Of a stretch of DNA of 64,000 nucleotides, positions 1-64,000 are shown piece after piece. The DNA is taken from positions 2,560,001 through 2,624,000 of the forward strand of contig CBDEGZ010000003.1 in NCBI GenBank assembly GCA_965238175.1, given 5' to 3'. This DNA is from Gammaproteobacteria bacterium. Its GTDB lineage: Bacteria; Pseudomonadota; Gammaproteobacteria; CAJXQU01. Under the pieces are notes generated by a model. The model did not search any database. It worked only from the letters and a program-made list of their open reading frames with translations, and had not been told where the DNA came from. Position 1 is the stretch's first letter, and each line of letters begins with the position of its first letter. A program made the translations under genes and the position numbers.

Positions 1-4
1 ATTT

Positions 5-397
5 ATGATCACACACGTCGCATTTGGTGATCTGTTTTTACAAGATATCCGCAGCTATAGGGAAAACCAAATGGATCCATTAGATCTAAAACCACTCTTT
101 CCTATTTGGAATTTAGTCACAGATCAACTCGCACAAACCATGATCACTTCTGGACTTAAAGCAAGAATTAGCTGCATCGATCCAAAACGACTTTCAGCCG
201 ATTTTGTTGGACGAAAATTTGATCAAAAATTATTGAACGATCTGCCTAACAATGTTGATCCCTGTGGTGAAAATGGCGAGTTTCATACATTCACATATGC
301 TGGCCCAATGTTTCATGAAAATATTTCTATCAAGCAAGGTGATGCTGTTGAACGTGACGGTTTTATTTTTTCTGACATAATATTTAGGGATCTCTGA
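5..397 (+). CDS. Dph6/ATP_bind_4 (adenine nucleotide alpha-hydrolase, PP-loop) family protein, C-terminal part; gene probably starts before the window
   Basis: Motifs AFGDLFL.DIR.YRE, P.FPIW and VDPCGENGEFHTF are typical of the diphthine-ammonia-ligase-like family; no in-frame stop upstream within the window. Confidence 0.85.
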   Translation: MITHVAFGDLFLQDIRSYRENQMDPLDLKPLFPIWNLVTDQLAQTMITSGLKARISCIDPKRLSADFVGRKFDQKLLNDLPNNVDPCGENGEFHTFTYAGPMFHENISIKQGDAVERDGFIFSDIIFRDL

Positions 398-554
398 TAT
401 GTTATGAACATACAATTTGAGTCCAGAATATTCAATTTCATCGTTACAAAATTGATTAATAGAACCACTATTACTTGCGTTTTGCGCCTCGATCTTGAAT
501 ATTTTGAATCTCAAACTTAATTTGCTTATAACACATCAGAGATCCCTCAAAACA

Positions 555-1478
555 ATGAAAATAGTTTCTCTTCTACCTAGTGCCACTGAAATAATTTGTC
601 TTTTAGATCTGCAAGATCAACTCGTCGGTGTAACCCATGAGTGCGACTTCCCTGCTGCGGTTTTAGCACTTCCCAAAGTCACAAAAACACGCATTCCCAA
701 ACAAGCAACGAGCAAACAAATTGATCAACTTGTGAACGAACATCTACAAGATAATCTCGCACTTTATTCACTCAATATAGATATTCTGCATGAGCTGCAA
801 CCTGATGTGATCATTACGCAAGCATTGTGCGATGTCTGTGCGGTCGCCGAAAAAGAAGTTAAGACCGCTGCATGTGAACTGCCTGGAAACCCGCGTGTAG
901 TCAATCTTGAACCGATGTCTTTAGAAGACGTATACCAAACACTGCTACTTGTCGGTAACGAATGTGATCGTACTGAACTCGCTCAAAAAACCGTTACGCA
1001 ATTACGCGCAAGAGAACGCAAAGTACAAACAATCACTGAAGAAAAAATACCGCTAGAAAATCGTCCAAGTGTTGGATTTTTGGAATGGATAGATCCACCT
1101 TTCAATGCCGGTCACTGGACGCCAGAATTGATCAAGTCCGCTGGTGGTATCGATGCTTTCGGAAACCTTAATCAACCGTCTGGAATGCTTACATGGGAAA
1201 AAATAAAACAAGCAGATCCTGATGTATTGTTTATCGCCTGCTGTGGTTTTGATCTACAACGAACATTAAAGGATATGCAGTTCCTGGAAAACAATAAAGG
1301 TTGGCAAGATCTAAAATGCGTTAAAAATAAACGTGTTTATATCTGCGATGGTAATGCTTATTTTTCAAGATCAGGACCACGGCTTATCGACAGCCTGGAA
1401 ATCATCGCCCACGCCTTGCATTCTGGAATTCACTCACTTCCTGCACATTTAGAACCAGCGTTATCTTATTGTAGGTAG
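555..1478 (+). CDS. BtuF-like cobalamin/Fe-siderophore-binding protein family, no signal peptide
   Basis: Starts MKIVSLLPSATEI (ATG 555); GVTHECDFP, TQALCDVCAV, EWIDP...GHW.PE, FSRSGPRL motifs of Peripla_BP_2. Confidence 0.8.
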   Translation: MKIVSLLPSATEIICLLDLQDQLVGVTHECDFPAAVLALPKVTKTRIPKQATSKQIDQLVNEHLQDNLALYSLNIDILHELQPDVIITQALCDVCAVAEKEVKTAACELPGNPRVVNLEPMSLEDVYQTLLLVGNECDRTELAQKTVTQLRARERKVQTITEEKIPLENRPSVGFLEWIDPPFNAGHWTPELIKSAGGIDAFGNLNQPSGMLTWEKIKQADPDVLFIACCGFDLQRTLKDMQFLENNKGWQDLKCVKNKRVYICDGNAYFSRSGPRLIDSLEIIAHALHSGIHSLPAHLEPALSYCR

Positions 1479-1610
1479 ACTTAGGCATAATATACTTAAC
1501 CTATGAGCAATTCTATCGACCAATTTATATGGATTAGGCTAGCGGAACTAAAGGGGTATGCCGTACTATTGGGCTACTCTCGGAAGAAGTGCATCGTGAT
1601 ATACAACTAA

Positions 1611-1659
1611 TCAGAATGACCGTTTTACGATGTCATCCTGAACTCCCGCGAAGGATCTT
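1611..1659. repeat. Degenerate REP-like palindromic element (TGTCATCCTGA...GCGAAGGATCT type)
   Basis: tgtcatcctgaactcccgcgaaggatct at ~1631-1658, with an inverted partial copy cagaatgac at ~1612, between convergent genes. Confidence 0.4.
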
Positions 1660-1752
1660 AATATCGAAGTCACACAATCAGCCGTTAACTAAATGGGTAA
1701 ACTTTTCTCCTTTCTATGTTCAGAGCTTAAGAAACCCTTTACTTAGACCGTA

Positions 1753-2337
1753 TTACGAAGCCGATTCAGAATTATCTGCGCTTGAAACCGATTTGATCGC
1801 CACTATCATCATATGAATCAACGCAGCACAACCAACGTAAAATACCGTATTTGCAAGTGCGTTTGGTGAATACTTGATCAATCTTGCAAGCATTTCAGTC
1901 ATATTCGTATCGGCAAAACGATCCGACAAAAAATAAAAGCTTCCACTTGAAATCACTTCCGATAGGAATACAGCTACAATCACACTTAAAGCCAGCGGAA
2001 GAAATGTGATCCAGGTATTCTCGTGTCGGTTGCTATACCAGACACCACCCAACCACATCGCACCATAAGCCAAAATCAACATTGCATAAGCCGGGGTAAC
2101 ACAAAAACTACTAACGTCACCAAAGGTAATCACAACATAATCAATCAGTGCAGCTTCAACTAGTAGTAAAGGGAAAAACCATGATTTTTTAATATAGATC
2201 CCTGCAAGAAAGAAAATCGCTAAAGATGCAGCCGGTAATTGTTGCAGGCTCTCAAAATGATGTCCTCTGCTCACTGCCATTAGCAGCACAAAGAACAGAC
2301 CAAGAAAAAGTTGATTACGATTAGATAATTTTAACAT
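1753..2337 (-). CDS. btuM: BtuM-type cobalamin transporter (solitary ECF S-component-like)
   Basis: About 6 TM segments; RGHHF, ASLAIFFLAG and SFCVTPAY (conserved Cys), as in BtuM; lies next to cobO. Confidence 0.75.
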   Translation of the reverse strand: MLKLSNRNQLFLGLFFVLLMAVSRGHHFESLQQLPAASLAIFFLAGIYIKKSWFFPLLLVEAALIDYVVITFGDVSSFCVTPAYAMLILAYGAMWLGGVWYSNRHENTWITFLPLALSVIVAVFLSEVISSGSFYFLSDRFADTNMTEMLARLIKYSPNALANTVFYVGCAALIHMMIVAIKSVSSADNSESAS

Positions 2338-2462
2338 GCTGAACCTCAGGGTCGCTTTTCTTTTAAAGCTTATTTAATTTTTAATAGGCATAATTATACA
2401 GTATGTGGAAAGTAGGGTGTAGATTATAATACGTGTACATTATTCCAAACCGATAAAAAACA

Positions 2463-3065
2463 ATGTCCACAGAAGCTCAAGATCACAAACAAAAAATGCA
2501 AGATCAAAAGAAAGCCGTTGATGGCAGGATCAAATCGGCAAAAGACAAAAAAGGTTTAATCTTGATTCTAACCGGTGAAGGTAAAGGCAAAAGCAGTTCG
2601 GCTTTCGGTATGGTTGCTCGTGCCTTGGGGCACAAAATGCGCTGCGGTGTAGTGCAATTTATCAAAGGTAAAATGAGCACAGGAGAAGAACGTTTTTTCA
2701 GTCGGTTCCCAGACGAGATTGAATATCACACCACCGGCGATGGATATACATGGGACACACAAAATAAAGCAGCCGATATTGTCACTGCAGAACGCGGCTG
2801 GGCGATCGTAAAAACAATGCTGTCGAATTCCGAGTTTGATCTGATCGTCCTTGACGAACTAAATATTGTCCTGAATATGGAATACCTGAATCTTGATAAA
2901 GTCATGAAAGATCTACAATCTCGTCCAGAACGTCAGCATGTGATTATCACTGGCCGAGGTGCGCCTGAAAAATTAATCGAAGTTGCCGATACCGTCAGCG
3001 AAGTCAAGTTGATCAAACATGCGTTTGAAGCGGGAGTACAAGCCCAGAAAGGTATTGAGCTTTAG
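2463..3065 (+). CDS. cobO: Cob(I)yrinic acid a,c-diamide adenosyltransferase (CobO/BtuR)
   Basis: TGEGKGKSSSAFG P-loop, QFIKG, LDELN, VIITGRGA, KHAF..G..AQKGIE. Confidence 0.95.
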   Translation: MSTEAQDHKQKMQDQKKAVDGRIKSAKDKKGLILILTGEGKGKSSSAFGMVARALGHKMRCGVVQFIKGKMSTGEERFFSRFPDEIEYHTTGDGYTWDTQNKAADIVTAERGWAIVKTMLSNSEFDLIVLDELNIVLNMEYLNLDKVMKDLQSRPERQHVIITGRGAPEKLIEVADTVSEVKLIKHAFEAGVQAQKGIEL

Positions 3066-3162
3066 AGACAACTCAATGCAATGCTCTTGAAGTTCTAAAG
3101 GCCTTAAAACAGAAATATCAATAACGCAGAAGGAACTTTATGTATTAGTTTATGCCATATAC

Positions 3163-3189
3163 TGGTACTAGTTAGCATTACTAGTACTA
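3163..3189. promoter_or_regulatory. Inverted repeat upstream of the cus operon (candidate operator or hairpin)
   Basis: GTACTAGT-N7-ACTAGTAC at 3165-3187, extendable with one mismatch. Confidence 0.4.
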
Positions 3190-3234
3190 AATTTAATAGA
3201 AAAAATCGAGATAAACACTATAATCATATAGATC

Positions 3235-3651
3235 ATGACGGTTCTACTCAAAAACAAGCGACATAAATTCGCAACGATGATGTTATCGATATTTATCGGT
3301 AGCTGGATGTTGCTATTGTGTCAAACCTGTTTTGCAGCCCATGGTAGTGATCAGAGAGTTGATCATTCCACGGAGATCGAGACGAAAATTCCTTGTCATG
3401 ACTCAACAACCGTCAGTGCTGATGATGAAATATGTTCTGAATCCTGTGATTGCGATGAGCTCAACATCACTATCAACAGTGATACAAACCCAGAGCAAAA
3501 AGTAAAAATAAAGTACTCACAAGATGCGACTATTCCTTCTGAGCAAAAAATAACATTATCAAATAGAGCTCCACCCAGCGAACAAATATCTGCACCACCC
3601 GACAGGGCTATCCTCTTACCTCTAGATTCATTCAACGTACTAATAATTTAA
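3235..3651 (+). CDS. Cys/His-rich exported or membrane-anchored leader protein with RAPP motif (DUF2946/CruR/CutF-like)
   Basis: N-terminal hydrophobic segment ending CQTC; also PCH and CSESCDC; RAPP at 3565-3576; first gene of the cus operon. Confidence 0.6.
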   Translation: MTVLLKNKRHKFATMMLSIFIGSWMLLLCQTCFAAHGSDQRVDHSTEIETKIPCHDSTTVSADDEICSESCDCDELNITINSDTNPEQKVKIKYSQDATIPSEQKITLSNRAPPSEQISAPPDRAILLPLDSFNVLII

Positions 3652-3722
3652 ACACGGTCTATTGCATTCGTTGTTTGATCGCAAGATCAAATACCGTTAC
3701 TTATTCGCATTAGAGGTGTTTT

Positions 3723-4985
3723 ATGTACCATTACAAATTCTTAAAATTTATTGTCGTATTTTTTCTGATTGGCTTATCAGTTGAATCAACGGCTAATGAA
3801 CTATCGTTAGCAGAAGCAGAACAGATCGCGTTGGATCTCGACTTCATATCCAAAAAATACAACGCCCGATCAGAAAGTTTGCAAGCGCGGGCGATTGCCG
3901 ATGGGCAATTGCCCGATCCTGAACTGAGTTTTGGGCTCGCCGAAGTACCACTTAATAATTTCAACTTTAATGATCACGAAGACACAGAAGTTAGATTAGG
4001 GATCAGCCAGGTAATCCCACCTGGAAACACGCTGAAATATCGGTCAGAACGACTACTTTCAATGGCAGATGTTGAACAAGCACGCATGTTTAACCAACAC
4101 TTGCTGGTTCTAAATAATGTTCGCACTGCTTTTGTTGAACTTTATTTTCAGCAAGAAGCGTATCAATTACTTGAATTAAATCGCGACCTGTTTACTGAGA
4201 TGGCCGATATCACAGAGAGACAGTATGCCGAAGGTCGAGACAATCAACATGAGGTCTTAAGATCACAATTGGAATTGTCGTTTATTGAAGATCGAATAGA
4301 AGAAACAAGAGGCCTGATTGATGTTGCAAAGGCAGAGTTATCTGAATGGATCCAATACGAAAATGCCTCAAGAAAAATATCGTCCAAGCTTCCGAAAATA
4401 TCCTCAGTAAAGACAAAAGATAATGTTATAAAACACCTTAATCAACACCCTTTATTAGCCATCGAAAATGCCAATGTGGACGCTGCACAAAAATCAGTTG
4501 CTATTGCTGAAGAACAATACAATCCAAAATGGGTGGTCGATTTCATGATTACTGAAAACACTGGCAGTTCGTTCGATCTACAAACCGGACCTGATTTTGC
4601 CGGCGTTTTTTTCAAAGTGTCTTTACCCCTTTTTACCGACAAGCGTCAGGACAAAGTATTAAGTGCAAACAAAAGCGCAGAACAAGCGATGCGATTTAAT
4701 CGTTCAGATCGCTTACGAGAATTGATACGGCAGGTTGAAACTGAGTTCGCAAATCTGACAAGGCTTGAGCGCAGATTAAATCTATATGAGCAACGAGCAA
4801 CAATAGAGGCAACGCAAACACAAGATGCTGCATTCAATGCGTATCAAAATGATCTTACTGATTTCGAAACCTTAATTCGGACAGGAATACTCACGTTGAA
4901 TACACAATTGGAAATGCTAAATATTCAGAAAAAATATTTTAAGAGCCAAATTAAACTGTTGTACCTTTCTGGAGAATCACTATGA
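3723..4985 (+). CDS. cusC: TolC-family outer membrane factor of a heavy-metal RND pump (CusC-like)
   Basis: Signal peptide, QLPDP and SLPLF motifs, helical repeats; overlaps cusB start (ATGA). Confidence 0.85.
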   Translation: MYHYKFLKFIVVFFLIGLSVESTANELSLAEAEQIALDLDFISKKYNARSESLQARAIADGQLPDPELSFGLAEVPLNNFNFNDHEDTEVRLGISQVIPPGNTLKYRSERLLSMADVEQARMFNQHLLVLNNVRTAFVELYFQQEAYQLLELNRDLFTEMADITERQYAEGRDNQHEVLRSQLELSFIEDRIEETRGLIDVAKAELSEWIQYENASRKISSKLPKISSVKTKDNVIKHLNQHPLLAIENANVDAAQKSVAIAEEQYNPKWVVDFMITENTGSSFDLQTGPDFAGVFFKVSLPLFTDKRQDKVLSANKSAEQAMRFNRSDRLRELIRQVETEFANLTRLERRLNLYEQRATIEATQTQDAAFNAYQNDLTDFETLIRTGILTLNTQLEMLNIQKKYFKSQIKLLYLSGESL

Positions 4986-6349
4986 ACCTTAAATTTATAA
5001 CAGGTTTGTTGTTTATCATCATTGCTGGCTTCTCAGCGGGAATATGGTTCGGTTGGTATGAAAACTTACTTCCCCAAAAAGAGACTGCAATCGAACATGC
5101 TGTAAAGCATCTTGATGAATCTTATTACTGCTCTATGCACCCACAGGTAACCAGCAATGAACCTGGTCGTTGTCCTATCTGCTCAATGGATCTTATCCCT
5201 ATTGTTAGTAATGAGAAGAAGGCAGAACCCAAAATTATTTTTTACCGACATCCAATGAATCCAACAATAACTGCAGAGACTCCACAAAAAGACAGTATGG
5301 GCATGGATTTTATTCCTGTCTATGAAGATGAAGATACCGAGACAACAAGCGTTACGGTTTCTCCTGCCGTGATTAATAATCTTGGTGTGCGTACGACTGA
5401 AGTTAAACGTAAAACCTTACCACGGCACGTCGATACCGTGGCATATATCAATCCGAATGAATCATTAATCGGTCACGTGCATTTAAGAACAGAAGGTTGG
5501 GTTGAAAATCTCACCGTGAATACAATAGGTGATCGCGTCAAAAAGGGACAATTGTTGTTTACACTGTATTCGCCTACGTTGGTCAATGCACAAGAAGAAT
5601 ACTTAAAAGCATTAGAACGTAGTAATAAAAGATTCATTAGTGCGTCAAAAAATAAACTGAAATCATTAGGCATCTCATCTTCACAAATTAACAAACTCAC
5701 TAAAACGCGTAAGGTTAAAAAAACCATCAGCATATTTGCGCATCATGATGGCATAGTAACTGAGTTAATGATTCGTGAAGGCATGTATGTCGAACCCTCT
5801 ACTGAAACTATTTCAATGGTTGATTTAAGTAATGTGTGGGTACTGGCTGAAGTGTTCGAACAACAAGCTGCGTGGATAAAAGTCGGGCAAAAAGCTATCG
5901 CAAAGGTGCCTTCTTTACCTAGTAAAACGTGGGCAGGATCGGTTGATTATATTTATCCGGTTCTTGATCCGGTGACGCGAACATTAAAAGTAAGACTGAA
6001 GTTCGATAACCCAAATGAATTATTAAAACCAAACATGTTTGCTCACGTCAAAATTTACTCTAACCCACGGGAAAATATTCTGGCTGTGCCACGAGAAGCG
6101 ATTATACGTGATGGCAGCAGCGAACGTGTGGTACTGGCAGAAGGTGATGGTCGCTTTTCACAACGGCAAATAAAAACGGGAATCGAAAGTGAAGATTTAG
6201 TTGAAATTATAGAGGGACTCGGAGAAGGGGAAAAAATTGTCACCTCAGCCCAATTTCTACTCGATTCAGAAGCAAGCCTCAGAGCCAGTTTCCAGCGAAT
6301 GCAACCAATGGAAGATAAACCGGCAACTTCAATGGAGATGACACCATGA
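4982..6349 (+). CDS. cusB: RND membrane fusion protein CusB/SilB with two heavy-metal-binding domains
   Basis: YCSMHP...PGRCPICSMDL and YRHPMNP...KDSMGMDF domains; LYSP.L..AQEEYL; LKPNMF. Confidence 0.9.
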   Translation: MNLKFITGLLFIIIAGFSAGIWFGWYENLLPQKETAIEHAVKHLDESYYCSMHPQVTSNEPGRCPICSMDLIPIVSNEKKAEPKIIFYRHPMNPTITAETPQKDSMGMDFIPVYEDEDTETTSVTVSPAVINNLGVRTTEVKRKTLPRHVDTVAYINPNESLIGHVHLRTEGWVENLTVNTIGDRVKKGQLLFTLYSPTLVNAQEEYLKALERSNKRFISASKNKLKSLGISSSQINKLTKTRKVKKTISIFAHHDGIVTELMIREGMYVEPSTETISMVDLSNVWVLAEVFEQQAAWIKVGQKAIAKVPSLPSKTWAGSVDYIYPVLDPVTRTLKVRLKFDNPNELLKPNMFAHVKIYSNPRENILAVPREAIIRDGSSERVVLAEGDGRFSQRQIKTGIESEDLVEIIEGLGEGEKIVTSAQFLLDSEASLRASFQRMQPMEDKPATSMEMTP

Positions 6350-9300
6350 TAGAACGACTGATCCAATGGTCTCTTAATAATCGATTTTTGGTTTTGCTGG
6401 TCTCCATTATGTTTGCTGTCGGCGGTGCTTATACAGTCAAACAAACACCAATTGATGCCATACCTGATCTTTCTGACGTGCAAGTGATCATTAAAACAGT
6501 CTGGCCAGGCCAGGCCCCGCAAGTCATTGAAGATCAAGTTACCTATCCATTAACGACAGCTATGTTATCGGTTCCGGGTGCGAAAACGGTGCGTGGTTTT
6601 TCGAATTTTGGTGATTCGTATGTATATATTATTTTTGAAGACGGCACCGATTTATATTGGGCGCGTTCGCGTGTACTTGAATATTTAAGCCAGGTAACCC
6701 CTCTTCTACCACCGGGTGCCAGGCCCGCATTAGGTCCCGATGCTACGGGTGTCGGCTGGGTCTATAACTATGCGTTAGTTGATCGGAAAAATAAACATGA
6801 TTTGTCTCAACTACGTTCGATACAGGATTGGTTCTTAAAATACGAACTACAAGCCATAGCAGGTGTGTCTGAAGTTGCTACGTTAGGGGGCTATGTCAAA
6901 CAATATCAAGTTGTTATTGATCCAGATCGCCTTCGTGCCTATAGCTTAACTTTAAAACAAGTTCGCAATGCAATTCAGAATAGCAATCAAGAGGACAGTG
7001 GTTCGGTCATTGAATTGGCTGAAGCAGAATATGTCGTTCGCTCAACAGGTTATCTCAAGGGAATTGAAGAACTTAAGGCGATACCACTTGGTATTAATAA
7101 GAACGGAACGCCAATACTTTTAAAAGATGTCGCCCAGTTACAAATTGGTCCAGATCAACGTCGAGGTATTGCCGAGTTAAATGGAGAAGGTGAAACTGTT
7201 GGTGCTATCGTCGTCATGCGCTTTGGTGAGAATGCCAAGAAAACAATTGCCGCCGTCAAAACACGCATAGAAGAACTTAAAACCAGTCTGCCAGATGGCA
7301 TAGAAATTGTTGAAACTTATGATCGTTCAGATTTAATAGATCGATCTATATCGACGTTGACGCATCGTCTGATAGAAGAATTTATCATTGTTGCAATTAT
7401 TTGTGCCCTGTTTCTTTTTCATTTACGTTCTGCGCTCGTCGTAATTATCAGTTTGCCTTTGGGCATACTTGCTGCATTTTCAATCATGTATGCGCAAGGC
7501 ATTAATGCCAACATTATGTCTCTGGGTGGAATAGCGATCGCAATTGGCGCCATGGTTGATGCCGCCATTGTTTTGATCGAAAACTTTCATAAACACCTGG
7601 AACAGGCTGGAGATGAAATAACAGATCGTTGGTCCATCGTAATGGACTCTGCGCGAGAAGTCGGGCCAGCATTGTTTTTTTCATTATTAATTATTACCGT
7701 CAGTTTCTTACCTATTTTTGCCCTTGAAGCACAAGAAGGACGCTTATTTAAACCCTTAGCCTTTACAAAAACCTATGCGATGGCTGCCTCGGCAGGATTA
7801 GCCGTCACTCTGGTTCCTGTTTTGATGGGACTTTTTATTCGTGGTCGGGTAATAAAAGAAAATAGCAACCCGATCAATCGTTTATTAATTATTTCTTATC
7901 GACCTTTTATAAGAACGGCGCTGGCATTTCCACGTACGATAATTTTCTTTGCCATCATCATAACCGTGATTGGTGTATGGCCTGCTCAGCAGTTGGGTAG
8001 CGAGTTTATGCCAGAACTGGACGAAGGTGATCTGATGTACATGCCAACAACACTACCGGCGTTATCCATTGGGAAAGCACAACAAATATTGCAACAAACG
8101 GATAAGTTAATTCGTACCGTACCCGAAGTGGAACTTGTCTTCGGAAAAATAGGCCGAGCCGATACCGCAACCGATCCGGCACCATTATCCATGCTTGAAA
8201 CTCTGGTCAAATTAAAAGATCGAAGCGAATGGCGCCCAGGTATGACGCCTGAAAAGTTACGTCGAGAATTACAACAGCGTGTCCAGCTTCCAGGCTTGGC
8301 CAATGCCTGGGTTATGCCGATTAAAACCCGCATTGATATGCTTGCAACAGGGATCAAAACGCCTGTTGGAATTAAAGTCGCCGGTCCAGATTTAAAAGTG
8401 ATCCAAGAACTTGGGCAACAAATCGAACAGATCGTACGAAACATTCCCGGCACCGCATCGGCCTATGCTGAGCGTGTCACTGGCGGGCGTTATATCACCG
8501 TCGACATTAATCGCCTGGAAGCTTCACGATTGGGTTTGAACATCAACAATGTTCAGGAAGTGATCAATACCGCTATTGGTGGCAAAAATATTACCTGGAC
8601 AGTTGAAGGTCTAGAACGTTATCCAGTCAGTTTGCGTTATCCGCGCCATGTCAGAGATTCTGTCGAAAACCTGAAAATGTTACCAATAATTACACCTGCA
8701 GGTTCTCGTATTCCATTGAGTCAGATTGCTGATATTCGAATTGAAGATGGCCCACAAATGATCAAAAGTGAAAACGCTCGCTTAAATGGTTGGATATTTG
8801 TTGATACGGTGGGACGTGATCTGGGTAGTTATGTCGAAGAAGCAAAGCTGCAAATTTCCGAAGCAATTACATTACCTCCCGGCTATTCATTAACCTGGTC
8901 CGGCCAGTATGAATATCTGCAACGTGCCAAAGAACGATTAAGTGTGATTGTTCCACTCACTCTGGCGTTAATTGTTTTACTTTTGTTTATTCATTTTAAA
9001 AATATAACAGAAGTGATGATCATTCTCGCATCATTACCCTTCGCGCTGGTCGGAGGTTTATGGATGCTATATGTCATGAATTTTAATTTATCGGTTGCTG
9101 TGATTGTTGGTTTCATCGCTCTAGCAGGTGTTGCGGCTGAAACCGGTATTGTCATGTTGGTATTCCTTGATAATGCATTCAACAAATATCAACTAAAAGC
9201 CAAAAATGAAAACCGATCACTAACCTATGCGGAATTAAAAGAAGCCGTTATTGAAGGCGCACTGTTACGTGTACGTCCAAAAATAATGACTGTCGCTGCC

Positions 9301-9501
9301 ATTATAGGTGGACTGCTTCCCATTATGTTTGGAACTGGCACAGGCTCTGAAGTAATGACTCGAATTGCTGCACCCATGGTTGGTGGAATGATCACAGCGA
9401 CTATTCTGACACTTATCGTCATTCCTTCCGTTTATTTATTATGGAAGAAACGTTCTATTGCTGTGCGTCATGGTCAGGAGCGACTAAGTAATCTTAACTA
9501 A
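6346..9501 (+). CDS. cusA: CusA/SilA Cu(I)/Ag(I) RND efflux transporter
   Basis: DAIPDLSDVQV, ALGPDATGVGW, EFMPELDEGD, DPAPLSMLET, MPIKTRIDML, AAETG motifs. Confidence 0.95.
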   Translation: MIERLIQWSLNNRFLVLLVSIMFAVGGAYTVKQTPIDAIPDLSDVQVIIKTVWPGQAPQVIEDQVTYPLTTAMLSVPGAKTVRGFSNFGDSYVYIIFEDGTDLYWARSRVLEYLSQVTPLLPPGARPALGPDATGVGWVYNYALVDRKNKHDLSQLRSIQDWFLKYELQAIAGVSEVATLGGYVKQYQVVIDPDRLRAYSLTLKQVRNAIQNSNQEDSGSVIELAEAEYVVRSTGYLKGIEELKAIPLGINKNGTPILLKDVAQLQIGPDQRRGIAELNGEGETVGAIVVMRFGENAKKTIAAVKTRIEELKTSLPDGIEIVETYDRSDLIDRSISTLTHRLIEEFIIVAIICALFLFHLRSALVVIISLPLGILAAFSIMYAQGINANIMSLGGIAIAIGAMVDAAIVLIENFHKHLEQAGDEITDRWSIVMDSAREVGPALFFSLLIITVSFLPIFALEAQEGRLFKPLAFTKTYAMAASAGLAVTLVPVLMGLFIRGRVIKENSNPINRLLIISYRPFIRTALAFPRTIIFFAIIITVIGVWPAQQLGSEFMPELDEGDLMYMPTTLPALSIGKAQQILQQTDKLIRTVPEVELVFGKIGRADTATDPAPLSMLETLVKLKDRSEWRPGMTPEKLRRELQQRVQLPGLANAWVMPIKTRIDMLATGIKTPVGIKVAGPDLKVIQELGQQIEQIVRNIPGTASAYAERVTGGRYITVDINRLEASRLGLNINNVQEVINTAIGGKNITWTVEGLERYPVSLRYPRHVRDSVENLKMLPIITPAGSRIPLSQIADIRIEDGPQMIKSENARLNGWIFVDTVGRDLGSYVEEAKLQISEAITLPPGYSLTWSGQYEYLQRAKERLSVIVPLTLALIVLLLFIHFKNITEVMIILASLPFALVGGLWMLYVMNFNLSVAVIVGFIALAGVAAETGIVMLVFLDNAFNKYQLKAKNENRSLTYAELKEAVIEGALLRVRPKIMTVAAIIGGLLPIMFGTGTGSEVMTRIAAPMVGGMITATILTLIVIPSVYLLWKKRSIAVRHGQERLSNLN

Positions 9502-9549
9502 TTTCATCATATTATTTATTCTAGTTGTAAACTTAACATAGTAAAAATG

Positions 9550-10287
9550 TTATCGCCGCTGCCTGACAGCTTCATACAAACAAACACCAGAAGCGACGGA
9601 AACGTTCAAACTTTCAACGATGCCAGCCATCGGGATTTGAACAAGGTGATCACAGTACTCACCTGTCAATCGTCGAATACCCTTATCTTCAGAGCCCATC
9701 ACCAATGCAATAGGTCCTGTTAAATCCTGATCAAAAATAGTTTGTTCACATTGATCGCTAGTGCCAATCAACCAGACACCGGCATTTTGAATTTCTTTTA
9801 AGGTTCGCGCTAAATTACGAACCTCTATTAAAGGAACAGAATCCCCAGCCCCACTTGCAACCTTTCGAACTGTTGATGTCATACTTACGCCACGACTGGC
9901 AGGGATGATGACAGCATCTACACCTGCTGCATCGGCAGTTCGCAAACAAGCACCAAGGTTATGTGGATCTTGAACACCATCAAGTACTAATAGAAAAGTA
10001 TTTTCAGAATTTCCGATGATTGTCATCAGATCTGATTCATCTTTGGGCTTCGCGGTTCGTTGCCTGCAGACAACACCTTGATGACGTTGATCGCCACTTA
10101 ATTTATCTAAGGTTTTTCTAGGTACAAGCTGAAAAGCTATTCCTGAATCCTCAGCTAAACTTTGAATCTTCTTGGTCTTTCCACCTTTTAGATCTCCTTG
10201 TATCCAAAGCGCTAAAATTCTTTCAGGGAATTGTTGTAGCGCATGCTCAACGGCATGCATTCCATAAATTAAATCAGTATCAGCCAT
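9550..10287 (-). CDS. rlmB: 23S rRNA (guanosine-2251-2'-O)-methyltransferase
   Basis: IYGMHAV, HQGV, LDGVQDPHNLGACLRTADAAG, ESLNVSVA SpoU motifs. Confidence 0.95.
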   Translation of the reverse strand: MADTDLIYGMHAVEHALQQFPERILALWIQGDLKGGKTKKIQSLAEDSGIAFQLVPRKTLDKLSGDQRHQGVVCRQRTAKPKDESDLMTIIGNSENTFLLVLDGVQDPHNLGACLRTADAAGVDAVIIPASRGVSMTSTVRKVASGAGDSVPLIEVRNLARTLKEIQNAGVWLIGTSDQCEQTIFDQDLTGPIALVMGSEDKGIRRLTGEYCDHLVQIPMAGIVESLNVSVASGVCLYEAVRQRR

Positions 10288-10599
10288 CTCATGCTATCCT
10301 AAACCTTAATACAGTTATTAATGAATAATAGATATCACAGTATAAAGCATTGACGTGTTAAAATTTGGAGTTGGTTTGTCATGGTCGGAATAACTGTTGT
10401 GTGATTGTATCTTCACTCAAACAACAGCTAAATTTTGTAGAATGAAATAAATCGGAATAAAACAGATCGATATTTATCATGTATTCGGTAAAATAGTGCG
10501 TTTAATCAGACTATTAGCAATCTGGTTTATACAATTTATCATCTACATGAAAGGTACAGTTACTTATTTTGGTTTTAAACAAGTCATCAGGAAAAAATA

Positions 10600-11310
10600 A
10601 TGTTTTTAGATCCTTATTATTCAGAAAATAATTCGCAAATTTTGATCTCCAAAGATCAAGCGAGCAATTTTGCAAAAAATATCGCCAACGATTTTAATCC
10701 CCTTCACGATCCAGAAAATGCACGCTTTTGTGTCCCCGGCGATCTTTTATTTTCACTGGTATTAGCGAAGTGTGGCTTATATCAAAAAATGACCTTCGAA
10801 TTTTCCGGCATGGTTGGTGAAAATGTTCATCTTATTTTCCCAGATAATATTGATCAAAACTTTTCCATTACCGATGAGAAAGAAAAAGAATACCTGCATA
10901 TAGAAACTGAAGGTGACGTTTCTAATGATAAAAAAATGATCGCTAAATTGGCTGAAGGCTATGTTCAGTTCTCCGGTAAAACATTTCCTGATTTAATCGT
11001 CCCTTTAATGAAAGAAAACGATGTCATGATTAATGCAAGCCGACCAATGTTGATTTATCAAAGTATGTCGATCGAACTTGACACTATTTTAATCATCGAA
11101 CCATCTCTTGAGCTACATGAAACTAGCCTTTCAGTTCAAGGCCGTAAAGGAATTGCACTTGTTGAATTTGATGTAAAATCAGAAGAAAAAGTGATCGGAA
11201 AAGGCATTAAAACTTTGGCGCTGCGTGGGCTAAGCAAATTTGAACAAGAGACTGTTGATAAAATTGTTGATGACTATCAAACACGAAAAACCAATTTTGA
11301 AACCATCTGA
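10600..11310 (+). CDS. DUF3581 family protein
   Basis: QASNFAK..ANDFNPLHD...RFCVPGDLLF, FSG..FP, IN..RP..IYQSM. Confidence 0.8.
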   Translation: MFLDPYYSENNSQILISKDQASNFAKNIANDFNPLHDPENARFCVPGDLLFSLVLAKCGLYQKMTFEFSGMVGENVHLIFPDNIDQNFSITDEKEKEYLHIETEGDVSNDKKMIAKLAEGYVQFSGKTFPDLIVPLMKENDVMINASRPMLIYQSMSIELDTILIIEPSLELHETSLSVQGRKGIALVEFDVKSEEKVIGKGIKTLALRGLSKFEQETVDKIVDDYQTRKTNFETI

Positions 11311-11618
11311 AATTTATCACAATAATTTATTTCCAATTATTCAGTCACAATAATAGGAAATTATAATGAAAATACTTAATCTATTAATGCTTATGTTTTC
11401 ATTACTTTCAATATCTTTTACAACAAACAGCAAATCTGACTTTTCATACTTACACTACAAGGGATAGACATCATCGCTGTAAAAATCAAGAATTTTGATA
11501 AAGTTTTACCTTCCTAGATATAACACAAGATTAATAAACTGCAATCCGCAATGGATAAACTATTAGATCGATTGATAGACGAACATCATCAGCAAAACCA
11601 AAAATAATTTTTGATAAA

Positions 11619-12113
11619 CTACCGCTGGACACCGAGTTTATATTTATCACTCGTTTTCCTGACTTTTTTGGTCTGCGTCCGGTTAAGGCTCGTATTACCG
11701 ACAACACCACCTGATTTTTTAGATTTCAAACGGTTATTTACACTCACTGAATTTTTATCAGAAAGACCACTATATCGATAACGCTTGTCTTCTTCTATCT
11801 TTTCTTTTAGATCAGTAGAATTCAGATCGCGATTACCTATTTCACTCTCCTTTAACGCCTCTTTATCATCTCTTCGTTGGGGTAATTTATAACTCTTTGT
11901 AGAATTTCGATCTTGCTCAACGTCTTTCCCTTGTTGTGCTCTCGCCTGCTCTTTCAATTGTCGAATTTGTTCTTCCTTACGTTGTCGTTCTGCTGCTTTT
12001 TCTACATCAGTCATTCCGTCTTCTGCAGTTAAAACGGGCGTTACACTAGTAAACAGAACTGTAAGAAGTGCACTTGCGATCAAGTTTCGTTTTAAATTCA
12101 CTTTGCAAATCAT
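11619..12113 (-). CDS. Hypothetical exported, highly charged protein
   Basis: Signal peptide followed by a coiled-coil and Lys/Arg-rich region; SD-like GGAG upstream. Confidence 0.6.
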   Translation of the reverse strand: MICKVNLKRNLIASALLTVLFTSVTPVLTAEDGMTDVEKAAERQRKEEQIRQLKEQARAQQGKDVEQDRNSTKSYKLPQRRDDKEALKESEIGNRDLNSTDLKEKIEEDKRYRYSGLSDKNSVSVNNRLKSKKSGGVVGNTSLNRTQTKKVRKTSDKYKLGVQR

Positions 12114-12244
12114 ATTACATCTCCAAATTCATCCTCATAACCTTTCTCTCATAAAAAATAGCTTAAGCGATAGACTTATTCAATTGAAGCTATAGTTGTA
12201 TAGTTTTTGGTGAAAAGTTAGAAATACTGATCGAACAACTAAGA

Positions 12245-13618
12245 TCAAAAATTCATCCCTGGCGGCATTCCGCCGCCGGATCCACCACCCATTCCTCGCA
12301 TTAGGTTAGCCATGCCGCCTTTTTTCGACATTCGTTTCATCATTTTCTGCATTTGCATAAACTGCTTGAGTAGCTTATTTACATCTTGAACCTGGGTTCC
12401 AGAACCTGTGGCAATACGTTTTTTACGCGAAGCCTTAATAACCGCAGGAAATTTCCGCTCATTTGGTGTCATCGAATTAATAATCGCTACCGTCTTATTC
12501 ATTTCTTTGTCATTAACCTGTTCTTTCGCCTTATCAGGAATGTCTCCCATACCAGGAAGTTTCGTCATCAACCCAGCAACACCACCCATATTTTGCATTT
12601 GCAATAATTGCTCTTTGAAATCTTCCAGATCAAATCCTTTGCCTTTTTTGAGCTTCGTCGCCAGCTTGGCCGTTTTCTCTTTATCGACCTTTTGCTCAAC
12701 TTCTTCAATCAAACTCAACACATCACCCATGCCAAGAATTCGTGAAGCAATTCGATCAGGATAAAAAGGTTCTAACTCTGCAACCTTCTCGCCGACACCA
12801 ATAAATTTGATCGGCTTACCCGTGACATGTCGAACAGATAAAGCCGCACCACCGCGAGAATCACCATCGGTCTTGGTCAGAATCACACCGGTTAATGCTA
12901 ATGCTTCATCAAAAGCCTTCGCCGTCACCACCGCATCCTGCCCGGTCATACTATCGATCACAAACAAAGTTTCTACCGGTTTTAAAGCACCATGCAGAAG
13001 TTTGATCTCGTCCATCATTTGCTCATCAATGGCTAAACGACCTGCGGTATCGACGATCAAAACGTCACTGAATTCTTTACGCGCCTCCTCAATGGCACGT
13101 TTAGCAATATCTGCTGGCTTAGAATCTGCCTGGCTAGCGATAAAATTGACATCGACTTCTTTGGCGATGATTTCCAACTGTTCAATCGCTGCGGGTCGGT
13201 ATACGTCACAGCTGACAACTGACACTTTTTTGTTTTCTTTTTCTTTCAGGTGCTTCGCTAACTTACCAACACTGGTGGTTTTACCAGAACCTTGCAAACC
13301 TGCCATCAAAATTACAGCCGGCGGTTCCGTGTTTAAATTAAGCGACTCATTCACATCACCCATCAATGAGGTCAATTCATCATTCACCACCTTGATCAAA
13401 GCCTGACCCGGTGTTAACGAACCAACAACCTCTTCACCCACCGCACGCACTTTAACCTGATCAATAAATGCTTTAACGACAGGTAAAGCAACATCCGCCT
13501 CCAATAAAGCCATACGCACTTCACGCAACGCTTCCTCGATGTTGGCTTCTGTTAAACGCCCCTGACCACGGAGATTTTTTACAACTTTGTTAAAACGACT
13601 GGAAAGATTATCGAACAT
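12245..13618 (-). CDS. ffh: Signal recognition particle protein Ffh
   Basis: ALLEADV, GLQGSGKTT, DTAGR, TK.DGD.RGG, Met-rich M domain. Confidence 0.98.
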   Translation of the reverse strand: MFDNLSSRFNKVVKNLRGQGRLTEANIEEALREVRMALLEADVALPVVKAFIDQVKVRAVGEEVVGSLTPGQALIKVVNDELTSLMGDVNESLNLNTEPPAVILMAGLQGSGKTTSVGKLAKHLKEKENKKVSVVSCDVYRPAAIEQLEIIAKEVDVNFIASQADSKPADIAKRAIEEARKEFSDVLIVDTAGRLAIDEQMMDEIKLLHGALKPVETLFVIDSMTGQDAVVTAKAFDEALALTGVILTKTDGDSRGGAALSVRHVTGKPIKFIGVGEKVAELEPFYPDRIASRILGMGDVLSLIEEVEQKVDKEKTAKLATKLKKGKGFDLEDFKEQLLQMQNMGGVAGLMTKLPGMGDIPDKAKEQVNDKEMNKTVAIINSMTPNERKFPAVIKASRKKRIATGSGTQVQDVNKLLKQFMQMQKMMKRMSKKGGMANLMRGMGGGSGGGMPPGMNF

Positions 13619-13703
13619 TGGGTATTCCTGAATTGATTATGTGGTAGATTTTAGCACGAGTTTCATTTCATATAGAGTACCCAAGCTTTATAACTACTAT
13701 TCT

Positions 13704-14362
13704 CTATGCCCATTCAACCTCTGCTGGTAATTGAAAACTACTAAACTCAATATGAAGTATCCTGCGTTGACTAGGTAGAGTTCCTTTACTCGATGAATGA
13801 ATTAGGTGTGGCCTCATTACTAATGCTGAACCTTTTTTAGCAACACAATCTTTGACTTCATGTGAGTTCACATATGAACGTATTTCATTTTGAACTATGA
13901 CACCACAAGTATGACTTCGAGGCACAACTTTCATACAACCATTTTCTTTAGTCGCTTGATCTAAATGTATACGAAAAGTGATCATTTGATTTAGAACCTC
14001 TAACGGAGGCTGAACATGATGAGCTCTATCTCTCGTACTCCATGGTCCCCAACCTGGTTTCTCAAAACGTTCTGACACAGCAACGGTTTTATCTTGATGC
14101 CAAGATACTAGCCAGTTATTTTGAGATGTTTTGTTAAAAAGAATTGATCTTACAAACTTGGCTTTACCATTCAAATAAAAAGCGGCTTTTTCACGTAAGA
14201 GCCGGGAATTTATAAAATCCTCAATGGAAGCTACTTTTTCTCAATATTTCTTATCCCTCCTAAACCTTTAGAGCATTGAATTTGATCTACTTCATCAAGA
14301 ATTTTTTTAATATCTTCTTCACTAATAAAATCATCTATTAGCTCATAACCATGTTCTAGCAT
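13704..14362 (-). pseudogene. Phytanoyl-CoA dioxygenase (PhyH, Fe/2OG) family gene with a single-base frameshift
   Basis: Downstream frame has WHQD, RIHLD..T.ENG.M.V.P.SH, HSS, RRILH. Upstream frame from ATG 14362 (MLEHGYELIDDF...GGIRNIEKK*) joins it if one A is added to the A5 run at 14235-14239. Confidence 0.8.
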
Positions 14363-14622
14363 AACGAATAACCAATTATTTATGAGATCTACTTTTAACC
14401 AGATAATAAAAAACTAAGAATTAATAACAGTACAATAGAAAAACAAAAGAAAACGTAAATTAATAGTACATTTATCCAAATACGACGATTTTCAGTTATC
14501 TCGAAAACTAGTGGAATTTCAAGCAAATTTTTAACCTTGGCACAAAACCAAAAAGTATATTGTTCTTCAGAAAAAACAACATCCAGACAAATCCAATTCT
14601 GATAATAGAGCCTGTCATTATG

Positions 14623-15848
14623 TGTAGAAATTCAGATTTGATCTGACAGTTACCCAATTATCAGTAACCGACTGTCAGGTTAAGTTTAATTCACAAACTT
14701 TTCCTTCCAGATAGCTTGTCCGTCGATGAGTGTTTCCATCGGCGTCCTCCCGCAGCACATTTTGCCTTGGTGAGTTCGTTGAGTATTGTATTTGAGCAAC
14801 CATTCGTCAAGGTCGAGTTGCAGTTCATCAATCGATTGGTAAATTTTCTTACGCAAAGCGACTTGATAAAACTCATTGAGGATCGTCTTATGGAATCGCT
14901 CACAAATACCATTCGTCTGAGGTGATTTGACCTTGGTTTTGGTGTGTTCGATATTGTTCAACGCCATATAAAGCTGATAATCATGCTGGTCAGCTCGCCC
15001 ACAATACTCCGTCCCTCTATCTGTCAAAATGCGCAACATAGGCAAACGTTGTTCTTCGTAGAATGGGAGGACGCGGTCATTGAGCATGTCAGCTGCCGTA
15101 ATCGGTGTTTTAGTCGGGTACAGTTTCGCGTGAGCGACCTTGCTGTAAGTATCAACAAACGTTTGTTGATAAACCCGACCAATGCCTTTGAAAGTACCGA
15201 CATAGTAAGTATCTTGCGAGCCAAGATAACCAGGGTGTGCCGTCTCTATCTCGCCACAAGCCTCATCGTCGTCTTTCTTGCGTTCCATCGCCGCGACTTG
15301 AGACTCAGTGAGGATCAAGCCTTCACCAGCTACCTTATCAGACAATGCCTTCAGGCGATCTTTAAAGCAAGCAAGACCATGACGAAGCCAGATACAACGA
15401 ACGCCACTGGGTGAGACAAATGTTCCCCGTTTGCGCAGCTCGTTACTGGTGCGCGTTTGACCATGTGCGGGCTCTTCCAGTGCATACTCGAGCACAACGG
15501 TTTCAATAGCCGGGTCGATTCTGTTTTTAAGATTTGGGGTACGCCGATTACGATCAAACAAGGCTTCTACACCGCCTTCATCAGCCGCTTCTTTGTAGCG
15601 ATAAAATGTATCTCTGGACAAACCCATCATCTTGCAGGCTTTTGAGACATTGCCGAGTTCTTCAGCGAGATTGAGTAGACCAACTTTATGTTTTATAACT
15701 TTGTCATTAGTATGAATCATGAGAGTTACCTCTTTGTGTTTTGATGTTTACGTTGCAGTTACATCAAAGCGGGTAACTCTCACTAAATCAAGCGTCGCTA
15801 CGCTCCGCTTGATTTAGTGATGTGTCAGATTGGGTCTAAACTTCTACA
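14623..15848 (-). mobile_element. IS481-family insertion sequence, complete (1226 bp)
   Basis: TGT...ACA ends; 26-bp imperfect terminal IRs (tgtagaaattcagatttgatctgaca / tgtcagattgggtctaaacttctaca); flanks cattatg and ctttatg form a 7-bp target duplication with one mismatch. Confidence 0.9.
14686..15720 (-). CDS. IS481-family DDE transposase
   Basis: N-terminal HTH (GNVSKACKMMGLSRDTFYRY), QDT, TDRGTEY, PQTNGICERFH. Confidence 0.95.
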   Translation of the reverse strand: MIHTNDKVIKHKVGLLNLAEELGNVSKACKMMGLSRDTFYRYKEAADEGGVEALFDRNRRTPNLKNRIDPAIETVVLEYALEEPAHGQTRTSNELRKRGTFVSPSGVRCIWLRHGLACFKDRLKALSDKVAGEGLILTESQVAAMERKKDDDEACGEIETAHPGYLGSQDTYYVGTFKGIGRVYQQTFVDTYSKVAHAKLYPTKTPITAADMLNDRVLPFYEEQRLPMLRILTDRGTEYCGRADQHDYQLYMALNNIEHTKTKVKSPQTNGICERFHKTILNEFYQVALRKKIYQSIDELQLDLDEWLLKYNTQRTHQGKMCCGRTPMETLIDGQAIWKEKFVN

Positions 15849-16043
15849 CTTTATGTGACATTGGATATTCAACTTCAGAATATGGAATAATTAAATCACC
15901 AAATCTAAAATCATTCTCCATAAACTCCAGTTCACTTTCCCCTAAATCTTAATGAACAATTCCACCCATCACATCGACTTGAGCTTTACTTGCTCGTACA
16001 CTCTTAAAAATTGTTGTACTCATCTACTTTAAAGGTAAGCTCG

Positions 16044-16658
16044 TTAACCTGCTAAAACATCTATCATCTGTAGTTTTCCTTCAAACTGCAGTTGCTGTCC
16101 TTCATTTGAAAATTCTATTTTAATAGTTGTCCCTTTAATGAAATACTTAAACGAAGTATCAACGATACTTTCTTTTTCAAGAACTTCTATTGGTTGATCA
16201 AAATCAATATTAGATCTTTTAACTAGAAATAATTGTTCAGCTTTTAGTTCTTTAGCCAACCAAGCAGAAAGACTATCTGAAGTAACTGTCCAATTTTGTG
16301 GGATCTCTTGATTGTCTTTTAGTTGTTTTGATGGCAACCAAACAGGCGTTTGTTTGTTTTTTAGGGCTTCTCTAATTTGTTGCTCAGAATTCACAGCGAT
16401 CAATTTATGTTCAGGATCATGCTTCTCTGCCATACCGATCAAAAACAATCCAAATTGATCCATCGCATGTAGCGCCATTTCATGTGCGATTGGATCATTA
16501 AAATTATGTTGCTTTTGCGCATCACGAACTTGATCTGCAAAAGGTCCGCCACCGGGAACGATAACTACTTTTCCTGCGCCCTCCCCCGATAAAACTTCTA
16601 ACCATTCGATCAATTCTAGAGAATCAAAAAAACTACCGCCGAGTTTAACGACGATCAT
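16044..16658 (-). CDS. Amino-acid-kinase-family protein Orf21 (MfnE-like), methylofuran biosynthesis
   Basis: VVKLGGS, VPGGGPFAD.VR, AH.MAL.AMDQFG, W.VTSDSL; lies in the H4MPT cluster. Confidence 0.8.
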   Translation of the reverse strand: MIVVKLGGSFFDSLELIEWLEVLSGEGAGKVVIVPGGGPFADQVRDAQKQHNFNDPIAHEMALHAMDQFGLFLIGMAEKHDPEHKLIAVNSEQQIREALKNKQTPVWLPSKQLKDNQEIPQNWTVTSDSLSAWLAKELKAEQLFLVKRSNIDFDQPIEVLEKESIVDTSFKYFIKGTTIKIEFSNEGQQLQFEGKLQMIDVLAG

Positions 16659-16659
16659 A

Positions 16660-18048
16660 TTATTTGGAGGGTAAATCTTCTTGCGCGGATTTTAACAGCT
16701 TCAACATCGCTTCTGCTTTGTCGTAAGTTTCCTGGTATTCAGATTCCATTTCGGAATCCATCACGATTCCGCCGCCCGTTTGAACGTAAATTTTATCTTT
16801 ATCCCAAATCATCGTTCGTATCGCAATATTCGTATCTGACTGACCATCAAAACTGATGTAACCAATTGAGCCACAATAAACGCTGCGTCGATGTGGTTCT
16901 AACTCTTCAATGACTTCCATAGAACGAAGCTTAGGAGCACCTGTGATCGATCCACCCGGAAAAGCACCTTTGATCAGATCAAGAACGTGTTTTCCTTTCG
17001 CTAATTTTCCCGTCACAGTACTGACCAGATGATGAACTGTTTTATAACTTTCTACCGCAAATAATTTTGGAACAGAAACTGATCCTGTAGCACAATTTTT
17101 ACCAATATCATTTCTAAGCAGATCAACAATCATTACATTTTCAGCCTGATCTTTTTTGCTGTTTTTTAATTCTTCTGCAAGTTCTTGATCTCGTTTTTGA
17201 TCATCGCTTCTTGGTCGTGTTCCTTTGATTGGTTTTGTTTCTACATAATTATTTCTAATCAATAAAAACCGTTCCGGTGATGAACTTAAAATAGATCCTG
17301 AATCCGTTTTCATATAGACAGCAAAAGGCGCTGGATTCATTTTTCTGAGATTTTGGTATGCATCCCATTGATCACCAGTAACACTGGCTGAGAAACGTTG
17401 CGCGAGATTAACTTGATAACAGTCACCTTCATGTATGTAGTGCTTTATTCGATCAAATGCTTTTGCGTATTTTTCTTTTGTGAAATTAGAAATTATTTCT
17501 GATGTAACTTTAAATTTTTTATTAATTTTAGCGGGTTTTGATTTGCTACATATTCTGATCAACGTATCCCATTGATCAAATGTTTTTTCATCTCGTCCTT
17601 GCCCGACTAAGCAAGTTTTTTTTTGTTGGTGATCAACTATCACAGCCCAATCATATAAACCGATCATCATTTCTGGCAAATCAATATCTCTTTCTGCAGT
17701 CGCAGGTAAATCTTCTATCTGCCTGCCCAAATCATAACTGAAAAAACCGAGTGCTCCTCCTACAAAAGGCAAAGTTTTATCAAACGCTATCGTGTCACCA
17801 AGATAACGTTGCAAAACATCAAAGGGATCATCGCTGGTTAGCCATTGTTTATCTCCCTGAGTACACGTCGTCAACTTGTCATGGGTAGCGATTTGCAGGT
17901 AAGGATCAAATGAGAGTATGTCATAACGACCCAATGAAATATTTGGATATCCACTATCAAGAAAAATAAATCCTGTATTATTCGCAAGATGCCCAAAGGC
18001 TTCGCTGCTGTCTGGTGAATAAGGTAATTCAACTTTTCTCATGTTCAA
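16660..18048 (-). CDS. pabB: Aminodeoxychorismate synthase component I
   Basis: GDCYQVNLAQRF, SSSPERF, TKPIKGT, AENVMIVDLLRND, FPGGSITGAPK. Confidence 0.95.
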   Translation of the reverse strand: MNMRKVELPYSPDSSEAFGHLANNTGFIFLDSGYPNISLGRYDILSFDPYLQIATHDKLTTCTQGDKQWLTSDDPFDVLQRYLGDTIAFDKTLPFVGGALGFFSYDLGRQIEDLPATAERDIDLPEMMIGLYDWAVIVDHQQKKTCLVGQGRDEKTFDQWDTLIRICSKSKPAKINKKFKVTSEIISNFTKEKYAKAFDRIKHYIHEGDCYQVNLAQRFSASVTGDQWDAYQNLRKMNPAPFAVYMKTDSGSILSSSPERFLLIRNNYVETKPIKGTRPRSDDQKRDQELAEELKNSKKDQAENVMIVDLLRNDIGKNCATGSVSVPKLFAVESYKTVHHLVSTVTGKLAKGKHVLDLIKGAFPGGSITGAPKLRSMEVIEELEPHRRSVYCGSIGYISFDGQSDTNIAIRTMIWDKDKIYVQTGGGIVMDSEMESEYQETYDKAEAMLKLLKSAQEDLPSK

Positions 18049-18095
18049 TATTCTAAATTAATTATCTCGTAATTATCGCAGTTGTTGTCATCTAA

Positions 18096-19133
18096 TTATG
18101 TCAATAAAGCGGCACATGCCGTGGCCGGGGCACAAATAGCGGCTGCCTGCTTTAACATTTCATCACCCTCTATTAAATCTGCGAAATCAACATAAGGAAG
18201 GTTGTGCGATTCTGCAAGTTGTCTGATCAAAAACCGTCCAGCTCCTGTTCCAATAACCGGCAGTTTCTGATTATAACAACGTGTAGAAATTCGTGAACAA
18301 ACTCTCGCGACAGCTTTACTAATATTTTGTAGTTGTTGCCTTGCAATATATTGCGCCAGTTGTTGCCAAGCTGAAAGTTCTACTTCGTGCAAATCAAAAC
18401 CGACAACACGAGCAAGTCGTCTGGCACAATCGATCATGCTTGTCCCTTTTCCATCAGCTGTAGTAAACCCTGCATTTTCTGGAATGTCTTCGGTTAAGCA
18501 GTAGACATCTGCCATGGTTGAAAAATTCTCTGTTGTGATCTGCTGCCATTCGCCTGCAAATGGAACTTTAGAAACAACAGTGGCAACGGATGTTCTATTG
18601 ACACCTGTGTAAACCAGCTCGTCTTTTTGCAAACGTTCCTGATCACTAAAACCAACACTCATCGTTTTTTGATCAAAAAATGGAATAATATCTGTGGTAG
18701 TAGAACCTATATCGATCAATAAACCTTGTGGCATTTTTTTTGTTGATAAGAATGTGCTGGTAGCATGCCAATTTGCTGAAGCAATTTGGACTTCATTTCC
18801 TTCAATGCCACCAGCTTTTAGCCAGCCTTTTTCTGCAGCATATATGTTTATATCGCCAACCACTTTCTGTGAAAATAATGTAACTAGCCCTCTAACACCA
18901 CTGGTTCTATCAACAAAAATATCGGCTAATTCTCCTGTCATCGTAATTCCATGTTGTGCATTTTCCAGCAATATTTCTGGAAATGATTCGATTGCACGCT
19001 CTAAAACTTCCAAACCCTTCCAGATAGGCGTCTCAATTTGATCGACATAGATGACTGTTGAATCTTCATCGAGAACAACAATTTTTAAATGTGCTCCACC
19101 AATATCCCAACCAATTGTGTTATTTTTTTTCAT
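18096..19133 (-). CDS. Hydantoinase/oxoprolinase-family protein Orf9 (MfnF-like)
   Basis: GWDIGGAHLK, TMTGELADIF, ASANWHA, IDIGSTTTDI. Confidence 0.85.
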   Translation of the reverse strand: MKKNNTIGWDIGGAHLKIVVLDEDSTVIYVDQIETPIWKGLEVLERAIESFPEILLENAQHGITMTGELADIFVDRTSGVRGLVTLFSQKVVGDINIYAAEKGWLKAGGIEGNEVQIASANWHATSTFLSTKKMPQGLLIDIGSTTTDIIPFFDQKTMSVGFSDQERLQKDELVYTGVNRTSVATVVSKVPFAGEWQQITTENFSTMADVYCLTEDIPENAGFTTADGKGTSMIDCARRLARVVGFDLHEVELSAWQQLAQYIARQQLQNISKAVARVCSRISTRCYNQKLPVIGTGAGRFLIRQLAESHNLPYVDFADLIEGDEMLKQAAAICAPATACAALLT

Positions 19134-19146
19134 AAATAATAAATTT

Positions 19147-20130
19147 CTATAATTTTACGGTGACCATTTCAAATCTGGAATAGTCCAATTCAGGCAATTT
19201 ATTTTTACGAAAAATATCAAGAATCATTTCCGCTGGATTGGAACCGATTGATTCAGAAAGTGCGACATAGGATGTTGTTAAACGTGGATTGATCTCAATA
19301 ATAAAAATTTGATCTTTATTAATGATTAAATCTATCCCAACGTAACCCCTGAGCGTTGGTAATGCTTTAGCAATAGAACTGGCGAATTGATCAAATTGAT
19401 CTTTATATTCCAATAATCCATTCACTTTTGATCCAATGAATTTCAAGCAGTTATTAGATGTCTCAATCATTTGCTCATTATAACCGATGATGACAGATTG
19501 GCCCTGATCACACAGCATAGAAATACTTGCGGCTTTTCCCTTCTTATAGGGTTGTACAATCGCCCGCTCACATTGTGAAGCTGCTTCTGAAATTTCGGAA
19601 TTACTATGACAAATAAATATTTGCTCACTGCCAACACCTTTATCAGGCTTTACAATCCAAGCTCTATCACTTTCAAGATAATCTGTGCTTTCATCTACGA
19701 AATGAGTTTCTATAACAGGCATATTATGAGCAGCGAGTATATCTATCGTATGTTTTTTACTGGTTGTTTGTTTGATAACTTCAGGTGTGCTGCCGAGAAG
19801 TATCTTTTTCTGATCGAGAACAATTTGTGAAAGCATTTCAAGAATGTCATCTGACTCTGGTGCAATCGGTAAAACAGCATCAACTTTTTCACACAGGCTT
19901 TCAAATCTCGAAACGTAATTCTGTTCGATAAATACAACGTCGATATTTTCTGGAAAATCATCCATCAAAAGTCGTTTATCATACGTAACCGACAACTCCA
20001 CTTGTGATAATTTAACAAAATCTGCAACAACCGCAGCAAACATCATTTGTCCTTCTTTTTGCATACTGGGAGGAAGGTTTTCCTCAGCCAACCCACCACC
20101 CGTGATAAACTCTGAAATAAGGATTTTCAT
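19147..20130 (-). CDS. ATP-grasp protein Orf1 (MfnD-like tyramine-glutamate ligase)
   Basis: EFITGGG...EG..M, IAPE, VKP..G.GS, GYVGIDL, EINPRLTTSY. Confidence 0.8.
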   Translation of the reverse strand: MKILISEFITGGGLAEENLPPSMQKEGQMMFAAVVADFVKLSQVELSVTYDKRLLMDDFPENIDVVFIEQNYVSRFESLCEKVDAVLPIAPESDDILEMLSQIVLDQKKILLGSTPEVIKQTTSKKHTIDILAAHNMPVIETHFVDESTDYLESDRAWIVKPDKGVGSEQIFICHSNSEISEAASQCERAIVQPYKKGKAASISMLCDQGQSVIIGYNEQMIETSNNCLKFIGSKVNGLLEYKDQFDQFASSIAKALPTLRGYVGIDLIINKDQIFIIEINPRLTTSYVALSESIGSNPAEMILDIFRKNKLPELDYSRFEMVTVKL

Positions 20131-20141
20131 CGAAAAATATT

Positions 20142-20843
20142 ATGCAAATTATTCCTGTTGTTGATCTTAAAGATGGTCATGTTGTTCGTGCTATTAAGGG
20201 AAACCGATCAAAGTATCAACCGATTCAATCTCCACTGTCTTCATCATCTGAACCTGAAGAGATAATTTCGGGATTACTTAAGCTCACTAACTCAAATATT
20301 ATATATATTGCTGACTTGAATGCGATTGAAGGTTCTGGCAATCATTTCGAAACCTTACTTTCAATTTCCACAAAGTTTAGCCATATTAACTTTTGGGTTG
20401 ATGCCGGTTTTAAATCGATAGATCAAATAAATTTATGGAAAAAGATCGACCACTTTAAACCCGTCATTGGTACAGAAAGCCACACTGAAACCAAAACGCT
20501 TCTGCCATTACTTAGCAAGAATTCTATCTTATCACTCGATTTTAAAAATGATCTTTTAATTGGACCAACCGAAATATTAAACACACCGGATATCTGGCCG
20601 GATGTGGTAATCATTATGGCCTTAGATCGTATCAGTAGCCACTTTGGTCCTAACATAAACTTACTTAATCGAATCAAAGAACTCTCATCGAGTAAGAACT
20701 ATTTTGTTGCAGGAGGTGTACGCGATCAATCTGATCTTGACGTCCTTAAAAAAGCTCAACCTGCAGGTGTTTTACTATCAACCGCGCTTCATAATCTAAC
20801 TATTTCTATCAATTATCAGGTTTTAGAAAAAACTAACAAATGA
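20142..20843 (+). CDS. HisA/HisF-related TIM-barrel protein Orf17
   Basis: IIPVVDLKDG.VVRA..G.R..YQP, YIADL.AI, WVDAG, AGGVR. Confidence 0.85.
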   Translation: MQIIPVVDLKDGHVVRAIKGNRSKYQPIQSPLSSSSEPEEIISGLLKLTNSNIIYIADLNAIEGSGNHFETLLSISTKFSHINFWVDAGFKSIDQINLWKKIDHFKPVIGTESHTETKTLLPLLSKNSILSLDFKNDLLIGPTEILNTPDIWPDVVIIMALDRISSHFGPNINLLNRIKELSSSKNYFVAGGVRDQSDLDVLKKAQPAGVLLSTALHNLTISINYQVLEKTNK

Positions 20844-20847
20844 CAGA

Positions 20848-20879
20848 CAAAAAAATACCCCGACTAGCGGGGTATCTTT
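20848..20879. terminator. Bidirectional Rho-independent terminator between orf17 and fae
   Basis: ataccccg-actag-cggggtat stem with A-run before and T-rich sequence after. Confidence 0.8.
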
Positions 20880-20902
20880 AGTTTAATTTGAATAATTACA
20901 AA

Positions 20903-21412
20903 TTAAGCGTGAGCAGCAAATGGATGTTCGCTACCTTTGTTCGCTACAACGTCAGCTGCTTTCGGCTCACGAGCCACTGCACGTTTGATAGACTCTTTAA
21001 CAGCTTCGTAGTTATAGTCCTGAATTTTAGCATCATCCTCAGCTTCCCAATGAATGAATACACCAACAGAAATGAAGATATCATCAGCTTCGTCAGCAGG
21101 GATAGTGCCGTCTTCTACGCAATCAGTCACTGCCATTGCAACACCACGTTGTGCTGGGCCAAACATTTGTACTGCTTGCTTAGCACCTTTGATCGTTACT
21201 TTGTTGAACATAATTGTGCTTGGCTTAGCCGCCAAGTTAGGAGCAACAACCGCTAATAGCGTACTGAAACCATCTTTGTTATTACACAGTGCATTACAGA
21301 ATGCTGTTTCTGCTGCAGAACCACGTGGCCCCATAATCAAGTCAATATGTGCAACCTCATTACCGTCGCCTACCAAAGATTCACCAACCAATACTCGGTC
21401 AATAACTGCCAT
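20903..21412 (-). CDS. fae: Formaldehyde-activating enzyme
   Basis: [45 protein letters not shown]; real start ATG 21412 behind a GGAG SD. Confidence 0.97.
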
Positions 21413-21595
21413 TGTTTTATCTCCTGTTTTTAGAGTTGAAGTAGAATTTGTTGTAGATGATTCTTCAACGAGTCCTCTGAATATTGACATCGCTTGTCAC
21501 CTTTATAAATTATTGACGAGTCTCCTCGTCTTGTTAAAAAGAACCGTACATTCTTAAACTTAAATATGTTTAAGAATGTCGATAAATAGTATTTT

Positions 21596-22456
21596 TCACA
21601 AAAGAGCTTCCAGAGATAATGCAACCAAACTGGCTACCGTAAGATCTGCACTTGTTCCTGGATTAACACCCACCCGTTTAAGTTCGTGATCATATCGTTG
21701 CAATTCACTATTTGCAACAATGGGATTCTCGCATGCTTTGAACATGGATTCCACTGATTCTGTACGCTTTCGAATATCTTCCGCAATTTCCTGATCAAAC
21801 TTGCGAACGATATGGCTATCCTCAAACATCGTCATGAATTTTAAGTAGCAAGCCACAGTTGCCCATTCAAGCCTGTTTTCTACATCTTTCCAGCGTAAGA
21901 CCTGCATTCGCAACGTATTCGTACCAGTCTGAAATATATCTTGATAGCCATTCGCATATTGCCATGCAACTCGATCACGATCTTGTGCAGCTTCCATCGC
22001 GGCAAGTAACGTTATTGCCGCTGGTTCTCTGACATCATGTTCAGGTGTATCCCCAAGTCCACCTGGATTTGCCAATTCAATCGCCTCAAAAGCCAACGTT
22101 GCATCCTCAATCGTTAAATTATCAAGCACACGATGGATCGTCTGCTGAAGATATTCATTCTCTTTTGTTATAAAAGTCGCTTGAGCCAATGGCGCTACCA
22201 GTAAAATAATCCCAAGGTTTGTATTACAACCTACTTGCGACATCGTCAGTTGCACGCTTTGTAGAATACGCTCCCCAACGGTCAATTCAGAATTTCCCAT
22301 TACTGGACTAATTAATTCGGCACTTCGGATAAAATCATCAGCTTCCATACCGTGCCCTTCCGAATGAACACTGACATTACCTGGCTTAAATGCCTTTATT
22401 TCGGTGATACAACTTTTATAAACTGCTTGGGTGATTATTTCGGATTTACTTGCCAT
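21596..22456 (-). CDS. CitG-like protein Orf7 (triphosphoribosyl-dephospho-CoA synthase family)
   Basis: KPGNV, NTNLGI.LL, ANPGGLG, NPGTSADL. Confidence 0.85.
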   Translation of the reverse strand: MASKSEIITQAVYKSCITEIKAFKPGNVSVHSEGHGMEADDFIRSAELISPVMGNSELTVGERILQSVQLTMSQVGCNTNLGIILLVAPLAQATFITKENEYLQQTIHRVLDNLTIEDATLAFEAIELANPGGLGDTPEHDVREPAAITLLAAMEAAQDRDRVAWQYANGYQDIFQTGTNTLRMQVLRWKDVENRLEWATVACYLKFMTMFEDSHIVRKFDQEIAEDIRKRTESVESMFKACENPIVANSELQRYDHELKRVGVNPGTSADLTVASLVALSLEALL

Positions 22457-22479
22457 TATTATCTATTTAATTTTTTATA

Positions 22480-23415
22480 TTACTTGAGCACTTTGATCTG
22501 CTGTGAGGCAGCCACTCTTGAAAGGAAATGATCAGAAAGCCGTTCAGCGATATTAAATTCACAGACTTTTTGTAATCCCCACCAGGCAGGGACACTATTA
22601 ACCTCAGTCACCAGGAAGTGGCCTTGCTCATCTTGCATCAAATCCACGCCAGCATAATCAATATCCACCGCATTGACTGCAGCTTCGGCTAGATCGGCTA
22701 ACTGCTGATCAAATTTGATCGCAACACATTTTGCGCCTTGTGAACGATTTGTGATCCAATGGCCTCCAGAGCGCAACATCATCGCTTCAGCTCGACCGTT
22801 AATGACAAAAACACGCCAATCTTGAAATTGTTCTGTGGTCTTCTCTACATAACGTTGGAGATAAAAAACACCTCCATAAATTTCCAAATCTTCGGGAAGA
22901 TCATCAATACTTTCAATTTTGATCAGACCAAGCCCTTGCGAACCAAACAATGGCTTCATAACTAAAATATTACCTTTGCCAGTTTGTTGAAGAATAATGG
23001 CCCGTGCATGTAATTCAGATTCACAGACCCAGGTATCTACCGTTGGAAGACCATGATGGCTGAGTATAAGACTTGTCATCATTTTATCGACGGTACGCTC
23101 AATTGCGCGACCATTATTGTAGACGACCTTTCCAGTCTCATAGAGAGCATGTAGCACGTTCAAACGCATAATGACCTGTTCCAATGTTCCTCCAGGAACA
23201 CCTCTAACGAAAACACCTGCTAGTTTTTCCTGATCAAATCCAGGTATCGTAATAGACGTATTCCTAACTCCGTTCTGACCAAAAACTGCCAAGTGACAAT
23301 CCATTAATGACACGTACTCACTCTCAAACCCACGTTGCGAAAATGCGGTTTTTAACTGTCGCCCATGCCAGCCAGGATCATCCGTAATAACGGCTATTTG
23401 ATTTGCAAGTGTCAT
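22480..23415 (-). CDS. RimK-family glutamate ligase Orf5 (MyfA; C1-cofactor polyglutamylation)
   Basis: GWHG..L, FVRG.PGG.LEQ, IERTVDK, KPLFGSQG, EVNS.PAW. Confidence 0.85.
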   Translation of the reverse strand: MTLANQIAVITDDPGWHGRQLKTAFSQRGFESEYVSLMDCHLAVFGQNGVRNTSITIPGFDQEKLAGVFVRGVPGGTLEQVIMRLNVLHALYETGKVVYNNGRAIERTVDKMMTSLILSHHGLPTVDTWVCESELHARAIILQQTGKGNILVMKPLFGSQGLGLIKIESIDDLPEDLEIYGGVFYLQRYVEKTTEQFQDWRVFVINGRAEAMMLRSGGHWITNRSQGAKCVAIKFDQQLADLAEAAVNAVDIDYAGVDLMQDEQGHFLVTEVNSVPAWWGLQKVCEFNIAERLSDHFLSRVAASQQIKVLK

Positions 23416-23460
23416 AAGCTTAAGTTCTTGCCTCCCACTGAAAAATGGAAAATACTAAAT

Positions 23461-23497
23461 AAAAAAAGGATCTCTTACCTGCAATAAGAGATCCTTT
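23461..23497 (-). terminator. Rho-independent terminator after mch
   Basis: 13-bp stem aaaggatctctta-cctgcaa-taagagatccttt followed by a U-run on the minus strand. Confidence 0.75.
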
Positions 23498-23523
23498 ATT
23501 TATGTTCTTATAAAGTATCGTTT

Positions 23524-24495
23524 TTAACCAAAAGATTGATCAAGCAATTTTTCATCTAAGTTACCCGCATGAAAACTCTTACCTGTTTTCACTGAAGAAA
23601 CAGTTACTTTTGCTGGGCTAAATAATAGTGGATCAATTTTATAGAAATCGTATCCTGAATCTTTAAAAATATCCGCAAATGGTTTTCCGTAGTCATTAGA
23701 AGAACTACTTGGTAACTTATTTGCTAAATCCTCTGCTTCGTCATTTTCTGCATCAACAAACAGGTGAACTTCACCACCAAATAAGATTGCATCATTTGTA
23801 CGCCCCATCGCTTTAACAAAATCAGTATGTGGTGGCGAAACTGGCGCTGAGGCAAAACCATCAACAATTTTATCTAATGGGAAATGGAGCTCATGCGCTT
23901 TATGTAAAGATGTTTCAAGAGAACGGGCAACAACTTGAACACCACCTGCTAGACTAGAAGTTGGTGTCAAAATTATTGTCAGATTTTCTGCGTTCACTTT
24001 GCATCTTTCAGCAATTTCATCAGCGAGTTCTGCAGGCGGATTTTTATCTACCTCGATAACCATCACAGCTGTATCACTTTTATCGCGATAACCCAGTTCA
24101 TCGAATAACGGCTCACTACTCCCTAAAGCACGTGCTGGTCCTGAGCCTAAGGCCATAAATTTTTCCTTACCTTCACCGTGCGACAGACTCCAACCAGCAT
24201 ATTGGCTCGCCAGGCAAGCAAGAACAGGGTTAGATGAATAAACATCAATATTCGTACGCCAATTTCTAAAATTAGTACCAGAGCTAAAACTTACTGTGCC
24301 TAAACCACCCAAGCAGATTTCACCCACTAATCGACCTGCTTCAAGTCCGCCAAGCACCTTAACGCCCGCATCAATGACCGTCGTTCCATTTGAGAGGTTC
24401 TCAACTCCCAATCGTAGCGCTTGCGCATTAGCGATCATTTTATCAACAATGGAGCCGGCTAATTGATTAACGCTTGGTTTAAATTCTTCACTCAT
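23524..24495 (-). CDS. mch: Methenyltetrahydromethanopterin cyclohydrolase
   Basis: [39 protein letters not shown]. Confidence 0.96.
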
Positions 24496-24537
24496 TTCAC
24501 TATCTCAACTTATTATATGTTTTATTAAAATTATTAT

Positions 24538-25608
24538 TTATCGGTACTTTATTTCAATTTCATTGCATTGATTATGCACTAGTTTTATAGCTTTGTCGGC
24601 ACTTGAAGCTTGGGAATATATTGTGCAGAAAGGTTCTCCCTGCTTAATATATTCACCATTTTGGGGGATGTCCGATGCCCAATCCGGCCAATGTTCAGGC
24701 CAGGTTATATTTAGTGGCCCAAGATCATTACTCGCATAGACAATTGTTTTTGCATAATAATTTTGATCCTCTGTTCGAGCAAAATCAATCTCACCATGAC
24801 AAGCCTTTATATGTGATAAAAATAAACAGTCTGTTTTTAGTTCATGCAGATCAAAGGTAGAAACCGGTCTGGGGTTAATCTCTAAAACGTAAATCTGATC
24901 ACATCCATCAAGGATGAAATCCAGCCCACACAATCCGACCAAGTTTAAGGAATTGCTAAGTTTTTCTACGATTGTTTTAAGCGAGTCATAAACAGGAAAA
25001 TCATTAAAGGTAACGGCTCCTCCAAATCGAAACGAAGTATCGCTCTCTGTCCAGATCTGATTTATTCCAACAATTTTCGCCTTTTCACCATCGGTAAGAA
25101 AAACGACTGAACACGTTTGTCCTTGTTGATATGTCTGAAAATAATAAGTATCCGGATAAATTTTTTTCTTATCCCACCAAGCAACATGCTCACCGCCACA
25201 AGCAGCTTTTTGTTTGACTAACCACTTACCTTCTACAGGAGGGGATAAACGAATTTCGGGGTGATAGATCCTAAGTTGATTTAAATGGTCAGAAAGATAA
25301 GTAGGATCTTTTGCTGCACTAACCGTTTTATAATCGTTACCAAGTAATGGATATTTGTCAGCGAGTCTTTTGATCAGATCAATGCGGTGCTCAAACCCAC
25401 TTGCGAGTATCAACCCAAGAAAATCATATTTTCTCCAACACCCTTCAATCGCTGCAAGGAGAGTTTCATCACAAAACTCTAGGAGCACTTTGCATTCATC
25501 AGAATAATGTTTAGTATCCTGATCGCCAAATTGATCAATAACAACCGTCGGAATACTGACTTTAAATGCTGATTGTGCCAGCATCCGGCCAGATTGACCT
25601 ACAATCAA
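24538..25608 (-). CDS. ATP-grasp protein OrfY (MyfB-like)
   Basis: SGRMLAQSA, ID.FGD.DT, GL.GLDF, EINPR, DIP...I..GEP.CT; TTG start uncertain. Confidence 0.8.
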   Translation of the reverse strand: MIVGQSGRMLAQSAFKVSIPTVVIDQFGDQDTKHYSDECKVLLEFCDETLLAAIEGCWRKYDFLGLILASGFEHRIDLIKRLADKYPLLGNDYKTVSAAKDPTYLSDHLNQLRIYHPEIRLSPPVEGKWLVKQKAACGGEHVAWWDKKKIYPDTYYFQTYQQGQTCSVVFLTDGEKAKIVGINQIWTESDTSFRFGGAVTFNDFPVYDSLKTIVEKLSNSLNLVGLCGLDFILDGCDQIYVLEINPRPVSTFDLHELKTDCLFLSHIKACHGEIDFARTEDQNYYAKTIVYASNDLGPLNITWPEHWPDWASDIPQNGEYIKQGEPFCTIYSQASSADKAIKLVHNQCNEIEIKYR

Positions 25609-25614
25609 ATAGAT

Positions 25615-26535
25615 CTACTTTATCCTTTTCTTAGCAATCTTTCTGGCCACTTCAAACGCTTTTTCATGATCAACATAAATGGGATCACCTTCATCATCAA
25701 TCATCAGTTTAAACAAGTCGTAATGAACCTTGTATTTAATATCGCCAATGGCAAGCGCACCAATACCAACAGCCTCCCCTGGCGTATTCTCGATCACTTT
25801 CCCCATATCGTTAATTTCAACACCTTCAATACCTAAAGGTGGAACAGCATTCACATCTGCTGCAACAATTAGGTTTTTCGCTTGACGTAATTGGTCTGCG
25901 CGCAGAATACGTATACCTGCCTTTGCCGCACCAATAACAATATGCGAATCATCCAAGAATGACGCAACTTGTTCATCCGTCCCACTACCTGCACCATCCA
26001 CTTTAAGTCTAAAACGTAAATTAACTTCATCGGCGATCTCCTGACCAACAGCTGGGCCAAGGTAACTAACCAACGAAACATGTGCACCACAGTTTGCGGC
26101 CAGAACACCCGCACAAATACCCACAGGCCCAGTTCCAATTATGTCGACATTTTTGCCTTCCAAATTGCCTTTTCCTTGTTTCTCTACCCAACGTTCAACG
26201 CTGGCGACTATCGCAGCTGCAGTGGTAATCGCCCCACTCGGATCAGCAAAAACCGAAACTTCAAAAGGTGGCACCATCGCTGCCTGGGCTCGCTTTAGCA
26301 TGTCTAACGCTAATGGGAAATCGCGGCCTCCAATAAAAATACTAGTGCGTTTAACACCCGTCGGGCCACGTGAAAAAATCGTATCCTGCGTCAACCCATG
26401 AATATCATCTAATTCCACAGACGTGTATGGAATAACCCGATCAAAATCGGCTTCATAAGCCATATTGACGTCAAATGGGCTGACGTTCTTTGTCGGATTA
26501 AACATGTGTAATAAATACGGATCTTCTTTTTTCAT
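25615..26535 (-). CDS. mtdB: NAD(P)-dependent methylene-H4MPT dehydrogenase
   Basis: NVSPFDVNMAY, QDTIFSRGP, VFADPSGA.TTAAA, DVNAVPPLGIEG, GALAIG. Confidence 0.93.
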   Translation of the reverse strand: MKKEDPYLLHMFNPTKNVSPFDVNMAYEADFDRVIPYTSVELDDIHGLTQDTIFSRGPTGVKRTSIFIGGRDFPLALDMLKRAQAAMVPPFEVSVFADPSGAITTAAAIVASVERWVEKQGKGNLEGKNVDIIGTGPVGICAGVLAANCGAHVSLVSYLGPAVGQEIADEVNLRFRLKVDGAGSGTDEQVASFLDDSHIVIGAAKAGIRILRADQLRQAKNLIVAADVNAVPPLGIEGVEINDMGKVIENTPGEAVGIGALAIGDIKYKVHYDLFKLMIDDEGDPIYVDHEKAFEVARKIAKKRIK

Positions 26536-26630
26536 CTATCAGATTTCCTTTTAATTACTTCATAAAGAGTTAGGTTGTATTTGCTTATGTCATGTAGATG
26601 CAAGAGCATACTTTTTCGATCAAGTTTCTC

Positions 26631-27662
26631 TCACCCCACCTTGGCGACCTTATCAGAAATCTCTATCGTCGCTCCAGTATTTAAAGCTTGGCAAATCATG
26701 AAACTCAAATCAGTATTACTACTCACTTTTACCGCTTTTTTTACTAATCTATTCGCCTCAAGCTCATTTTCAACCAGAGCAAATCCCGTTGGCCCCCATG
26801 AACTTTGTCCTACGCCAGCAACGCCTTGATCATCCATCCACGTCAAGGCATCTGCAACAAGGTTACTGCTATAACGCCCGCCTTGATAATTAGCAAAATA
26901 ATCGCCAACGCGCTCTTGTACATTGGTGACGCCTTTTCCGAAATCCTGAATGTTCGATTCAACTAATGCAGGCAAGATCCGCATAAGTACCGTTCGGCAT
27001 AAATTACCCGAAACACCAGGATCCATAGGCGGTAACTTTTTAAATGCCAGCTTTTCATGTGAGCCATTCAAACCAACTTTATTGTTATCAAAAATCAAGA
27101 TTAACCGCCACGCTTCTGGAAATTCCATCCGGCATATCACTGGTGGGATAACCGTCTTACCGCCACGTCCACCATCAACAATAAACCCACCTTGCTGAAA
27201 AGCACCGACACCAATACCAGAGCGAGCACCACGTGCAGTTAATTTCGCAATGGTTGTAACATCAATATCGAGATCAAATAAATGAGAGATAGCAGAACAA
27301 ACCGCCAAACCTAATTGTGTGCCCGATCCCAACCCAGCATGGCTCGGAATAGCTTCATGAAGTTCAATATGAACGCCACGATCTGGTGCATATTCCTCAA
27401 GCAATAACTTTGCATATTTGATCGCGCGTTCTGCACTGGAACTATTGTTTGGATCATTAGCAGTAACATCATCACTCGCTTTCACAGTCAGATGAGTGCT
27501 TAAACCTGCAAGCGTTAATCCCAAGCCTCCAAAATTACGCCCTAAGCCACCATTCATATCCATAAAACCCAAATGTAATCGAGCCGGTGCTTTAACCGTT
27601 ACGGATCTGGGTGACAAACGCGGATGCTGACCTATCAAAAGAAAGATCTCCTTGTATAACAA
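26631..27662 (-). CDS. mptG: Beta-ribofuranosylaminobenzene 5'-phosphate synthase (Orf4)
   Basis: APARLHLG, H.GLGSGTQL, RG.RSGIG, GQSSWGPTGF; start uncertain. Confidence 0.92.
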   Translation of the reverse strand: MLYKEIFLLIGQHPRLSPRSVTVKAPARLHLGFMDMNGGLGRNFGGLGLTLAGLSTHLTVKASDDVTANDPNNSSSAERAIKYAKLLLEEYAPDRGVHIELHEAIPSHAGLGSGTQLGLAVCSAISHLFDLDIDVTTIAKLTARGARSGIGVGAFQQGGFIVDGGRGGKTVIPPVICRMEFPEAWRLILIFDNNKVGLNGSHEKLAFKKLPPMDPGVSGNLCRTVLMRILPALVESNIQDFGKGVTNVQERVGDYFANYQGGRYSSNLVADALTWMDDQGVAGVGQSSWGPTGFALVENELEANRLVKKAVKVSSNTDLSFMICQALNTGATIEISDKVAKVG

Positions 27663-27699
27663 AAATCACATGTTGTGTTCATCAGTCGATTAGGCACTA

Positions 27700-29361
27700 T
27701 TAATCCTCAGCCTGTAATTTCAAACCAACCGATCTTAAAGCGGCTTCACGTGTCCAAAGAACATGCTGCTTATCCATTGGCCGAAGAATATCCAGGCTCT
27801 GCATAATTTTATAAACCTCATCATCAAACCCACACAAATAAATATCACGATCACTTTCGACATGCGTTAGGATAATATCTTCGATGGCTTTACATGATGT
27901 TGTGTCGATTAAATGTACGTCGGTCAAATCAAGCACCAGCATGTCATAGTCATCTATGTTAGCTAATTGCTTACCCATTTCTCTAGCCGCACCAAAACTG
28001 ATTGGTCCGGTTAAATGGAAAAGTAATACACGACCGTCCGCCGCTTTCATAATTGCCGCTTCTTCATCTGTTAGAGGTGTTTCATCACTCGGTCCTCTAA
28101 TCAGATTTATATTCTCAACTTGTAGACCATGGAGTCGGTTAACCAGAATTAAACAAGAAGCAACAATACCGGCACCCACTGCTGTAATTAAATCGACAAA
28201 TACAGTGATCAACAAAACCGCGATCATAATCAGAACATCTATACGCGGCGCAGTAGTGAGCCGCTTCACATAATCCCAATCAATAATGTCATAACCCACT
28301 TTGATCAAAATACCGGCAAGTACCGCATGCGGAATACTTTCTGCTAGCGAACCTAAACCGAGAACAATCGCCAGTAGAATAACTGAATGTAGCCCACCTG
28401 AGATCGGTGTTCTACCGCCAGCACGAATATTCACAACCGTTCGCATTGTTGCGCCTGCACCCGGTAGTCCCCAGAAAAAACCGGCAATCGTATTGCCGAT
28501 ACCCTGACCTATCAGCTCACGATCTGAATTATGGATTGTTCGTGTTTTATTATCCGCAACTAATGATGTAAGTAACGAGTCAATCGCCCCTAGAAGTGCA
28601 AGTACAAATGCTGATTTCAACATATCAACGATTAATTCCGGTGAATAAGTAGGCAGATGAAATTCAGGCGCACCCGTTGGTATATCACCTATGATTTTCA
28701 CATTGCCACCTTTGGCTAGAAAAAATAGATACATAATCGTGCCGACAATCAACGCTAACAACGATCCGGGAATAATTTTATTAAAGCGGGCGGGCCAGAA
28801 CCAGACAATTACTAAGGTCAATAAGCCAAGAATTGTTGCATCAAATATTGGGTTCGAGAGTAGGCCTGGCAAATTGCTAAATGCACCAAGAATACCGCCA
28901 TCTTTCGTTGTTTCGTGCCCAACCAACGGAGCAAGCTGAAGAATAATAATAATAACGCCAATACCACTCATGAAACCTGATAGCACTGGATAGGGTACAA
29001 AATCAATATAACGCCCGAGTTTTAAAACCCCCATCAGAATTTGGATCAACCCACCCAGAATCACGACAGTAAATGCAGTTGCCAAACCTGTCTCAGGATC
29101 CGCTGCTATGTATTGCAAAATAATCGCAGTCATAACCACCGTCATAGGTCCCGTAGGGCCAGAAACTTGCGATGGCGTCCCGCCAAATATTGCCGCAAAA
29201 AATCCAACAATAATTGCTCCATACATACCATAGATTGCACCGGCACCAGAGGCTACGCCGAAAGCTAGCGCTAAAGGGAGTGCAACAACAGCTGCTGTAA
29301 CCCCTCCGTAGATATCCCCACGTATATTACGAAAATGTAATCCATGTACTAATTGTGTCAT
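27700..29361 (-). CDS. SulP/SLC26 anion transporter with STAS domain, BicA-like
   Basis: HFRNIRGD..GG.TAAV.ALP.ALAFG.ASGAG, GPTGPMTVV, GAIDSLLT, PGAGATMRT; C-terminal STAS; ATG 29361 behind AGAGG. Confidence 0.9.
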   Translation of the reverse strand: MTQLVHGLHFRNIRGDIYGGVTAAVVALPLALAFGVASGAGAIYGMYGAIIVGFFAAIFGGTPSQVSGPTGPMTVVMTAIILQYIAADPETGLATAFTVVILGGLIQILMGVLKLGRYIDFVPYPVLSGFMSGIGVIIIILQLAPLVGHETTKDGGILGAFSNLPGLLSNPIFDATILGLLTLVIVWFWPARFNKIIPGSLLALIVGTIMYLFFLAKGGNVKIIGDIPTGAPEFHLPTYSPELIVDMLKSAFVLALLGAIDSLLTSLVADNKTRTIHNSDRELIGQGIGNTIAGFFWGLPGAGATMRTVVNIRAGGRTPISGGLHSVILLAIVLGLGSLAESIPHAVLAGILIKVGYDIIDWDYVKRLTTAPRIDVLIMIAVLLITVFVDLITAVGAGIVASCLILVNRLHGLQVENINLIRGPSDETPLTDEEAAIMKAADGRVLLFHLTGPISFGAAREMGKQLANIDDYDMLVLDLTDVHLIDTTSCKAIEDIILTHVESDRDIYLCGFDDEVYKIMQSLDILRPMDKQHVLWTREAALRSVGLKLQAED

Positions 29362-29638
29362 TTTTCCTCTCTTCACTTAATCTTAAAACATGTGAGTATT
29401 TAATTTATTCTTATTTTAATTATTCAGGCTAACTTTTTTGACCAGGCTTGACTAAAACCAGATCTGGAGCCTTTAAGAAAACTATGTTAGTTTTACACAC
29501 TTGTAACACAAGTAGGGGATGTCTATTCTGAGATCATCTTTGAAACACTCTGTTTCCATCCCAACTTCACTATAGTATTACTTACTGATTATTTAATACT
29601 TTTGATATTTATTTTTCCAACCAGGCGGAATAGATTAT

Positions 29639-30922
29639 ATGACATCATCGACAAATTCATCCAGTAAAAAAGAAATTTTACACGATGTACCGAATCCATT
29701 TTGTGGAACGCTTCCAGATGATCTTAAGGTCGAAGTGTCTAACAATGAACTAAAAGTAATCAATACTTCTTGCCCAATTACCACTGCGGGTTTTGAACGA
29801 AAACTGCCTAAAAATTCAAACCCTCAAATCAATGGTAAAAATGTGGATATAGATCAAGCCATTGCTAAAGCGGCCAGTCTGATCAAAAAATCCAGTTGTA
29901 CACTCTTTGGTGGACTCGGTACCGATGTCTCTGGCAATCGAAATATTCTTAGAACAGCCGACAAGGTCGGGGGCGTAGTTGATCATATGCTCGGTGATGG
30001 CATCCTGCGTAATGTATTGGCGATGAGTGATCGTGGTTGGGTAATGACCACTTTAACCGAGATCAAAAACCGTGCGGATTTGATCGTTTTTGTTGGAACC
30101 GATGCAACTGAACACTCTCGTTTTCATGAGCGCGTGATCTGGAATAAAGACGCTATGTTTGTAAAGCCAAGTGAACGTGAAATCGTTTATCTCGGCAAAA
30201 AACTTAATACTAAACCTGGCATCTCGCCAAGTGGCAGAAAACCATTTACCATCCCTTGTGATATTGATCAGTTACCTAGCGTGATAAACACACTACATGC
30301 ACTAATAGAAGGTCATTCACTGCAGGCAAAAAAATCAGGCGGTGCGACTATTGCTAACCTGCAAAAACTGGCGGATAAAATTGATGCAGCTAATTATCCA
30401 GTTTTTGTCTGGTCACCACCGAAACTCGGCTTTGATAATGCAGAATTAGCCGTTGGCGCCATCTCAGATATCGTGCGCAAATTGACAGCAACAAAACGCG
30501 CAGCAGGATTTTCCCTCGGCGGTGGAGAAGGTGCGGCAACAGCTATCGCAGTCTCCACATGGCAAACGGGTTACCCACTACGTGTCAGCTTTGCTAAAGG
30601 ACACCCAGAATATAATCCAACACGTTTTAGCATCAGCGAAATGTTGTCTTCTGGTCAAGCCGATACTTTAGTGTGGATCTCCACCATCTCGTCAAATAAA
30701 TTACCCCCTGAAACCGATATACCAACGATTGTTATCGGTGAACCAGGAATGAAACTCAAAACCACACCTGATGTATTTATCCCAGCTGGAACACCGGGTA
30801 TCGATCACAAAGGTCTAATGGTTCGAGTCGATGCTGTCGTTTCACTCTCATTAAAAAAACTTCGCGATGTTGGACTACCTAGTGTGGCTCATATCTTCGA
30901 CAAAATTCATCAAGCACTTTAA
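29639..30922 (+). CDS. fhcB: Formyltransferase/hydrolase complex subunit B
   Basis: PFCG...DDL, GGLGTDV.G, TTL.E.KNRAD, WQTGYPLR, TPGIDH.G. Confidence 0.9.
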   Translation: MTSSTNSSSKKEILHDVPNPFCGTLPDDLKVEVSNNELKVINTSCPITTAGFERKLPKNSNPQINGKNVDIDQAIAKAASLIKKSSCTLFGGLGTDVSGNRNILRTADKVGGVVDHMLGDGILRNVLAMSDRGWVMTTLTEIKNRADLIVFVGTDATEHSRFHERVIWNKDAMFVKPSEREIVYLGKKLNTKPGISPSGRKPFTIPCDIDQLPSVINTLHALIEGHSLQAKKSGGATIANLQKLADKIDAANYPVFVWSPPKLGFDNAELAVGAISDIVRKLTATKRAAGFSLGGGEGAATAIAVSTWQTGYPLRVSFAKGHPEYNPTRFSISEMLSSGQADTLVWISTISSNKLPPETDIPTIVIGEPGMKLKTTPDVFIPAGTPGIDHKGLMVRVDAVVSLSLKKLRDVGLPSVAHIFDKIHQAL

Positions 30923-30936
30923 GTAAAGGATTCTAT

Positions 30937-32610
30937 ATGTTGATCAAATTATCCGGTGGCAAAGTTTATGATCCCATAAACAGTGTCAACGGCCAGATAA
31001 AAGATATTTTCATTCGGGATGGCCGCATTGTCGGTAAACCTAGCAGCGATGAAACCATTGATGAAACCTACGATGTTCGAGGCCGAGTGGTCATGGCAGG
31101 TGGGATCGACCCACACACACATATTGGTGGCGGAAAAGTAAATATCGCCCGAATGATGTTGCCAGAAGATCATGAACAAGACTTAGTTAAACATACACCG
31201 CTTACCCGTGCAGGTTGTGGCCATGCCGCCCCGTCTACGTTAACAGCGGGTTATCGCTATGTAGAAATGGGTTATACCGCAGGTTTTGAGCCTGCCATGC
31301 TACAAGCAAATGCCCGACAAGCACATATGGAAATGGCCGATACCCCCATTATTGATAAGGGTGCTTATGTCATGCTCGGTAACGATGACATGTTCATGCG
31401 CATGATGGCCGAAGGTGTCGAACAAGAAGTCATGAACAATTATGTGGGTTGGACGATTTCCAACTTCCAAGCCATGGCCGTTAAAGTGGTTAATCCTGGT
31501 GGCATCAGTGCTTTCAAATTCAACCAACGACAACTCGATCTAGATGAACAACATACTCATTATCAAATCACTCCACGTGAAGTCCTAAAAACCCTGTCAC
31601 GATCATTAGTTGATCTAAAAGTACCACATCCATTACATGTTCATGGTTGTAACCTGGGTGTTCCGGGCAATGTTGAAACTACCTTGGAAACCATTCGCGG
31701 CATGGATGGTTTACCGATGCACATGACTCATATTCAGTTTCACAGTTTTGCCACTGAAGGCGATAAAAATTTCTCCTCTGGTGCGGCTCGCATTGCAGAA
31801 ATGGTTAACCAGCACAAAAACATCTCCATCGACGTTGGGCAGATTATGTTCAACCAGACGGTTACAGCCTCTGGTGATTCTATGCGTCAATACGCCGGGC
31901 ATTCACATGGTAGCCCGAAAAAGTTTGTCGTCATGGATATCGAATGTGATAACGGTTGTGGTGTTGTTCCTTTTAAATATTCTGATAAAAGTTTCGTTAA
32001 CGCGCTGCAATGGGCAATCGGTTTAGAAACCTTCCTGATGGTTGATGATCCATGGCGTGTATTCTTAACCACCGATCATCCAAATGGCGCACCATTTACC
32101 TCCTATCCACATTTGATCAGATTGCTAATGGATCGATCATTTCGAAATGACATGTTGCATACGATCAATAAAGAAGCTGCTGACATGACCGTATTAGGTT
32201 CGATTGATCGTGAATATTCTCTCTACGAAATCGCCATCATGACACGTGCGGCACCAGCAAAAAGTCTTGGCTTAACAGATCGTGGACAACTCGGCGCAGG
32301 AGCAGCAGCAGATATTACTGTCTATAAAGAAATGGACAACAAAGAGAAAATGTTCGAGAAACCGGAATACGTTTTCAAAGATGGTGAGCTGGTGGCGCAG
32401 AACGGCAAAATTGTCAAAGTCACCAATGGTACAACACATACCATCAAACCAGATTATGACAAGAGTATTGAGAAATCACTTGATGAATTCTTTAGAAAAT
32501 ACCATACCGTCGCACTTGAAAATATCGTCGTCTCCGAAGATGAAATTATTGATGAAGGTCGAGGCAGTGTAAGTACCCATATCTGTAATCGGGAGGGAAC
32601 AGCAGCATGA
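30937..32610 (+). CDS. fhcA: Formyltransferase/hydrolase complex subunit A
   Basis: GGID.HTHI.GG, KVVNPGG, LHVHGCNLG.PGN, THIQFHS, TTDHPNG. Confidence 0.95.
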   Translation: MLIKLSGGKVYDPINSVNGQIKDIFIRDGRIVGKPSSDETIDETYDVRGRVVMAGGIDPHTHIGGGKVNIARMMLPEDHEQDLVKHTPLTRAGCGHAAPSTLTAGYRYVEMGYTAGFEPAMLQANARQAHMEMADTPIIDKGAYVMLGNDDMFMRMMAEGVEQEVMNNYVGWTISNFQAMAVKVVNPGGISAFKFNQRQLDLDEQHTHYQITPREVLKTLSRSLVDLKVPHPLHVHGCNLGVPGNVETTLETIRGMDGLPMHMTHIQFHSFATEGDKNFSSGAARIAEMVNQHKNISIDVGQIMFNQTVTASGDSMRQYAGHSHGSPKKFVVMDIECDNGCGVVPFKYSDKSFVNALQWAIGLETFLMVDDPWRVFLTTDHPNGAPFTSYPHLIRLLMDRSFRNDMLHTINKEAADMTVLGSIDREYSLYEIAIMTRAAPAKSLGLTDRGQLGAGAAADITVYKEMDNKEKMFEKPEYVFKDGELVAQNGKIVKVTNGTTHTIKPDYDKSIEKSLDEFFRKYHTVALENIVVSEDEIIDEGRGSVSTHICNREGTAA

Positions 32611-33503
32611 AGATTAACGGTGTAGCTATCGATAATACTTTCGCTGAAGCCTTTCCAATGAAGGCAACACGGATCATCATCACGGCAATCAATCGTAAGT
32701 GGGCATATCACTCAGCGATAGCCATGACCGGTTTTGCGACCTCGGTTATTGCTTGTGGTTGCGAATCATCTATCGAAAAAGAATTAGAACCGCACGAAAC
32801 GCCTGATGGTCGTCCTGGGATCTCTGTCCTACTTTTCACCATGAGTGAAAAAGAAATGATCAAACAGATCCAGAACCGCGTTGGCCAATGTGTTTTAACG
32901 TCTCCAACCAGTGCTTGTTTCAGTGGCAATCATGAAGGTAAAAAAATCGCATTAGGACAAAGCCTCAGATACTTCGGTGATGGTTTTCAAATCTCAAAAA
33001 AAATTGATGGCGTTCGTTATTGGCGTGTACCAGCGATGGATGGCGAATTTCTGGTGGCAGAAAGTACACATATGACCAAAGCCATTGGTGGTGGCAACTT
33101 TTTAGTCCTGGCTGAAAATCAGAAAGCTGCTCTAACCGCCTGTGAAAAAGCCATCAAAGCGATGAAAAAAATCCCTGATGTAATCATGCCGTTTCCGGGT
33201 GGCGTTGTTCGCTCAGGATCAAAAGTAGGATCAAAATATCCATCGCTCCCAGCTTCAACCAATGACGCTTTTTGCCCAACATTAAAAGGCCAGGTTAAAT
33301 CCGAATTGGACAGCGACATCGGTTCAGTCATGGAGATCGTTATCGATGGCCTGTCACAAGAAGCCATTAGTGACGCGACGCGAGTTGGCGTTTTAGCCGC
33401 TTGTTCTATGGGCAGTAAAAAAGGCATCAAACGCATCAGCGCTGGCAACTACGGCGGCAGCCTTGGCCCTTACCATTTCCATCTTAGAAAAATTTTAAAG
33501 TGA
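32607..33503 (+). CDS. fhcD: Formylmethanofuran:H4MPT formyltransferase
   Basis: TFAEAF, TPDGRPG, RVGQCVLT, PFPGGVVRSGSKVGSKY, SAGNYGG. Confidence 0.95.
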   Translation: MKINGVAIDNTFAEAFPMKATRIIITAINRKWAYHSAIAMTGFATSVIACGCESSIEKELEPHETPDGRPGISVLLFTMSEKEMIKQIQNRVGQCVLTSPTSACFSGNHEGKKIALGQSLRYFGDGFQISKKIDGVRYWRVPAMDGEFLVAESTHMTKAIGGGNFLVLAENQKAALTACEKAIKAMKKIPDVIMPFPGGVVRSGSKVGSKYPSLPASTNDAFCPTLKGQVKSELDSDIGSVMEIVIDGLSQEAISDATRVGVLAACSMGSKKGIKRISAGNYGGSLGPYHFHLRKILK

Positions 33504-33515
33504 GTCGTCAATAGA

Positions 33516-34334
33516 ATGAGCAAACCGTTAACTTTCACACTAAAAGAAAAACTCACTCATCGACTCGATCTCTCTGATCTGATCCCAAACGAGCTTGGAA
33601 ACAAATCACTCGCGAAGATCAAAAAGATTAAGATCTACGTCGGTAAAAAAAGAATTGATGTCGAAAAAATTTTTGATCTTGATGGAACGGATACACAAAA
33701 TATTATCTTCAAAAAAGCCAATGATCTTTTTGATAGCGTGGGTCGAAACATGACACAAGGCTCTATCGAAGTTCGAGGTTCAGTTGGAGATCGTCTAGGC
33801 CAAGATATGAACGGCGGAACCATACTCGTCAAAGGCAATGCTGATGATTGGGTCGGCACCGGCATGCGCAAAGGCAATATCACCATTCAAAAAAATGCCC
33901 GAAAATTTCTAGGTGGCGCCCTGCCCGGCCAGTCTCATGGGCTACGTGGTGGCCAAATTCACGTGTGTGGTGATGTCGCTGATAGAGCAGGCGACAAAAT
34001 GCGCCGTGGTATGATCGTCATCGAAGGTAATACTGGTGATTACGCCGGATCAAAAATGATCGCAGGAACGATTATGATCTGTGGTCAAACAGGCAAGAAC
34101 GTCGGCTTCGCAATGAAACGCGGTACGATCATACTTAATGCTGTACCGGAAGGTATTCCCGCCACGTTCAACGACTGTGGCACATTTGAACTTGCTTTCC
34201 TTAAGCTAATTTTTAATTCACTGGCGAATTCAAGCCGTCGCTTGAAAGAACTAAAAACCTACTCTTCCTGGGCAACTCGCTATGCTGGTGATTTAGGGAT
34301 TGATGGTAAGGGTGAATTGTTGATTCTGGAATAA
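33516..34334 (+). CDS. fhcC: Formyltransferase/hydrolase complex subunit C
   Basis: GltB/FmdC beta-helix repeats (M.GG.I.V.G), ends GDL...GKGELL. Confidence 0.95.
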   Translation: MSKPLTFTLKEKLTHRLDLSDLIPNELGNKSLAKIKKIKIYVGKKRIDVEKIFDLDGTDTQNIIFKKANDLFDSVGRNMTQGSIEVRGSVGDRLGQDMNGGTILVKGNADDWVGTGMRKGNITIQKNARKFLGGALPGQSHGLRGGQIHVCGDVADRAGDKMRRGMIVIEGNTGDYAGSKMIAGTIMICGQTGKNVGFAMKRGTIILNAVPEGIPATFNDCGTFELAFLKLIFNSLANSSRRLKELKTYSSWATRYAGDLGIDGKGELLILE

Positions 34335-34402
34335 AACTTAATAGTTTATATGGTGTAATTCGATCATTAATTTATTGAGGCATAACTCTAGTTAGGCAAT
34401 CC

Positions 34403-34648
34403 ATGAATCAAAACGCATACAATATATATAACGTATTGGATAAGGTCAGAAAAAGACCAGGGATGTATATTGGTGAAGAAACGCTAGAGAATATGAGTGC
34501 ATATTTAGCAGGCTACCAAACGGCGATGAGGGATCTCGAAATAAAAGATATCGCCGAGCCAAAGTTCTATGTGCTCATGCAGAAAAAGAATAATACTGTG
34601 ATCAAAAACTATGTGAATCTCGAAGTTATAGAAATCTTATTCATGTGA
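34403..34648 (+). CDS. Small hypothetical protein (RPGMY-type), possibly truncated
   Basis: ORF LDKVRKRPGMYIGE...YLAGY; followed by ORF-poor, AT-rich sequence. Confidence 0.45.
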   Translation: MNQNAYNIYNVLDKVRKRPGMYIGEETLENMSAYLAGYQTAMRDLEIKDIAEPKFYVLMQKKNNTVIKNYVNLEVIEILFM

Positions 34649-34954
34649 GTTTACTTTCCTTATTTATACTAAAGATGTAGCACCTTTCATGCAAATATAA
34701 GTATCATGCTTTTCATTTTGCATGTAGCACCACTGTGTACAAGATCAATTAAGCGCTTGGCTAGAAGAAATCTCTAAAATAACCAAATTCAATGAACTAA
34801 CATTTCTTTTTGCTCAAACCTACCAGACCAACCCATTAATTTACTTTATTTTCAATTAGTTATGATTTATATCGAATAATTCAAGTTTCTCCCAAGCTTG
34901 AATGTGTCGCCTTGAGACGACAAAAATGCTCTTTAATATCGATAGAATAAAAAA

Positions 34955-35003
34955 TTGACTTAACGTAAGCCGACATTCAATGATGCCTGATTACGCTAGC
35001 TAA
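34955..35003. repeat. Degenerate REP-like doublet
   Basis: cgtaagccgaca...tgcctgattacgctagctaa; shares ctgattacgcta with the element at 36988. Confidence 0.4.
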
Positions 35004-35069
35004 AAGTTAACTTACTATTTCTGAATCTATCTTAAATTGAGTGAATAACAAGAGATTCTAAATACACCA

Positions 35070-36674
35070 CTATATGGTCTTCCATTCACCATCTTCATCT
35101 GTATTTTGTACGTCTCTTAATTCAGTAATAAACTCGTCAGCGAAGCCCGTACCAACTTCGGTATAAAAATTAAATACCTTATCGATCCCCAATTCGACAA
35201 GCTGCTCACGTTCATCTTCGTAGCGAACGACAGCTGCAATCTGCCCCTGGTAATTCGCATTCCTTAATTGCGTTGTTATATTACTGATATCCTCAATAGA
35301 GGCGATGGTGATTAGAACCAATTTGATCGCAGATACGTCAATACTTTCCCATAAATCATGGTCTTCGCCATCACCATAAAAAACATGCTGACCTTTATCT
35401 GTTAATTTTTTTATTTTTTCTTGATCGGCATCCATCCCCCAAGCTCTATCTCCAATCAGTTTATACAATTCCTGAAATGCACCCTGCCCGACACGACCCA
35501 AACCGATAACCATGACCTCAGCATTTTCTGGTTGTACAAAAACATCTTCCTTAAGCAATTTTTTCCGCTCGAAACGTTTAATGATATTTTTATATTTTGA
35601 ATAGATGTTATGTGCAGAGTGATACAGTACGCTGGTAAAAATAAACGAGATTGAAACGGCTAGCGCCAGGATTACCAACCATTCATTACTTATCCAACCT
35701 GCTTCTGTACTAATGGCCAGAACGATAAGACCAAACTCACTAAAATTACTAAGTGCTAATGCGGACAGATAGGCGCTTCGTCCTCGAACACGTAAACCTG
35801 TGAAGATAAAAAAGAATAGAAAAAATTTCAGAATAAGCAGCAAACTTAATCCTAATGCCATCAACAGCATCGAAAAATCAGGTAACGCGACAAAACCAAT
35901 CGAGAGAAAAAAGCCGATCAAAAAGATATCTTTAAACGCTAATAATGATTTTGAAAGTTCACTCGCTTTATGATGTTGACTGATCAACATACCAAAGATT
36001 AATGTGCCTAGATCACCTTTTATCCCTACAAGAGAAAATAATTCATAAGCGCCAAGCGCGATAAAAAAACCTGTTAGGGGTAGTAATTCACCATGCCCGG
36101 CCTTGCTTAATACTAAGCCGATCAAAGGACGAGTAAACGGTAATCCAAATAATAGCAGTGCCCAAATGGTTGGCGTCTTTCCCGTCGCAAACACCAGAAA
36201 TACCACCGCAATAATGTCCTGCATAACGAGTACGGCAATAGACAATCTACCGTGGCGAGTTTTCATTTCGCCGCTTTCTTCGAGCATTTTTACGATACAA
36301 ACGGTACTACTGAAACTCAAAGCAAAACCAAGCAACGCTGCGGATTGCAGGTTAAGACCAAGAAAATAAGGCACTGATATAGTCACTAGCAACATGGCTA
36401 ATGAGACAAATAGCACTGTCAAGATCAACATATTGGACGCAGTGCCGGCCCAAACTTCTCGCTTGAGTAGGTCTCTGGCATTGAGCTTAAGGCCGATGGT
36501 AAACAGCATCAAAGTGATACCAAGATCAGCGAGAGTATTGAGACTCTCGTCAGGTTCAACACCCATAAAGTTGAGAAGAAATCCCGCAAACAGAAACCCG
36601 ATCAGCGGTGGTAAGGCCAGGAGCTTTACGCAAAAACCACAAATAAAGGCAAATAATATCCAGATAAAATCCAT
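35070..36674 (-). CDS. CPA2 cation:proton antiporter with TrkA-N/KTN domain (KefB/KefC-like)
   Basis: LPPLIGFL, LF.IGL.L, SFSST, QDIIAV, SEFGLI, GLGRVG. Confidence 0.9.
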   Translation of the reverse strand: MDFIWILFAFICGFCVKLLALPPLIGFLFAGFLLNFMGVEPDESLNTLADLGITLMLFTIGLKLNARDLLKREVWAGTASNMLILTVLFVSLAMLLVTISVPYFLGLNLQSAALLGFALSFSSTVCIVKMLEESGEMKTRHGRLSIAVLVMQDIIAVVFLVFATGKTPTIWALLLFGLPFTRPLIGLVLSKAGHGELLPLTGFFIALGAYELFSLVGIKGDLGTLIFGMLISQHHKASELSKSLLAFKDIFLIGFFLSIGFVALPDFSMLLMALGLSLLLILKFFLFFFIFTGLRVRGRSAYLSALALSNFSEFGLIVLAISTEAGWISNEWLVILALAVSISFIFTSVLYHSAHNIYSKYKNIIKRFERKKLLKEDVFVQPENAEVMVIGLGRVGQGAFQELYKLIGDRAWGMDADQEKIKKLTDKGQHVFYGDGEDHDLWESIDVSAIKLVLITIASIEDISNITTQLRNANYQGQIAAVVRYEDEREQLVELGIDKVFNFYTEVGTGFADEFITELRDVQNTDEDGEWKTI

Positions 36675-36942
36675 AATGATTTTTGTGTAATATAAGTTAT
36701 TCAAACAAACGTTTGCAAACTTTTTTCATAGCAACTTTTTGTTGCTGCTATGTAAACAAAACCCACTGTTAGTTATTCACGTTTTGATCTAACTATTTGT
36801 TTATCGGCAAAAATATTTGACACTAAAGCTTTAGAAATCCTGCCACTTAAATAACTAACCTTGTAATACTCAAAATAAAAGAAGTCGGTAGATGTGGGTA
36901 TTAATTAAAATTATTGAATTAGTTAGCTTAGGCTAAGTAGTA

Positions 36943-36970
36943 TATACCCGTTCCACCTGGAGCGGGTATA
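36943..36970. repeat. Hairpin-forming inverted repeat
   Basis: tatacccgttcca-cc-tggagcgggtata. Confidence 0.5.
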
Positions 36971-36987
36971 AACCCTCATTCGATTAG

Positions 36988-37018
36988 TGTCTGATTACGC
37001 TATGCTAATCAGACCTAC
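36988..37018 (-). repeat. GTAG-type REP element
   Basis: Minus strand reads GTAG-GTCTGATTA-gcatagcg-TAATCAGAC, a GTAG tetranucleotide followed by a 9-bp palindromic stem. Confidence 0.65.
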
Positions 37019-37026
37019 AAAACTGT

Positions 37027-37356
37027 GTGGTATGATCACCATCGAAGGTAATACTGGTGGTTATGTCGGATCAAAAATGATCTCAGGAACCATTATGATC
37101 TGTGGTCAAACTGGCGAAAATGTTGGCTTCGCAATGAAACGCGACACGATCATACTTAATGATATACTGGAAGGTATTCCCGCCACGTTCAACAACTGCG
37201 GCACATTTGAACTTGCTTCCTTAAGCTGATCTTTAATTCATTGGTTAATTCAAACCGTCGCTTGAAAGACTTGAAGACCTACTCATCTTGGGCGACTCGC
37301 TATGCAGGTGATTTGGGGATTGGTGGTAAGGGTGAATTACTGATCCTGGCATAAAA
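37027..37356 (+). pseudogene. fhcC: Diverged duplicate of the fhcC 3' end
   Basis: Aligns with 34006-34336 at roughly 88% (about 40 differences, counted by hand), including a 1-nt frameshifting deletion near 37217. Confidence 0.92.
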
Positions 37357-37484
37357 GCTTTTGTTATTTGATCTAAGATCAGTTTTATTTCTTGTTAGTT
37401 AGACGCGTACAGTAGCTAGCACAAAACAAGACCATTATTCGTGTAACCGTCCATACCGGCTAGCATAAGTTATCGTGTCCCATC

Positions 37485-37554
37485 ATTATAACCATTGCTG
37501 TTCATCCGTCTCATCTATTGTTGGTGATATCCCTGCATACTTTCTAATTGTCAT
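37485..37554 (-). pseudogene. Remnant of the 5' end of a gamma-carbonic-anhydrase-family (YrdA-like) gene
   Basis: ATG 37554 gives MTIRKYAGISPTIDET, then a frameshifted DE-AMVI; resembles the YrdA N-terminus. Confidence 0.45.
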
Positions 37555-37620
37555 TTTATGAGCTTTAATGTATTGAACAAAAATAAATTTTTACTGTCGT
37601 AGTCCTTTTGTGTAAAAAAG

Positions 37621-38244
37621 GTGAAAAACATGTACATTTCAATACCTCGACAAATGTTCCGAGCGTTGTTCTACCGCCTACATCTATCTATGACGGTCAA
37701 AAGACTGTCCATTAATTTATTGATCATTGCTATTTGTACCGTGGTAATATTAAAGCCTTCTATTGCCGATACCTTAAGCAAACCTTTCCCTGCAGCTGAA
37801 TTTCATCATAGCCAAGCAAAAGATTGGATCAATTCAGAACCCTTAACACTGGATGACCTGAAAGGTAAAGTTGTGCTATTAGACTTTTGGACTTTCGGTT
37901 GTTGGAACTGTTATAACTCTTTCCCGTGGTTGAATAATTTAGAAAAACGACTTGAAGCAAAAGGTCTGCAAGTTATCGGTGTACATACACCTGAGTCTGC
38001 TCATGAAAAAAATAGAAGTAATATCGAAGCTAAGGCAACGGAATTTAAATTACACCATCCAATTATGATCGATAACGATTTTACCTACTGGCGTGCTATG
38101 AATAATAAGTATTGGCCGGCGTATTATCTCATCGATAAAAAAGGCCAAGTCCGTTCGGTCTTCTTTGGCGAAACCCATGAAGGCGACCAACAAGCCATCC
38201 GTATTGAAAAACTGATAAACGAACTATTAGAAGAGTCTGCGTAA
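37621..38244 (+). CDS. Exported redoxin/TlpA-DipZ-like thioredoxin-fold protein
   Basis: WINSEPL...L.GKVVL.DFWTFGCWNC, IGVHTPE, WPAYYLID; true start may be ATG 37690. Confidence 0.85.
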   Translation: MKNMYISIPRQMFRALFYRLHLSMTVKRLSINLLIIAICTVVILKPSIADTLSKPFPAAEFHHSQAKDWINSEPLTLDDLKGKVVLLDFWTFGCWNCYNSFPWLNNLEKRLEAKGLQVIGVHTPESAHEKNRSNIEAKATEFKLHHPIMIDNDFTYWRAMNNKYWPAYYLIDKKGQVRSVFFGETHEGDQQAIRIEKLINELLEESA

Positions 38245-38270
38245 ACTCTTTTTATTTTTAAGACATCTCA

Positions 38271-39389
38271 ATGACTATTTTTATAATTTTATTCATTACT
38301 ACTTGCTTCCTGGCTTATGCCAACGGTGCTAACGATAACTTCAAAGGCGTAGCCACATTATTTGGTAGTGGTACAACTAGTTATCGCCAAGCAATCGGTT
38401 GGGCAACCATTACTACCTTTGCCGGTTCTGTTTGCTCTATCTTCCTCGCAGAAAAATTATTGAAGAATTTTACCGGTAAAGGCTTAGTGCCCATTGAAAT
38501 AACTGCATCACCTGAGTTTTTAGCTGCTGTTGCCTTGGGTGCAGGGTTAACTGTTTTATTAACCGCATTGCGCGGTTTACCCATTTCAACAACTCATAGT
38601 TTAGTCGGTGGTCTGATCGGTAGTGGTTTTATGGCGGTAGGTTCCCAGGTTAACTTTAACTTCCTCGGCAAAACTTTTTTTATTCCTTTATTAATCAGCC
38701 CTCTTATTGCGGTATGTCTCGCCTTTGTTGTTTATTGGTTTTTTCGTTCTGTTAGAAATTATTTTGGTATCAACAAAGAATGGTGTGCTTGCATTGGTGA
38801 AACAAATGAGTTTGTTCCGGTCACCGCGATACCTTCTGAACAAGCTATAAAATTTCATCAAACAATTGATGCCAATATCAACACCGAATCAAATTGCCAA
38901 CTGCATTACACCGGTAATGTTCTCGGCATTAATCTACAAAAATTATTAGATATAGGTCATTACATCAGTGCTGGTATGGTTAGCTTTGCACGTGGTTTAA
39001 ACGACACACCCAAGATCGTTGCTCTATTGTTAGCCATACAAGGATTGTCGATCAAGTTAAGCATGATTGCCGTTGCAGTAGGTATGGCAATAGGTGGTTT
39101 GTTAAATGCAAAATACATCGCAAAAACCATGGGAAAAAAGATTACACCTATGAGCCACAGTCAAGGCTTTGCTGCCAATCTGGTGACAGGTTTTATGGTG
39201 ATCTTTGCCAGTCGCATTGGTGTGCCTGTATCAACGACTCATGTATCAGTTGGTTCTCTGTTTGGTATCGGCTTAATAACGGGCAGAACGGACAAACGTG
39301 TTGTTTCTAAAATTCTATTGTCCTGGGTTTTAACTTTACCCGTTGCTGCATTATTGAGTGGGATATCTTATTGGCTGCTTAGCTTTTGA
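38271..39389 (+). CDS. PiT-family anion transporter (phosphate/sulfate permease)
   Basis: GANDNFKG, PISTTH, GLNDTPK, PVSTTH signature motifs. Confidence 0.9.
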   Translation: MTIFIILFITTCFLAYANGANDNFKGVATLFGSGTTSYRQAIGWATITTFAGSVCSIFLAEKLLKNFTGKGLVPIEITASPEFLAAVALGAGLTVLLTALRGLPISTTHSLVGGLIGSGFMAVGSQVNFNFLGKTFFIPLLISPLIAVCLAFVVYWFFRSVRNYFGINKEWCACIGETNEFVPVTAIPSEQAIKFHQTIDANINTESNCQLHYTGNVLGINLQKLLDIGHYISAGMVSFARGLNDTPKIVALLLAIQGLSIKLSMIAVAVGMAIGGLLNAKYIAKTMGKKITPMSHSQGFAANLVTGFMVIFASRIGVPVSTTHVSVGSLFGIGLITGRTDKRVVSKILLSWVLTLPVAALLSGISYWLLSF

Positions 39390-39522
39390 TATTATTTTTT
39401 AAGCATAAATATATTCTTGGTATTAAATACTTTTTAGACTCCTCATAACTTTGAATAAAAATCACATTTAGTAAATGTGGCTGATTATTCTAGAATATCT
39501 TTAGCCGCTCTAGCCATGTTAT

Positions 39523-41193
39523 TCAAGAGGTTACTTCTGATTTATGCAATGTGATCTGCTGGAATGGTATCTCCCATCCATATTTATTACAGGCATTCGC
39601 AAATGAGTAGATCATAGTCCGTTCTATTTCTTCATATAAGTGTGCAGATGTCCCTTTGATAAACGCTTCGTATTCATAGTCAAGTGAGGACGCATTGGGT
39701 AAAAAGAAATCGACCACAACTTTGTGGATCTCACTTTCGCCCATAATTTCTAACAGGTCTTCTTTAAACATAGCCGCCATTTTTTCTGGTATATCCGTTG
39801 TGCATTGTGCCTGGTATTTATAATCAATTCCAAACACCATTTGGATACGATAATTACGAGATAAATTGGTCGGGTTCAAACTCATAAACGTTTCTGTTGT
39901 ATAAGTTTGATGCGCGCCACCAAAAATTTCCAGCTCAACCATTTCTGGACTTTGGTAGATCACTTGGCCGATTGGTTTTTCCTCTAGTTCGACCCATTCA
40001 CCTATTTTACAGGGAAACCATTCTTCATCTTTTGCTGAGGGACGTGAAACCAGTCCCACAAGTTCTCGTAATGGAACATGTAAGCTGCCACCCGTCAGAT
40101 CTGGGTTAACCAAGTGTGAATAAAAATGCAGGCGATCAACCTTCCAGGAAACACCATTTAAAATTACGCGCTCACCTTCACGCACTGAACCAAGATTAAG
40201 CAACAGCATGATCTTTTCGATCATCATGGGTAGTGTTTTGAGCAAAATCCAACCTGTTGCAATTAAAAACAAACCACTAATACCCAGCAATAACCAATCA
40301 TTACGTAAGTTAAAAACAAACAAAGTAGCTAACATTGATATGACAAACGTAAGTAGCAGGCTAAGTAGATCGGTTAGTCGATCAAAAGTTGAAAGTCGTT
40401 GCGAATTTTTTTTATGCCAGATCTTTTTAACAATGGAATAAAAAAATCTTAAAAACAAAAATACCGCAAAAAAAGCTACCAAACCAAGAAGAAGATTTAA
40501 ACCTCTATTTTTAAAAAAATCTGAAAACACATCTCGCGTTGAAGTAAGAAAAGAACCCTTTGCTTCCAGTCGCGTTTTTAACCGGTGTTTAATTATTTTT
40601 TGATCCCCTTCACCATTTTCTAGCTCTAACTGCCAGTTCTCATGCATCTTTTGTAATGCAGCTTTCAAGTTTTCATCGTCCGCATTTGTTAATAACAAAT
40701 CGAGCCGTTTGATTGCCTTAGACGCAACCGATTTTTTATCCTCAACAGATTCAAGATCTTGCTTTAATTGTTCTATTTCCCGAGAATCCGACGTTATTGA
40801 ATTGAGTGCATAAATCATCGGTTGGATGAGTCTTTCAAACTCTTCATTTAGATTAAATGACTCTGGTTCTACTTTTCTATACGCTCCAATATCAACACCT
40901 GTTGCTACTGTTTCCAAATCTGTTTCTATTAGTTCAAGCTCAGATTTGAGTTCTTGATATGATTGCTCTTTCTGTTCTTCATCACTCTGCGCATTCTGTT
41001 TTTTTAGAATTCTTAATTTTTCTTTTAAGATTGCTTCTTTTTCTTGACTGGAAGTAAATAGAGAACGAAGCGTTTCAAGCGTCTCTTGAGTTTCTTTGCT
41101 GGTTTCTGTTTGAATATTTTCATCAGCAATAGTAATTGGTGAGATTAGAAAGAAAATCGCTATTACGATGAGTTTCATCTTCAAAAAATTCAT
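39523..41193 (-). CDS. Membrane protein with periplasmic coiled-coil and MscS-like channel domain
   Basis: Signal peptide, long coiled-coil, 3-4 TMs, VREGER.I.NG, C-terminal EIPFQQITLH typical of MscS. Confidence 0.6.
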   Translation of the reverse strand: MNFLKMKLIVIAIFFLISPITIADENIQTETSKETQETLETLRSLFTSSQEKEAILKEKLRILKKQNAQSDEEQKEQSYQELKSELELIETDLETVATGVDIGAYRKVEPESFNLNEEFERLIQPMIYALNSITSDSREIEQLKQDLESVEDKKSVASKAIKRLDLLLTNADDENLKAALQKMHENWQLELENGEGDQKIIKHRLKTRLEAKGSFLTSTRDVFSDFFKNRGLNLLLGLVAFFAVFLFLRFFYSIVKKIWHKKNSQRLSTFDRLTDLLSLLLTFVISMLATLFVFNLRNDWLLLGISGLFLIATGWILLKTLPMMIEKIMLLLNLGSVREGERVILNGVSWKVDRLHFYSHLVNPDLTGGSLHVPLRELVGLVSRPSAKDEEWFPCKIGEWVELEEKPIGQVIYQSPEMVELEIFGGAHQTYTTETFMSLNPTNLSRNYRIQMVFGIDYKYQAQCTTDIPEKMAAMFKEDLLEIMGESEIHKVVVDFFLPNASSLDYEYEAFIKGTSAHLYEEIERTMIYSFANACNKYGWEIPFQQITLHKSEVTS

Positions 41194-41285
41194 AATACAT
41201 AACCCGAAAAGTTGTTATTTAATTGGTGGGAACATACTATCAGAGTTGACTTTAATAGATGCCTAAATAGACAAAAAATTGCAAT

Positions 41286-41822
41286 ATGTCCGAAGATAAC
41301 AAAACTCAAGATCTCGATTTATTCCAACAATCAGTCAGCATCGATAAAAAACTCAAATTCGATGGTATTAAACCGGTTCGTAAAAAACTAGAAACCACGA
41401 TCAAAAACTCGGAAGAACACGAGAATAATGTGGTCGATAATATGTTCTCAGAAGACTATGAGCCAGCCGTTCTTGAAACCGGTGACGAACTATTCTTCTA
41501 CCGTCCAGGCGTTTCAAAAGCAGTCTTTCGAAAATTCAGAAAAGGGCAATTTAATATTCAAAGTGAACTCGATCTTCACGGTATGACAGTTTCTATGGCT
41601 CGTGAAGAGTTGGCTAACTTTTTGCGTTATTGTCACAAGACTGGAAAACGTTATGTGAGAATTATTCATGGAAAAGGTCGAGGTTCGGTTCAGGGTCAAC
41701 CAGTGATCAAAAATAAAGTCAATATCTGGTTGCAACAGCGTGATGAGATACTCGCATTTTGTTCTGCGAGGCCTGCCGATGGAGGAACAGGTGCGATCTA
41801 TGTTTTGATCAAAAAATCGTGA
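41286..41822 (+). CDS. Smr-domain endonuclease (SmrA-like)
   Basis: LDLHG, IIHGKG, AFCSA...DGGTGA.YVL. Confidence 0.92.
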   Translation: MSEDNKTQDLDLFQQSVSIDKKLKFDGIKPVRKKLETTIKNSEEHENNVVDNMFSEDYEPAVLETGDELFFYRPGVSKAVFRKFRKGQFNIQSELDLHGMTVSMAREELANFLRYCHKTGKRYVRIIHGKGRGSVQGQPVIKNKVNIWLQQRDEILAFCSARPADGGTGAIYVLIKKS

Positions 41823-41961
41823 TCTTCCTCACAATCGAGTCAAGTTTCACAAGTTTACCTTTGAACCATTGATATACTCCCATCTAACATGATATATATG
41901 CGCTTGGAGTTAATATTTTACTCTATATTTTTCAAGGGATTATAAGGAAGAATTAAAGTTT

Positions 41962-43323
41962 ATGGCGAAATGTAAAATTGCCCTGATTGGAATAGAAAAT
42001 CGCGACCGTGCTCTATTAGAAACATCTATAGATTTAGCATCGGGTTTGGCGTCTGGACGATGGCAACTCGTCGATACTCCAGAATCAGCTCAAATTGTTT
42101 TAGTGAATATAGATACCTCTGAAGGCAACAGCTACTCCGTACCTGTCGATCAAATTTCACAAGTCGTTATATGTTCATCAACTACTAAGGAATTAGATAG
42201 TAGATCTGGGATAACAGCCTCACTACCTCTCTCTTACAAAGACGCGACAGTTTTATTAAGAAAACTCGAAACGGCCCTTGTCGTCCCCGGTAAAAATGCG
42301 ACAACTAAAAGAAATATCATACCTGCTACTGCTCTAGCAGCAGAACAAGCAGAACAAGCAGAACAAGCAGAACAAGCAGAACAAGCAGAACAAAATTTTG
42401 AATCATCGACTGATTCGGAAGTACAAGTTAATTTGATCAATTCTATCGATATTGCTAAACATAAAATTGACTGGTTGTCTGATGACGATCCCATTGCTGA
42501 CAATTCGGAATTTGATCCTGCCGCTCTGATAGAAACAGTACCTGCGTTTTCAGAAGCTCAGAACGCGCTAGATGAACTTGATGGTACAAATTCTGCTGAA
42601 ACACCTGCTACATTTAATTCAAAAATAGAATCGTTCGATGCTGACAGCAAAATACTAGGCCTTATCTTAAAAATGATTGAGAATGGTAAAACAACCTTAG
42701 TTACTCACCCATCATTTCCAGTATTAAGAATATTCCCCGACAATGGCTGGTTTGTTTTTTCCGAAGAACTCGACAGTTATCCTGAAATGTTTCGAGAACC
42801 TGCTGAAGCTTTCTCATTTGAAGTAGTCGAAGAAGAAATCAAGAACGAATTAGTCAATGGTCGACTGCCACAGTCGCTATGGAAATTGTTATTCACCGCA
42901 GCACTGTTTGGTTCAAAAGGCAGGTTATTAAGCAACTTGAGTCATCGAAACCCTTTCCATCTGGTTCACACACCCTACTTTGGGATGATCCCTCATACGA
43001 AAGATCATATTAAAGTTGCTGACTTTATGATTAATAATAATGAAAAATTAGAAACGATTGCTACCGAAACTGAAGTCGATATAGAAACAGTTATCGACTT
43101 TTGTAATGCTTGCGATGCTATCCAACTTTTACAGAATGGTGGCGATAACATTCTCGCTACGGATCAAATTAATTCCGATATTTCTGATGCGACAAATATT
43201 GAAAATGATACAACGCTCGAATCAGAAATAGTTCGTGAGCCAGAATCTGATGTCGAAAATTCAATTGACAAAAAACCTGGTTTGATTAATTCCGTTTGGT
43301 CAAATTTAACCAAAACATTCTGA
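41962..43323 (+). CDS. Hypothetical protein: degenerate receiver-like N-terminus, acidic linker, C-terminal putative HTH region
   Basis: Beta/alpha N-terminal domain with no clear acceptor motif; AEQ repeat; upstream of a roadblock gene. Confidence 0.6.
   Translation: MAKCKIALIGIENRDRALLETSIDLASGLASGRWQLVDTPESAQIVLVNIDTSEGNSYSVPVDQISQVVICSSTTKELDSRSGITASLPLSYKDATVLLRKLETALVVPGKNATTKRNIIPATALAAEQAEQAEQAEQAEQAEQNFESSTDSEVQVNLINSIDIAKHKIDWLSDDDPIADNSEFDPAALIETVPAFSEAQNALDELDGTNSAETPATFNSKIESFDADSKILGLILKMIENGKTTLVTHPSFPVLRIFPDNGWFVFSEELDSYPEMFREPAEAFSFEVVEEEIKNELVNGRLPQSLWKLLFTAALFGSKGRLLSNLSHRNPFHLVHTPYFGMIPHTKDHIKVADFMINNNEKLETIATETEVDIETVIDFCNACDAIQLLQNGGDNILATDQINSDISDATNIENDTTLESEIVREPESDVENSIDKKPGLINSVWSNLTKTF
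42340..42393 (+). repeat. Perfect in-frame tandem repeat (GCAGAACAA)x6
   Basis: Six exact 9-bp units encoding (AEQ)6. Confidence 0.97.
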
Positions 43324-43358
43324 ACATTCCACACATATAAATCTAGAAGGAAAATACT

Positions 43359-43763
43359 ATGACTAAACAAGAACAACTTGAACAACTTATAGAAGAACTA
43401 CGAAATAACGTTCCTGACATTACCGGCGTAATGGTTGCGAGTAGTGATGGGCTATCGATCGCATCAGATTTTGCTGAAGAAGAAGGTGCACGTATTGCCG
43501 CTGTTGGCGCCGCTGCGGCTGGCCTTGGAGATCGAATTGCACAAAATGCCTCACTCGGTGATGTAAATGAAACCATGATCAAAGGCAGTGAAAGTTTACT
43601 TTTAATTTATCCTGCTGGAGATGGAGTTCTTGCCATTCGAGCACCTGCACTAGGCAACTTAGGTCTGGTTCGATTAGAAGCCAGTGACACCTGTCAGCAG
43701 GTAAAAAATATTCTTAGATCTAATATTTCTGATCAAACGCAAAGCAATAACTTATACGAATAG
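43359..43763 (+). CDS. Roadblock/LC7 (MglB-like) protein
   Basis: L...VPDI.G.MVASSDGL.IAS, RIAA..A...GLG.RI, NLGLVRLEA. Confidence 0.9.
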   Translation: MTKQEQLEQLIEELRNNVPDITGVMVASSDGLSIASDFAEEEGARIAAVGAAAAGLGDRIAQNASLGDVNETMIKGSESLLLIYPAGDGVLAIRAPALGNLGLVRLEASDTCQQVKNILRSNISDQTQSNNLYE

Positions 43764-43890
43764 TTAAATTCTTTTTCCTACCCCCCCAACACAACTCAAT
43801 AAAAACGTTGGGGGGAATAACATCTTTAAAAAATTCTTAGTAACATTTTAGTAACATCAGGGTATACTTTATAAAAAAGAATCATTCTCG

Positions 43891-44586
43891 ATGTTTCCTC
43901 TGCACGACGACAACCCTACAAATATTAATCCGGTAATCACGATTGGATTTATGGTTATTTGTACACTGACCTACCTTTGGCAAGTAAACCTAGACGATCA
44001 AATTGGACAAGCCGTCATCTATTCGTTTGGTGTAACCCCAACTGTTTTACTAAATTACACACAGTTGTCTCCCGAGTTATACGTCGTACCAGCAGAAGTT
44101 ACCATTATCACTTCTATGTTTATACATGGCGGTTTACTGCATTTAGCCGGAAACATGCTCTATTTGTGGATATTTGGAAATAATGTAGAAGACAGCATGG
44201 GATACGGTAAATTTTTTATTTTCTATCTACTCTGTGGGATCGCCGCTGCGTTAACGCAGGCTTTGGTTTCACCACAATCTAATATTCCTATGATTGGTGC
44301 CAGTGGTGCGGTTTCTGGTGTTCTGGGCGCATACTTATTGTTATATCCTCACGCAAAAGTACTTATCGTTGTTCCCATCATAATCATACTAAAAACATTC
44401 CGGGTACCTGCTATGTTCGTTCTTGGTTTATGGTTTGTGCTGCAATTGGTCAATAGTGCTAATGCGACTCCAGATGAGGGTGGAACAGCTTGGTGGGCAC
44501 ATATCGGCGGATTTATTACTGGTATGGTCCTTATCCCTTTTTTCAAAGATGATAACGTGCCTCTATTTGCTCCAGCACATAAATAA
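43891..44586 (+). CDS. Rhomboid intramembrane serine protease
   Basis: H.G..HL.GNM..L..FG...ED, GASGA, AHIGGF. Confidence 0.95.
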   Translation: MFPLHDDNPTNINPVITIGFMVICTLTYLWQVNLDDQIGQAVIYSFGVTPTVLLNYTQLSPELYVVPAEVTIITSMFIHGGLLHLAGNMLYLWIFGNNVEDSMGYGKFFIFYLLCGIAAALTQALVSPQSNIPMIGASGAVSGVLGAYLLLYPHAKVLIVVPIIIILKTFRVPAMFVLGLWFVLQLVNSANATPDEGGTAWWAHIGGFITGMVLIPFFKDDNVPLFAPAHK

Positions 44587-44681
44587 TTTTTTTCATGGTT
44601 ATTCTATTTTACAAATTTTGTTTTGCAGTTATTTACTAAATGTAAGCTTAGGCATAAATTAATAACAAAAAGGAGATTAAA

Positions 44682-45131
44682 ATGATCACTTTCAAACTTA
44701 TACTCTGTCCGATTGATTTTTCCACCACGTCTTATCATGCACTTGATACCGCAATAGAACTTGCAACAAAACTGGAGGCAAAAATTAAACTTGTACATAT
44801 CTATCAATATCCTGTTTTCAGCATGCCAGAGGCGGATCTTGTTTCGCCAGTAAATTTAACGCTACAAGATGGCTATGAAGAACATATGCAGAAACAACTG
44901 GAAGATGTATGCGACAAATATTCTAATGATCATATTTCTATTGAATCAGAAATAGTCGAAGGCGTTCCATATATAGAAATAGTACAAACTGCAAAAAAAA
45001 TAAATGCAGATTTAATCATCATGGGCACACATGGAAGAACTGGGCTTTCGCACATGCTAATGGGTAGCGTCGCCGAGCGTGTTGTAAGAAGCTCAACAAT
45101 ACCGGTAATGTCAGTTCCAGACAAAGCTTAA
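44682..45131 (+). CDS. Universal stress protein
   Basis: ILCPIDFS, ADLIIMGTHGRTG...MGSVAERVVR. Confidence 0.95.
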   Translation: MITFKLILCPIDFSTTSYHALDTAIELATKLEAKIKLVHIYQYPVFSMPEADLVSPVNLTLQDGYEEHMQKQLEDVCDKYSNDHISIESEIVEGVPYIEIVQTAKKINADLIIMGTHGRTGLSHMLMGSVAERVVRSSTIPVMSVPDKA

Positions 45132-45191
45132 AGACATATTGAGTGATCAGAACACATTGTTCTATCTAATAAAAGAGGATCCTTTGAAGAT

Positions 45192-46007
45192 ATGTTGAAC
45201 ATCGTCACAGCACTACTCTGTGAAACTCGGCCAATTATTTCAAAATTAAAACTGAAATTAAGCTCACATAAATCGCCTTTCAAAATTTATCAAAATGATC
45301 AAATAAACCTGATCATTTCGGGTGTCGGAAAAGTATCTTCCGCAAATGCTATCGGTTATTTATATGCCAATAATAATTCTGTAGAACAGACTAGTGCATG
45401 GTTGAATATTGGTATAGCCGGCCATTCTAGCTTTGAGATAAATACTGGATTTCTGGCCAATAAAATTATTGATAAAACCACTGAACAAACCTGGTATCCA
45501 CCAATTATTTTTGATCAACCTTGTTGTACAGATAAATTAATGACTGTTGATAAACCCGGCAGCGAATATACGTTTAATGGTGGTGTCGATATGGAAGCAT
45601 CAGCTTTTTATGCCAGCGCCTCACGCTATACAACAAATGAGTTGATTCATTCATACAAAGTTGTATCCGACAATCCAAACTCACCACTACACAAGATAAC
45701 ACCTGCTCAAGCTTCTGAATTAATTTCATCGAATATAGAAGATATTCAATTTCTAATCGATCAGTTATTGATCATAAATAATGAATTATCTTCTACCACT
45801 TCGATTCCGATTGACTTTAAAACACTAAAAAAACAAATAAGAATGACGCATTCAGAACAATTAAAAATAAAAAACCTTCTATCGAAATTAAATATTATCA
45901 ATTCTAATTTGACATTGGATTTTGATCAGTTCATAGAAATAGCTTCAAGTGAAAACCTCATTTCTTATCTTGATAATTTGCTAAAAAAACAGGAAATATA
46001 CTTTTAA
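45192..46007 (+). CDS. Nucleoside phosphorylase/MTA-SAH nucleosidase-like protein
   Basis: TAL..E..P, ISGVGK, LNIGIAG, DMEASAF, K.VSD. Confidence 0.75.
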   Translation: MLNIVTALLCETRPIISKLKLKLSSHKSPFKIYQNDQINLIISGVGKVSSANAIGYLYANNNSVEQTSAWLNIGIAGHSSFEINTGFLANKIIDKTTEQTWYPPIIFDQPCCTDKLMTVDKPGSEYTFNGGVDMEASAFYASASRYTTNELIHSYKVVSDNPNSPLHKITPAQASELISSNIEDIQFLIDQLLIINNELSSTTSIPIDFKTLKKQIRMTHSEQLKIKNLLSKLNIINSNLTLDFDQFIEIASSENLISYLDNLLKKQEIYF

Positions 46008-46009
46008 AA

Positions 46010-47005
46010 ATGATATCGACTATTTATATCGAAGATGAGATCCGTGATCATCCTGTTACACAGAAAATTCTCTCTCGTTTCAAAGGTGCAGTTCTAATTG
46101 AGTGTGACCGATACACTGAAGTGTTTAATCGTAATTCACAAAATTTCCGCCTACAGAAGAAAAAACCAGCTTTAATTCTTGCAAAAAAACACAGTGGTTT
46201 CGTTTTAAAAGCACCTGACGATTACGGTATCGATGGTCACGATAGTGATAATTATTATTTTTCACACATGTTGAATTGTATTTATGACTGCCGGTATTGC
46301 TTTCTTCGAGGTATGTATCGTTCGGCTCATTATGTACTTTTTGTTAATTACGACAGTTTCACAGATGCAATTGATCAAACTCTAGAAAATCATCCAGGTC
46401 GAAAAATTTGGTTTTATTCTGGTTATGATTGCGATAGTCTTGCGCTAGATCCTGTTACCGAGTTTGCAGACTTTATACTGCCATTCTTCAAATCTCGTCC
46501 AAATGCTTATTTAGAGTTCCGTACAAAAAGCACACAAGTGCGCTCTCTATTACGTTCTGATCCAATCCTCAATTGCGTCGTAGCATTTAGTTTATCACCG
46601 AGAAATATTACTGAATCTCTTGAAGATAAAACACCTTCATTGCAAAGTCGTCTGGATGCAATGAAGAAGTTACAACAAACTGGTTGGAGTATTGGAATAC
46701 GTTTTGAACCTTTGATCTACACAACGGATTTTAAAGAAAATTATAAACAACTATTCTTACACGTTTTCAAACAACTTGATGCCGATAAAATACACTCCAT
46801 CAGCATAGGTGCTTTTCGAGTTCCAAAAAGCTATTACAAAAATATGTCTAAGCTTTATCCTGATGAAAAATTATTTGCTGGGCCATTAGAAGAAAATAAC
46901 GGCGTCATCGCCTATAAAAGTGAGCTACAAAAGGAAATGCTTGATTGGTGCTATAAAAAAATCTCAGATCAAATTCCTGAGAGTAATCTTTATCAGTGTG
47001 GTTAA
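46010..47005 (+). CDS. Spore photoproduct lyase-like radical SAM protein
   Basis: CIYDCRYC (CxxxCxxC), DCDSLA, LEFRTKS, SLSP. Confidence 0.85.
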   Translation: MISTIYIEDEIRDHPVTQKILSRFKGAVLIECDRYTEVFNRNSQNFRLQKKKPALILAKKHSGFVLKAPDDYGIDGHDSDNYYFSHMLNCIYDCRYCFLRGMYRSAHYVLFVNYDSFTDAIDQTLENHPGRKIWFYSGYDCDSLALDPVTEFADFILPFFKSRPNAYLEFRTKSTQVRSLLRSDPILNCVVAFSLSPRNITESLEDKTPSLQSRLDAMKKLQQTGWSIGIRFEPLIYTTDFKENYKQLFLHVFKQLDADKIHSISIGAFRVPKSYYKNMSKLYPDEKLFAGPLEENNGVIAYKSELQKEMLDWCYKKISDQIPESNLYQCG

Positions 47006-47020
47006 CTTTTTAAAGTTAAT

Positions 47021-48298
47021 TCAGTCTTTTTTTACATGTCTTTTTTCGAGCAGTCGATGTATGCGCATAGCCAGGGTTTGATGTGCAACCGCGGAGTTTT
47101 CTTTTAATATATTAGAAGTTAAGGTCACAATGTAATGAAGATCATTTTTCTCATTTGATGTTTCTATAATAGCGACAGAGTTCATTAAATTCATAACATT
47201 GCCGTGATACTTTTTGCATACGAATTCCGGATCAGGATCATCTTCGCATTTGTATAAAGATCCAGATTTAAAATAAACGGCAGAGTCTTTCAGGGCTGGA
47301 TGAGAGGCATAACGTATCCGCCGCTCGGTCATGTATAGCAATCGTTTAATCTCACGACTAGAAAATTCATCTACCAGATCACCCTGCTCTATCTTCAGCA
47401 TAAGCCTCATTAATTCGCGAGTGGTTCCGTAGCTATTCGTCCCTTGAACTAGACGCTTTCCTTTATAGGTGAAAAAACTTCCTTGCCTTAGCTTTTTTAT
47501 ATTGATCCCATTACGTATCAGAGGTGCTTGAATTGTTTCAGCTAATAATTCAGTAAGTTCTTTTCTTGGCATTTCTGCGAATAACTGATCAGACTTAAAA
47601 TCCGAAACTGGATATTCTTTACCAAAATGTCTGATCAACATAGCTTGTTTTAGCACCATGCTTGCAGCTGCGTTTGAACTCGCTGATAGCATCCAATCAA
47701 GATATTCCCAAAGACTGCCCTGGTCACCAACTCGAAGAGGCCGCTGTTTAACTCGATTTTTTTCAGCTTGCCAGAACTTCACCACATGATGATCACTGAT
47801 AATAAATTTATCTGCAGTAATAATCGTATCCCGCAGTACTTGCTTTCGCTTTTCTATATCATTTGGATAAGCGTAAGCTAACGCTTGAAAAACTGCTGTT
47901 GCGACTATTATTTTGCCGACACTTCCTGGGTTACGTGCAAGATCACCATTATGTTCAGCATAAACAGGCTGCTCAGGATCAGATAGATCCAGCACTGAAA
48001 TTGAATACTTACCAAGGTTCTCGTATAAGAAACGCCGTACTTGTTTCGTTAATACAGTGTCTACTTTAGGCAACTCAACCTCTTCATGATGATGCAACCT
48101 AATATCAATGGCATCAATAGATTGCAAAGCACCTGCAGGTTGCTTGCTTCCGCGTAATTCCCCTTGTTCGATTAAACGTGCAGCTTCAAGTCGACGAATT
48201 TGCGTATCTTCGCTGCCAAATAATGGATAGCCAGAAAGGCCAAAAGGAATAAAACAGCCAGCTAAAATCATTATCTTTCGAAACATGGATTTACTCAT
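47021..48298 (-). CDS. Exported serine beta-lactamase/PBP-fold protein
   Basis: Signal peptide; SxxK (SVGK, Ser126), SxN (SSN) and KTG-like (KSG) motifs in the expected order. Confidence 0.8.
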   Translation of the reverse strand: MSKSMFRKIMILAGCFIPFGLSGYPLFGSEDTQIRRLEAARLIEQGELRGSKQPAGALQSIDAIDIRLHHHEEVELPKVDTVLTKQVRRFLYENLGKYSISVLDLSDPEQPVYAEHNGDLARNPGSVGKIIVATAVFQALAYAYPNDIEKRKQVLRDTIITADKFIISDHHVVKFWQAEKNRVKQRPLRVGDQGSLWEYLDWMLSASSNAAASMVLKQAMLIRHFGKEYPVSDFKSDQLFAEMPRKELTELLAETIQAPLIRNGINIKKLRQGSFFTYKGKRLVQGTNSYGTTRELMRLMLKIEQGDLVDEFSSREIKRLLYMTERRIRYASHPALKDSAVYFKSGSLYKCEDDPDPEFVCKKYHGNVMNLMNSVAIIETSNEKNDLHYIVTLTSNILKENSAVAHQTLAMRIHRLLEKRHVKKD

Positions 48299-48408
48299 AA
48301 TTATCTTATTTTATTTCAGTGTTATTTCTTCCGGGTCATTTCTTAAAGAATTATACCGATCAGTCGATAATAAGTGATGTTATAGATTACAAGACTAATA
48401 CGCGATAG

Positions 48409-51105
48409 ATGAAAGTAAAAAAAATCATTCTTTTACCATTTCTGACAATAACTTTGTCGCTTTCAGCTTGTCTGTTTAAATCCGATTCTGTCGAAAAACA
48501 TTTTGAAAATGCTAAGGCATATGCTGCTGGTGAATATAATGCTGCGGCAATTGTGGAATTGAAAAATATTTTAAATAACCTTCCTGGGCATACTCCATCG
48601 CTTTTGCTGTTAGATAAAGTAACAAAAGGTCCAAACAAAAGTAAAGAAATACTACCTTATCTCTATCGTGCACAACAAGCAGGAGTAGAAGATACAAGGA
48701 TAATTTATCGACTAGCTAAGGCCTATCTCGCACTCAAGCAGTTTAAGGCTGCACAAAAAGAGCTTGATTCACTTACCTCAAATATTTCAAATCCAGAAAA
48801 ATTAGTAACATTAGAAATTTTACGCGCTGAAACTCTAATAGGGCAGCGCAAATATAAAAAAGCTCAGAAAACATACAACAATCTTCTAAAAGATAGAAAC
48901 AATGAAATTATAGCTAAAATAGGTTTAGCAACCATTTCAATACAAAAAGTAGCCGACCAATTACCACATCATCCATCATACTCAAATATTAAGCTACCAG
49001 GTGATCAATTTTTATTTGACTCATCTCAACAGTCAAGCACGGCAACATTATCAAAAAGCATGAAAAAACATCTGCTGATAGGTAAGAAATACATAGAGCA
49101 AGTACTTGATGTAGATACAGATAATCTTACAGCAATCTTAGCACTTGCAGAAATTTACTATTTAGAAGGTAATTATTCAAAAGCAATTGATTATGCAAAT
49201 CATAGTTTAACGATTGATAAACAAAATATTAAAGGATTACTTATATTTTCACGATCAAATATATTACTTGGTTATGTTCGGTCAGCTAAATATAGTCTGC
49301 TCCAATTATTAGCAATTGACAAATCAAATCTGCAAGCAAAAAATACACTCGCCGCAATCCATCTTAGTCAAGGTCGTATAAAAGAAAGTACAGATCTTTT
49401 AATACCTTATCTGAAAAAAGGTGTTAAAAATGAAGATCTCTTTATAAATCTCGGGATTGCTGAGCTAATCAAAAATAATGTCAAAGAAGCGCTAAACTAT
49501 TTCAAGAAAGCGGTTATACACTTTCCAAAATCTTCCTATGCTTATGCTCAACTAGGAACCGCATACCTTCAAAATGAACAACCCAGACTTGCTTTGGATG
49601 CATTTAAAAAAGCACATTTAAATGAAAAAAATAATTTTAAAATAAGTCTAGGTCTAATTCAGGTCATTTTATCTAATGGTAACATTAGCACAGGATTGCG
49701 TGTTGCTAAAGTTTTGGAGATTGAACATCCAAGATCACCTATCCCATTTCATATACAAGGCAAAGTTTATGAGTTCCAGAAGAGGCAAGCTCGTTCAAAA
49801 GAAATGTATCAAAGAGCACTTAAAGTAGAACCAAAATTTTATCCGTCAAGAGTACAATTAGCACAGTTATTCTTAAAAGAAAATAACATAATAGCTGCAG
49901 AAAAATTATTAGAAGAAGGTTTAAAGCTCTCACATGCACAATTAGAACTCTCCATTGAATTAGCCTCTTTGCAAGACAGCAAAGGGCAACATCAAGAAGC
50001 AATTAATCGATTAGAAACGATCGTTTCAAACTATCCTAGCCATATAGAACCCTTGCTTTCTCTTGGTAAAATCTATTTACAACAAGGTAATCTTAAAGAA
50101 GTTTTAAATATAAAGAAAAAATTATCTAGTATTCATTCATTGCCAGAAAATGTAATATTATTTTTTGCAGATTATTATCGAAAGCTTGGTAATACAACTG
50201 AATTAACAAAGATGTATGCATTGTTAGAAGATCTATTCCCCGCTCACCCCTATTACCAACTACTATCAGCGCAGGCCAACACAATGATGGGGCGATATAA
50301 AAAAGCTAAAGAAAAATACCAGAAAGTTTTATCTGTAATGGGTGAAGATTTTATCCCAGTTTTAACTGGAATAGCAGATCTTGAATTACAACAAAATAAT
50401 ATAGAGATAGCTGAAAATTTAATCGAGATTATCTCCAATAAATCTCCATATATTGTAGAAAATTATCTGCTTAGTGGTAATTTATCTATGCTTAAAAAAA
50501 GCTATCATGATGCTATTAAAAATTTCGCCACTGCCTTCCGAGACACAAATGATCCTCTAATACTCAAAGAAATAACTTCAGCCTACTTAAAAATAAATCA
50601 GCGAAAAAAGGCAGATAAACTTTTAACCAAGTTACAAAAACATTTCCCTGAAAATTCGGATTTCAGCTTGATTTATATAGATCATTATCAGCAAATAAGT
50701 AACTATAAAAAAGCATTTGCAGAAGCTAATCGTTTTCTGGAAATACAACCAAATAATGCACTGATTCTAGATAAGCTAGCCCAATTATATTTAGTTAATG
50801 ATTCTGACGAAGCCTGGTTTATTAGTAAAAAAGCCTATCAAATGTCACCGGAGGCACCAGCTATACTTAATACTTACGGTCAATTATGCCTTAAAAGAAA
50901 ACAATTTGGTGAAAGTCTTGACGTACTACAAAAAGCCGTTATAGCATCACCTTCAACACCTTCATACCAATATCACTTTGCCAAGGCACTCATTAAATCA
51001 GGACAATCAAATCCTGCAAAAAGATTACTAAAATCAGCATTAGCAAAAAATGATTCATTTCCAGAAAGTAAGCAGGCTGAAGCGCTACTATCCGATATAA
51101 ATTGA
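48409..51105 (+). CDS. TPR-repeat lipoprotein, PrsT-like
   Basis: Lipobox LSLSAC; AA.VELKN.L; many TPRs; C-terminal P.ILNTYG...QYH.A.AL...FPE...A..LL as in PEP-CTERM PrsT. Confidence 0.75.
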   Translation: MKVKKIILLPFLTITLSLSACLFKSDSVEKHFENAKAYAAGEYNAAAIVELKNILNNLPGHTPSLLLLDKVTKGPNKSKEILPYLYRAQQAGVEDTRIIYRLAKAYLALKQFKAAQKELDSLTSNISNPEKLVTLEILRAETLIGQRKYKKAQKTYNNLLKDRNNEIIAKIGLATISIQKVADQLPHHPSYSNIKLPGDQFLFDSSQQSSTATLSKSMKKHLLIGKKYIEQVLDVDTDNLTAILALAEIYYLEGNYSKAIDYANHSLTIDKQNIKGLLIFSRSNILLGYVRSAKYSLLQLLAIDKSNLQAKNTLAAIHLSQGRIKESTDLLIPYLKKGVKNEDLFINLGIAELIKNNVKEALNYFKKAVIHFPKSSYAYAQLGTAYLQNEQPRLALDAFKKAHLNEKNNFKISLGLIQVILSNGNISTGLRVAKVLEIEHPRSPIPFHIQGKVYEFQKRQARSKEMYQRALKVEPKFYPSRVQLAQLFLKENNIIAAEKLLEEGLKLSHAQLELSIELASLQDSKGQHQEAINRLETIVSNYPSHIEPLLSLGKIYLQQGNLKEVLNIKKKLSSIHSLPENVILFFADYYRKLGNTTELTKMYALLEDLFPAHPYYQLLSAQANTMMGRYKKAKEKYQKVLSVMGEDFIPVLTGIADLELQQNNIEIAENLIEIISNKSPYIVENYLLSGNLSMLKKSYHDAIKNFATAFRDTNDPLILKEITSAYLKINQRKKADKLLTKLQKHFPENSDFSLIYIDHYQQISNYKKAFAEANRFLEIQPNNALILDKLAQLYLVNDSDEAWFISKKAYQMSPEAPAILNTYGQLCLKRKQFGESLDVLQKAVIASPSTPSYQYHFAKALIKSGQSNPAKRLLKSALAKNDSFPESKQAEALLSDIN

Positions 51106-51123
51106 CTTTGAAGTATTATTTAA

Positions 51124-54045
51124 TCAGGGAGTTTCTTGTAGTTCGACTATTACGTTATCTCGTGAAACCATCTCTTCATCCATTGAAATAAGATATTCGT
51201 TTTCTCTTGCTTCGGTACTTTCAAGAAACGGTCTGATTTGGAATAATTGTAATCGACCTCCTACAAAACCAAACTCTATATCTACAGGTTTAATATCACC
51301 CTTGTCATCTATAAGATCTGGAAATTTTTCAGGCAAATGTTGATATAATTCGATCAATTTTTTTACTTCTTCTTTTTGTAGAATTGCTTCAGAGCCACTC
51401 ACCAAGATATTTTGGATCCCACCTGATTTTCTTAGCACCTTTTTGAATCGAGTATTACTTTGTGCCATCAATATAACTTCAGATGTTTCAGTATTAACTT
51501 TAATCGACTCAGCCTGTTGACCATCAACGGCACCACCAATACCTTCATTAACTGAGATAGAAAGCCATCCACTTTCTCCAGTATTAATATCTTGTGTCAC
51601 CATAACACCCGATTTTTCTGTAGGCACACTTCGCATTAATAAAATAGCGGGATATACATGCTCAGGTTGTTCCATGTGAGATTGTCGCCAGGCAAAAGCT
51701 CGTTTAGAAAACGGAGATGCCCAAACACGGGAGATCGCCTTAAGAATATTTTCATATCCTACTACATTCGGAACAGTCAAATTCAAACCTGCCCCAGTAA
51801 AACCGGCTAGATCTTCAACGTTAGTATCACTACGAACAAAGACACCATATTGACCATCAGTACCAAAAATATCTTGCATTTCTTGCTTTAATCGAAGTTT
51901 AAAACTTCTACCTGGATTTGCATTTTCGATCCAGTTTACCAGTGCTTCACGAAATTCCTTTTCGGTCTTTTTCCTCTGCGTAGAATTAACTGGCATTTCA
52001 TCCACTAACCGATATTGGTCAACCATCCAATAAAATACGCTTTTCCCTGCACCCGGCATAGGTTGTTGCAACAACTGGCTGAAAATGGAAAACGGAATAG
52101 TTATACCGTTAGCAACGGCATCTGGAAAATGATGATAGAGCTCTCCAAGCTTCGCTGCTTTTGGTCCTACTGTCACACCAGAATCGGTAGCCCTCAATTT
52201 AGAAAGTGGAATAAAATTAATATTTTCAAGTTCAAGCTTTTCCAAATCTGGTTTTATTAAGATTGTAGGTCTAGATGGATTTGATTCGAACAAACTTTCA
52301 TAATTTCCATCATCTAGAAACAATCGAACCGCACCCGCCTGACTGACCGCAAGAATAACTTTCTTATTCTCATAGGGTTTTAATTTTTCGATCAAAGCAT
52401 AATCAATACCGACGTTCGGAATACCCAAATTTCTTGCGAGTAACTGCACATGTGAAAGTGGATTCCCTTCACCAGAAGTTAAGATGCCTGCAACGGGTGG
52501 TAAATCAGCGATCGTCTCTGGCAATAAATAAATACCATCACGATCAAATTTAGAAACGTTACCATTTACATTGCCAAGAAATAGAGTGCCGCGCGCTAAA
52601 CCAGGATTCAAGCTTCGAAGTCCGGTACCTGCTTCTTCACCAAATAAATTAGAACGAACTCCAGCAAGTTGATTGGCATCACGTACTAAAGAATTCAGTA
52701 CATTGGCAAAAAAATGTAGCGGCCCACCACGTAATTGATCTTGTATAAAAAACTCAGCCAAGGGTTCAATCTCTGTTAACTTTTTTAAAGAATCATAAAA
52801 GTGAGCTTGTAAGTTCTGCCCTGCCCAACCAGGAATTCTGGAAAGATAATTCAATGCATTTCTATAACGAACGAGACCTATTTTTTGATCACCAATTTTA
52901 TCCAAGGCATCCAGCATCACATCAAATTGTCTTCTCGAAAGTAAGCCTGTTCCATAAGTCGCTTTCAAACTACTCTTTAGCCAGTCTAATTTTTTTGCAC
53001 GAGATGTATTATCTAAGTCGGCAATCAGTTCTCTACCAAGATCAAAATGTTCGGCCTCTAATAAAATGCTTATATCAAGTACATCAAGTCTGACACCAGC
53101 TTTAGGAACGTCGATCAAATGATCACGTAAAACCATCATCGTGTTTGCGGTCGTAGCAAATAAAACCTCTGGGTCACGACTGCTAATTAATCTTGCAGAC
53201 ATATCACGTAACGAGCGTGACATTTGCGGCATTTTTCGCACACGTTTTGATAACCGCGTGATTGGAATATTTAATGCGGGACGCGCATAAATTTCATCGA
53301 TCAAATCCGCCAGTTGAAAAAATTTTTCAGCCTGTTTATTCTCCAACTTCTCCGCATATTCTCTTACAGATTTTGCATCAGTAGAATCAGGAGAAATATG
53401 AATTTTATTTCTCAGCGGTAAGAATTTTCTATCTGAATTCGACAGGTCAATTGCTATTTGTCGCATTTTCAAAACCGATGGTGTATCTATTCCATGCGGT
53501 AATACATGGATGCCTGTTCGTAATGTCAAATATCCACGCGTTATCCAATCTTTCGATTGAACCAGTGTTTGTAATACCCTTCTGGCACCACGAACTTCAT
53601 CTTCAGCCTGCATTGATCCACGATAAAAACGCGATTTACGATTTATCCATCCATCATCGACCGTGGTAAGATAACGTTCGATAAGTAACTGCTTAAATTG
53701 TTCTGCTCTGTCTGGTTTAGACATCAAACCAGAATCTTCATCAGCTAATAATGTCGCGATATAATAACCTTTACTACGCAGAGTTTTTACTTGCTTACTC
53801 CATTCACCGTGTTGTACACCACCACCATGGTCACTACATGCATATGGTTCAGGTGCTAAAATACTACCATCCTGACAAAACCAGCGGAGTCGAGAAAAAG
53901 GACCTCTATCACGTTCCTTCATTTCGGAAATCCATTGTCGATAAGTTGTATTCGCATTTGCCTCTACCACAAATGAAAACAGCATGGATAACAGATAAGC
54001 AACGATCGTGAAAATCGTATTTTTTTTCATAGCACTTTTGGGCAT
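51124..54045 (-). CDS. PEP-synthase/dikinase-superfamily protein with signal peptide; phospho-His domain precedes the C-terminal ATP-grasp domain
   Basis: GNPLSHVQLLARN (His532); VGPKAAKLGEL, VRSD.NVEDL.GF.GAGL, VWAS.F, DIEFG, QIRP; no pyruvate-binding barrel; N-terminal Sec signal ending ANA. Confidence 0.8.
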   Translation of the reverse strand: MPKSAMKKNTIFTIVAYLLSMLFSFVVEANANTTYRQWISEMKERDRGPFSRLRWFCQDGSILAPEPYACSDHGGGVQHGEWSKQVKTLRSKGYYIATLLADEDSGLMSKPDRAEQFKQLLIERYLTTVDDGWINRKSRFYRGSMQAEDEVRGARRVLQTLVQSKDWITRGYLTLRTGIHVLPHGIDTPSVLKMRQIAIDLSNSDRKFLPLRNKIHISPDSTDAKSVREYAEKLENKQAEKFFQLADLIDEIYARPALNIPITRLSKRVRKMPQMSRSLRDMSARLISSRDPEVLFATTANTMMVLRDHLIDVPKAGVRLDVLDISILLEAEHFDLGRELIADLDNTSRAKKLDWLKSSLKATYGTGLLSRRQFDVMLDALDKIGDQKIGLVRYRNALNYLSRIPGWAGQNLQAHFYDSLKKLTEIEPLAEFFIQDQLRGGPLHFFANVLNSLVRDANQLAGVRSNLFGEEAGTGLRSLNPGLARGTLFLGNVNGNVSKFDRDGIYLLPETIADLPPVAGILTSGEGNPLSHVQLLARNLGIPNVGIDYALIEKLKPYENKKVILAVSQAGAVRLFLDDGNYESLFESNPSRPTILIKPDLEKLELENINFIPLSKLRATDSGVTVGPKAAKLGELYHHFPDAVANGITIPFSIFSQLLQQPMPGAGKSVFYWMVDQYRLVDEMPVNSTQRKKTEKEFREALVNWIENANPGRSFKLRLKQEMQDIFGTDGQYGVFVRSDTNVEDLAGFTGAGLNLTVPNVVGYENILKAISRVWASPFSKRAFAWRQSHMEQPEHVYPAILLMRSVPTEKSGVMVTQDINTGESGWLSISVNEGIGGAVDGQQAESIKVNTETSEVILMAQSNTRFKKVLRKSGGIQNILVSGSEAILQKEEVKKLIELYQHLPEKFPDLIDDKGDIKPVDIEFGFVGGRLQLFQIRPFLESTEARENEYLISMDEEMVSRDNVIVELQETP

Positions 54046-54147
54046 TTATCGGTATTAAATCTGCTTTCCTTATTTACTGGGAAGCTATTCTAGAGTTTTT
54101 TATAGTGCAAGCAAATATTGAGCCATAGTAATATGCACAGCTTGTGC

Positions 54148-54612
54148 TCAAATCGCGCCAGAAAAACCCAAATCTGCCCAGGCTTTATAAACTACAACCG
54201 CAACTGTATTTGACAAGTTTAAGCTACGACTTTGTTCTTTCATCGGTAAGGTTAAGACATGGGACTCAGCTAATGATTCAAGTATGTGTATCGGCAGGCC
54301 TTTCGTTTCAGATCCAAATAGCAAAACATCACCAGATTTATGATCCACTTCAGTGTAAACTTTTTGCCCTTTGGTAGAGAATGCAAATAGTCGTTTGGGT
54401 GACTCTTTTTCAAGAAAGGCTTCAAAAGTGGCGTGTTGATCAACCTCCGCCCATTCGTGATAATCAAGACCCGCACGACGCAAAGCACGATCTTCCAGTT
54501 GAAAACCTAATGGGTGAATCAAATGCAACTTTGTCCCCGTATTCGCGCAAAGACGTATAATATTACCCGTATTTGGTGGGATTTCTGGCTGATAAAGTAC
54601 AACGTGTATCAT
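54148..54612 (-). CDS. trmL: tRNA (cytidine/uridine-34-2'-O)-methyltransferase
   Basis: VLYQPEIPPNTGNIIRLC, RRAGLDY, FG.ET.GLP, RSLNLSN; real start ATG 54612. Confidence 0.95.
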   Translation of the reverse strand: MIHVVLYQPEIPPNTGNIIRLCANTGTKLHLIHPLGFQLEDRALRRAGLDYHEWAEVDQHATFEAFLEKESPKRLFAFSTKGQKVYTEVDHKSGDVLLFGSETKGLPIHILESLAESHVLTLPMKEQSRSLNLSNTVAVVVYKAWADLGFSGAI

Positions 54613-54634
54613 AATAAGGTAAGTAAGGAATCGA

Positions 54635-55564
54635 ATGAAAAATAATCTGGCAATCAATTTTTGTGGATTAGACTTAGACTCACCCTTGGTGTTGTTATCA
54701 GGCTGTGTCGGTTTTGGAGAAGAGTATACCCGCATTGAAGGGTTTTCCAACAAAGATGTCGGTGCTATTTGTTTAAAAGGAACAACATTAGAACCACGTT
54801 TAGGCAACCATCCTCACCGGATTATCGAAACACCTGCCGGAATGATTAATGCGATCGGCCTACAAAACCCTGGCACAAAAACAGTTATAGATAACATTCT
54901 CCCCAAACTTGATTTTAATGAAACCCGCTTCATTGCCAACGTTTCCGGTTCAACCGTAGAAGAATATGAAGAAGTCACAAGATTGTTTGATAATTCTCCG
55001 ATTGATGCCATAGAGATCAATATTTCCTGTCCGAATGTAAAAGAAGGCGGCGTTGCCTTTGGAAATAACCCGGACATGTCCGCACGTGTTGTTGAGGCCT
55101 GTCGCCGTGCGACAGATAAACCATTGATCACAAAGTTGTCTCCTAACCAGACCGATATCGCCGAAAATGCCCGTCGTTGTATCGAAGCAGGAACTGATGG
55201 TTTTGCGGTGATCAATACCTTAATGGGAATGGTTGTTGATATTGAATCGAGAAAACCCATCATTGGTAATAACCAGGGTGGATTATCTGGCCCTGCTATT
55301 AAGCCAGTCGCTCTCCTCAAGGTTTACCAGGTTCATCAAGTTGCCAAGAACCATAATATCCCAATTATTGGACAAGGTGGGGTTTGTACAACAGAAGATG
55401 CTATTGAATTTTTGATTGCCGGCGCATCAACCGTTGGGGTTGGTACTGCACTTTTTTATGATCCTCTGGTTTGTAAAAAGATCAGTGTTGGAATTTCTTC
55501 TTACCTTGAAAAACACAAGCTTTCTAATTTGTCCGACCTTATTGGAACACTCCAACTTAACTAA
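54635..55564 (+). CDS. pyrD: Dihydroorotate dehydrogenase, class 1 catalytic subunit
   Basis: NAIGLQNPG, EINISCPN, KLSPN, INTL, GGLSGPAIKP. Confidence 0.92.
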   Translation: MKNNLAINFCGLDLDSPLVLLSGCVGFGEEYTRIEGFSNKDVGAICLKGTTLEPRLGNHPHRIIETPAGMINAIGLQNPGTKTVIDNILPKLDFNETRFIANVSGSTVEEYEEVTRLFDNSPIDAIEINISCPNVKEGGVAFGNNPDMSARVVEACRRATDKPLITKLSPNQTDIAENARRCIEAGTDGFAVINTLMGMVVDIESRKPIIGNNQGGLSGPAIKPVALLKVYQVHQVAKNHNIPIIGQGGVCTTEDAIEFLIAGASTVGVGTALFYDPLVCKKISVGISSYLEKHKLSNLSDLIGTLQLN

Positions 55565-55734
55565 AGCTTTTGTCCGTCAGGACGATAATCTCTGATATTA
55601 GGCTATTAGTATTTTAAAGATGTTAAGCGTCACACACTCTAAAAAATTCAAAAAATGACCGTCTGTCGGCCCATTTTTACCACTCATACCCTCAAAGCTT
55701 GTATATCAATCATTCTGAATCTAAATTTGTCCTT

Positions 55735-56253
55735 ATGGAAAAAAATACTCAATCCAATTCAGGCTTTTCACTGATAGAGCTGATTGTCACAGTAGCCATG
55801 GCCGGTATTCTGATGGCAGTTGCCATCCCAAGTATGCGCGATCTGATGGTCAGCAATCGAGTAGCGGGTTACGCCAATGAATTTCTGAGCGGATTACACC
55901 TTGCGAGAAGCGAAGCTGTTAAACGAGGCTCGCGCGTCACGATGTGCCGCAGTTCGAATGGCACTAGTTGTGCGGGCACAGGAAATTGGCAAGTCGGTTG
56001 GGTCATTTTTGAAGATGATAATAACGATGGATCATTTACTGCGGGAGATGTAATACAGGTACGTGAAGCGTTGGCTAATTCCATTTCTCTGACAGGTAGG
56101 GGTCAAACAGGATCATACGTGTCTTTTATACAAAATGGATCAGCTCAAACAACAGCTGGTGCGGCTCAAAGAGGGACTCTCGACCTAACCCTAGAGAGTA
56201 CATCACGAACTATCACTCTCGCCAGTGTCGGCCGTGTAAGTGTGTCTCAATAG
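55735..56253 (+). CDS. fimT: Type IV minor pilin FimT/FimU (GspH family)
   Basis: GFSLIEL prepilin cleavage site; ARSEAVKRG..V.MC. Confidence 0.9.
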   Translation: MEKNTQSNSGFSLIELIVTVAMAGILMAVAIPSMRDLMVSNRVAGYANEFLSGLHLARSEAVKRGSRVTMCRSSNGTSCAGTGNWQVGWVIFEDDNNDGSFTAGDVIQVREALANSISLTGRGQTGSYVSFIQNGSAQTTAGAAQRGTLDLTLESTSRTITLASVGRVSVSQ

Positions 56254-56274
56254 ATGATTCAGGATTAAAAACAC

Positions 56275-56817
56275 ATGTCTAAATCACAACTAGGAATTAC
56301 CTTACTTGAGTCACTTGTTGCTCTATTAGTTTTATCAATTGGCTTGTTAGGAACAGCGCACCTAATGGCAACAGGGATCCAATACTCAAATAGTTCTTTT
56401 GCAAGGACGCAGGCGACCCTTATTGCAGAAAATATTGCCGAAAGAATGCGTGCAAATCCAAATGCAATAGCGGCAATGAACTACAATAATTTCGACTCAA
56501 ATACTATCGCAGATTGTACAACACCTCCTGCAGCCTATTGCCAGCAAAGAGGCACAACAGCACCCGCTAGTTGTACCGCATCACAACTAGCCACCTTTGA
56601 CACTTTTCAAGCTGTCTGTGGCAGTGGCGGATCAACTAAAGGAAACAATGGCGTAAGGGATCTTTTACTCGGCGGCCAACTGACTATCAACTGCGATGGT
56701 GCTCCCTGTACAGCGACATCGACTTATACCATTCGAGTGGGTTGGAACGAAACCGAATTAGTAAATAATACCGATACCACCAATACCAAAATGGTTCAAC
56801 ATGTGATTCTTCCATGA
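56275..56817 (+). CDS. pilV: Type IV minor pilin PilV
   Basis: GITLLE.LVAL.VLSIGLLG; AERMRAN. Confidence 0.9.
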   Translation: MSKSQLGITLLESLVALLVLSIGLLGTAHLMATGIQYSNSSFARTQATLIAENIAERMRANPNAIAAMNYNNFDSNTIADCTTPPAAYCQQRGTTAPASCTASQLATFDTFQAVCGSGGSTKGNNGVRDLLLGGQLTINCDGAPCTATSTYTIRVGWNETELVNNTDTTNTKMVQHVILP

Positions 56818-56850
56818 GTCTCCATTTCTGATCAAAATAAGGAAAACACT

Positions 56851-57576
56851 ATGCAATTCCCCAAGCAAAAATCTATAAAGGGACAAAAAGGCTTCTCTTT
56901 GATTGAAATGATGGTCGCCATGTTAATTGGTTTATTTCTATTGGGTGGCGTTGTTAGTGTTTATATCAGCAGTTCGCAGTCCTCAAGAGTTAACAACGGT
57001 TTAAGAACAATGCAGGAAAATGGTCGTTATGCGCTGACTTTGTTAAGAAACTCAATACAAATAAGTGGTTATATTTCAGATTATGATCCCTCAGCAGTAA
57101 TCGATCCATTTCCAGCAGCCAGCAATACTAGTATTACCGTGAGTTATGAAGCCGATACTGATTGTACCGGCGCGAATACAACAACATATGCAGCACCAAA
57201 TACTGGGATAGTGCGAGATTCCTTTCAAGTAAATACTGATAACGAACTTACCTGTATCCCACGACAAACTAACAGCCCTCAAATTCTGATCGAAGGTGTT
57301 GATGCAATGCGTATTCTCTACGGGCTAGATGATGATAATGATGGCACAGCCGATCGCTACGTTAGTGCAAATGTTGTAAATGCTGTAGGCCCTACAGCAT
57401 GGCAAAACAATGTGAGTAGTGTTCGTATTGCTTTGCTTATGAATTCGGTCACCAATATCAAACCTACAGCAGATACAAAAACCTATACCTTGTTGGATAC
57501 AACGACAACCCTCACCGATCGAATGCTACACAAGGTGTTCACAACAACTATTTTGATCCGTAACCGAATAACATAG
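56851..57576 (+). CDS. pilW: Type IV minor pilin PilW
   Basis: GFSLIEMMVA, QENGRYAL, YGLD.D.DG, VRIALL, TTI.IRN. Confidence 0.9.
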   Translation: MQFPKQKSIKGQKGFSLIEMMVAMLIGLFLLGGVVSVYISSSQSSRVNNGLRTMQENGRYALTLLRNSIQISGYISDYDPSAVIDPFPAASNTSITVSYEADTDCTGANTTTYAAPNTGIVRDSFQVNTDNELTCIPRQTNSPQILIEGVDAMRILYGLDDDNDGTADRYVSANVVNAVGPTAWQNNVSSVRIALLMNSVTNIKPTADTKTYTLLDTTTTLTDRMLHKVFTTTILIRNRIT

Positions 57577-57579
57577 GCA

Positions 57580-58140
57580 ATGGGCATGGAGCATACAACT
57601 ATGAATTTTACGGCACCTGAAAAACAGCAAGGTATTGCTTTAGCTGTTAGCTTAATCTTTCTCGTTTTAATCACCATCATTGGCGTTTCATCCATACGCG
57701 GCACCACGATGAATGAACTGATGTCAGCAAACGCGCAACAAAAAAGTGCTACTTTTCAAATCGCAGAATCGGTGATTGAGGGCGTCTGGGATACCGGCTA
57801 TGTCCTGAGAAATACACCGTCACAGATAACCAACTCACCCGCAGTAAACCTGACGGTGGATAAAAATAATTTCGATTTCAATACCAGCTTTGATGTTCCC
57901 GCCCATGGTGGCTTAGCAGCAATTAACGTCAATGCTCAAGCAACACTTCAATATTGTGGGGAAGATTTCAAACTTCTTGGTTATTCACAAAGTGCCGATG
58001 AATCAACACCCGCCTTTGTGGCACATGTTTATAGTATTCACGGCGTTGGTGAGATTGCAGCAGCAAATGCATTTTCCGATCATGATCAACGTGGATATTT
58101 AATCCGTCCTGAAACCGGACGCACTGGCAACTGCCCATAA
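57580..58140 (+). CDS. pilX: Type IV minor pilin PilX
   Basis: QQGIALAVSL (no Glu5), FQ.AES. Confidence 0.85.
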   Translation: MGMEHTTMNFTAPEKQQGIALAVSLIFLVLITIIGVSSIRGTTMNELMSANAQQKSATFQIAESVIEGVWDTGYVLRNTPSQITNSPAVNLTVDKNNFDFNTSFDVPAHGGLAAINVNAQATLQYCGEDFKLLGYSQSADESTPAFVAHVYSIHGVGEIAAANAFSDHDQRGYLIRPETGRTGNCP

Positions 58141-58217
58141 TTTCACCCTTAATTTCATATGAACACTGAAGACACACAGCTTGAATATGGATACTCAAAT
58201 AGCTACTTGGAATACAA

Positions 58218-61200
58218 ATGAACTCTAGGAATTTAATCATGATAAATCTAATATCAAAAGTAAAACCATTAGCAGCAGCGACTTTTGCAGTTTTGATCTT
58301 GTCGTTCTCTCTTTATTTGCCACAAGTGAAGGCAGACGACACGGAAGTGTTTCTTTCTTCCGGCAGTGCGGCAAATGTGCTGTTTATTTTTGATCTATCT
58401 GGAAGTATGGATGAAGACACAAGTGAGCGCTGCTCAAATAATAATATTACCCCAAGCGGTGGTTATAACGGTGGAGGCTACGGTACTTGCAATGGGACGA
58501 AACGTCGTTATCAAGCGATGATGGATGCGTTAGTGACCGTTTTAAGCAACCTAAAGGATCGACCCAACTTACGTGTTGGTTTGAGTCTATTTGGAATGAA
58601 ACGTGGAAGCCGAAATACTAACGCTTCTGGTATTCGTTGGCCAATAAGACAGATCACAGAAGATGCAAATTTAACGGACTCTAATATCCCTACCGGCACT
58701 TATCAAACCCATGGTGTCATACTTCAACACCTTGCTAACATGAGCGACAGCAATGGCATACTCTATAATGGTTATAGTTGGAATGGTAGCAATTATGTTA
58801 CAACTCCAGGAGAGCTAGCAGGTGCAGGTACTTCGATTGTCGCTGCCCTATATGAAGCAGCGTTGTATTTTAAGGGTGATAGAGTAACTTCAGGGTTTGG
58901 TGCTTTTCAACCTCCAACATGGAATGTAAACCGTTCACGCTTCCAATATGACTCTGGGTACTTGACCTATAACTCTTCTTGTCTTTGCTGGATTCTTACA
59001 GCGAGTAATGGCACGTCTTTTTCAGCACATCGATCAACCTATACACCCGCCACTGCCTGGAATCCAAGCTTCAATACATTTGATCCTAATGCGACTTATC
59101 AAAGCCCGATCGTTGATAGTTGTGATAAAAATTATATCGTTCTGTTGTCTGATGGTGCACCGAATGGAGATGCCGCTATATCACAAATACAAGCAATGAT
59201 TGGTAGAACCTGCCAAGATAATGTCGGCAGATGTGGCCGTGAAATCGTAGAATATCTTGCAAATACCAATCTGAGATCAGCCCAGGGAATAACTCCGAGT
59301 AATGTAGTAACGCATACTATTGGTTTTAACATAGACGGTGATGCACAAACCTTTATGCAAGATTTAGCTACAAATGGCGGCGGTAGTTTCTACTCAGCAA
59401 ATAATACCCGCTCATTAGTAGACAGTTTAACGCTAATTTTAGATGTCATCGATAGTGAGAATGATACATTTACCGGTCTTTCGAGTTCTGTCAATGCAGG
59501 TGAGTTAGCTTCAGACAACCGTGTTTTCACAAGTATCTTCAAACCTTCTGAAAAACGCTCTTGGATCGGGAATACCAAGGGTTACTTTATTGATGGCACA
59601 AATGGACTCGTTGACGTGAATGGAGCAGTTGCTACTATCACAGACTCAACAGCTGAAGAGTACGGCAAATTCAAAGAAAATGCACAAAGCTTTTGGTCTA
59701 CAACAGCTGATGGCGGGAATGTTGACGTTGGTGGTCTGGCTGGAAAACTAAGGACGGGCAACCGAAACGTCTATACGACTGCACCTGGCGGAACAACACT
59801 TGTCGATATAGCACATAACAGCATTACTTTTGATCAGTTTAATCTGACAAATACCAATCAGAGGACAACTTTACTTAATTGGTTAGACAACGAAGCTCCA
59901 ATGGGCGATCCATTGCATGCAGCTTCAGTTATGATTCCTTATAGTAGTGGCCAGGACGTTCTCTTCACAATGACAAATCAGGGCGTATTACACATTTTTG
60001 ATGTAAGCAATCCAACCCAATATGGTGATACATCCGGTGGTACAGAACTTTCAGCTTTTATACCTCAATCTCTATTACCTAATCTTGAAAGACATAGGTT
60101 AAATATCGATGACAGCAATCATTTATATGGTCTTGATGGATCTATTTCCTACTTGAAAGAAAACGGAAGAACCTATCTTTACTTTGGAATGCGTCGAGGT
60201 GGCAATCAATACTTCGCACTGGATGTTACCAATCCTTCAGCACCAAAATTCCTCTGGCAGATCGATGGTGGCGCTGGAAGCTTTAGTTCACTTGGGCAAA
60301 CATGGTCTCGGCCTATAGTAACCTCAATTCACTGGGCTGGCGCTTCTAACCGAAAAGTTCTCATCTTCGGCGGAGGCTACAATGTGGCACAAGACGGTTA
60401 CACAACAAGAACTCAAGACACAGTTGGTAATGCTGTTTATATTGTCGATGCTAAAACGGGAGAGAAACTCTGGTCAGTAGGATCAGACGCTTCAAACTCT
60501 GCTGTTGTACCACAAATGGCCTACAGTATCCCTTCTGATCTAACCATCATTGATGCGGATGATGATCAACATGCTGATCGCATATACTTCGGTGATATGG
60601 GAGGGCAGATCTGGCGGATTGATCTTACAACAACTAGTTCTTTGACTAGTTTAAGCACATATCGTTTAGCTGATTTAGCCGCCGGTTCAGAAACTAACCC
60701 GGCCGATTTACGTCGCTTTTATAGTCCACCTAGTGTTGCTCTGATTAATGATTCTGGGTCTTTTCATTATGCAGTTGCCATTGGTTCAGGTTACCGTGCC
60801 CATCCTAAGGCTACTGGTGTAAATGATCGCTTTTACATGTTGAAAGATACCATTCTTGATTCAAATGGTAGTGGACCCAACAGCTGGAGAATGCTCACTG
60901 AATCTAACCTTTACAATACAACGAGTAACATTATTGGAGAAGGCGACTCTGCAGATAAGACCCGAGCCTTAGACATTTTGAGTAGTAAAAAAGGTTGGTA
61001 TTTAGAATTAGCCAGCACGGGCGAAAAAGCATTATCCCCTTCCTTGATTTTTAATAATCAATTGGTTTTCACGACCTATGTTCCATCAACTTCAGGCCTG
61101 AGCTGTGATGTCGCTGCAGGTAATGGCAGGTTGTACCTAGTTAATCTCACAGATGCTACACCTGTTAAAGATTTTGTACCATCAGTAACAGCGCCTGGTG

Positions 61201-61376
61201 GAAGTACCCTTACAGCTCAAGATCGGAGCATCGGTACACCTGGGGTGGGTATACCGGGAGCACCTGTCCCTTATTTCCCACCTGGTAAAGGTGAATTGAA
61301 TATATATGTAGGCACTGAAAATATCACAAATATGGATAATCCAATAACAAGGATAAATTGGAAAGTCATAGAGTAA
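58218..61376 (+). CDS. pilY1: Type IV pilus tip adhesin PilY1
   Basis: vWA MIDAS DLSGSM / LSDG; beta-propeller motifs GLDG, GMRRGG..Y.ALD, LGQTWS; Ca-binding loop DADDDQHAD. Confidence 0.92.
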   Translation: MNSRNLIMINLISKVKPLAAATFAVLILSFSLYLPQVKADDTEVFLSSGSAANVLFIFDLSGSMDEDTSERCSNNNITPSGGYNGGGYGTCNGTKRRYQAMMDALVTVLSNLKDRPNLRVGLSLFGMKRGSRNTNASGIRWPIRQITEDANLTDSNIPTGTYQTHGVILQHLANMSDSNGILYNGYSWNGSNYVTTPGELAGAGTSIVAALYEAALYFKGDRVTSGFGAFQPPTWNVNRSRFQYDSGYLTYNSSCLCWILTASNGTSFSAHRSTYTPATAWNPSFNTFDPNATYQSPIVDSCDKNYIVLLSDGAPNGDAAISQIQAMIGRTCQDNVGRCGREIVEYLANTNLRSAQGITPSNVVTHTIGFNIDGDAQTFMQDLATNGGGSFYSANNTRSLVDSLTLILDVIDSENDTFTGLSSSVNAGELASDNRVFTSIFKPSEKRSWIGNTKGYFIDGTNGLVDVNGAVATITDSTAEEYGKFKENAQSFWSTTADGGNVDVGGLAGKLRTGNRNVYTTAPGGTTLVDIAHNSITFDQFNLTNTNQRTTLLNWLDNEAPMGDPLHAASVMIPYSSGQDVLFTMTNQGVLHIFDVSNPTQYGDTSGGTELSAFIPQSLLPNLERHRLNIDDSNHLYGLDGSISYLKENGRTYLYFGMRRGGNQYFALDVTNPSAPKFLWQIDGGAGSFSSLGQTWSRPIVTSIHWAGASNRKVLIFGGGYNVAQDGYTTRTQDTVGNAVYIVDAKTGEKLWSVGSDASNSAVVPQMAYSIPSDLTIIDADDDQHADRIYFGDMGGQIWRIDLTTTSSLTSLSTYRLADLAAGSETNPADLRRFYSPPSVALINDSGSFHYAVAIGSGYRAHPKATGVNDRFYMLKDTILDSNGSGPNSWRMLTESNLYNTTSNIIGEGDSADKTRALDILSSKKGWYLELASTGEKALSPSLIFNNQLVFTTYVPSTSGLSCDVAAGNGRLYLVNLTDATPVKDFVPSVTAPGGSTLTAQDRSIGTPGVGIPGAPVPYFPPGKGELNIYVGTENITNMDNPITRINWKVIE

Positions 61377-61407
61377 ATAGTTTAGTCAACGAAACAGACT
61401 CTAAATA

Positions 61408-61848
61408 ATGGAAAACAAAATAGGATCTAAAATGCATAGAAAACAAACTGGTTTTACACTCATTGAGATGATGATCGTTGTCGCTATTATGGGTATTTTA
61501 GGGGCTATCGCACTACCGGCATACCAGGATCAAATCCGAAAAAGCAAACGTGCCGAAGGACAAAACCTTTTGCTCGATGCAGCGAGTAAGCAGCAACGTT
61601 ATTTTTCGGACAATATTGGTTTTGCGAGCAGGATGAGTGAGCTTGGTTATGCGGCTGACTCTGTAACGTCTACCTCGGAGGCGTATACAGTTACCGTAGA
61701 TCGGGCTGCAGCTGATGGCAGTAGTTTTACCTTACTTGCAACCGCATTGAACGATCAAATAAACGATGGCTGTAAAAACCTGACACTCACAAGTACTGGT
61801 GTAAAAGGTCGATCTGGGACAATACCACTAAAGGAATGTTGGAAGTAA
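61408..61848 (+). CDS. pilE: Type IV minor pilin PilE
   Basis: [27 protein letters not shown]...G.K, terminal CW. Confidence 0.92.
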
Positions 61849-61859
61849 GTAAACAACTA

Positions 61860-61889
61860 ATAGCCTTACAGGAGGATCTGTAAGGCTAT
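61860..61889 (+). terminator. Hairpin after pilE (probable terminator)
   Basis: Perfect 12-bp stem atagccttacag-gaggat-ctgtaaggctat. Confidence 0.7.
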
Positions 61890-62004
61890 ATTATCTCAAT
61901 TCAATAGCACTATAAGTTATATACCTATTGTATTTTATTCCTTCTAAGAATATGAAACTACTGATATCTTTAATGGATTAATATACTAACTTTATGGCTT
62001 CTGA

Positions 62005-63660
62005 ATGTATCAATACGACCAATATGACCAAAGAGCAGTCGACGAACGTGTCGAACAATACCGTGAACAGACTCGACGTTACCTGGCTGGTGAACTATCT
62101 GAAGAAGAATTCAAACATCTACGCCTTCGTAATGGATTATATATCCAAACTCATGCCCCAATGCTTAGAGTTGCAATCCCTTACGGTACGCTTTCTTCAA
62201 AGCAAATGCGCATGCTCGCTCATATTGCCCGCGAATACGATAAAGATTATGGCCATATAAGTACCCGGCAAAATATTCAATATAACTGGCCACAGCTTGA
62301 ACGTGTCCCTGATATTTTGGCAGATCTTGCAACTGTTCAAATGCATGCGATCCAGACCAGTGGAAATTGCATTCGTAACACAACCACAGATCATTTAGCT
62401 GGCGTTGCCTCAGATGAAATAGAAGATCCAAGACCTTACTGCGAAATTGTCCGTCAATGGTCTACTTTCCATCCAGAATTTAATTGGTTACCACGTAAAT
62501 TCAAAGTCGCTTTCACAGGTGCTGAGAATGACCGCGCCGCAGTACAGTTACATGATATAGGTATCTATATCGTAAAAAATGATCAAGGAGCAGTAGGCTT
62601 TAAAATTCTGGTCGGTGGCGGTATGGGACGCATGCCTATTATCGGCGAAGTAATCAGAGAGTTTCTTGAGAAAAAACACCTCCTTTCTTATTTGGAAGCC
62701 ATTTTACGGATCTACAATCTTGAAGGACGTCGAGACAATATTCATCGAGCTCGCATCAAGGTGCTTGTAAAATCACTTGGTATCGATACATTTCGTGAGA
62801 AAGTAGAAAAGGAATGGGAGTCTATAAAAGGTTCAGCCTTGCTTCTAGAACAAAAAGAAATTGATCGCGTATCAGCATTTTTTACTAAACCCGATTATGA
62901 TCAAAATGTTGATTCAGAACAATTTAACCAACAAGTAAATTCTGATCCTTTCTTCAATGCCTGGATTAAGAACAACACTGTCGTGCATAAAGTAAATGGT
63001 TATCGATCAGTTTATGTATCACTAAAAGCTCACGGTATTGCGCCGGGCGATATAACCGATGTGCAAATGGATGCGGTTGCCGATGTTGCTGATCTATATG
63101 GTTACGGTGAACTTCGCACAACGCACGATCAAAATATTGTTCTACCAGATGTAAAAGAATCAGATCTCTATTCACTCTGGAAAACACTTCAAAAATATGA
63201 ATTAGCAACAGCGAATATTGGAACACTCAACGATATGATCTGTTGCCCTGGCCTGGATTTCTGTTCACTTGCTAATGCCAGCTCAATTTCGATTGCAGAT
63301 CAAATCAACGAAAAGTTTGATGATATGGATTATCTGCATGACTTAGGTTCAATCAAACTTAAAATGTCCGGTTGTATGAATGCATGTGGTCATCACCATG
63401 TTGGGCATATTGGCATTCTTGGTGTCGATAAAAAAGGAACAGAATTTTATCAATTCACATTAGGTGGATCGGCCGAAAATATTTCCCGACTAGGTGATCG
63501 TTTAGGCCCAGCAATCGGCAAAGAAAATGTGGCAGAAACAATTGGAAATATTCTTGATGTTTATGTCGAACAGCGACAGAATAGCGAAGAAACATTCTTA
63601 CAAACATATTTACGCCTAGGAATTGAACCGTTCAAAGAACGTGTTTATGCACAAGTATAA
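62005..63660 (+). CDS. cysI: Siroheme sulfite/nitrite reductase hemoprotein (CysI/Sir type)
   Basis: LRLRNGLY, TRQNIQ.NW, LPRKFK, CPGLDFC, SGCMNACGHHH. Confidence 0.9.
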   Translation: MYQYDQYDQRAVDERVEQYREQTRRYLAGELSEEEFKHLRLRNGLYIQTHAPMLRVAIPYGTLSSKQMRMLAHIAREYDKDYGHISTRQNIQYNWPQLERVPDILADLATVQMHAIQTSGNCIRNTTTDHLAGVASDEIEDPRPYCEIVRQWSTFHPEFNWLPRKFKVAFTGAENDRAAVQLHDIGIYIVKNDQGAVGFKILVGGGMGRMPIIGEVIREFLEKKHLLSYLEAILRIYNLEGRRDNIHRARIKVLVKSLGIDTFREKVEKEWESIKGSALLLEQKEIDRVSAFFTKPDYDQNVDSEQFNQQVNSDPFFNAWIKNNTVVHKVNGYRSVYVSLKAHGIAPGDITDVQMDAVADVADLYGYGELRTTHDQNIVLPDVKESDLYSLWKTLQKYELATANIGTLNDMICCPGLDFCSLANASSISIADQINEKFDDMDYLHDLGSIKLKMSGCMNACGHHHVGHIGILGVDKKGTEFYQFTLGGSAENISRLGDRLGPAIGKENVAETIGNILDVYVEQRQNSEETFLQTYLRLGIEPFKERVYAQV

Positions 63661-63682
63661 ATAAAGCTTATGAGAAAAGATC

Positions 63683-64000
63683 ATGAACGTAATTAAAAAC
63701 CGACAAATAGTAGAAATTGATTGGGCTTTCAGTGAACAAATAAATGCTCAAGGAAATCTGATATTTGGTTACGAAACATATAAAGAAAATAAACAAAGCT
63801 TTTTTTCTCGCGAAGGAAAAACCGGTATCGCTCTCAATGGTGATATTAGCATTGAGAAGATAGAAGCTGACTTTAAAAAGTTTGATCTTATTGCACTAGA
63901 ATTCCCAACCTTCGCTGATGGTCGCTGTTTTTCTTACGCAAGCTTATTAAGAAATACGCACAAATTTCAAGGAGACATACTCGCTTTTGGAGATATTCTA
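63683..64000 (+). CDS. DUF934 family protein (sulfite reductase partner), truncated by window end
   Basis: Translated by hand from ATG 63683: ...IALEFPTFADGRCFSYASLLR...F.GDI.AFGDIL. Confidence 0.85.
   Translation, partial: MNVIKNRQIVEIDWAFSEQINAQGNLIFGYETYKENKQSFFSREGKTGIALNGDISIEKIEADFKKFDLIALEFPTFADGRCFSYASLLRNTHKFQGDILAFGDIL

What the first reader, a model, noticed from the sequence alone, without database searches (positions are those of the whole stretch)
51124..54045. Signal-peptide-bearing dikinase with glucan-water-dikinase-like architecture
Seen: a 973-aa protein with a Sec-type signal (MKKNTIFTIVAYLLSMLFSFVVEANA), about 450 aa of unassigned helical sequence, a phospho-His motif (PLSHVQLLARN, His532) and then a C-terminal PEP-synthase ATP-grasp domain; there is no pyruvate-binding barrel. 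Known: PPDK, PpsA and rifampin phosphotransferase place the ATP-grasp domain first and are cytoplasmic, whereas His-domain-then-nucleotide-domain with an LSHV..RARN-like motif is the layout of plant glucan,water dikinases. Inference: not a PEP synthase but an exported water dikinase that phosphorylates an envelope or extracellular substrate (glycan, peptidoglycan or small molecule). That raises the question of where it obtains ATP.
Basis: partly seen in the sequence, partly recalled or inferred. Interest (0 to 1): 0.8.

Follow-up and report, generated by a model that had tools for sequence, protein, structure and literature searches.

The report
Exported dikinase with its own ATP transporter
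This gene encodes an ATP-using phosphotransfer enzyme that carries an export signal, and it always travels with two exported penicillin-binding-like enzymes and a membrane ATP/ADP-type transporter, which suggests that some free-living bacteria deliberately feed ATP into a compartment usually said to contain none.

Summary
A 973-aa ORF on the minus strand (51124-54045) has a Sec-type signal peptide, a 440-aa all-helical domain with no detectable relative, a phosphohistidine swivel domain (His532) and a C-terminal PPDK_N ATP-grasp domain. It has no pyruvate barrel. The signal peptide, a Cys57/Cys70 pair, His532 and the ATP-binding residues are conserved across a large uncharacterised family, found in at least 586 species genomes.

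The gene belongs to a four-gene module:
- the dikinase;
- C1, usually translationally coupled to it, and C2, both exported proteins of the class-A beta-lactamase/PBP type with intact SxxK/SxN/KSG motifs;
- an inner-membrane NTT/TLC nucleotide exchanger that matches solved ADP,ATP carriers over its full length.

In 300 sampled genomes of the window's class, the dikinase, C1 and C2 occur in the same 26-27 genomes, and all 27 also carry the transporter. A second class repeats this in 7 of 7 genomes.

My best reading is a periplasmic ATP-driven phosphotransfer system supplied by the NTT, with an unknown, possibly cell-wall, substrate. It shares only its domain order with plant glucan,water dikinases, and membership of that family is not shown. 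All function is inferred from sequence and genomic context. I found no published description.

The parts
51124..54045 (-). Whole ORF of the exported dikinase (973 aa plus stop codon)
   Evidence: ORF list and translation. More than 4272 homologues.
53953..54045 (-). Sec-type signal peptide, residues 1-31, with the predicted cut after A-N-A
   Evidence: Sequence. A signal-peptide-like N-terminus is present in 110 of 120 close homologues. No signal-peptide predictor was run.
52630..53952 (-). N-terminal domain, residues 32-472: a small Cys57/Cys70 beta element followed by an all-helical body. This is the presumed acceptor-binding domain
   Evidence: Model pLDDT 90.9. No PDB match: Foldseek best E 0.23, and VIA best Z 12.2 over only 97 residues of a generic helix bundle. 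No Pfam hit. In the 150 best of 764 representatives it occurs only at the N-terminus of this architecture. C57 and C70 are each conserved in 91 of 92.
52246..52629 (-). Phosphohistidine swivel domain, residues 473-600
   Evidence: PEP-utilizers at 507-545, E 1.3e-4, hit in 42 of 42 family members. Beta/alpha elements in the model.
52450..52452 (-). Codon of His532, the predicted phospho-carrier residue in G-N-P-L-S-H-V-Q-L-L-A-R-N
   Evidence: Codon position. Invariant in 42 of 42 and present in 90 of 92 representatives at 24-45% identity.
51127..52209 (-). C-terminal ATP-grasp nucleotide-binding domain (PPDK_N), residues 613-973
   Evidence: Pfam E 5.9e-29. Foldseek matches rifampin phosphotransferase (E 2e-13) and PEP synthase. 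R738, E744, D745, E924 and Q936 are conserved in at least 89 of 92. R738 and T757 align to RPH Arg117 and Thr136.
47021..48298 (-). C1: exported 425-aa protein of the class-A beta-lactamase/PBP type, the module partner of the dikinase. In this lineage it is separated from the dikinase by an inserted TPR gene
   Evidence: Pfam Beta-lactamase2, E 3e-8. Signal peptide and invariant S126-x-x-K129, S207-S-N209, K344-S-G346 and C351/C361. It is the next ORF after the dikinase on the same strand in 47 of 65 loci with enough downstream DNA, with a 4-nt stop/start overlap in 37 loci. It is found in 26 of the 27 dikinase-positive genomes and in 0 of the other 273 scored.

Best explanation
**Proposed reading.** The ORF encodes a Sec-exported His-swivel 'water dikinase'. 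Its ATP-grasp domain takes the beta-phosphate of ATP onto His532, releasing AMP and Pi. The swivel domain then carries the phosphoryl group to an acceptor held by the family-specific helical N-domain.

**The module.** The enzyme is the core of a conserved four-gene envelope module:
- the dikinase;
- two exported serine enzymes of the penicillin-binding/class-A beta-lactamase type, C1 (in the window at 47021-48298) and C2;
- an inner-membrane NTT/TLC nucleotide exchanger, C3.

In this genome C2 and C3 lie about 21 kb from the dikinase, beyond the window's 3' end, at G000:C3:2635825-2637267 and G000:C3:2634355-2635602.

**Mechanism.** The exchanger most likely exports cytoplasmic ATP in exchange for the spent adenine nucleotide, so that phosphorylation can run in the periplasm. 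The acceptor is unknown; a peptidoglycan-derived or other cell-envelope substrate is the leading guess.

**Shown here:** architecture, conservation of catalytic residues and export signals, gene linkage and phyletic co-occurrence.

**Inferred:** localisation, catalysis, the direction and substrate of transport, and the acceptor.
For: **Architecture and catalytic residues**
- Domain calls and models.
- H532 is present in 90 of 92 representatives and the ATP-site residues in at least 89 of 92, at 24-45% identity.
- R738 and T757 align to RPH Arg117 and Thr136, residues shown by mutagenesis to position ATP (passages of PMC4844700).

**Export**
- A signal-peptide-like N-terminus in 110 of 120 close homologues.
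- A conserved Cys pair in the dikinase (91 of 92) and in C1 (C351/C361 invariant).
- C1 and C2 carry signal peptides.

**Gene linkage, 78 loci with a dikinase ORF**
- C1 is present in 63, C2 in 40 and NTT in 34. Many of these loci are cut by contig ends.
- C1 is the next ORF on the same strand in 47 of 65 loci, and the dikinase stop overlaps the C1 start by 4 nt in 37.

**Phyletic pattern in the window's class**
- Dikinase in 27 of 301 genomes.
- C1 in 26 of 300, all of them dikinase-positive.
- C2 in 27 of 300, the same 27 genomes.
- NTT profile in 68 of 300, including all 27. The 25 genomes with NTT E<=1e-120 are all dikinase-positive, and the other 2 have an NTT-HEAT form within 6 kb of the dikinase.
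- By my count from the place tables, 18 of the 27 have dikinase and NTT within 10 kb on one contig.

**Phyletic pattern in a second class (121 genomes)**
- Dikinase in 7, C1 in the same 7, and NTT in all 7, within 6 kb in 6 of them.

**Transporter identity**
- PF03219 scores 72.9 bits against a 21-bit cut-off.
- The profile matches solved 'ADP,ATP carrier protein 1' 9j3n (E 1.4e-37) and chloroplast NTT1 9j3j (E 7e-31) over its full length, with no other PDB hit at E<=1.

**Weaker support**
- Periplasm-type phosphoesterases flank the module in some loci: an e(P4) 5'-nucleotidase cluster in 5 loci and a Metallophos cluster in 4.
- C2 carries a LysM/OapA domain in the window's genus.
Against: - No experiment exists for any component.
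- No signal-peptide predictor was run.
- The direction and substrate of the NTT cannot be read from sequence. Characterised NTTs import nucleotides, and the dikinase should yield AMP plus Pi rather than ADP.
- The NTT match to the curated NTP/NDP exchanger model is far below its cut-off (62 vs 387 bits).
- 41 dikinase-negative genomes in the same sample also have NTT-family hits. Two reach E 1e-101 to 1e-103, and one dikinase-negative genome in the second class reaches 3.7e-69. The transporter family is therefore not exclusive to this module.
- ATP released into the periplasm could leak through porins.
- The NTT profile was built from dikinase neighbours, and related genomes are not independent, so the co-occurrence is descriptive and not a statistical test.
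- In the window's own genus the genes are dispersed: 21 kb apart here, and about 1 Mb apart in G088.
- The peptidoglycan link is thin. LysM/OapA on C2 was seen in 2 of 2 genomes of the window's genus and in 0 of 4 other lineages.
- The tallies include the unpublished genome G039.
Confidence: 0.5

Rival explanations
1. A bacterial counterpart of plant glucan,water dikinase. The exported enzyme phosphorylates a periplasmic or extracellular glucan or other glycan.
For: - It has the same His-domain-then-ATP-grasp order.
- 17 of 42 family members give weak GWD1_pHisD hits, best E 0.0074.
- An Atlas look-alike cluster of bacterial PPDK_N proteins carries GWD1_pHisD on 15% of its members (a lead only).
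Against: - The window's protein has no GWD1_pHisD hit at E<=1, and no CBM20, CBM45 or any other carbohydrate-binding family.
- The N-domain is all-helical with no known fold.
- The conserved partners are PBP/beta-lactamase-like, and no glycoside hydrolase or glycosyltransferase cluster recurred among the neighbour clusters I annotated.
- No GWD structure is available for comparison. Passages of PMC12892837 say none is solved, and the PDB sequence searches found none.
Confidence: 0.1
2. A periplasmic detoxification module. The dikinase inactivates an antibiotic or xenobiotic by phosphorylation, as rifampin phosphotransferase does, alongside two beta-lactamase-like hydrolases.
For: - The best structural and sequence matches of the ATP-grasp domain are rifampin phosphotransferases.
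- RPH-type dikinases with unknown substrates are widespread in environmental bacteria (abstract and passages of PMC4844700).
- C1 and C2 keep all three class-A active-site motifs.
Against: - It scores 65 bits against the 999-bit cut-off of the RPH model.
- The N-domain search returned no RPH chain; this is inconclusive.
- The module is a stable single-copy four-gene set across two classes, with translational coupling. That pattern looks more like envelope physiology than an accessory resistance gene.
- C1 and C2 match known beta-lactamases and PBPs only at E 0.35 and 0.0025 in the PDB.
Confidence: 0.15
3. The transporter imports rather than exports. The module scavenges external nucleotides. 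The dikinase either uses ATP already present outside the cell, runs in reverse, or acts after release from the cell (through secretion or vesicles) where ATP is available.
For: - All characterised NTTs are importers of parasites, symbionts or plastids (abstract and passages of PMC5381601).
- 5'-nucleotidase-type phosphoesterases sit next to the module in some loci.
Against: - The carriers are free-living sediment and marine bacteria with ordinary genome sizes of 2.3-6.2 Mb.
- Import alone does not explain the one-to-one association with an ATP-grasp enzyme and two PBP-like proteins that all carry export signals.
- Water dikinase reactions strongly favour ATP consumption (established enzymology of PEP synthase; recalled, not from a call).
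Confidence: 0.12
4. A protein-directed phosphorelay. As in PTS enzyme I, the swivel His passes its phosphoryl group to a protein, here C1 or C2, to regulate or activate them.
For: - The swivel domain of this superfamily is structurally similar to that of PTS enzyme I, a protein-to-protein phosphorelay component (passage of PMC4844700).
- The dikinase and C1 are translationally coupled in 37 loci.
Against: - No sequence feature points to a phospho-acceptor site on C1 or C2.
- The 440-aa N-domain bears no detectable likeness to the HPr-binding domain of enzyme I: PEP-utilisers_N was hit in 1 of 42 members, at E 0.029.
Confidence: 0.07
5. An ordinary cytoplasmic PEP synthase or pyruvate phosphate dikinase whose hydrophobic N-terminus is not a working signal.
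For: Databases name relatives 'PEP/pyruvate-binding domain-containing protein'. The PPDK_N domain is present.
Against: - There is no PEP/pyruvate barrel, and the domain order is permuted.
- It is far below every PEP synthase cut-off.
- The signal-like N-terminus is conserved at 24-50% identity, where neutral sequence would have diverged.
- A Cys pair is conserved.
- The partner proteins are exported.
Confidence: 0.03

Closest known systems
Rifampin phosphotransferase (RPH) and related His-swivel dikinases of unknown substrate
   Same: - Three-part logic: an ATP-grasp domain, a phosphohistidine swivel domain and a family-specific acceptor domain.
- The ATP-grasp domain is the best match in the PDB: 5hv3/5hv1, E 2e-13, about 20% identity.
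- ATP-positioning residues are matched.
- The RPH acceptor domain likewise had no structural homologue when it was solved (passage of PMC4844700).
   Different: - The order is a circular permutation: acceptor-His-ATP-grasp here, against ATP-grasp-acceptor-His in RPH.
- This protein has a signal peptide.
- The acceptor domain is unrelated as far as the searches can see.
- It scores 65 bits against the 999-bit cut-off.
- RPH is described as a single-protein resistance enzyme (PMC4844700), with no reported partner transporter that I know of (recalled).
Plant alpha-glucan,water dikinase and phosphoglucan,water dikinase (GWD/PWD)
   Same: - The phosphohistidine domain precedes a C-terminal PPDK_N nucleotide domain, and the acceptor-binding part is N-terminal.
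- The reaction type is ATP + acceptor + water giving AMP + Pi + phospho-acceptor (passages of PMC12892837).
- Both work in a compartment that must import its ATP. For plastids this is done by NTT1, the same transporter family as C3. The plastid role of NTT1 is recalled knowledge.
   Different: - No starch-binding modules.
- The GWD1_pHisD model is hit only weakly, by 17 of 42 relatives, and not by this protein.
- Bacterial, and Sec-exported.
- The partners are PBP-like.
PEP synthase (PpsA) and pyruvate phosphate dikinase
   Same: PPDK_N ATP-grasp domain and PEP-utilizers swivel domain. Structural match to 2ols, 1kbl and others.
   Different: No C-terminal PEP/pyruvate barrel, reversed domain order, exported, and 83.5 vs 598 bits.
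NTT/TLC nucleotide transporters (Chlamydia/Rickettsia ATP/ADP translocases, plastid NTT1); applies to the partner C3
   Same: Full-length profile match to the solved ADP,ATP carriers 9j3n and 9j3j. Above the Pfam TLC cut-off. Homologues in free-living Gamma- and Deltaproteobacteria were already catalogued as uncharacterised (PMC5381601, abstract and passages).
   Different: A distant branch: 62 bits against the 387-bit cut-off of TIGR00769. It sits in free-living bacteria, where I propose it runs outward. It is linked to exported enzymes, a link the 2017 survey does not mention ('periplasm' and 'export' each occur 0 times in its text).
Class-A beta-lactamases and PBP-A-type DD-peptidases; applies to partners C1 and C2
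   Same: Pfam Beta-lactamase2. Invariant SxxK, SxN and KSG motifs. The closest solved chain for C2 is Tll2115 of Thermosynechococcus (2j7v), E 0.0025.
   Different: Very distant from any solved member: best PDB E-value 0.35 for C1. C1 is about 160 aa longer than C2, with an extra N-terminal region and insertions. Neither matches any NCBIfam model. Their substrates are unknown.

Membership tests
His-swivel (PEP-utilising) dikinase superfamily | ATP-grasp nucleotide-binding domain of the PPDK_N type | tested here: met
   PF01326, E 5.9e-29, 101.8 bits against a 27-bit cut-off. Hit in 42 of 42 relatives. Foldseek to RPH and PpsA, E 1e-12 to 1e-13.
His-swivel (PEP-utilising) dikinase superfamily | Mobile phosphohistidine domain with a conserved catalytic His | tested here: met
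   PF00391 at 507-545, E 1.3e-4. At 21.9 bits it is just under the 23.1-bit cut-off for this protein. Hit in 42 of 42 relatives, best E 7.5e-6. His532 is conserved in 42 of 42 and 90 of 92.
His-swivel (PEP-utilising) dikinase superfamily | Autophosphorylation from the beta-phosphate of ATP, with release of AMP and Pi | not testable with these tools
   Needs [beta-32P]ATP labelling with an H532A control.
PEP synthase (pyruvate,water dikinase) | C-terminal PEP/pyruvate-binding TIM barrel (PEP-utilizers_C) | tested here: not met
   No such Pfam hit at E<=1 in this protein or among the 25 families listed for the 42 relatives.
PEP synthase (pyruvate,water dikinase) | Score above the curated equivalog cut-off, and ATP-grasp domain at the N-terminus | tested here: not met
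   NF005057 83.5 vs 598 bits; TIGR01418 76.9 vs 739.75 bits. The ATP-grasp domain is C-terminal.
Rifampin phosphotransferase | Score above the NF041857 cut-off | tested here: not met
   65 vs 999 bits.
Rifampin phosphotransferase | RIF-binding domain fold | tested here: inconclusive
   The N-domain model returned no RPH chain in Foldseek (best E 0.23) or in VIA wide. A missing match does not prove that the folds differ.
Glucan,water dikinase / phosphoglucan,water dikinase | Phosphohistidine domain placed before a C-terminal nucleotide-binding domain | tested here: met
   His domain at 473-600 and PPDK_N at 625-950.
Glucan,water dikinase / phosphoglucan,water dikinase | GWD-type phosphohistidine domain (PF22973) | tested here: inconclusive
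   No hit for this protein at E<=1. Weak hits in 17 of 42 relatives, best E 0.0074.
Glucan,water dikinase / phosphoglucan,water dikinase | N-terminal starch-binding modules (CBM45 or CBM20) | tested here: not met
   No carbohydrate-binding family in Pfam at E<=1. The N-domain is helical. The identity of the defining CBMs is recalled knowledge.
Sec-exported protein | N-terminal basic n-region, hydrophobic h-region and A-x-A cleavage motif, conserved in relatives | tested here: met
   Residues 1-31. Present in 110 of 120 close homologues by a hydropathy rule; 7 are truncated gene calls and 3 are marginal. No dedicated predictor was run, and localisation is untested.
NTT/TLC nucleotide transporter (partner C3) | Full-length homology to characterised ATP/ADP carriers | tested here: met
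   PF03219, 72.9 bits against a 21-bit cut-off. Profile A5 against 9j3n gives E 1.4e-37 over positions 17-419 of 428. It is below the TIGR00769 cut-off (62 vs 387 bits).
NTT/TLC nucleotide transporter (partner C3) | Transport of adenine nucleotides, and its direction | not testable with these tools
   Needs proteoliposome exchange assays.
Class-A beta-lactamase / PBP-like serine enzymes (partners C1, C2) | SxxK, SxN and K(T/S)G active-site motifs | tested here: met
   C1: S126/K129, S207/N209 and K344-S-G346 are invariant in 33 sequences. C2: S89/K92, S125/N127 and K240-S-G242 are invariant in 28 sequences. The motifs align between C1 and C2.

The most novel reading that the evidence does not exclude
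A widespread set of free-living Gram-negative bacteria (Gammaproteobacteria, Desulfobacterales, Myxococcota and others) deliberately energise their periplasm with ATP. An NTT-type exchanger, the same family that parasites and plastids use to take up ATP, runs outward to feed a periplasmic His-swivel dikinase. That dikinase works with two PBP-like enzymes on the cell envelope. This would be a dedicated ATP-dependent periplasmic pathway, contrary to the textbook statement that the periplasm has no ATP.
Probability: 0.4. Interest if true: 0.9.

Novelty: new variant of a known kind. Interest (0 to 1): 0.8.

Why it matters
Reviews state that 'there is no ATP in the periplasm', so every active envelope process must be coupled to the cytoplasm or to the proton motive force (passage of PMC7391070).

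Here an ATP-grasp enzyme with intact ATP-binding residues is conserved together with an export signal, and it co-occurs in the sampled genomes with an ATP/ADP-carrier homologue. If the proposed mechanism holds, three things follow:
- It gives the long-uncharacterised NTT homologues of free-living bacteria (PMC5381601) a function.
- It identifies a new envelope pathway involving two unusual PBP-like enzymes.
- It makes the question 'can bacteria supply ATP to the periplasm?' directly testable in cultured carriers such as Parahaliea or Agaribacterium.

It also adds a permuted, exported branch with a new acceptor domain to the dikinase superfamily.

Tried and rejected
**Tools and searches that gave nothing usable**
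- Complex prediction with dikinase residues 30-600 plus mature C1 gave no verdict (score 0.00, controls not run). It says nothing either way about binding.
- The look-up of sequencing runs listed no RNA holder, so expression could not be examined and read laying was not used.
- PADLOC returned one 14.7-bit hit (E 0.0033) for the dikinase and nothing for C1, C2 or C3, so there is no sign of a defence system.

**N-domain**
- Foldseek against the PDB gave best E 0.23.
- VIA wide gave best Z 12.2, over only 97 residues of a generic helix bundle. That is within the range the tool calls uninformative for helical models.
- The Atlas feature search returned only fragments of the same family, at 0.85 and 0.76.
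- A profile search of 1.84 billion representatives found no other architecture among the best 150 of 764 hits. The shorter hits look like fragments, and I did not check the hits beyond the best 150.

**Fusions.** Apparent long dikinase ORFs of 1097-1259 aa in 5 loci, and a 721-aa C1 ORF, are N-terminal over-extensions produced by my longest-ORF rule, not fusions.

**LysM/OapA on C2 as a general feature.** Rejected: it is present in G000 and G279 of the window's genus but in 0 of 4 other lineages checked.

**Literature.** Six full-text searches found no description of an exported PPDK_N enzyme or of its link to an NTT. The library excludes most subscription journals. No supplements were opened; those of PMC5381601 (species lists and trees of the NTTs) could show whether C3 orthologues were in that survey.

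**My neighbour clustering undercounts the NTT.** For example, in L063 the NTT was missed by clustering but found at E 4.8e-154 on the same contig.

Full report
**1. The observation**

The window has a 973-codon ORF at 51124-54045 on the minus strand. The database gene call for the identical protein starts at Met6 and gives 968 aa.

Residues 1-31 read MPKSAMKKNTIFTIVAYLLSMLFSFVVEANA. This has a basic n-region, a hydrophobic core and A-N-A before the conserved mature start.

Pfam finds the following:
- PPDK_N at 625-950, E 5.9e-29.
- A weak PEP-utilizers match at 507-545, E 1.3e-4 and 21.9 bits against a 23.1-bit cut-off.
- No PEP/pyruvate barrel.
- Nothing at residues 32-472.

NCBIfam scores lie far below every PEP synthase, rifampin phosphotransferase or prodigiosin-ligase cut-off. 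The GC content of the gene (38.9%) equals that of the window (39.6%).

**2. The family**

The word-indexed search found more than 4272 relatives. The best 120 are 50-100% identical and about 970 aa long. They come from Gammaproteobacteria and Desulfobacterales metagenome-assembled genomes and are named at most 'PEP/pyruvate-binding domain-containing protein'.

These include cultured Parahaliea, Agaribacterium and Pseudomaricurvus, plus Methylococcaceae, Ectothiorhodospiraceae, Wenzhouxiangellaceae, Desulfobacterales, Myxococcota and Betaproteobacteria.

By a hydropathy rule, 110 of 120 close homologues have a signal-peptide-like N-terminus ahead of the conserved mature start. Seven are gene calls that begin at an internal Met, and three are marginal.

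Conservation in 92 sequences at 24-45% identity to the window's protein:

| Residue(s) | Conserved in |
|---|---|
| His532 | 90 of 92 |
| Cys57, Cys70 | 91 of 92 each |
| K629, R738, E744 | 91 of 92 each |
| D745, Q936 | 90 of 92 each |
| E924 | 89 of 92 |

R738 and T757 align to Arg117 and Thr136 of rifampin phosphotransferase, residues that position ATP (passages of PMC4844700). K629 probably corresponds to Lys22; that equivalence is inferred from the motif at the start of the PPDK_N match.

**3. Structure**

The full-length model has pLDDT 80.7 and pTM 0.79. It shows four parts:
- a signal helix;
- a small beta element holding the two cysteines, followed by about 20 helices (32-472);
- a beta/alpha swivel-type domain (473-600);
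- an ATP-grasp domain (613-973).

Foldseek matches only the ATP-grasp part. Hits include rifampin phosphotransferase 5hv3/5hv1 (E 2e-13), PEP synthase 2ols, HpeI 9goj and PPDK.

The N-domain was modelled alone at pLDDT 90.9 and has no convincing relative:
- Foldseek best E is 0.23.
- VIA wide best Z is 12.2, over 97 residues of a generic helix bundle.
- Atlas look-alikes are fragments of the same family.

A profile of the N-domain finds 764 representatives at E<=1e-3 among 1.84 billion proteins. In the best 150 the domain always begins at about residue 20-80 of a protein that is about 960-1050 aa when complete. The domain is therefore specific to this architecture and is the natural candidate for acceptor binding.

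The order acceptor-His-ATP-grasp is a circular permutation of the RPH order (ATP-grasp, acceptor, His). It is the order seen in plant GWD.

**4. The neighbourhood: the main new result**

I called ORFs in the 80 fetched loci plus the window and clustered them. The results for the 78 loci with a dikinase ORF are.

- **C1**, a protein of about 430 aa, lies in 63 of the 78 loci. It is the very next ORF on the same strand in 47 of 65 loci with enough downstream DNA. Its start overlaps the dikinase stop by 4 nt in 37 loci, a sign of translational coupling.
- **C2**, a protein of about 300 aa, lies in 40 loci.
- **C3**, a membrane protein, lies in 34 loci.

Many loci are cut by contig ends, and my clustering missed at least one C3.

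C1 and C2 both hit Pfam Beta-lactamase2 and carry signal peptides. Both keep the three active-site motifs of penicillin-recognising enzymes as invariant columns. They are distant paralogues of each other: hhalign probability 97.8%, E 1e-12. C1 also has an invariant Cys pair.

C3 hits PF03219, the TLC ATP/ADP transporter family. Its profile matches the solved 'ADP,ATP carrier protein 1' 9j3n (E 1.4e-37) and chloroplast NTT1 9j3j (E 7e-31) over its full length, and nothing else in the PDB at E<=1. Some loci hold a longer NTT-HEAT form instead of, or beside, the short form.

In the window itself C1 is at 47021-48298. It is separated from the dikinase by an 898-aa TPR gene on the other strand, and the same insertion is seen in the two closest relatives, L001 and L003.

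C3 and C2 lie about 21 kb from the dikinase, 10-13 kb beyond the window's 3' end, as a divergent pair at G000:C3:2634355-2635602 and G000:C3:2635825-2637267. Here C2 has an extra LysM/OapA domain. That domain also occurs in a second genome of the genus but in 0 of 4 other lineages checked.

**5. Co-occurrence**

In an evenly drawn sample of the window's class:

| Component | Genomes with a match |
|---|---|
| Dikinase N-domain | 27 of 301 |
| C1 | 26 of 300 |
| C2 | 27 of 300 |
| NTT profile | 68 of 300 |

- All 26 C1-positive genomes are dikinase-positive. The one exception is G039, a 400-contig genome that holds only a dikinase fragment.
- The 27 C2-positive genomes are exactly the 27 dikinase-positive genomes.
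- The NTT profile hits all 27. The 25 genomes with E<=1e-120 are all dikinase-positive, and the remaining two have an NTT-HEAT gene within 6 kb of the dikinase.
- By my count from the place tables, 18 of the 27 have dikinase and NTT within 10 kb on one contig.

In a second class, centred on a Desulfobacterales genome, with 121 genomes sampled:
- The dikinase is in 7 genomes and C1 is in the same 7.
- All 7 have the NTT, within 6 kb in 6 of them.

Caveats:
- The profiles were built from neighbours of the dikinase.
- Related genomes are not independent.
- 41 dikinase-negative genomes in the first class also have NTT-family members. The best two reach E 1e-101 to 1e-103.
- One genome could not be scored.
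- The tallies include G039 (and, for the NTT, G296), which the tool flags as unpublished. Dropping G039 changes no conclusion.

**6. Mechanism**

Shown here:
- an intact ATP-grasp site, a conserved carrier histidine and a family-specific third domain;
- conserved export signals on three proteins, and conserved Cys pairs on the dikinase and C1;
- tight linkage to a homologue of ATP/ADP carriers.

Inferred:
- The mature enzyme sits in the periplasm.
- C3 lets ATP out in exchange for spent nucleotide. An exchanger would run this way in a cell whose cytoplasm is ATP-rich.
- The dikinase forms His532-phosphate, with release of AMP and Pi, and then phosphorylates an acceptor bound by the N-domain.
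- C1 and C2 act on the same substrate pathway.

The acceptor is open. Weak pointers to the cell wall are the PBP-like partners and the genus-specific LysM/OapA domain on C2. Periplasm-type phosphoesterases next to the module are consistent with nucleotide or phosphoester turnover outside the cytoplasm: an e(P4) 5'-nucleotidase cluster in 5 loci and a Metallophos cluster in 4. An SDF-SBP fusion transporter recurs in 10 loci.

Problems for the model are these. The expected product is AMP rather than ADP. ATP could leak through porins. Every characterised NTT is an importer. In the window's genus the genes are dispersed, with dikinase and NTT about 1 Mb apart in G088.

**7. Comparison with known families**

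- It belongs to the His-swivel dikinase superfamily.
- It is not a PEP synthase, because the barrel, the domain order and the HMM cut-offs are all not met.
- It is not a rifampin phosphotransferase, because the cut-off is not met.
- It shares with GWD only the domain order. GWD1_pHisD is hit weakly by 17 of 42 relatives and not by this protein, and there are no starch-binding modules.
- The Atlas points to shorter bacterial His-plus-PPDK_N proteins, some carrying GWD1_pHisD (a lead only).
- NTT homologues of free-living bacteria are on record as uncharacterised (PMC5381601, abstract and passages).

**8. Novelty**

Six full-text searches found no description of this enzyme family or of its link to an NTT. 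The library is incomplete.

I file the protein as a new variant of a known kind: a permuted, exported dikinase with a new acceptor domain. If ATP supply is confirmed, the module as a whole would contradict the standard statement that there is no ATP in the periplasm (passage of PMC7391070).

Noticed in passing
window 48409-51105 (+): An 898-aa TPR-repeat protein sits between the dikinase and C1, on the opposite strand. It occurs only in the window and its two closest relatives (L001, L003); elsewhere the two genes overlap by 4 nt. A 909-aa TPR paralogue lies next to an exosortase (EpsH) gene just beyond the window end (L083:179-2908 and 2949-4499).
   Followed up: partly
L083:5408-10272 (G000:C3, about 1-6 kb from the NTT gene): Next to the NTT gene in the own genome lie a 1188-aa DUF1631-GGDEF-EAL protein and a 443-aa Ser/Thr kinase with a cyclic-nucleotide-binding domain. 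A cluster of protein-kinase-domain proteins also recurs near the module in 5 other loci (L016, L017, L022, L043, L066). Its one annotated member (L022) combines a response-regulator receiver domain with the kinase domain. This may be a regulatory link.
   Followed up: no
L004, L027, L032; also G098, G015, G129, G271: Some genomes carry both a short NTT (about 425 aa) and a long NTT-HEAT form (about 720-840 aa open frame) side by side at the module. G148 and G204 have only the long form near the dikinase.
   Followed up: partly
L009, L019, L020, L029, L034 (e(P4) cluster); L036, L037, L040, L068 (Metallophos cluster): A lipoprotein e(P4)-family 5'-nucleotidase cluster (5 loci) or a calcineurin-like phosphoesterase cluster paired with an unknown 487-aa protein (4 loci) flanks the module. 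One member of each cluster was annotated. This hints at nucleotide or phosphoester hydrolysis outside the cytoplasm.
   Followed up: partly
L035, L037, L040, L041, L042 and five more loci: A 740-aa fusion of a sodium:dicarboxylate symporter (SDF) with a family-3 solute-binding domain recurs near the module in 10 loci.
   Followed up: no
window 55699-61848 (+): A type IV pilus minor-pilin operon lies upstream of the dikinase region: GspH/FimT-like, Tt1218-like, PilW, PilX, a 1052-aa PilY1-like protein and a ComP/PilE-like pilin.
   Followed up: no
window 45192-47005 (+): A 331-aa spore-photoproduct-lyase-family protein is preceded by a 271-aa protein with no Pfam match. Both are convergent with C1.
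   Followed up: no
L022, L043, L080: In three loci the gene directly after the dikinase is a protein of about 430-480 aa that did not cluster with C1, and the one member scanned has no Pfam hit. It may be a very divergent C1.
   Followed up: no
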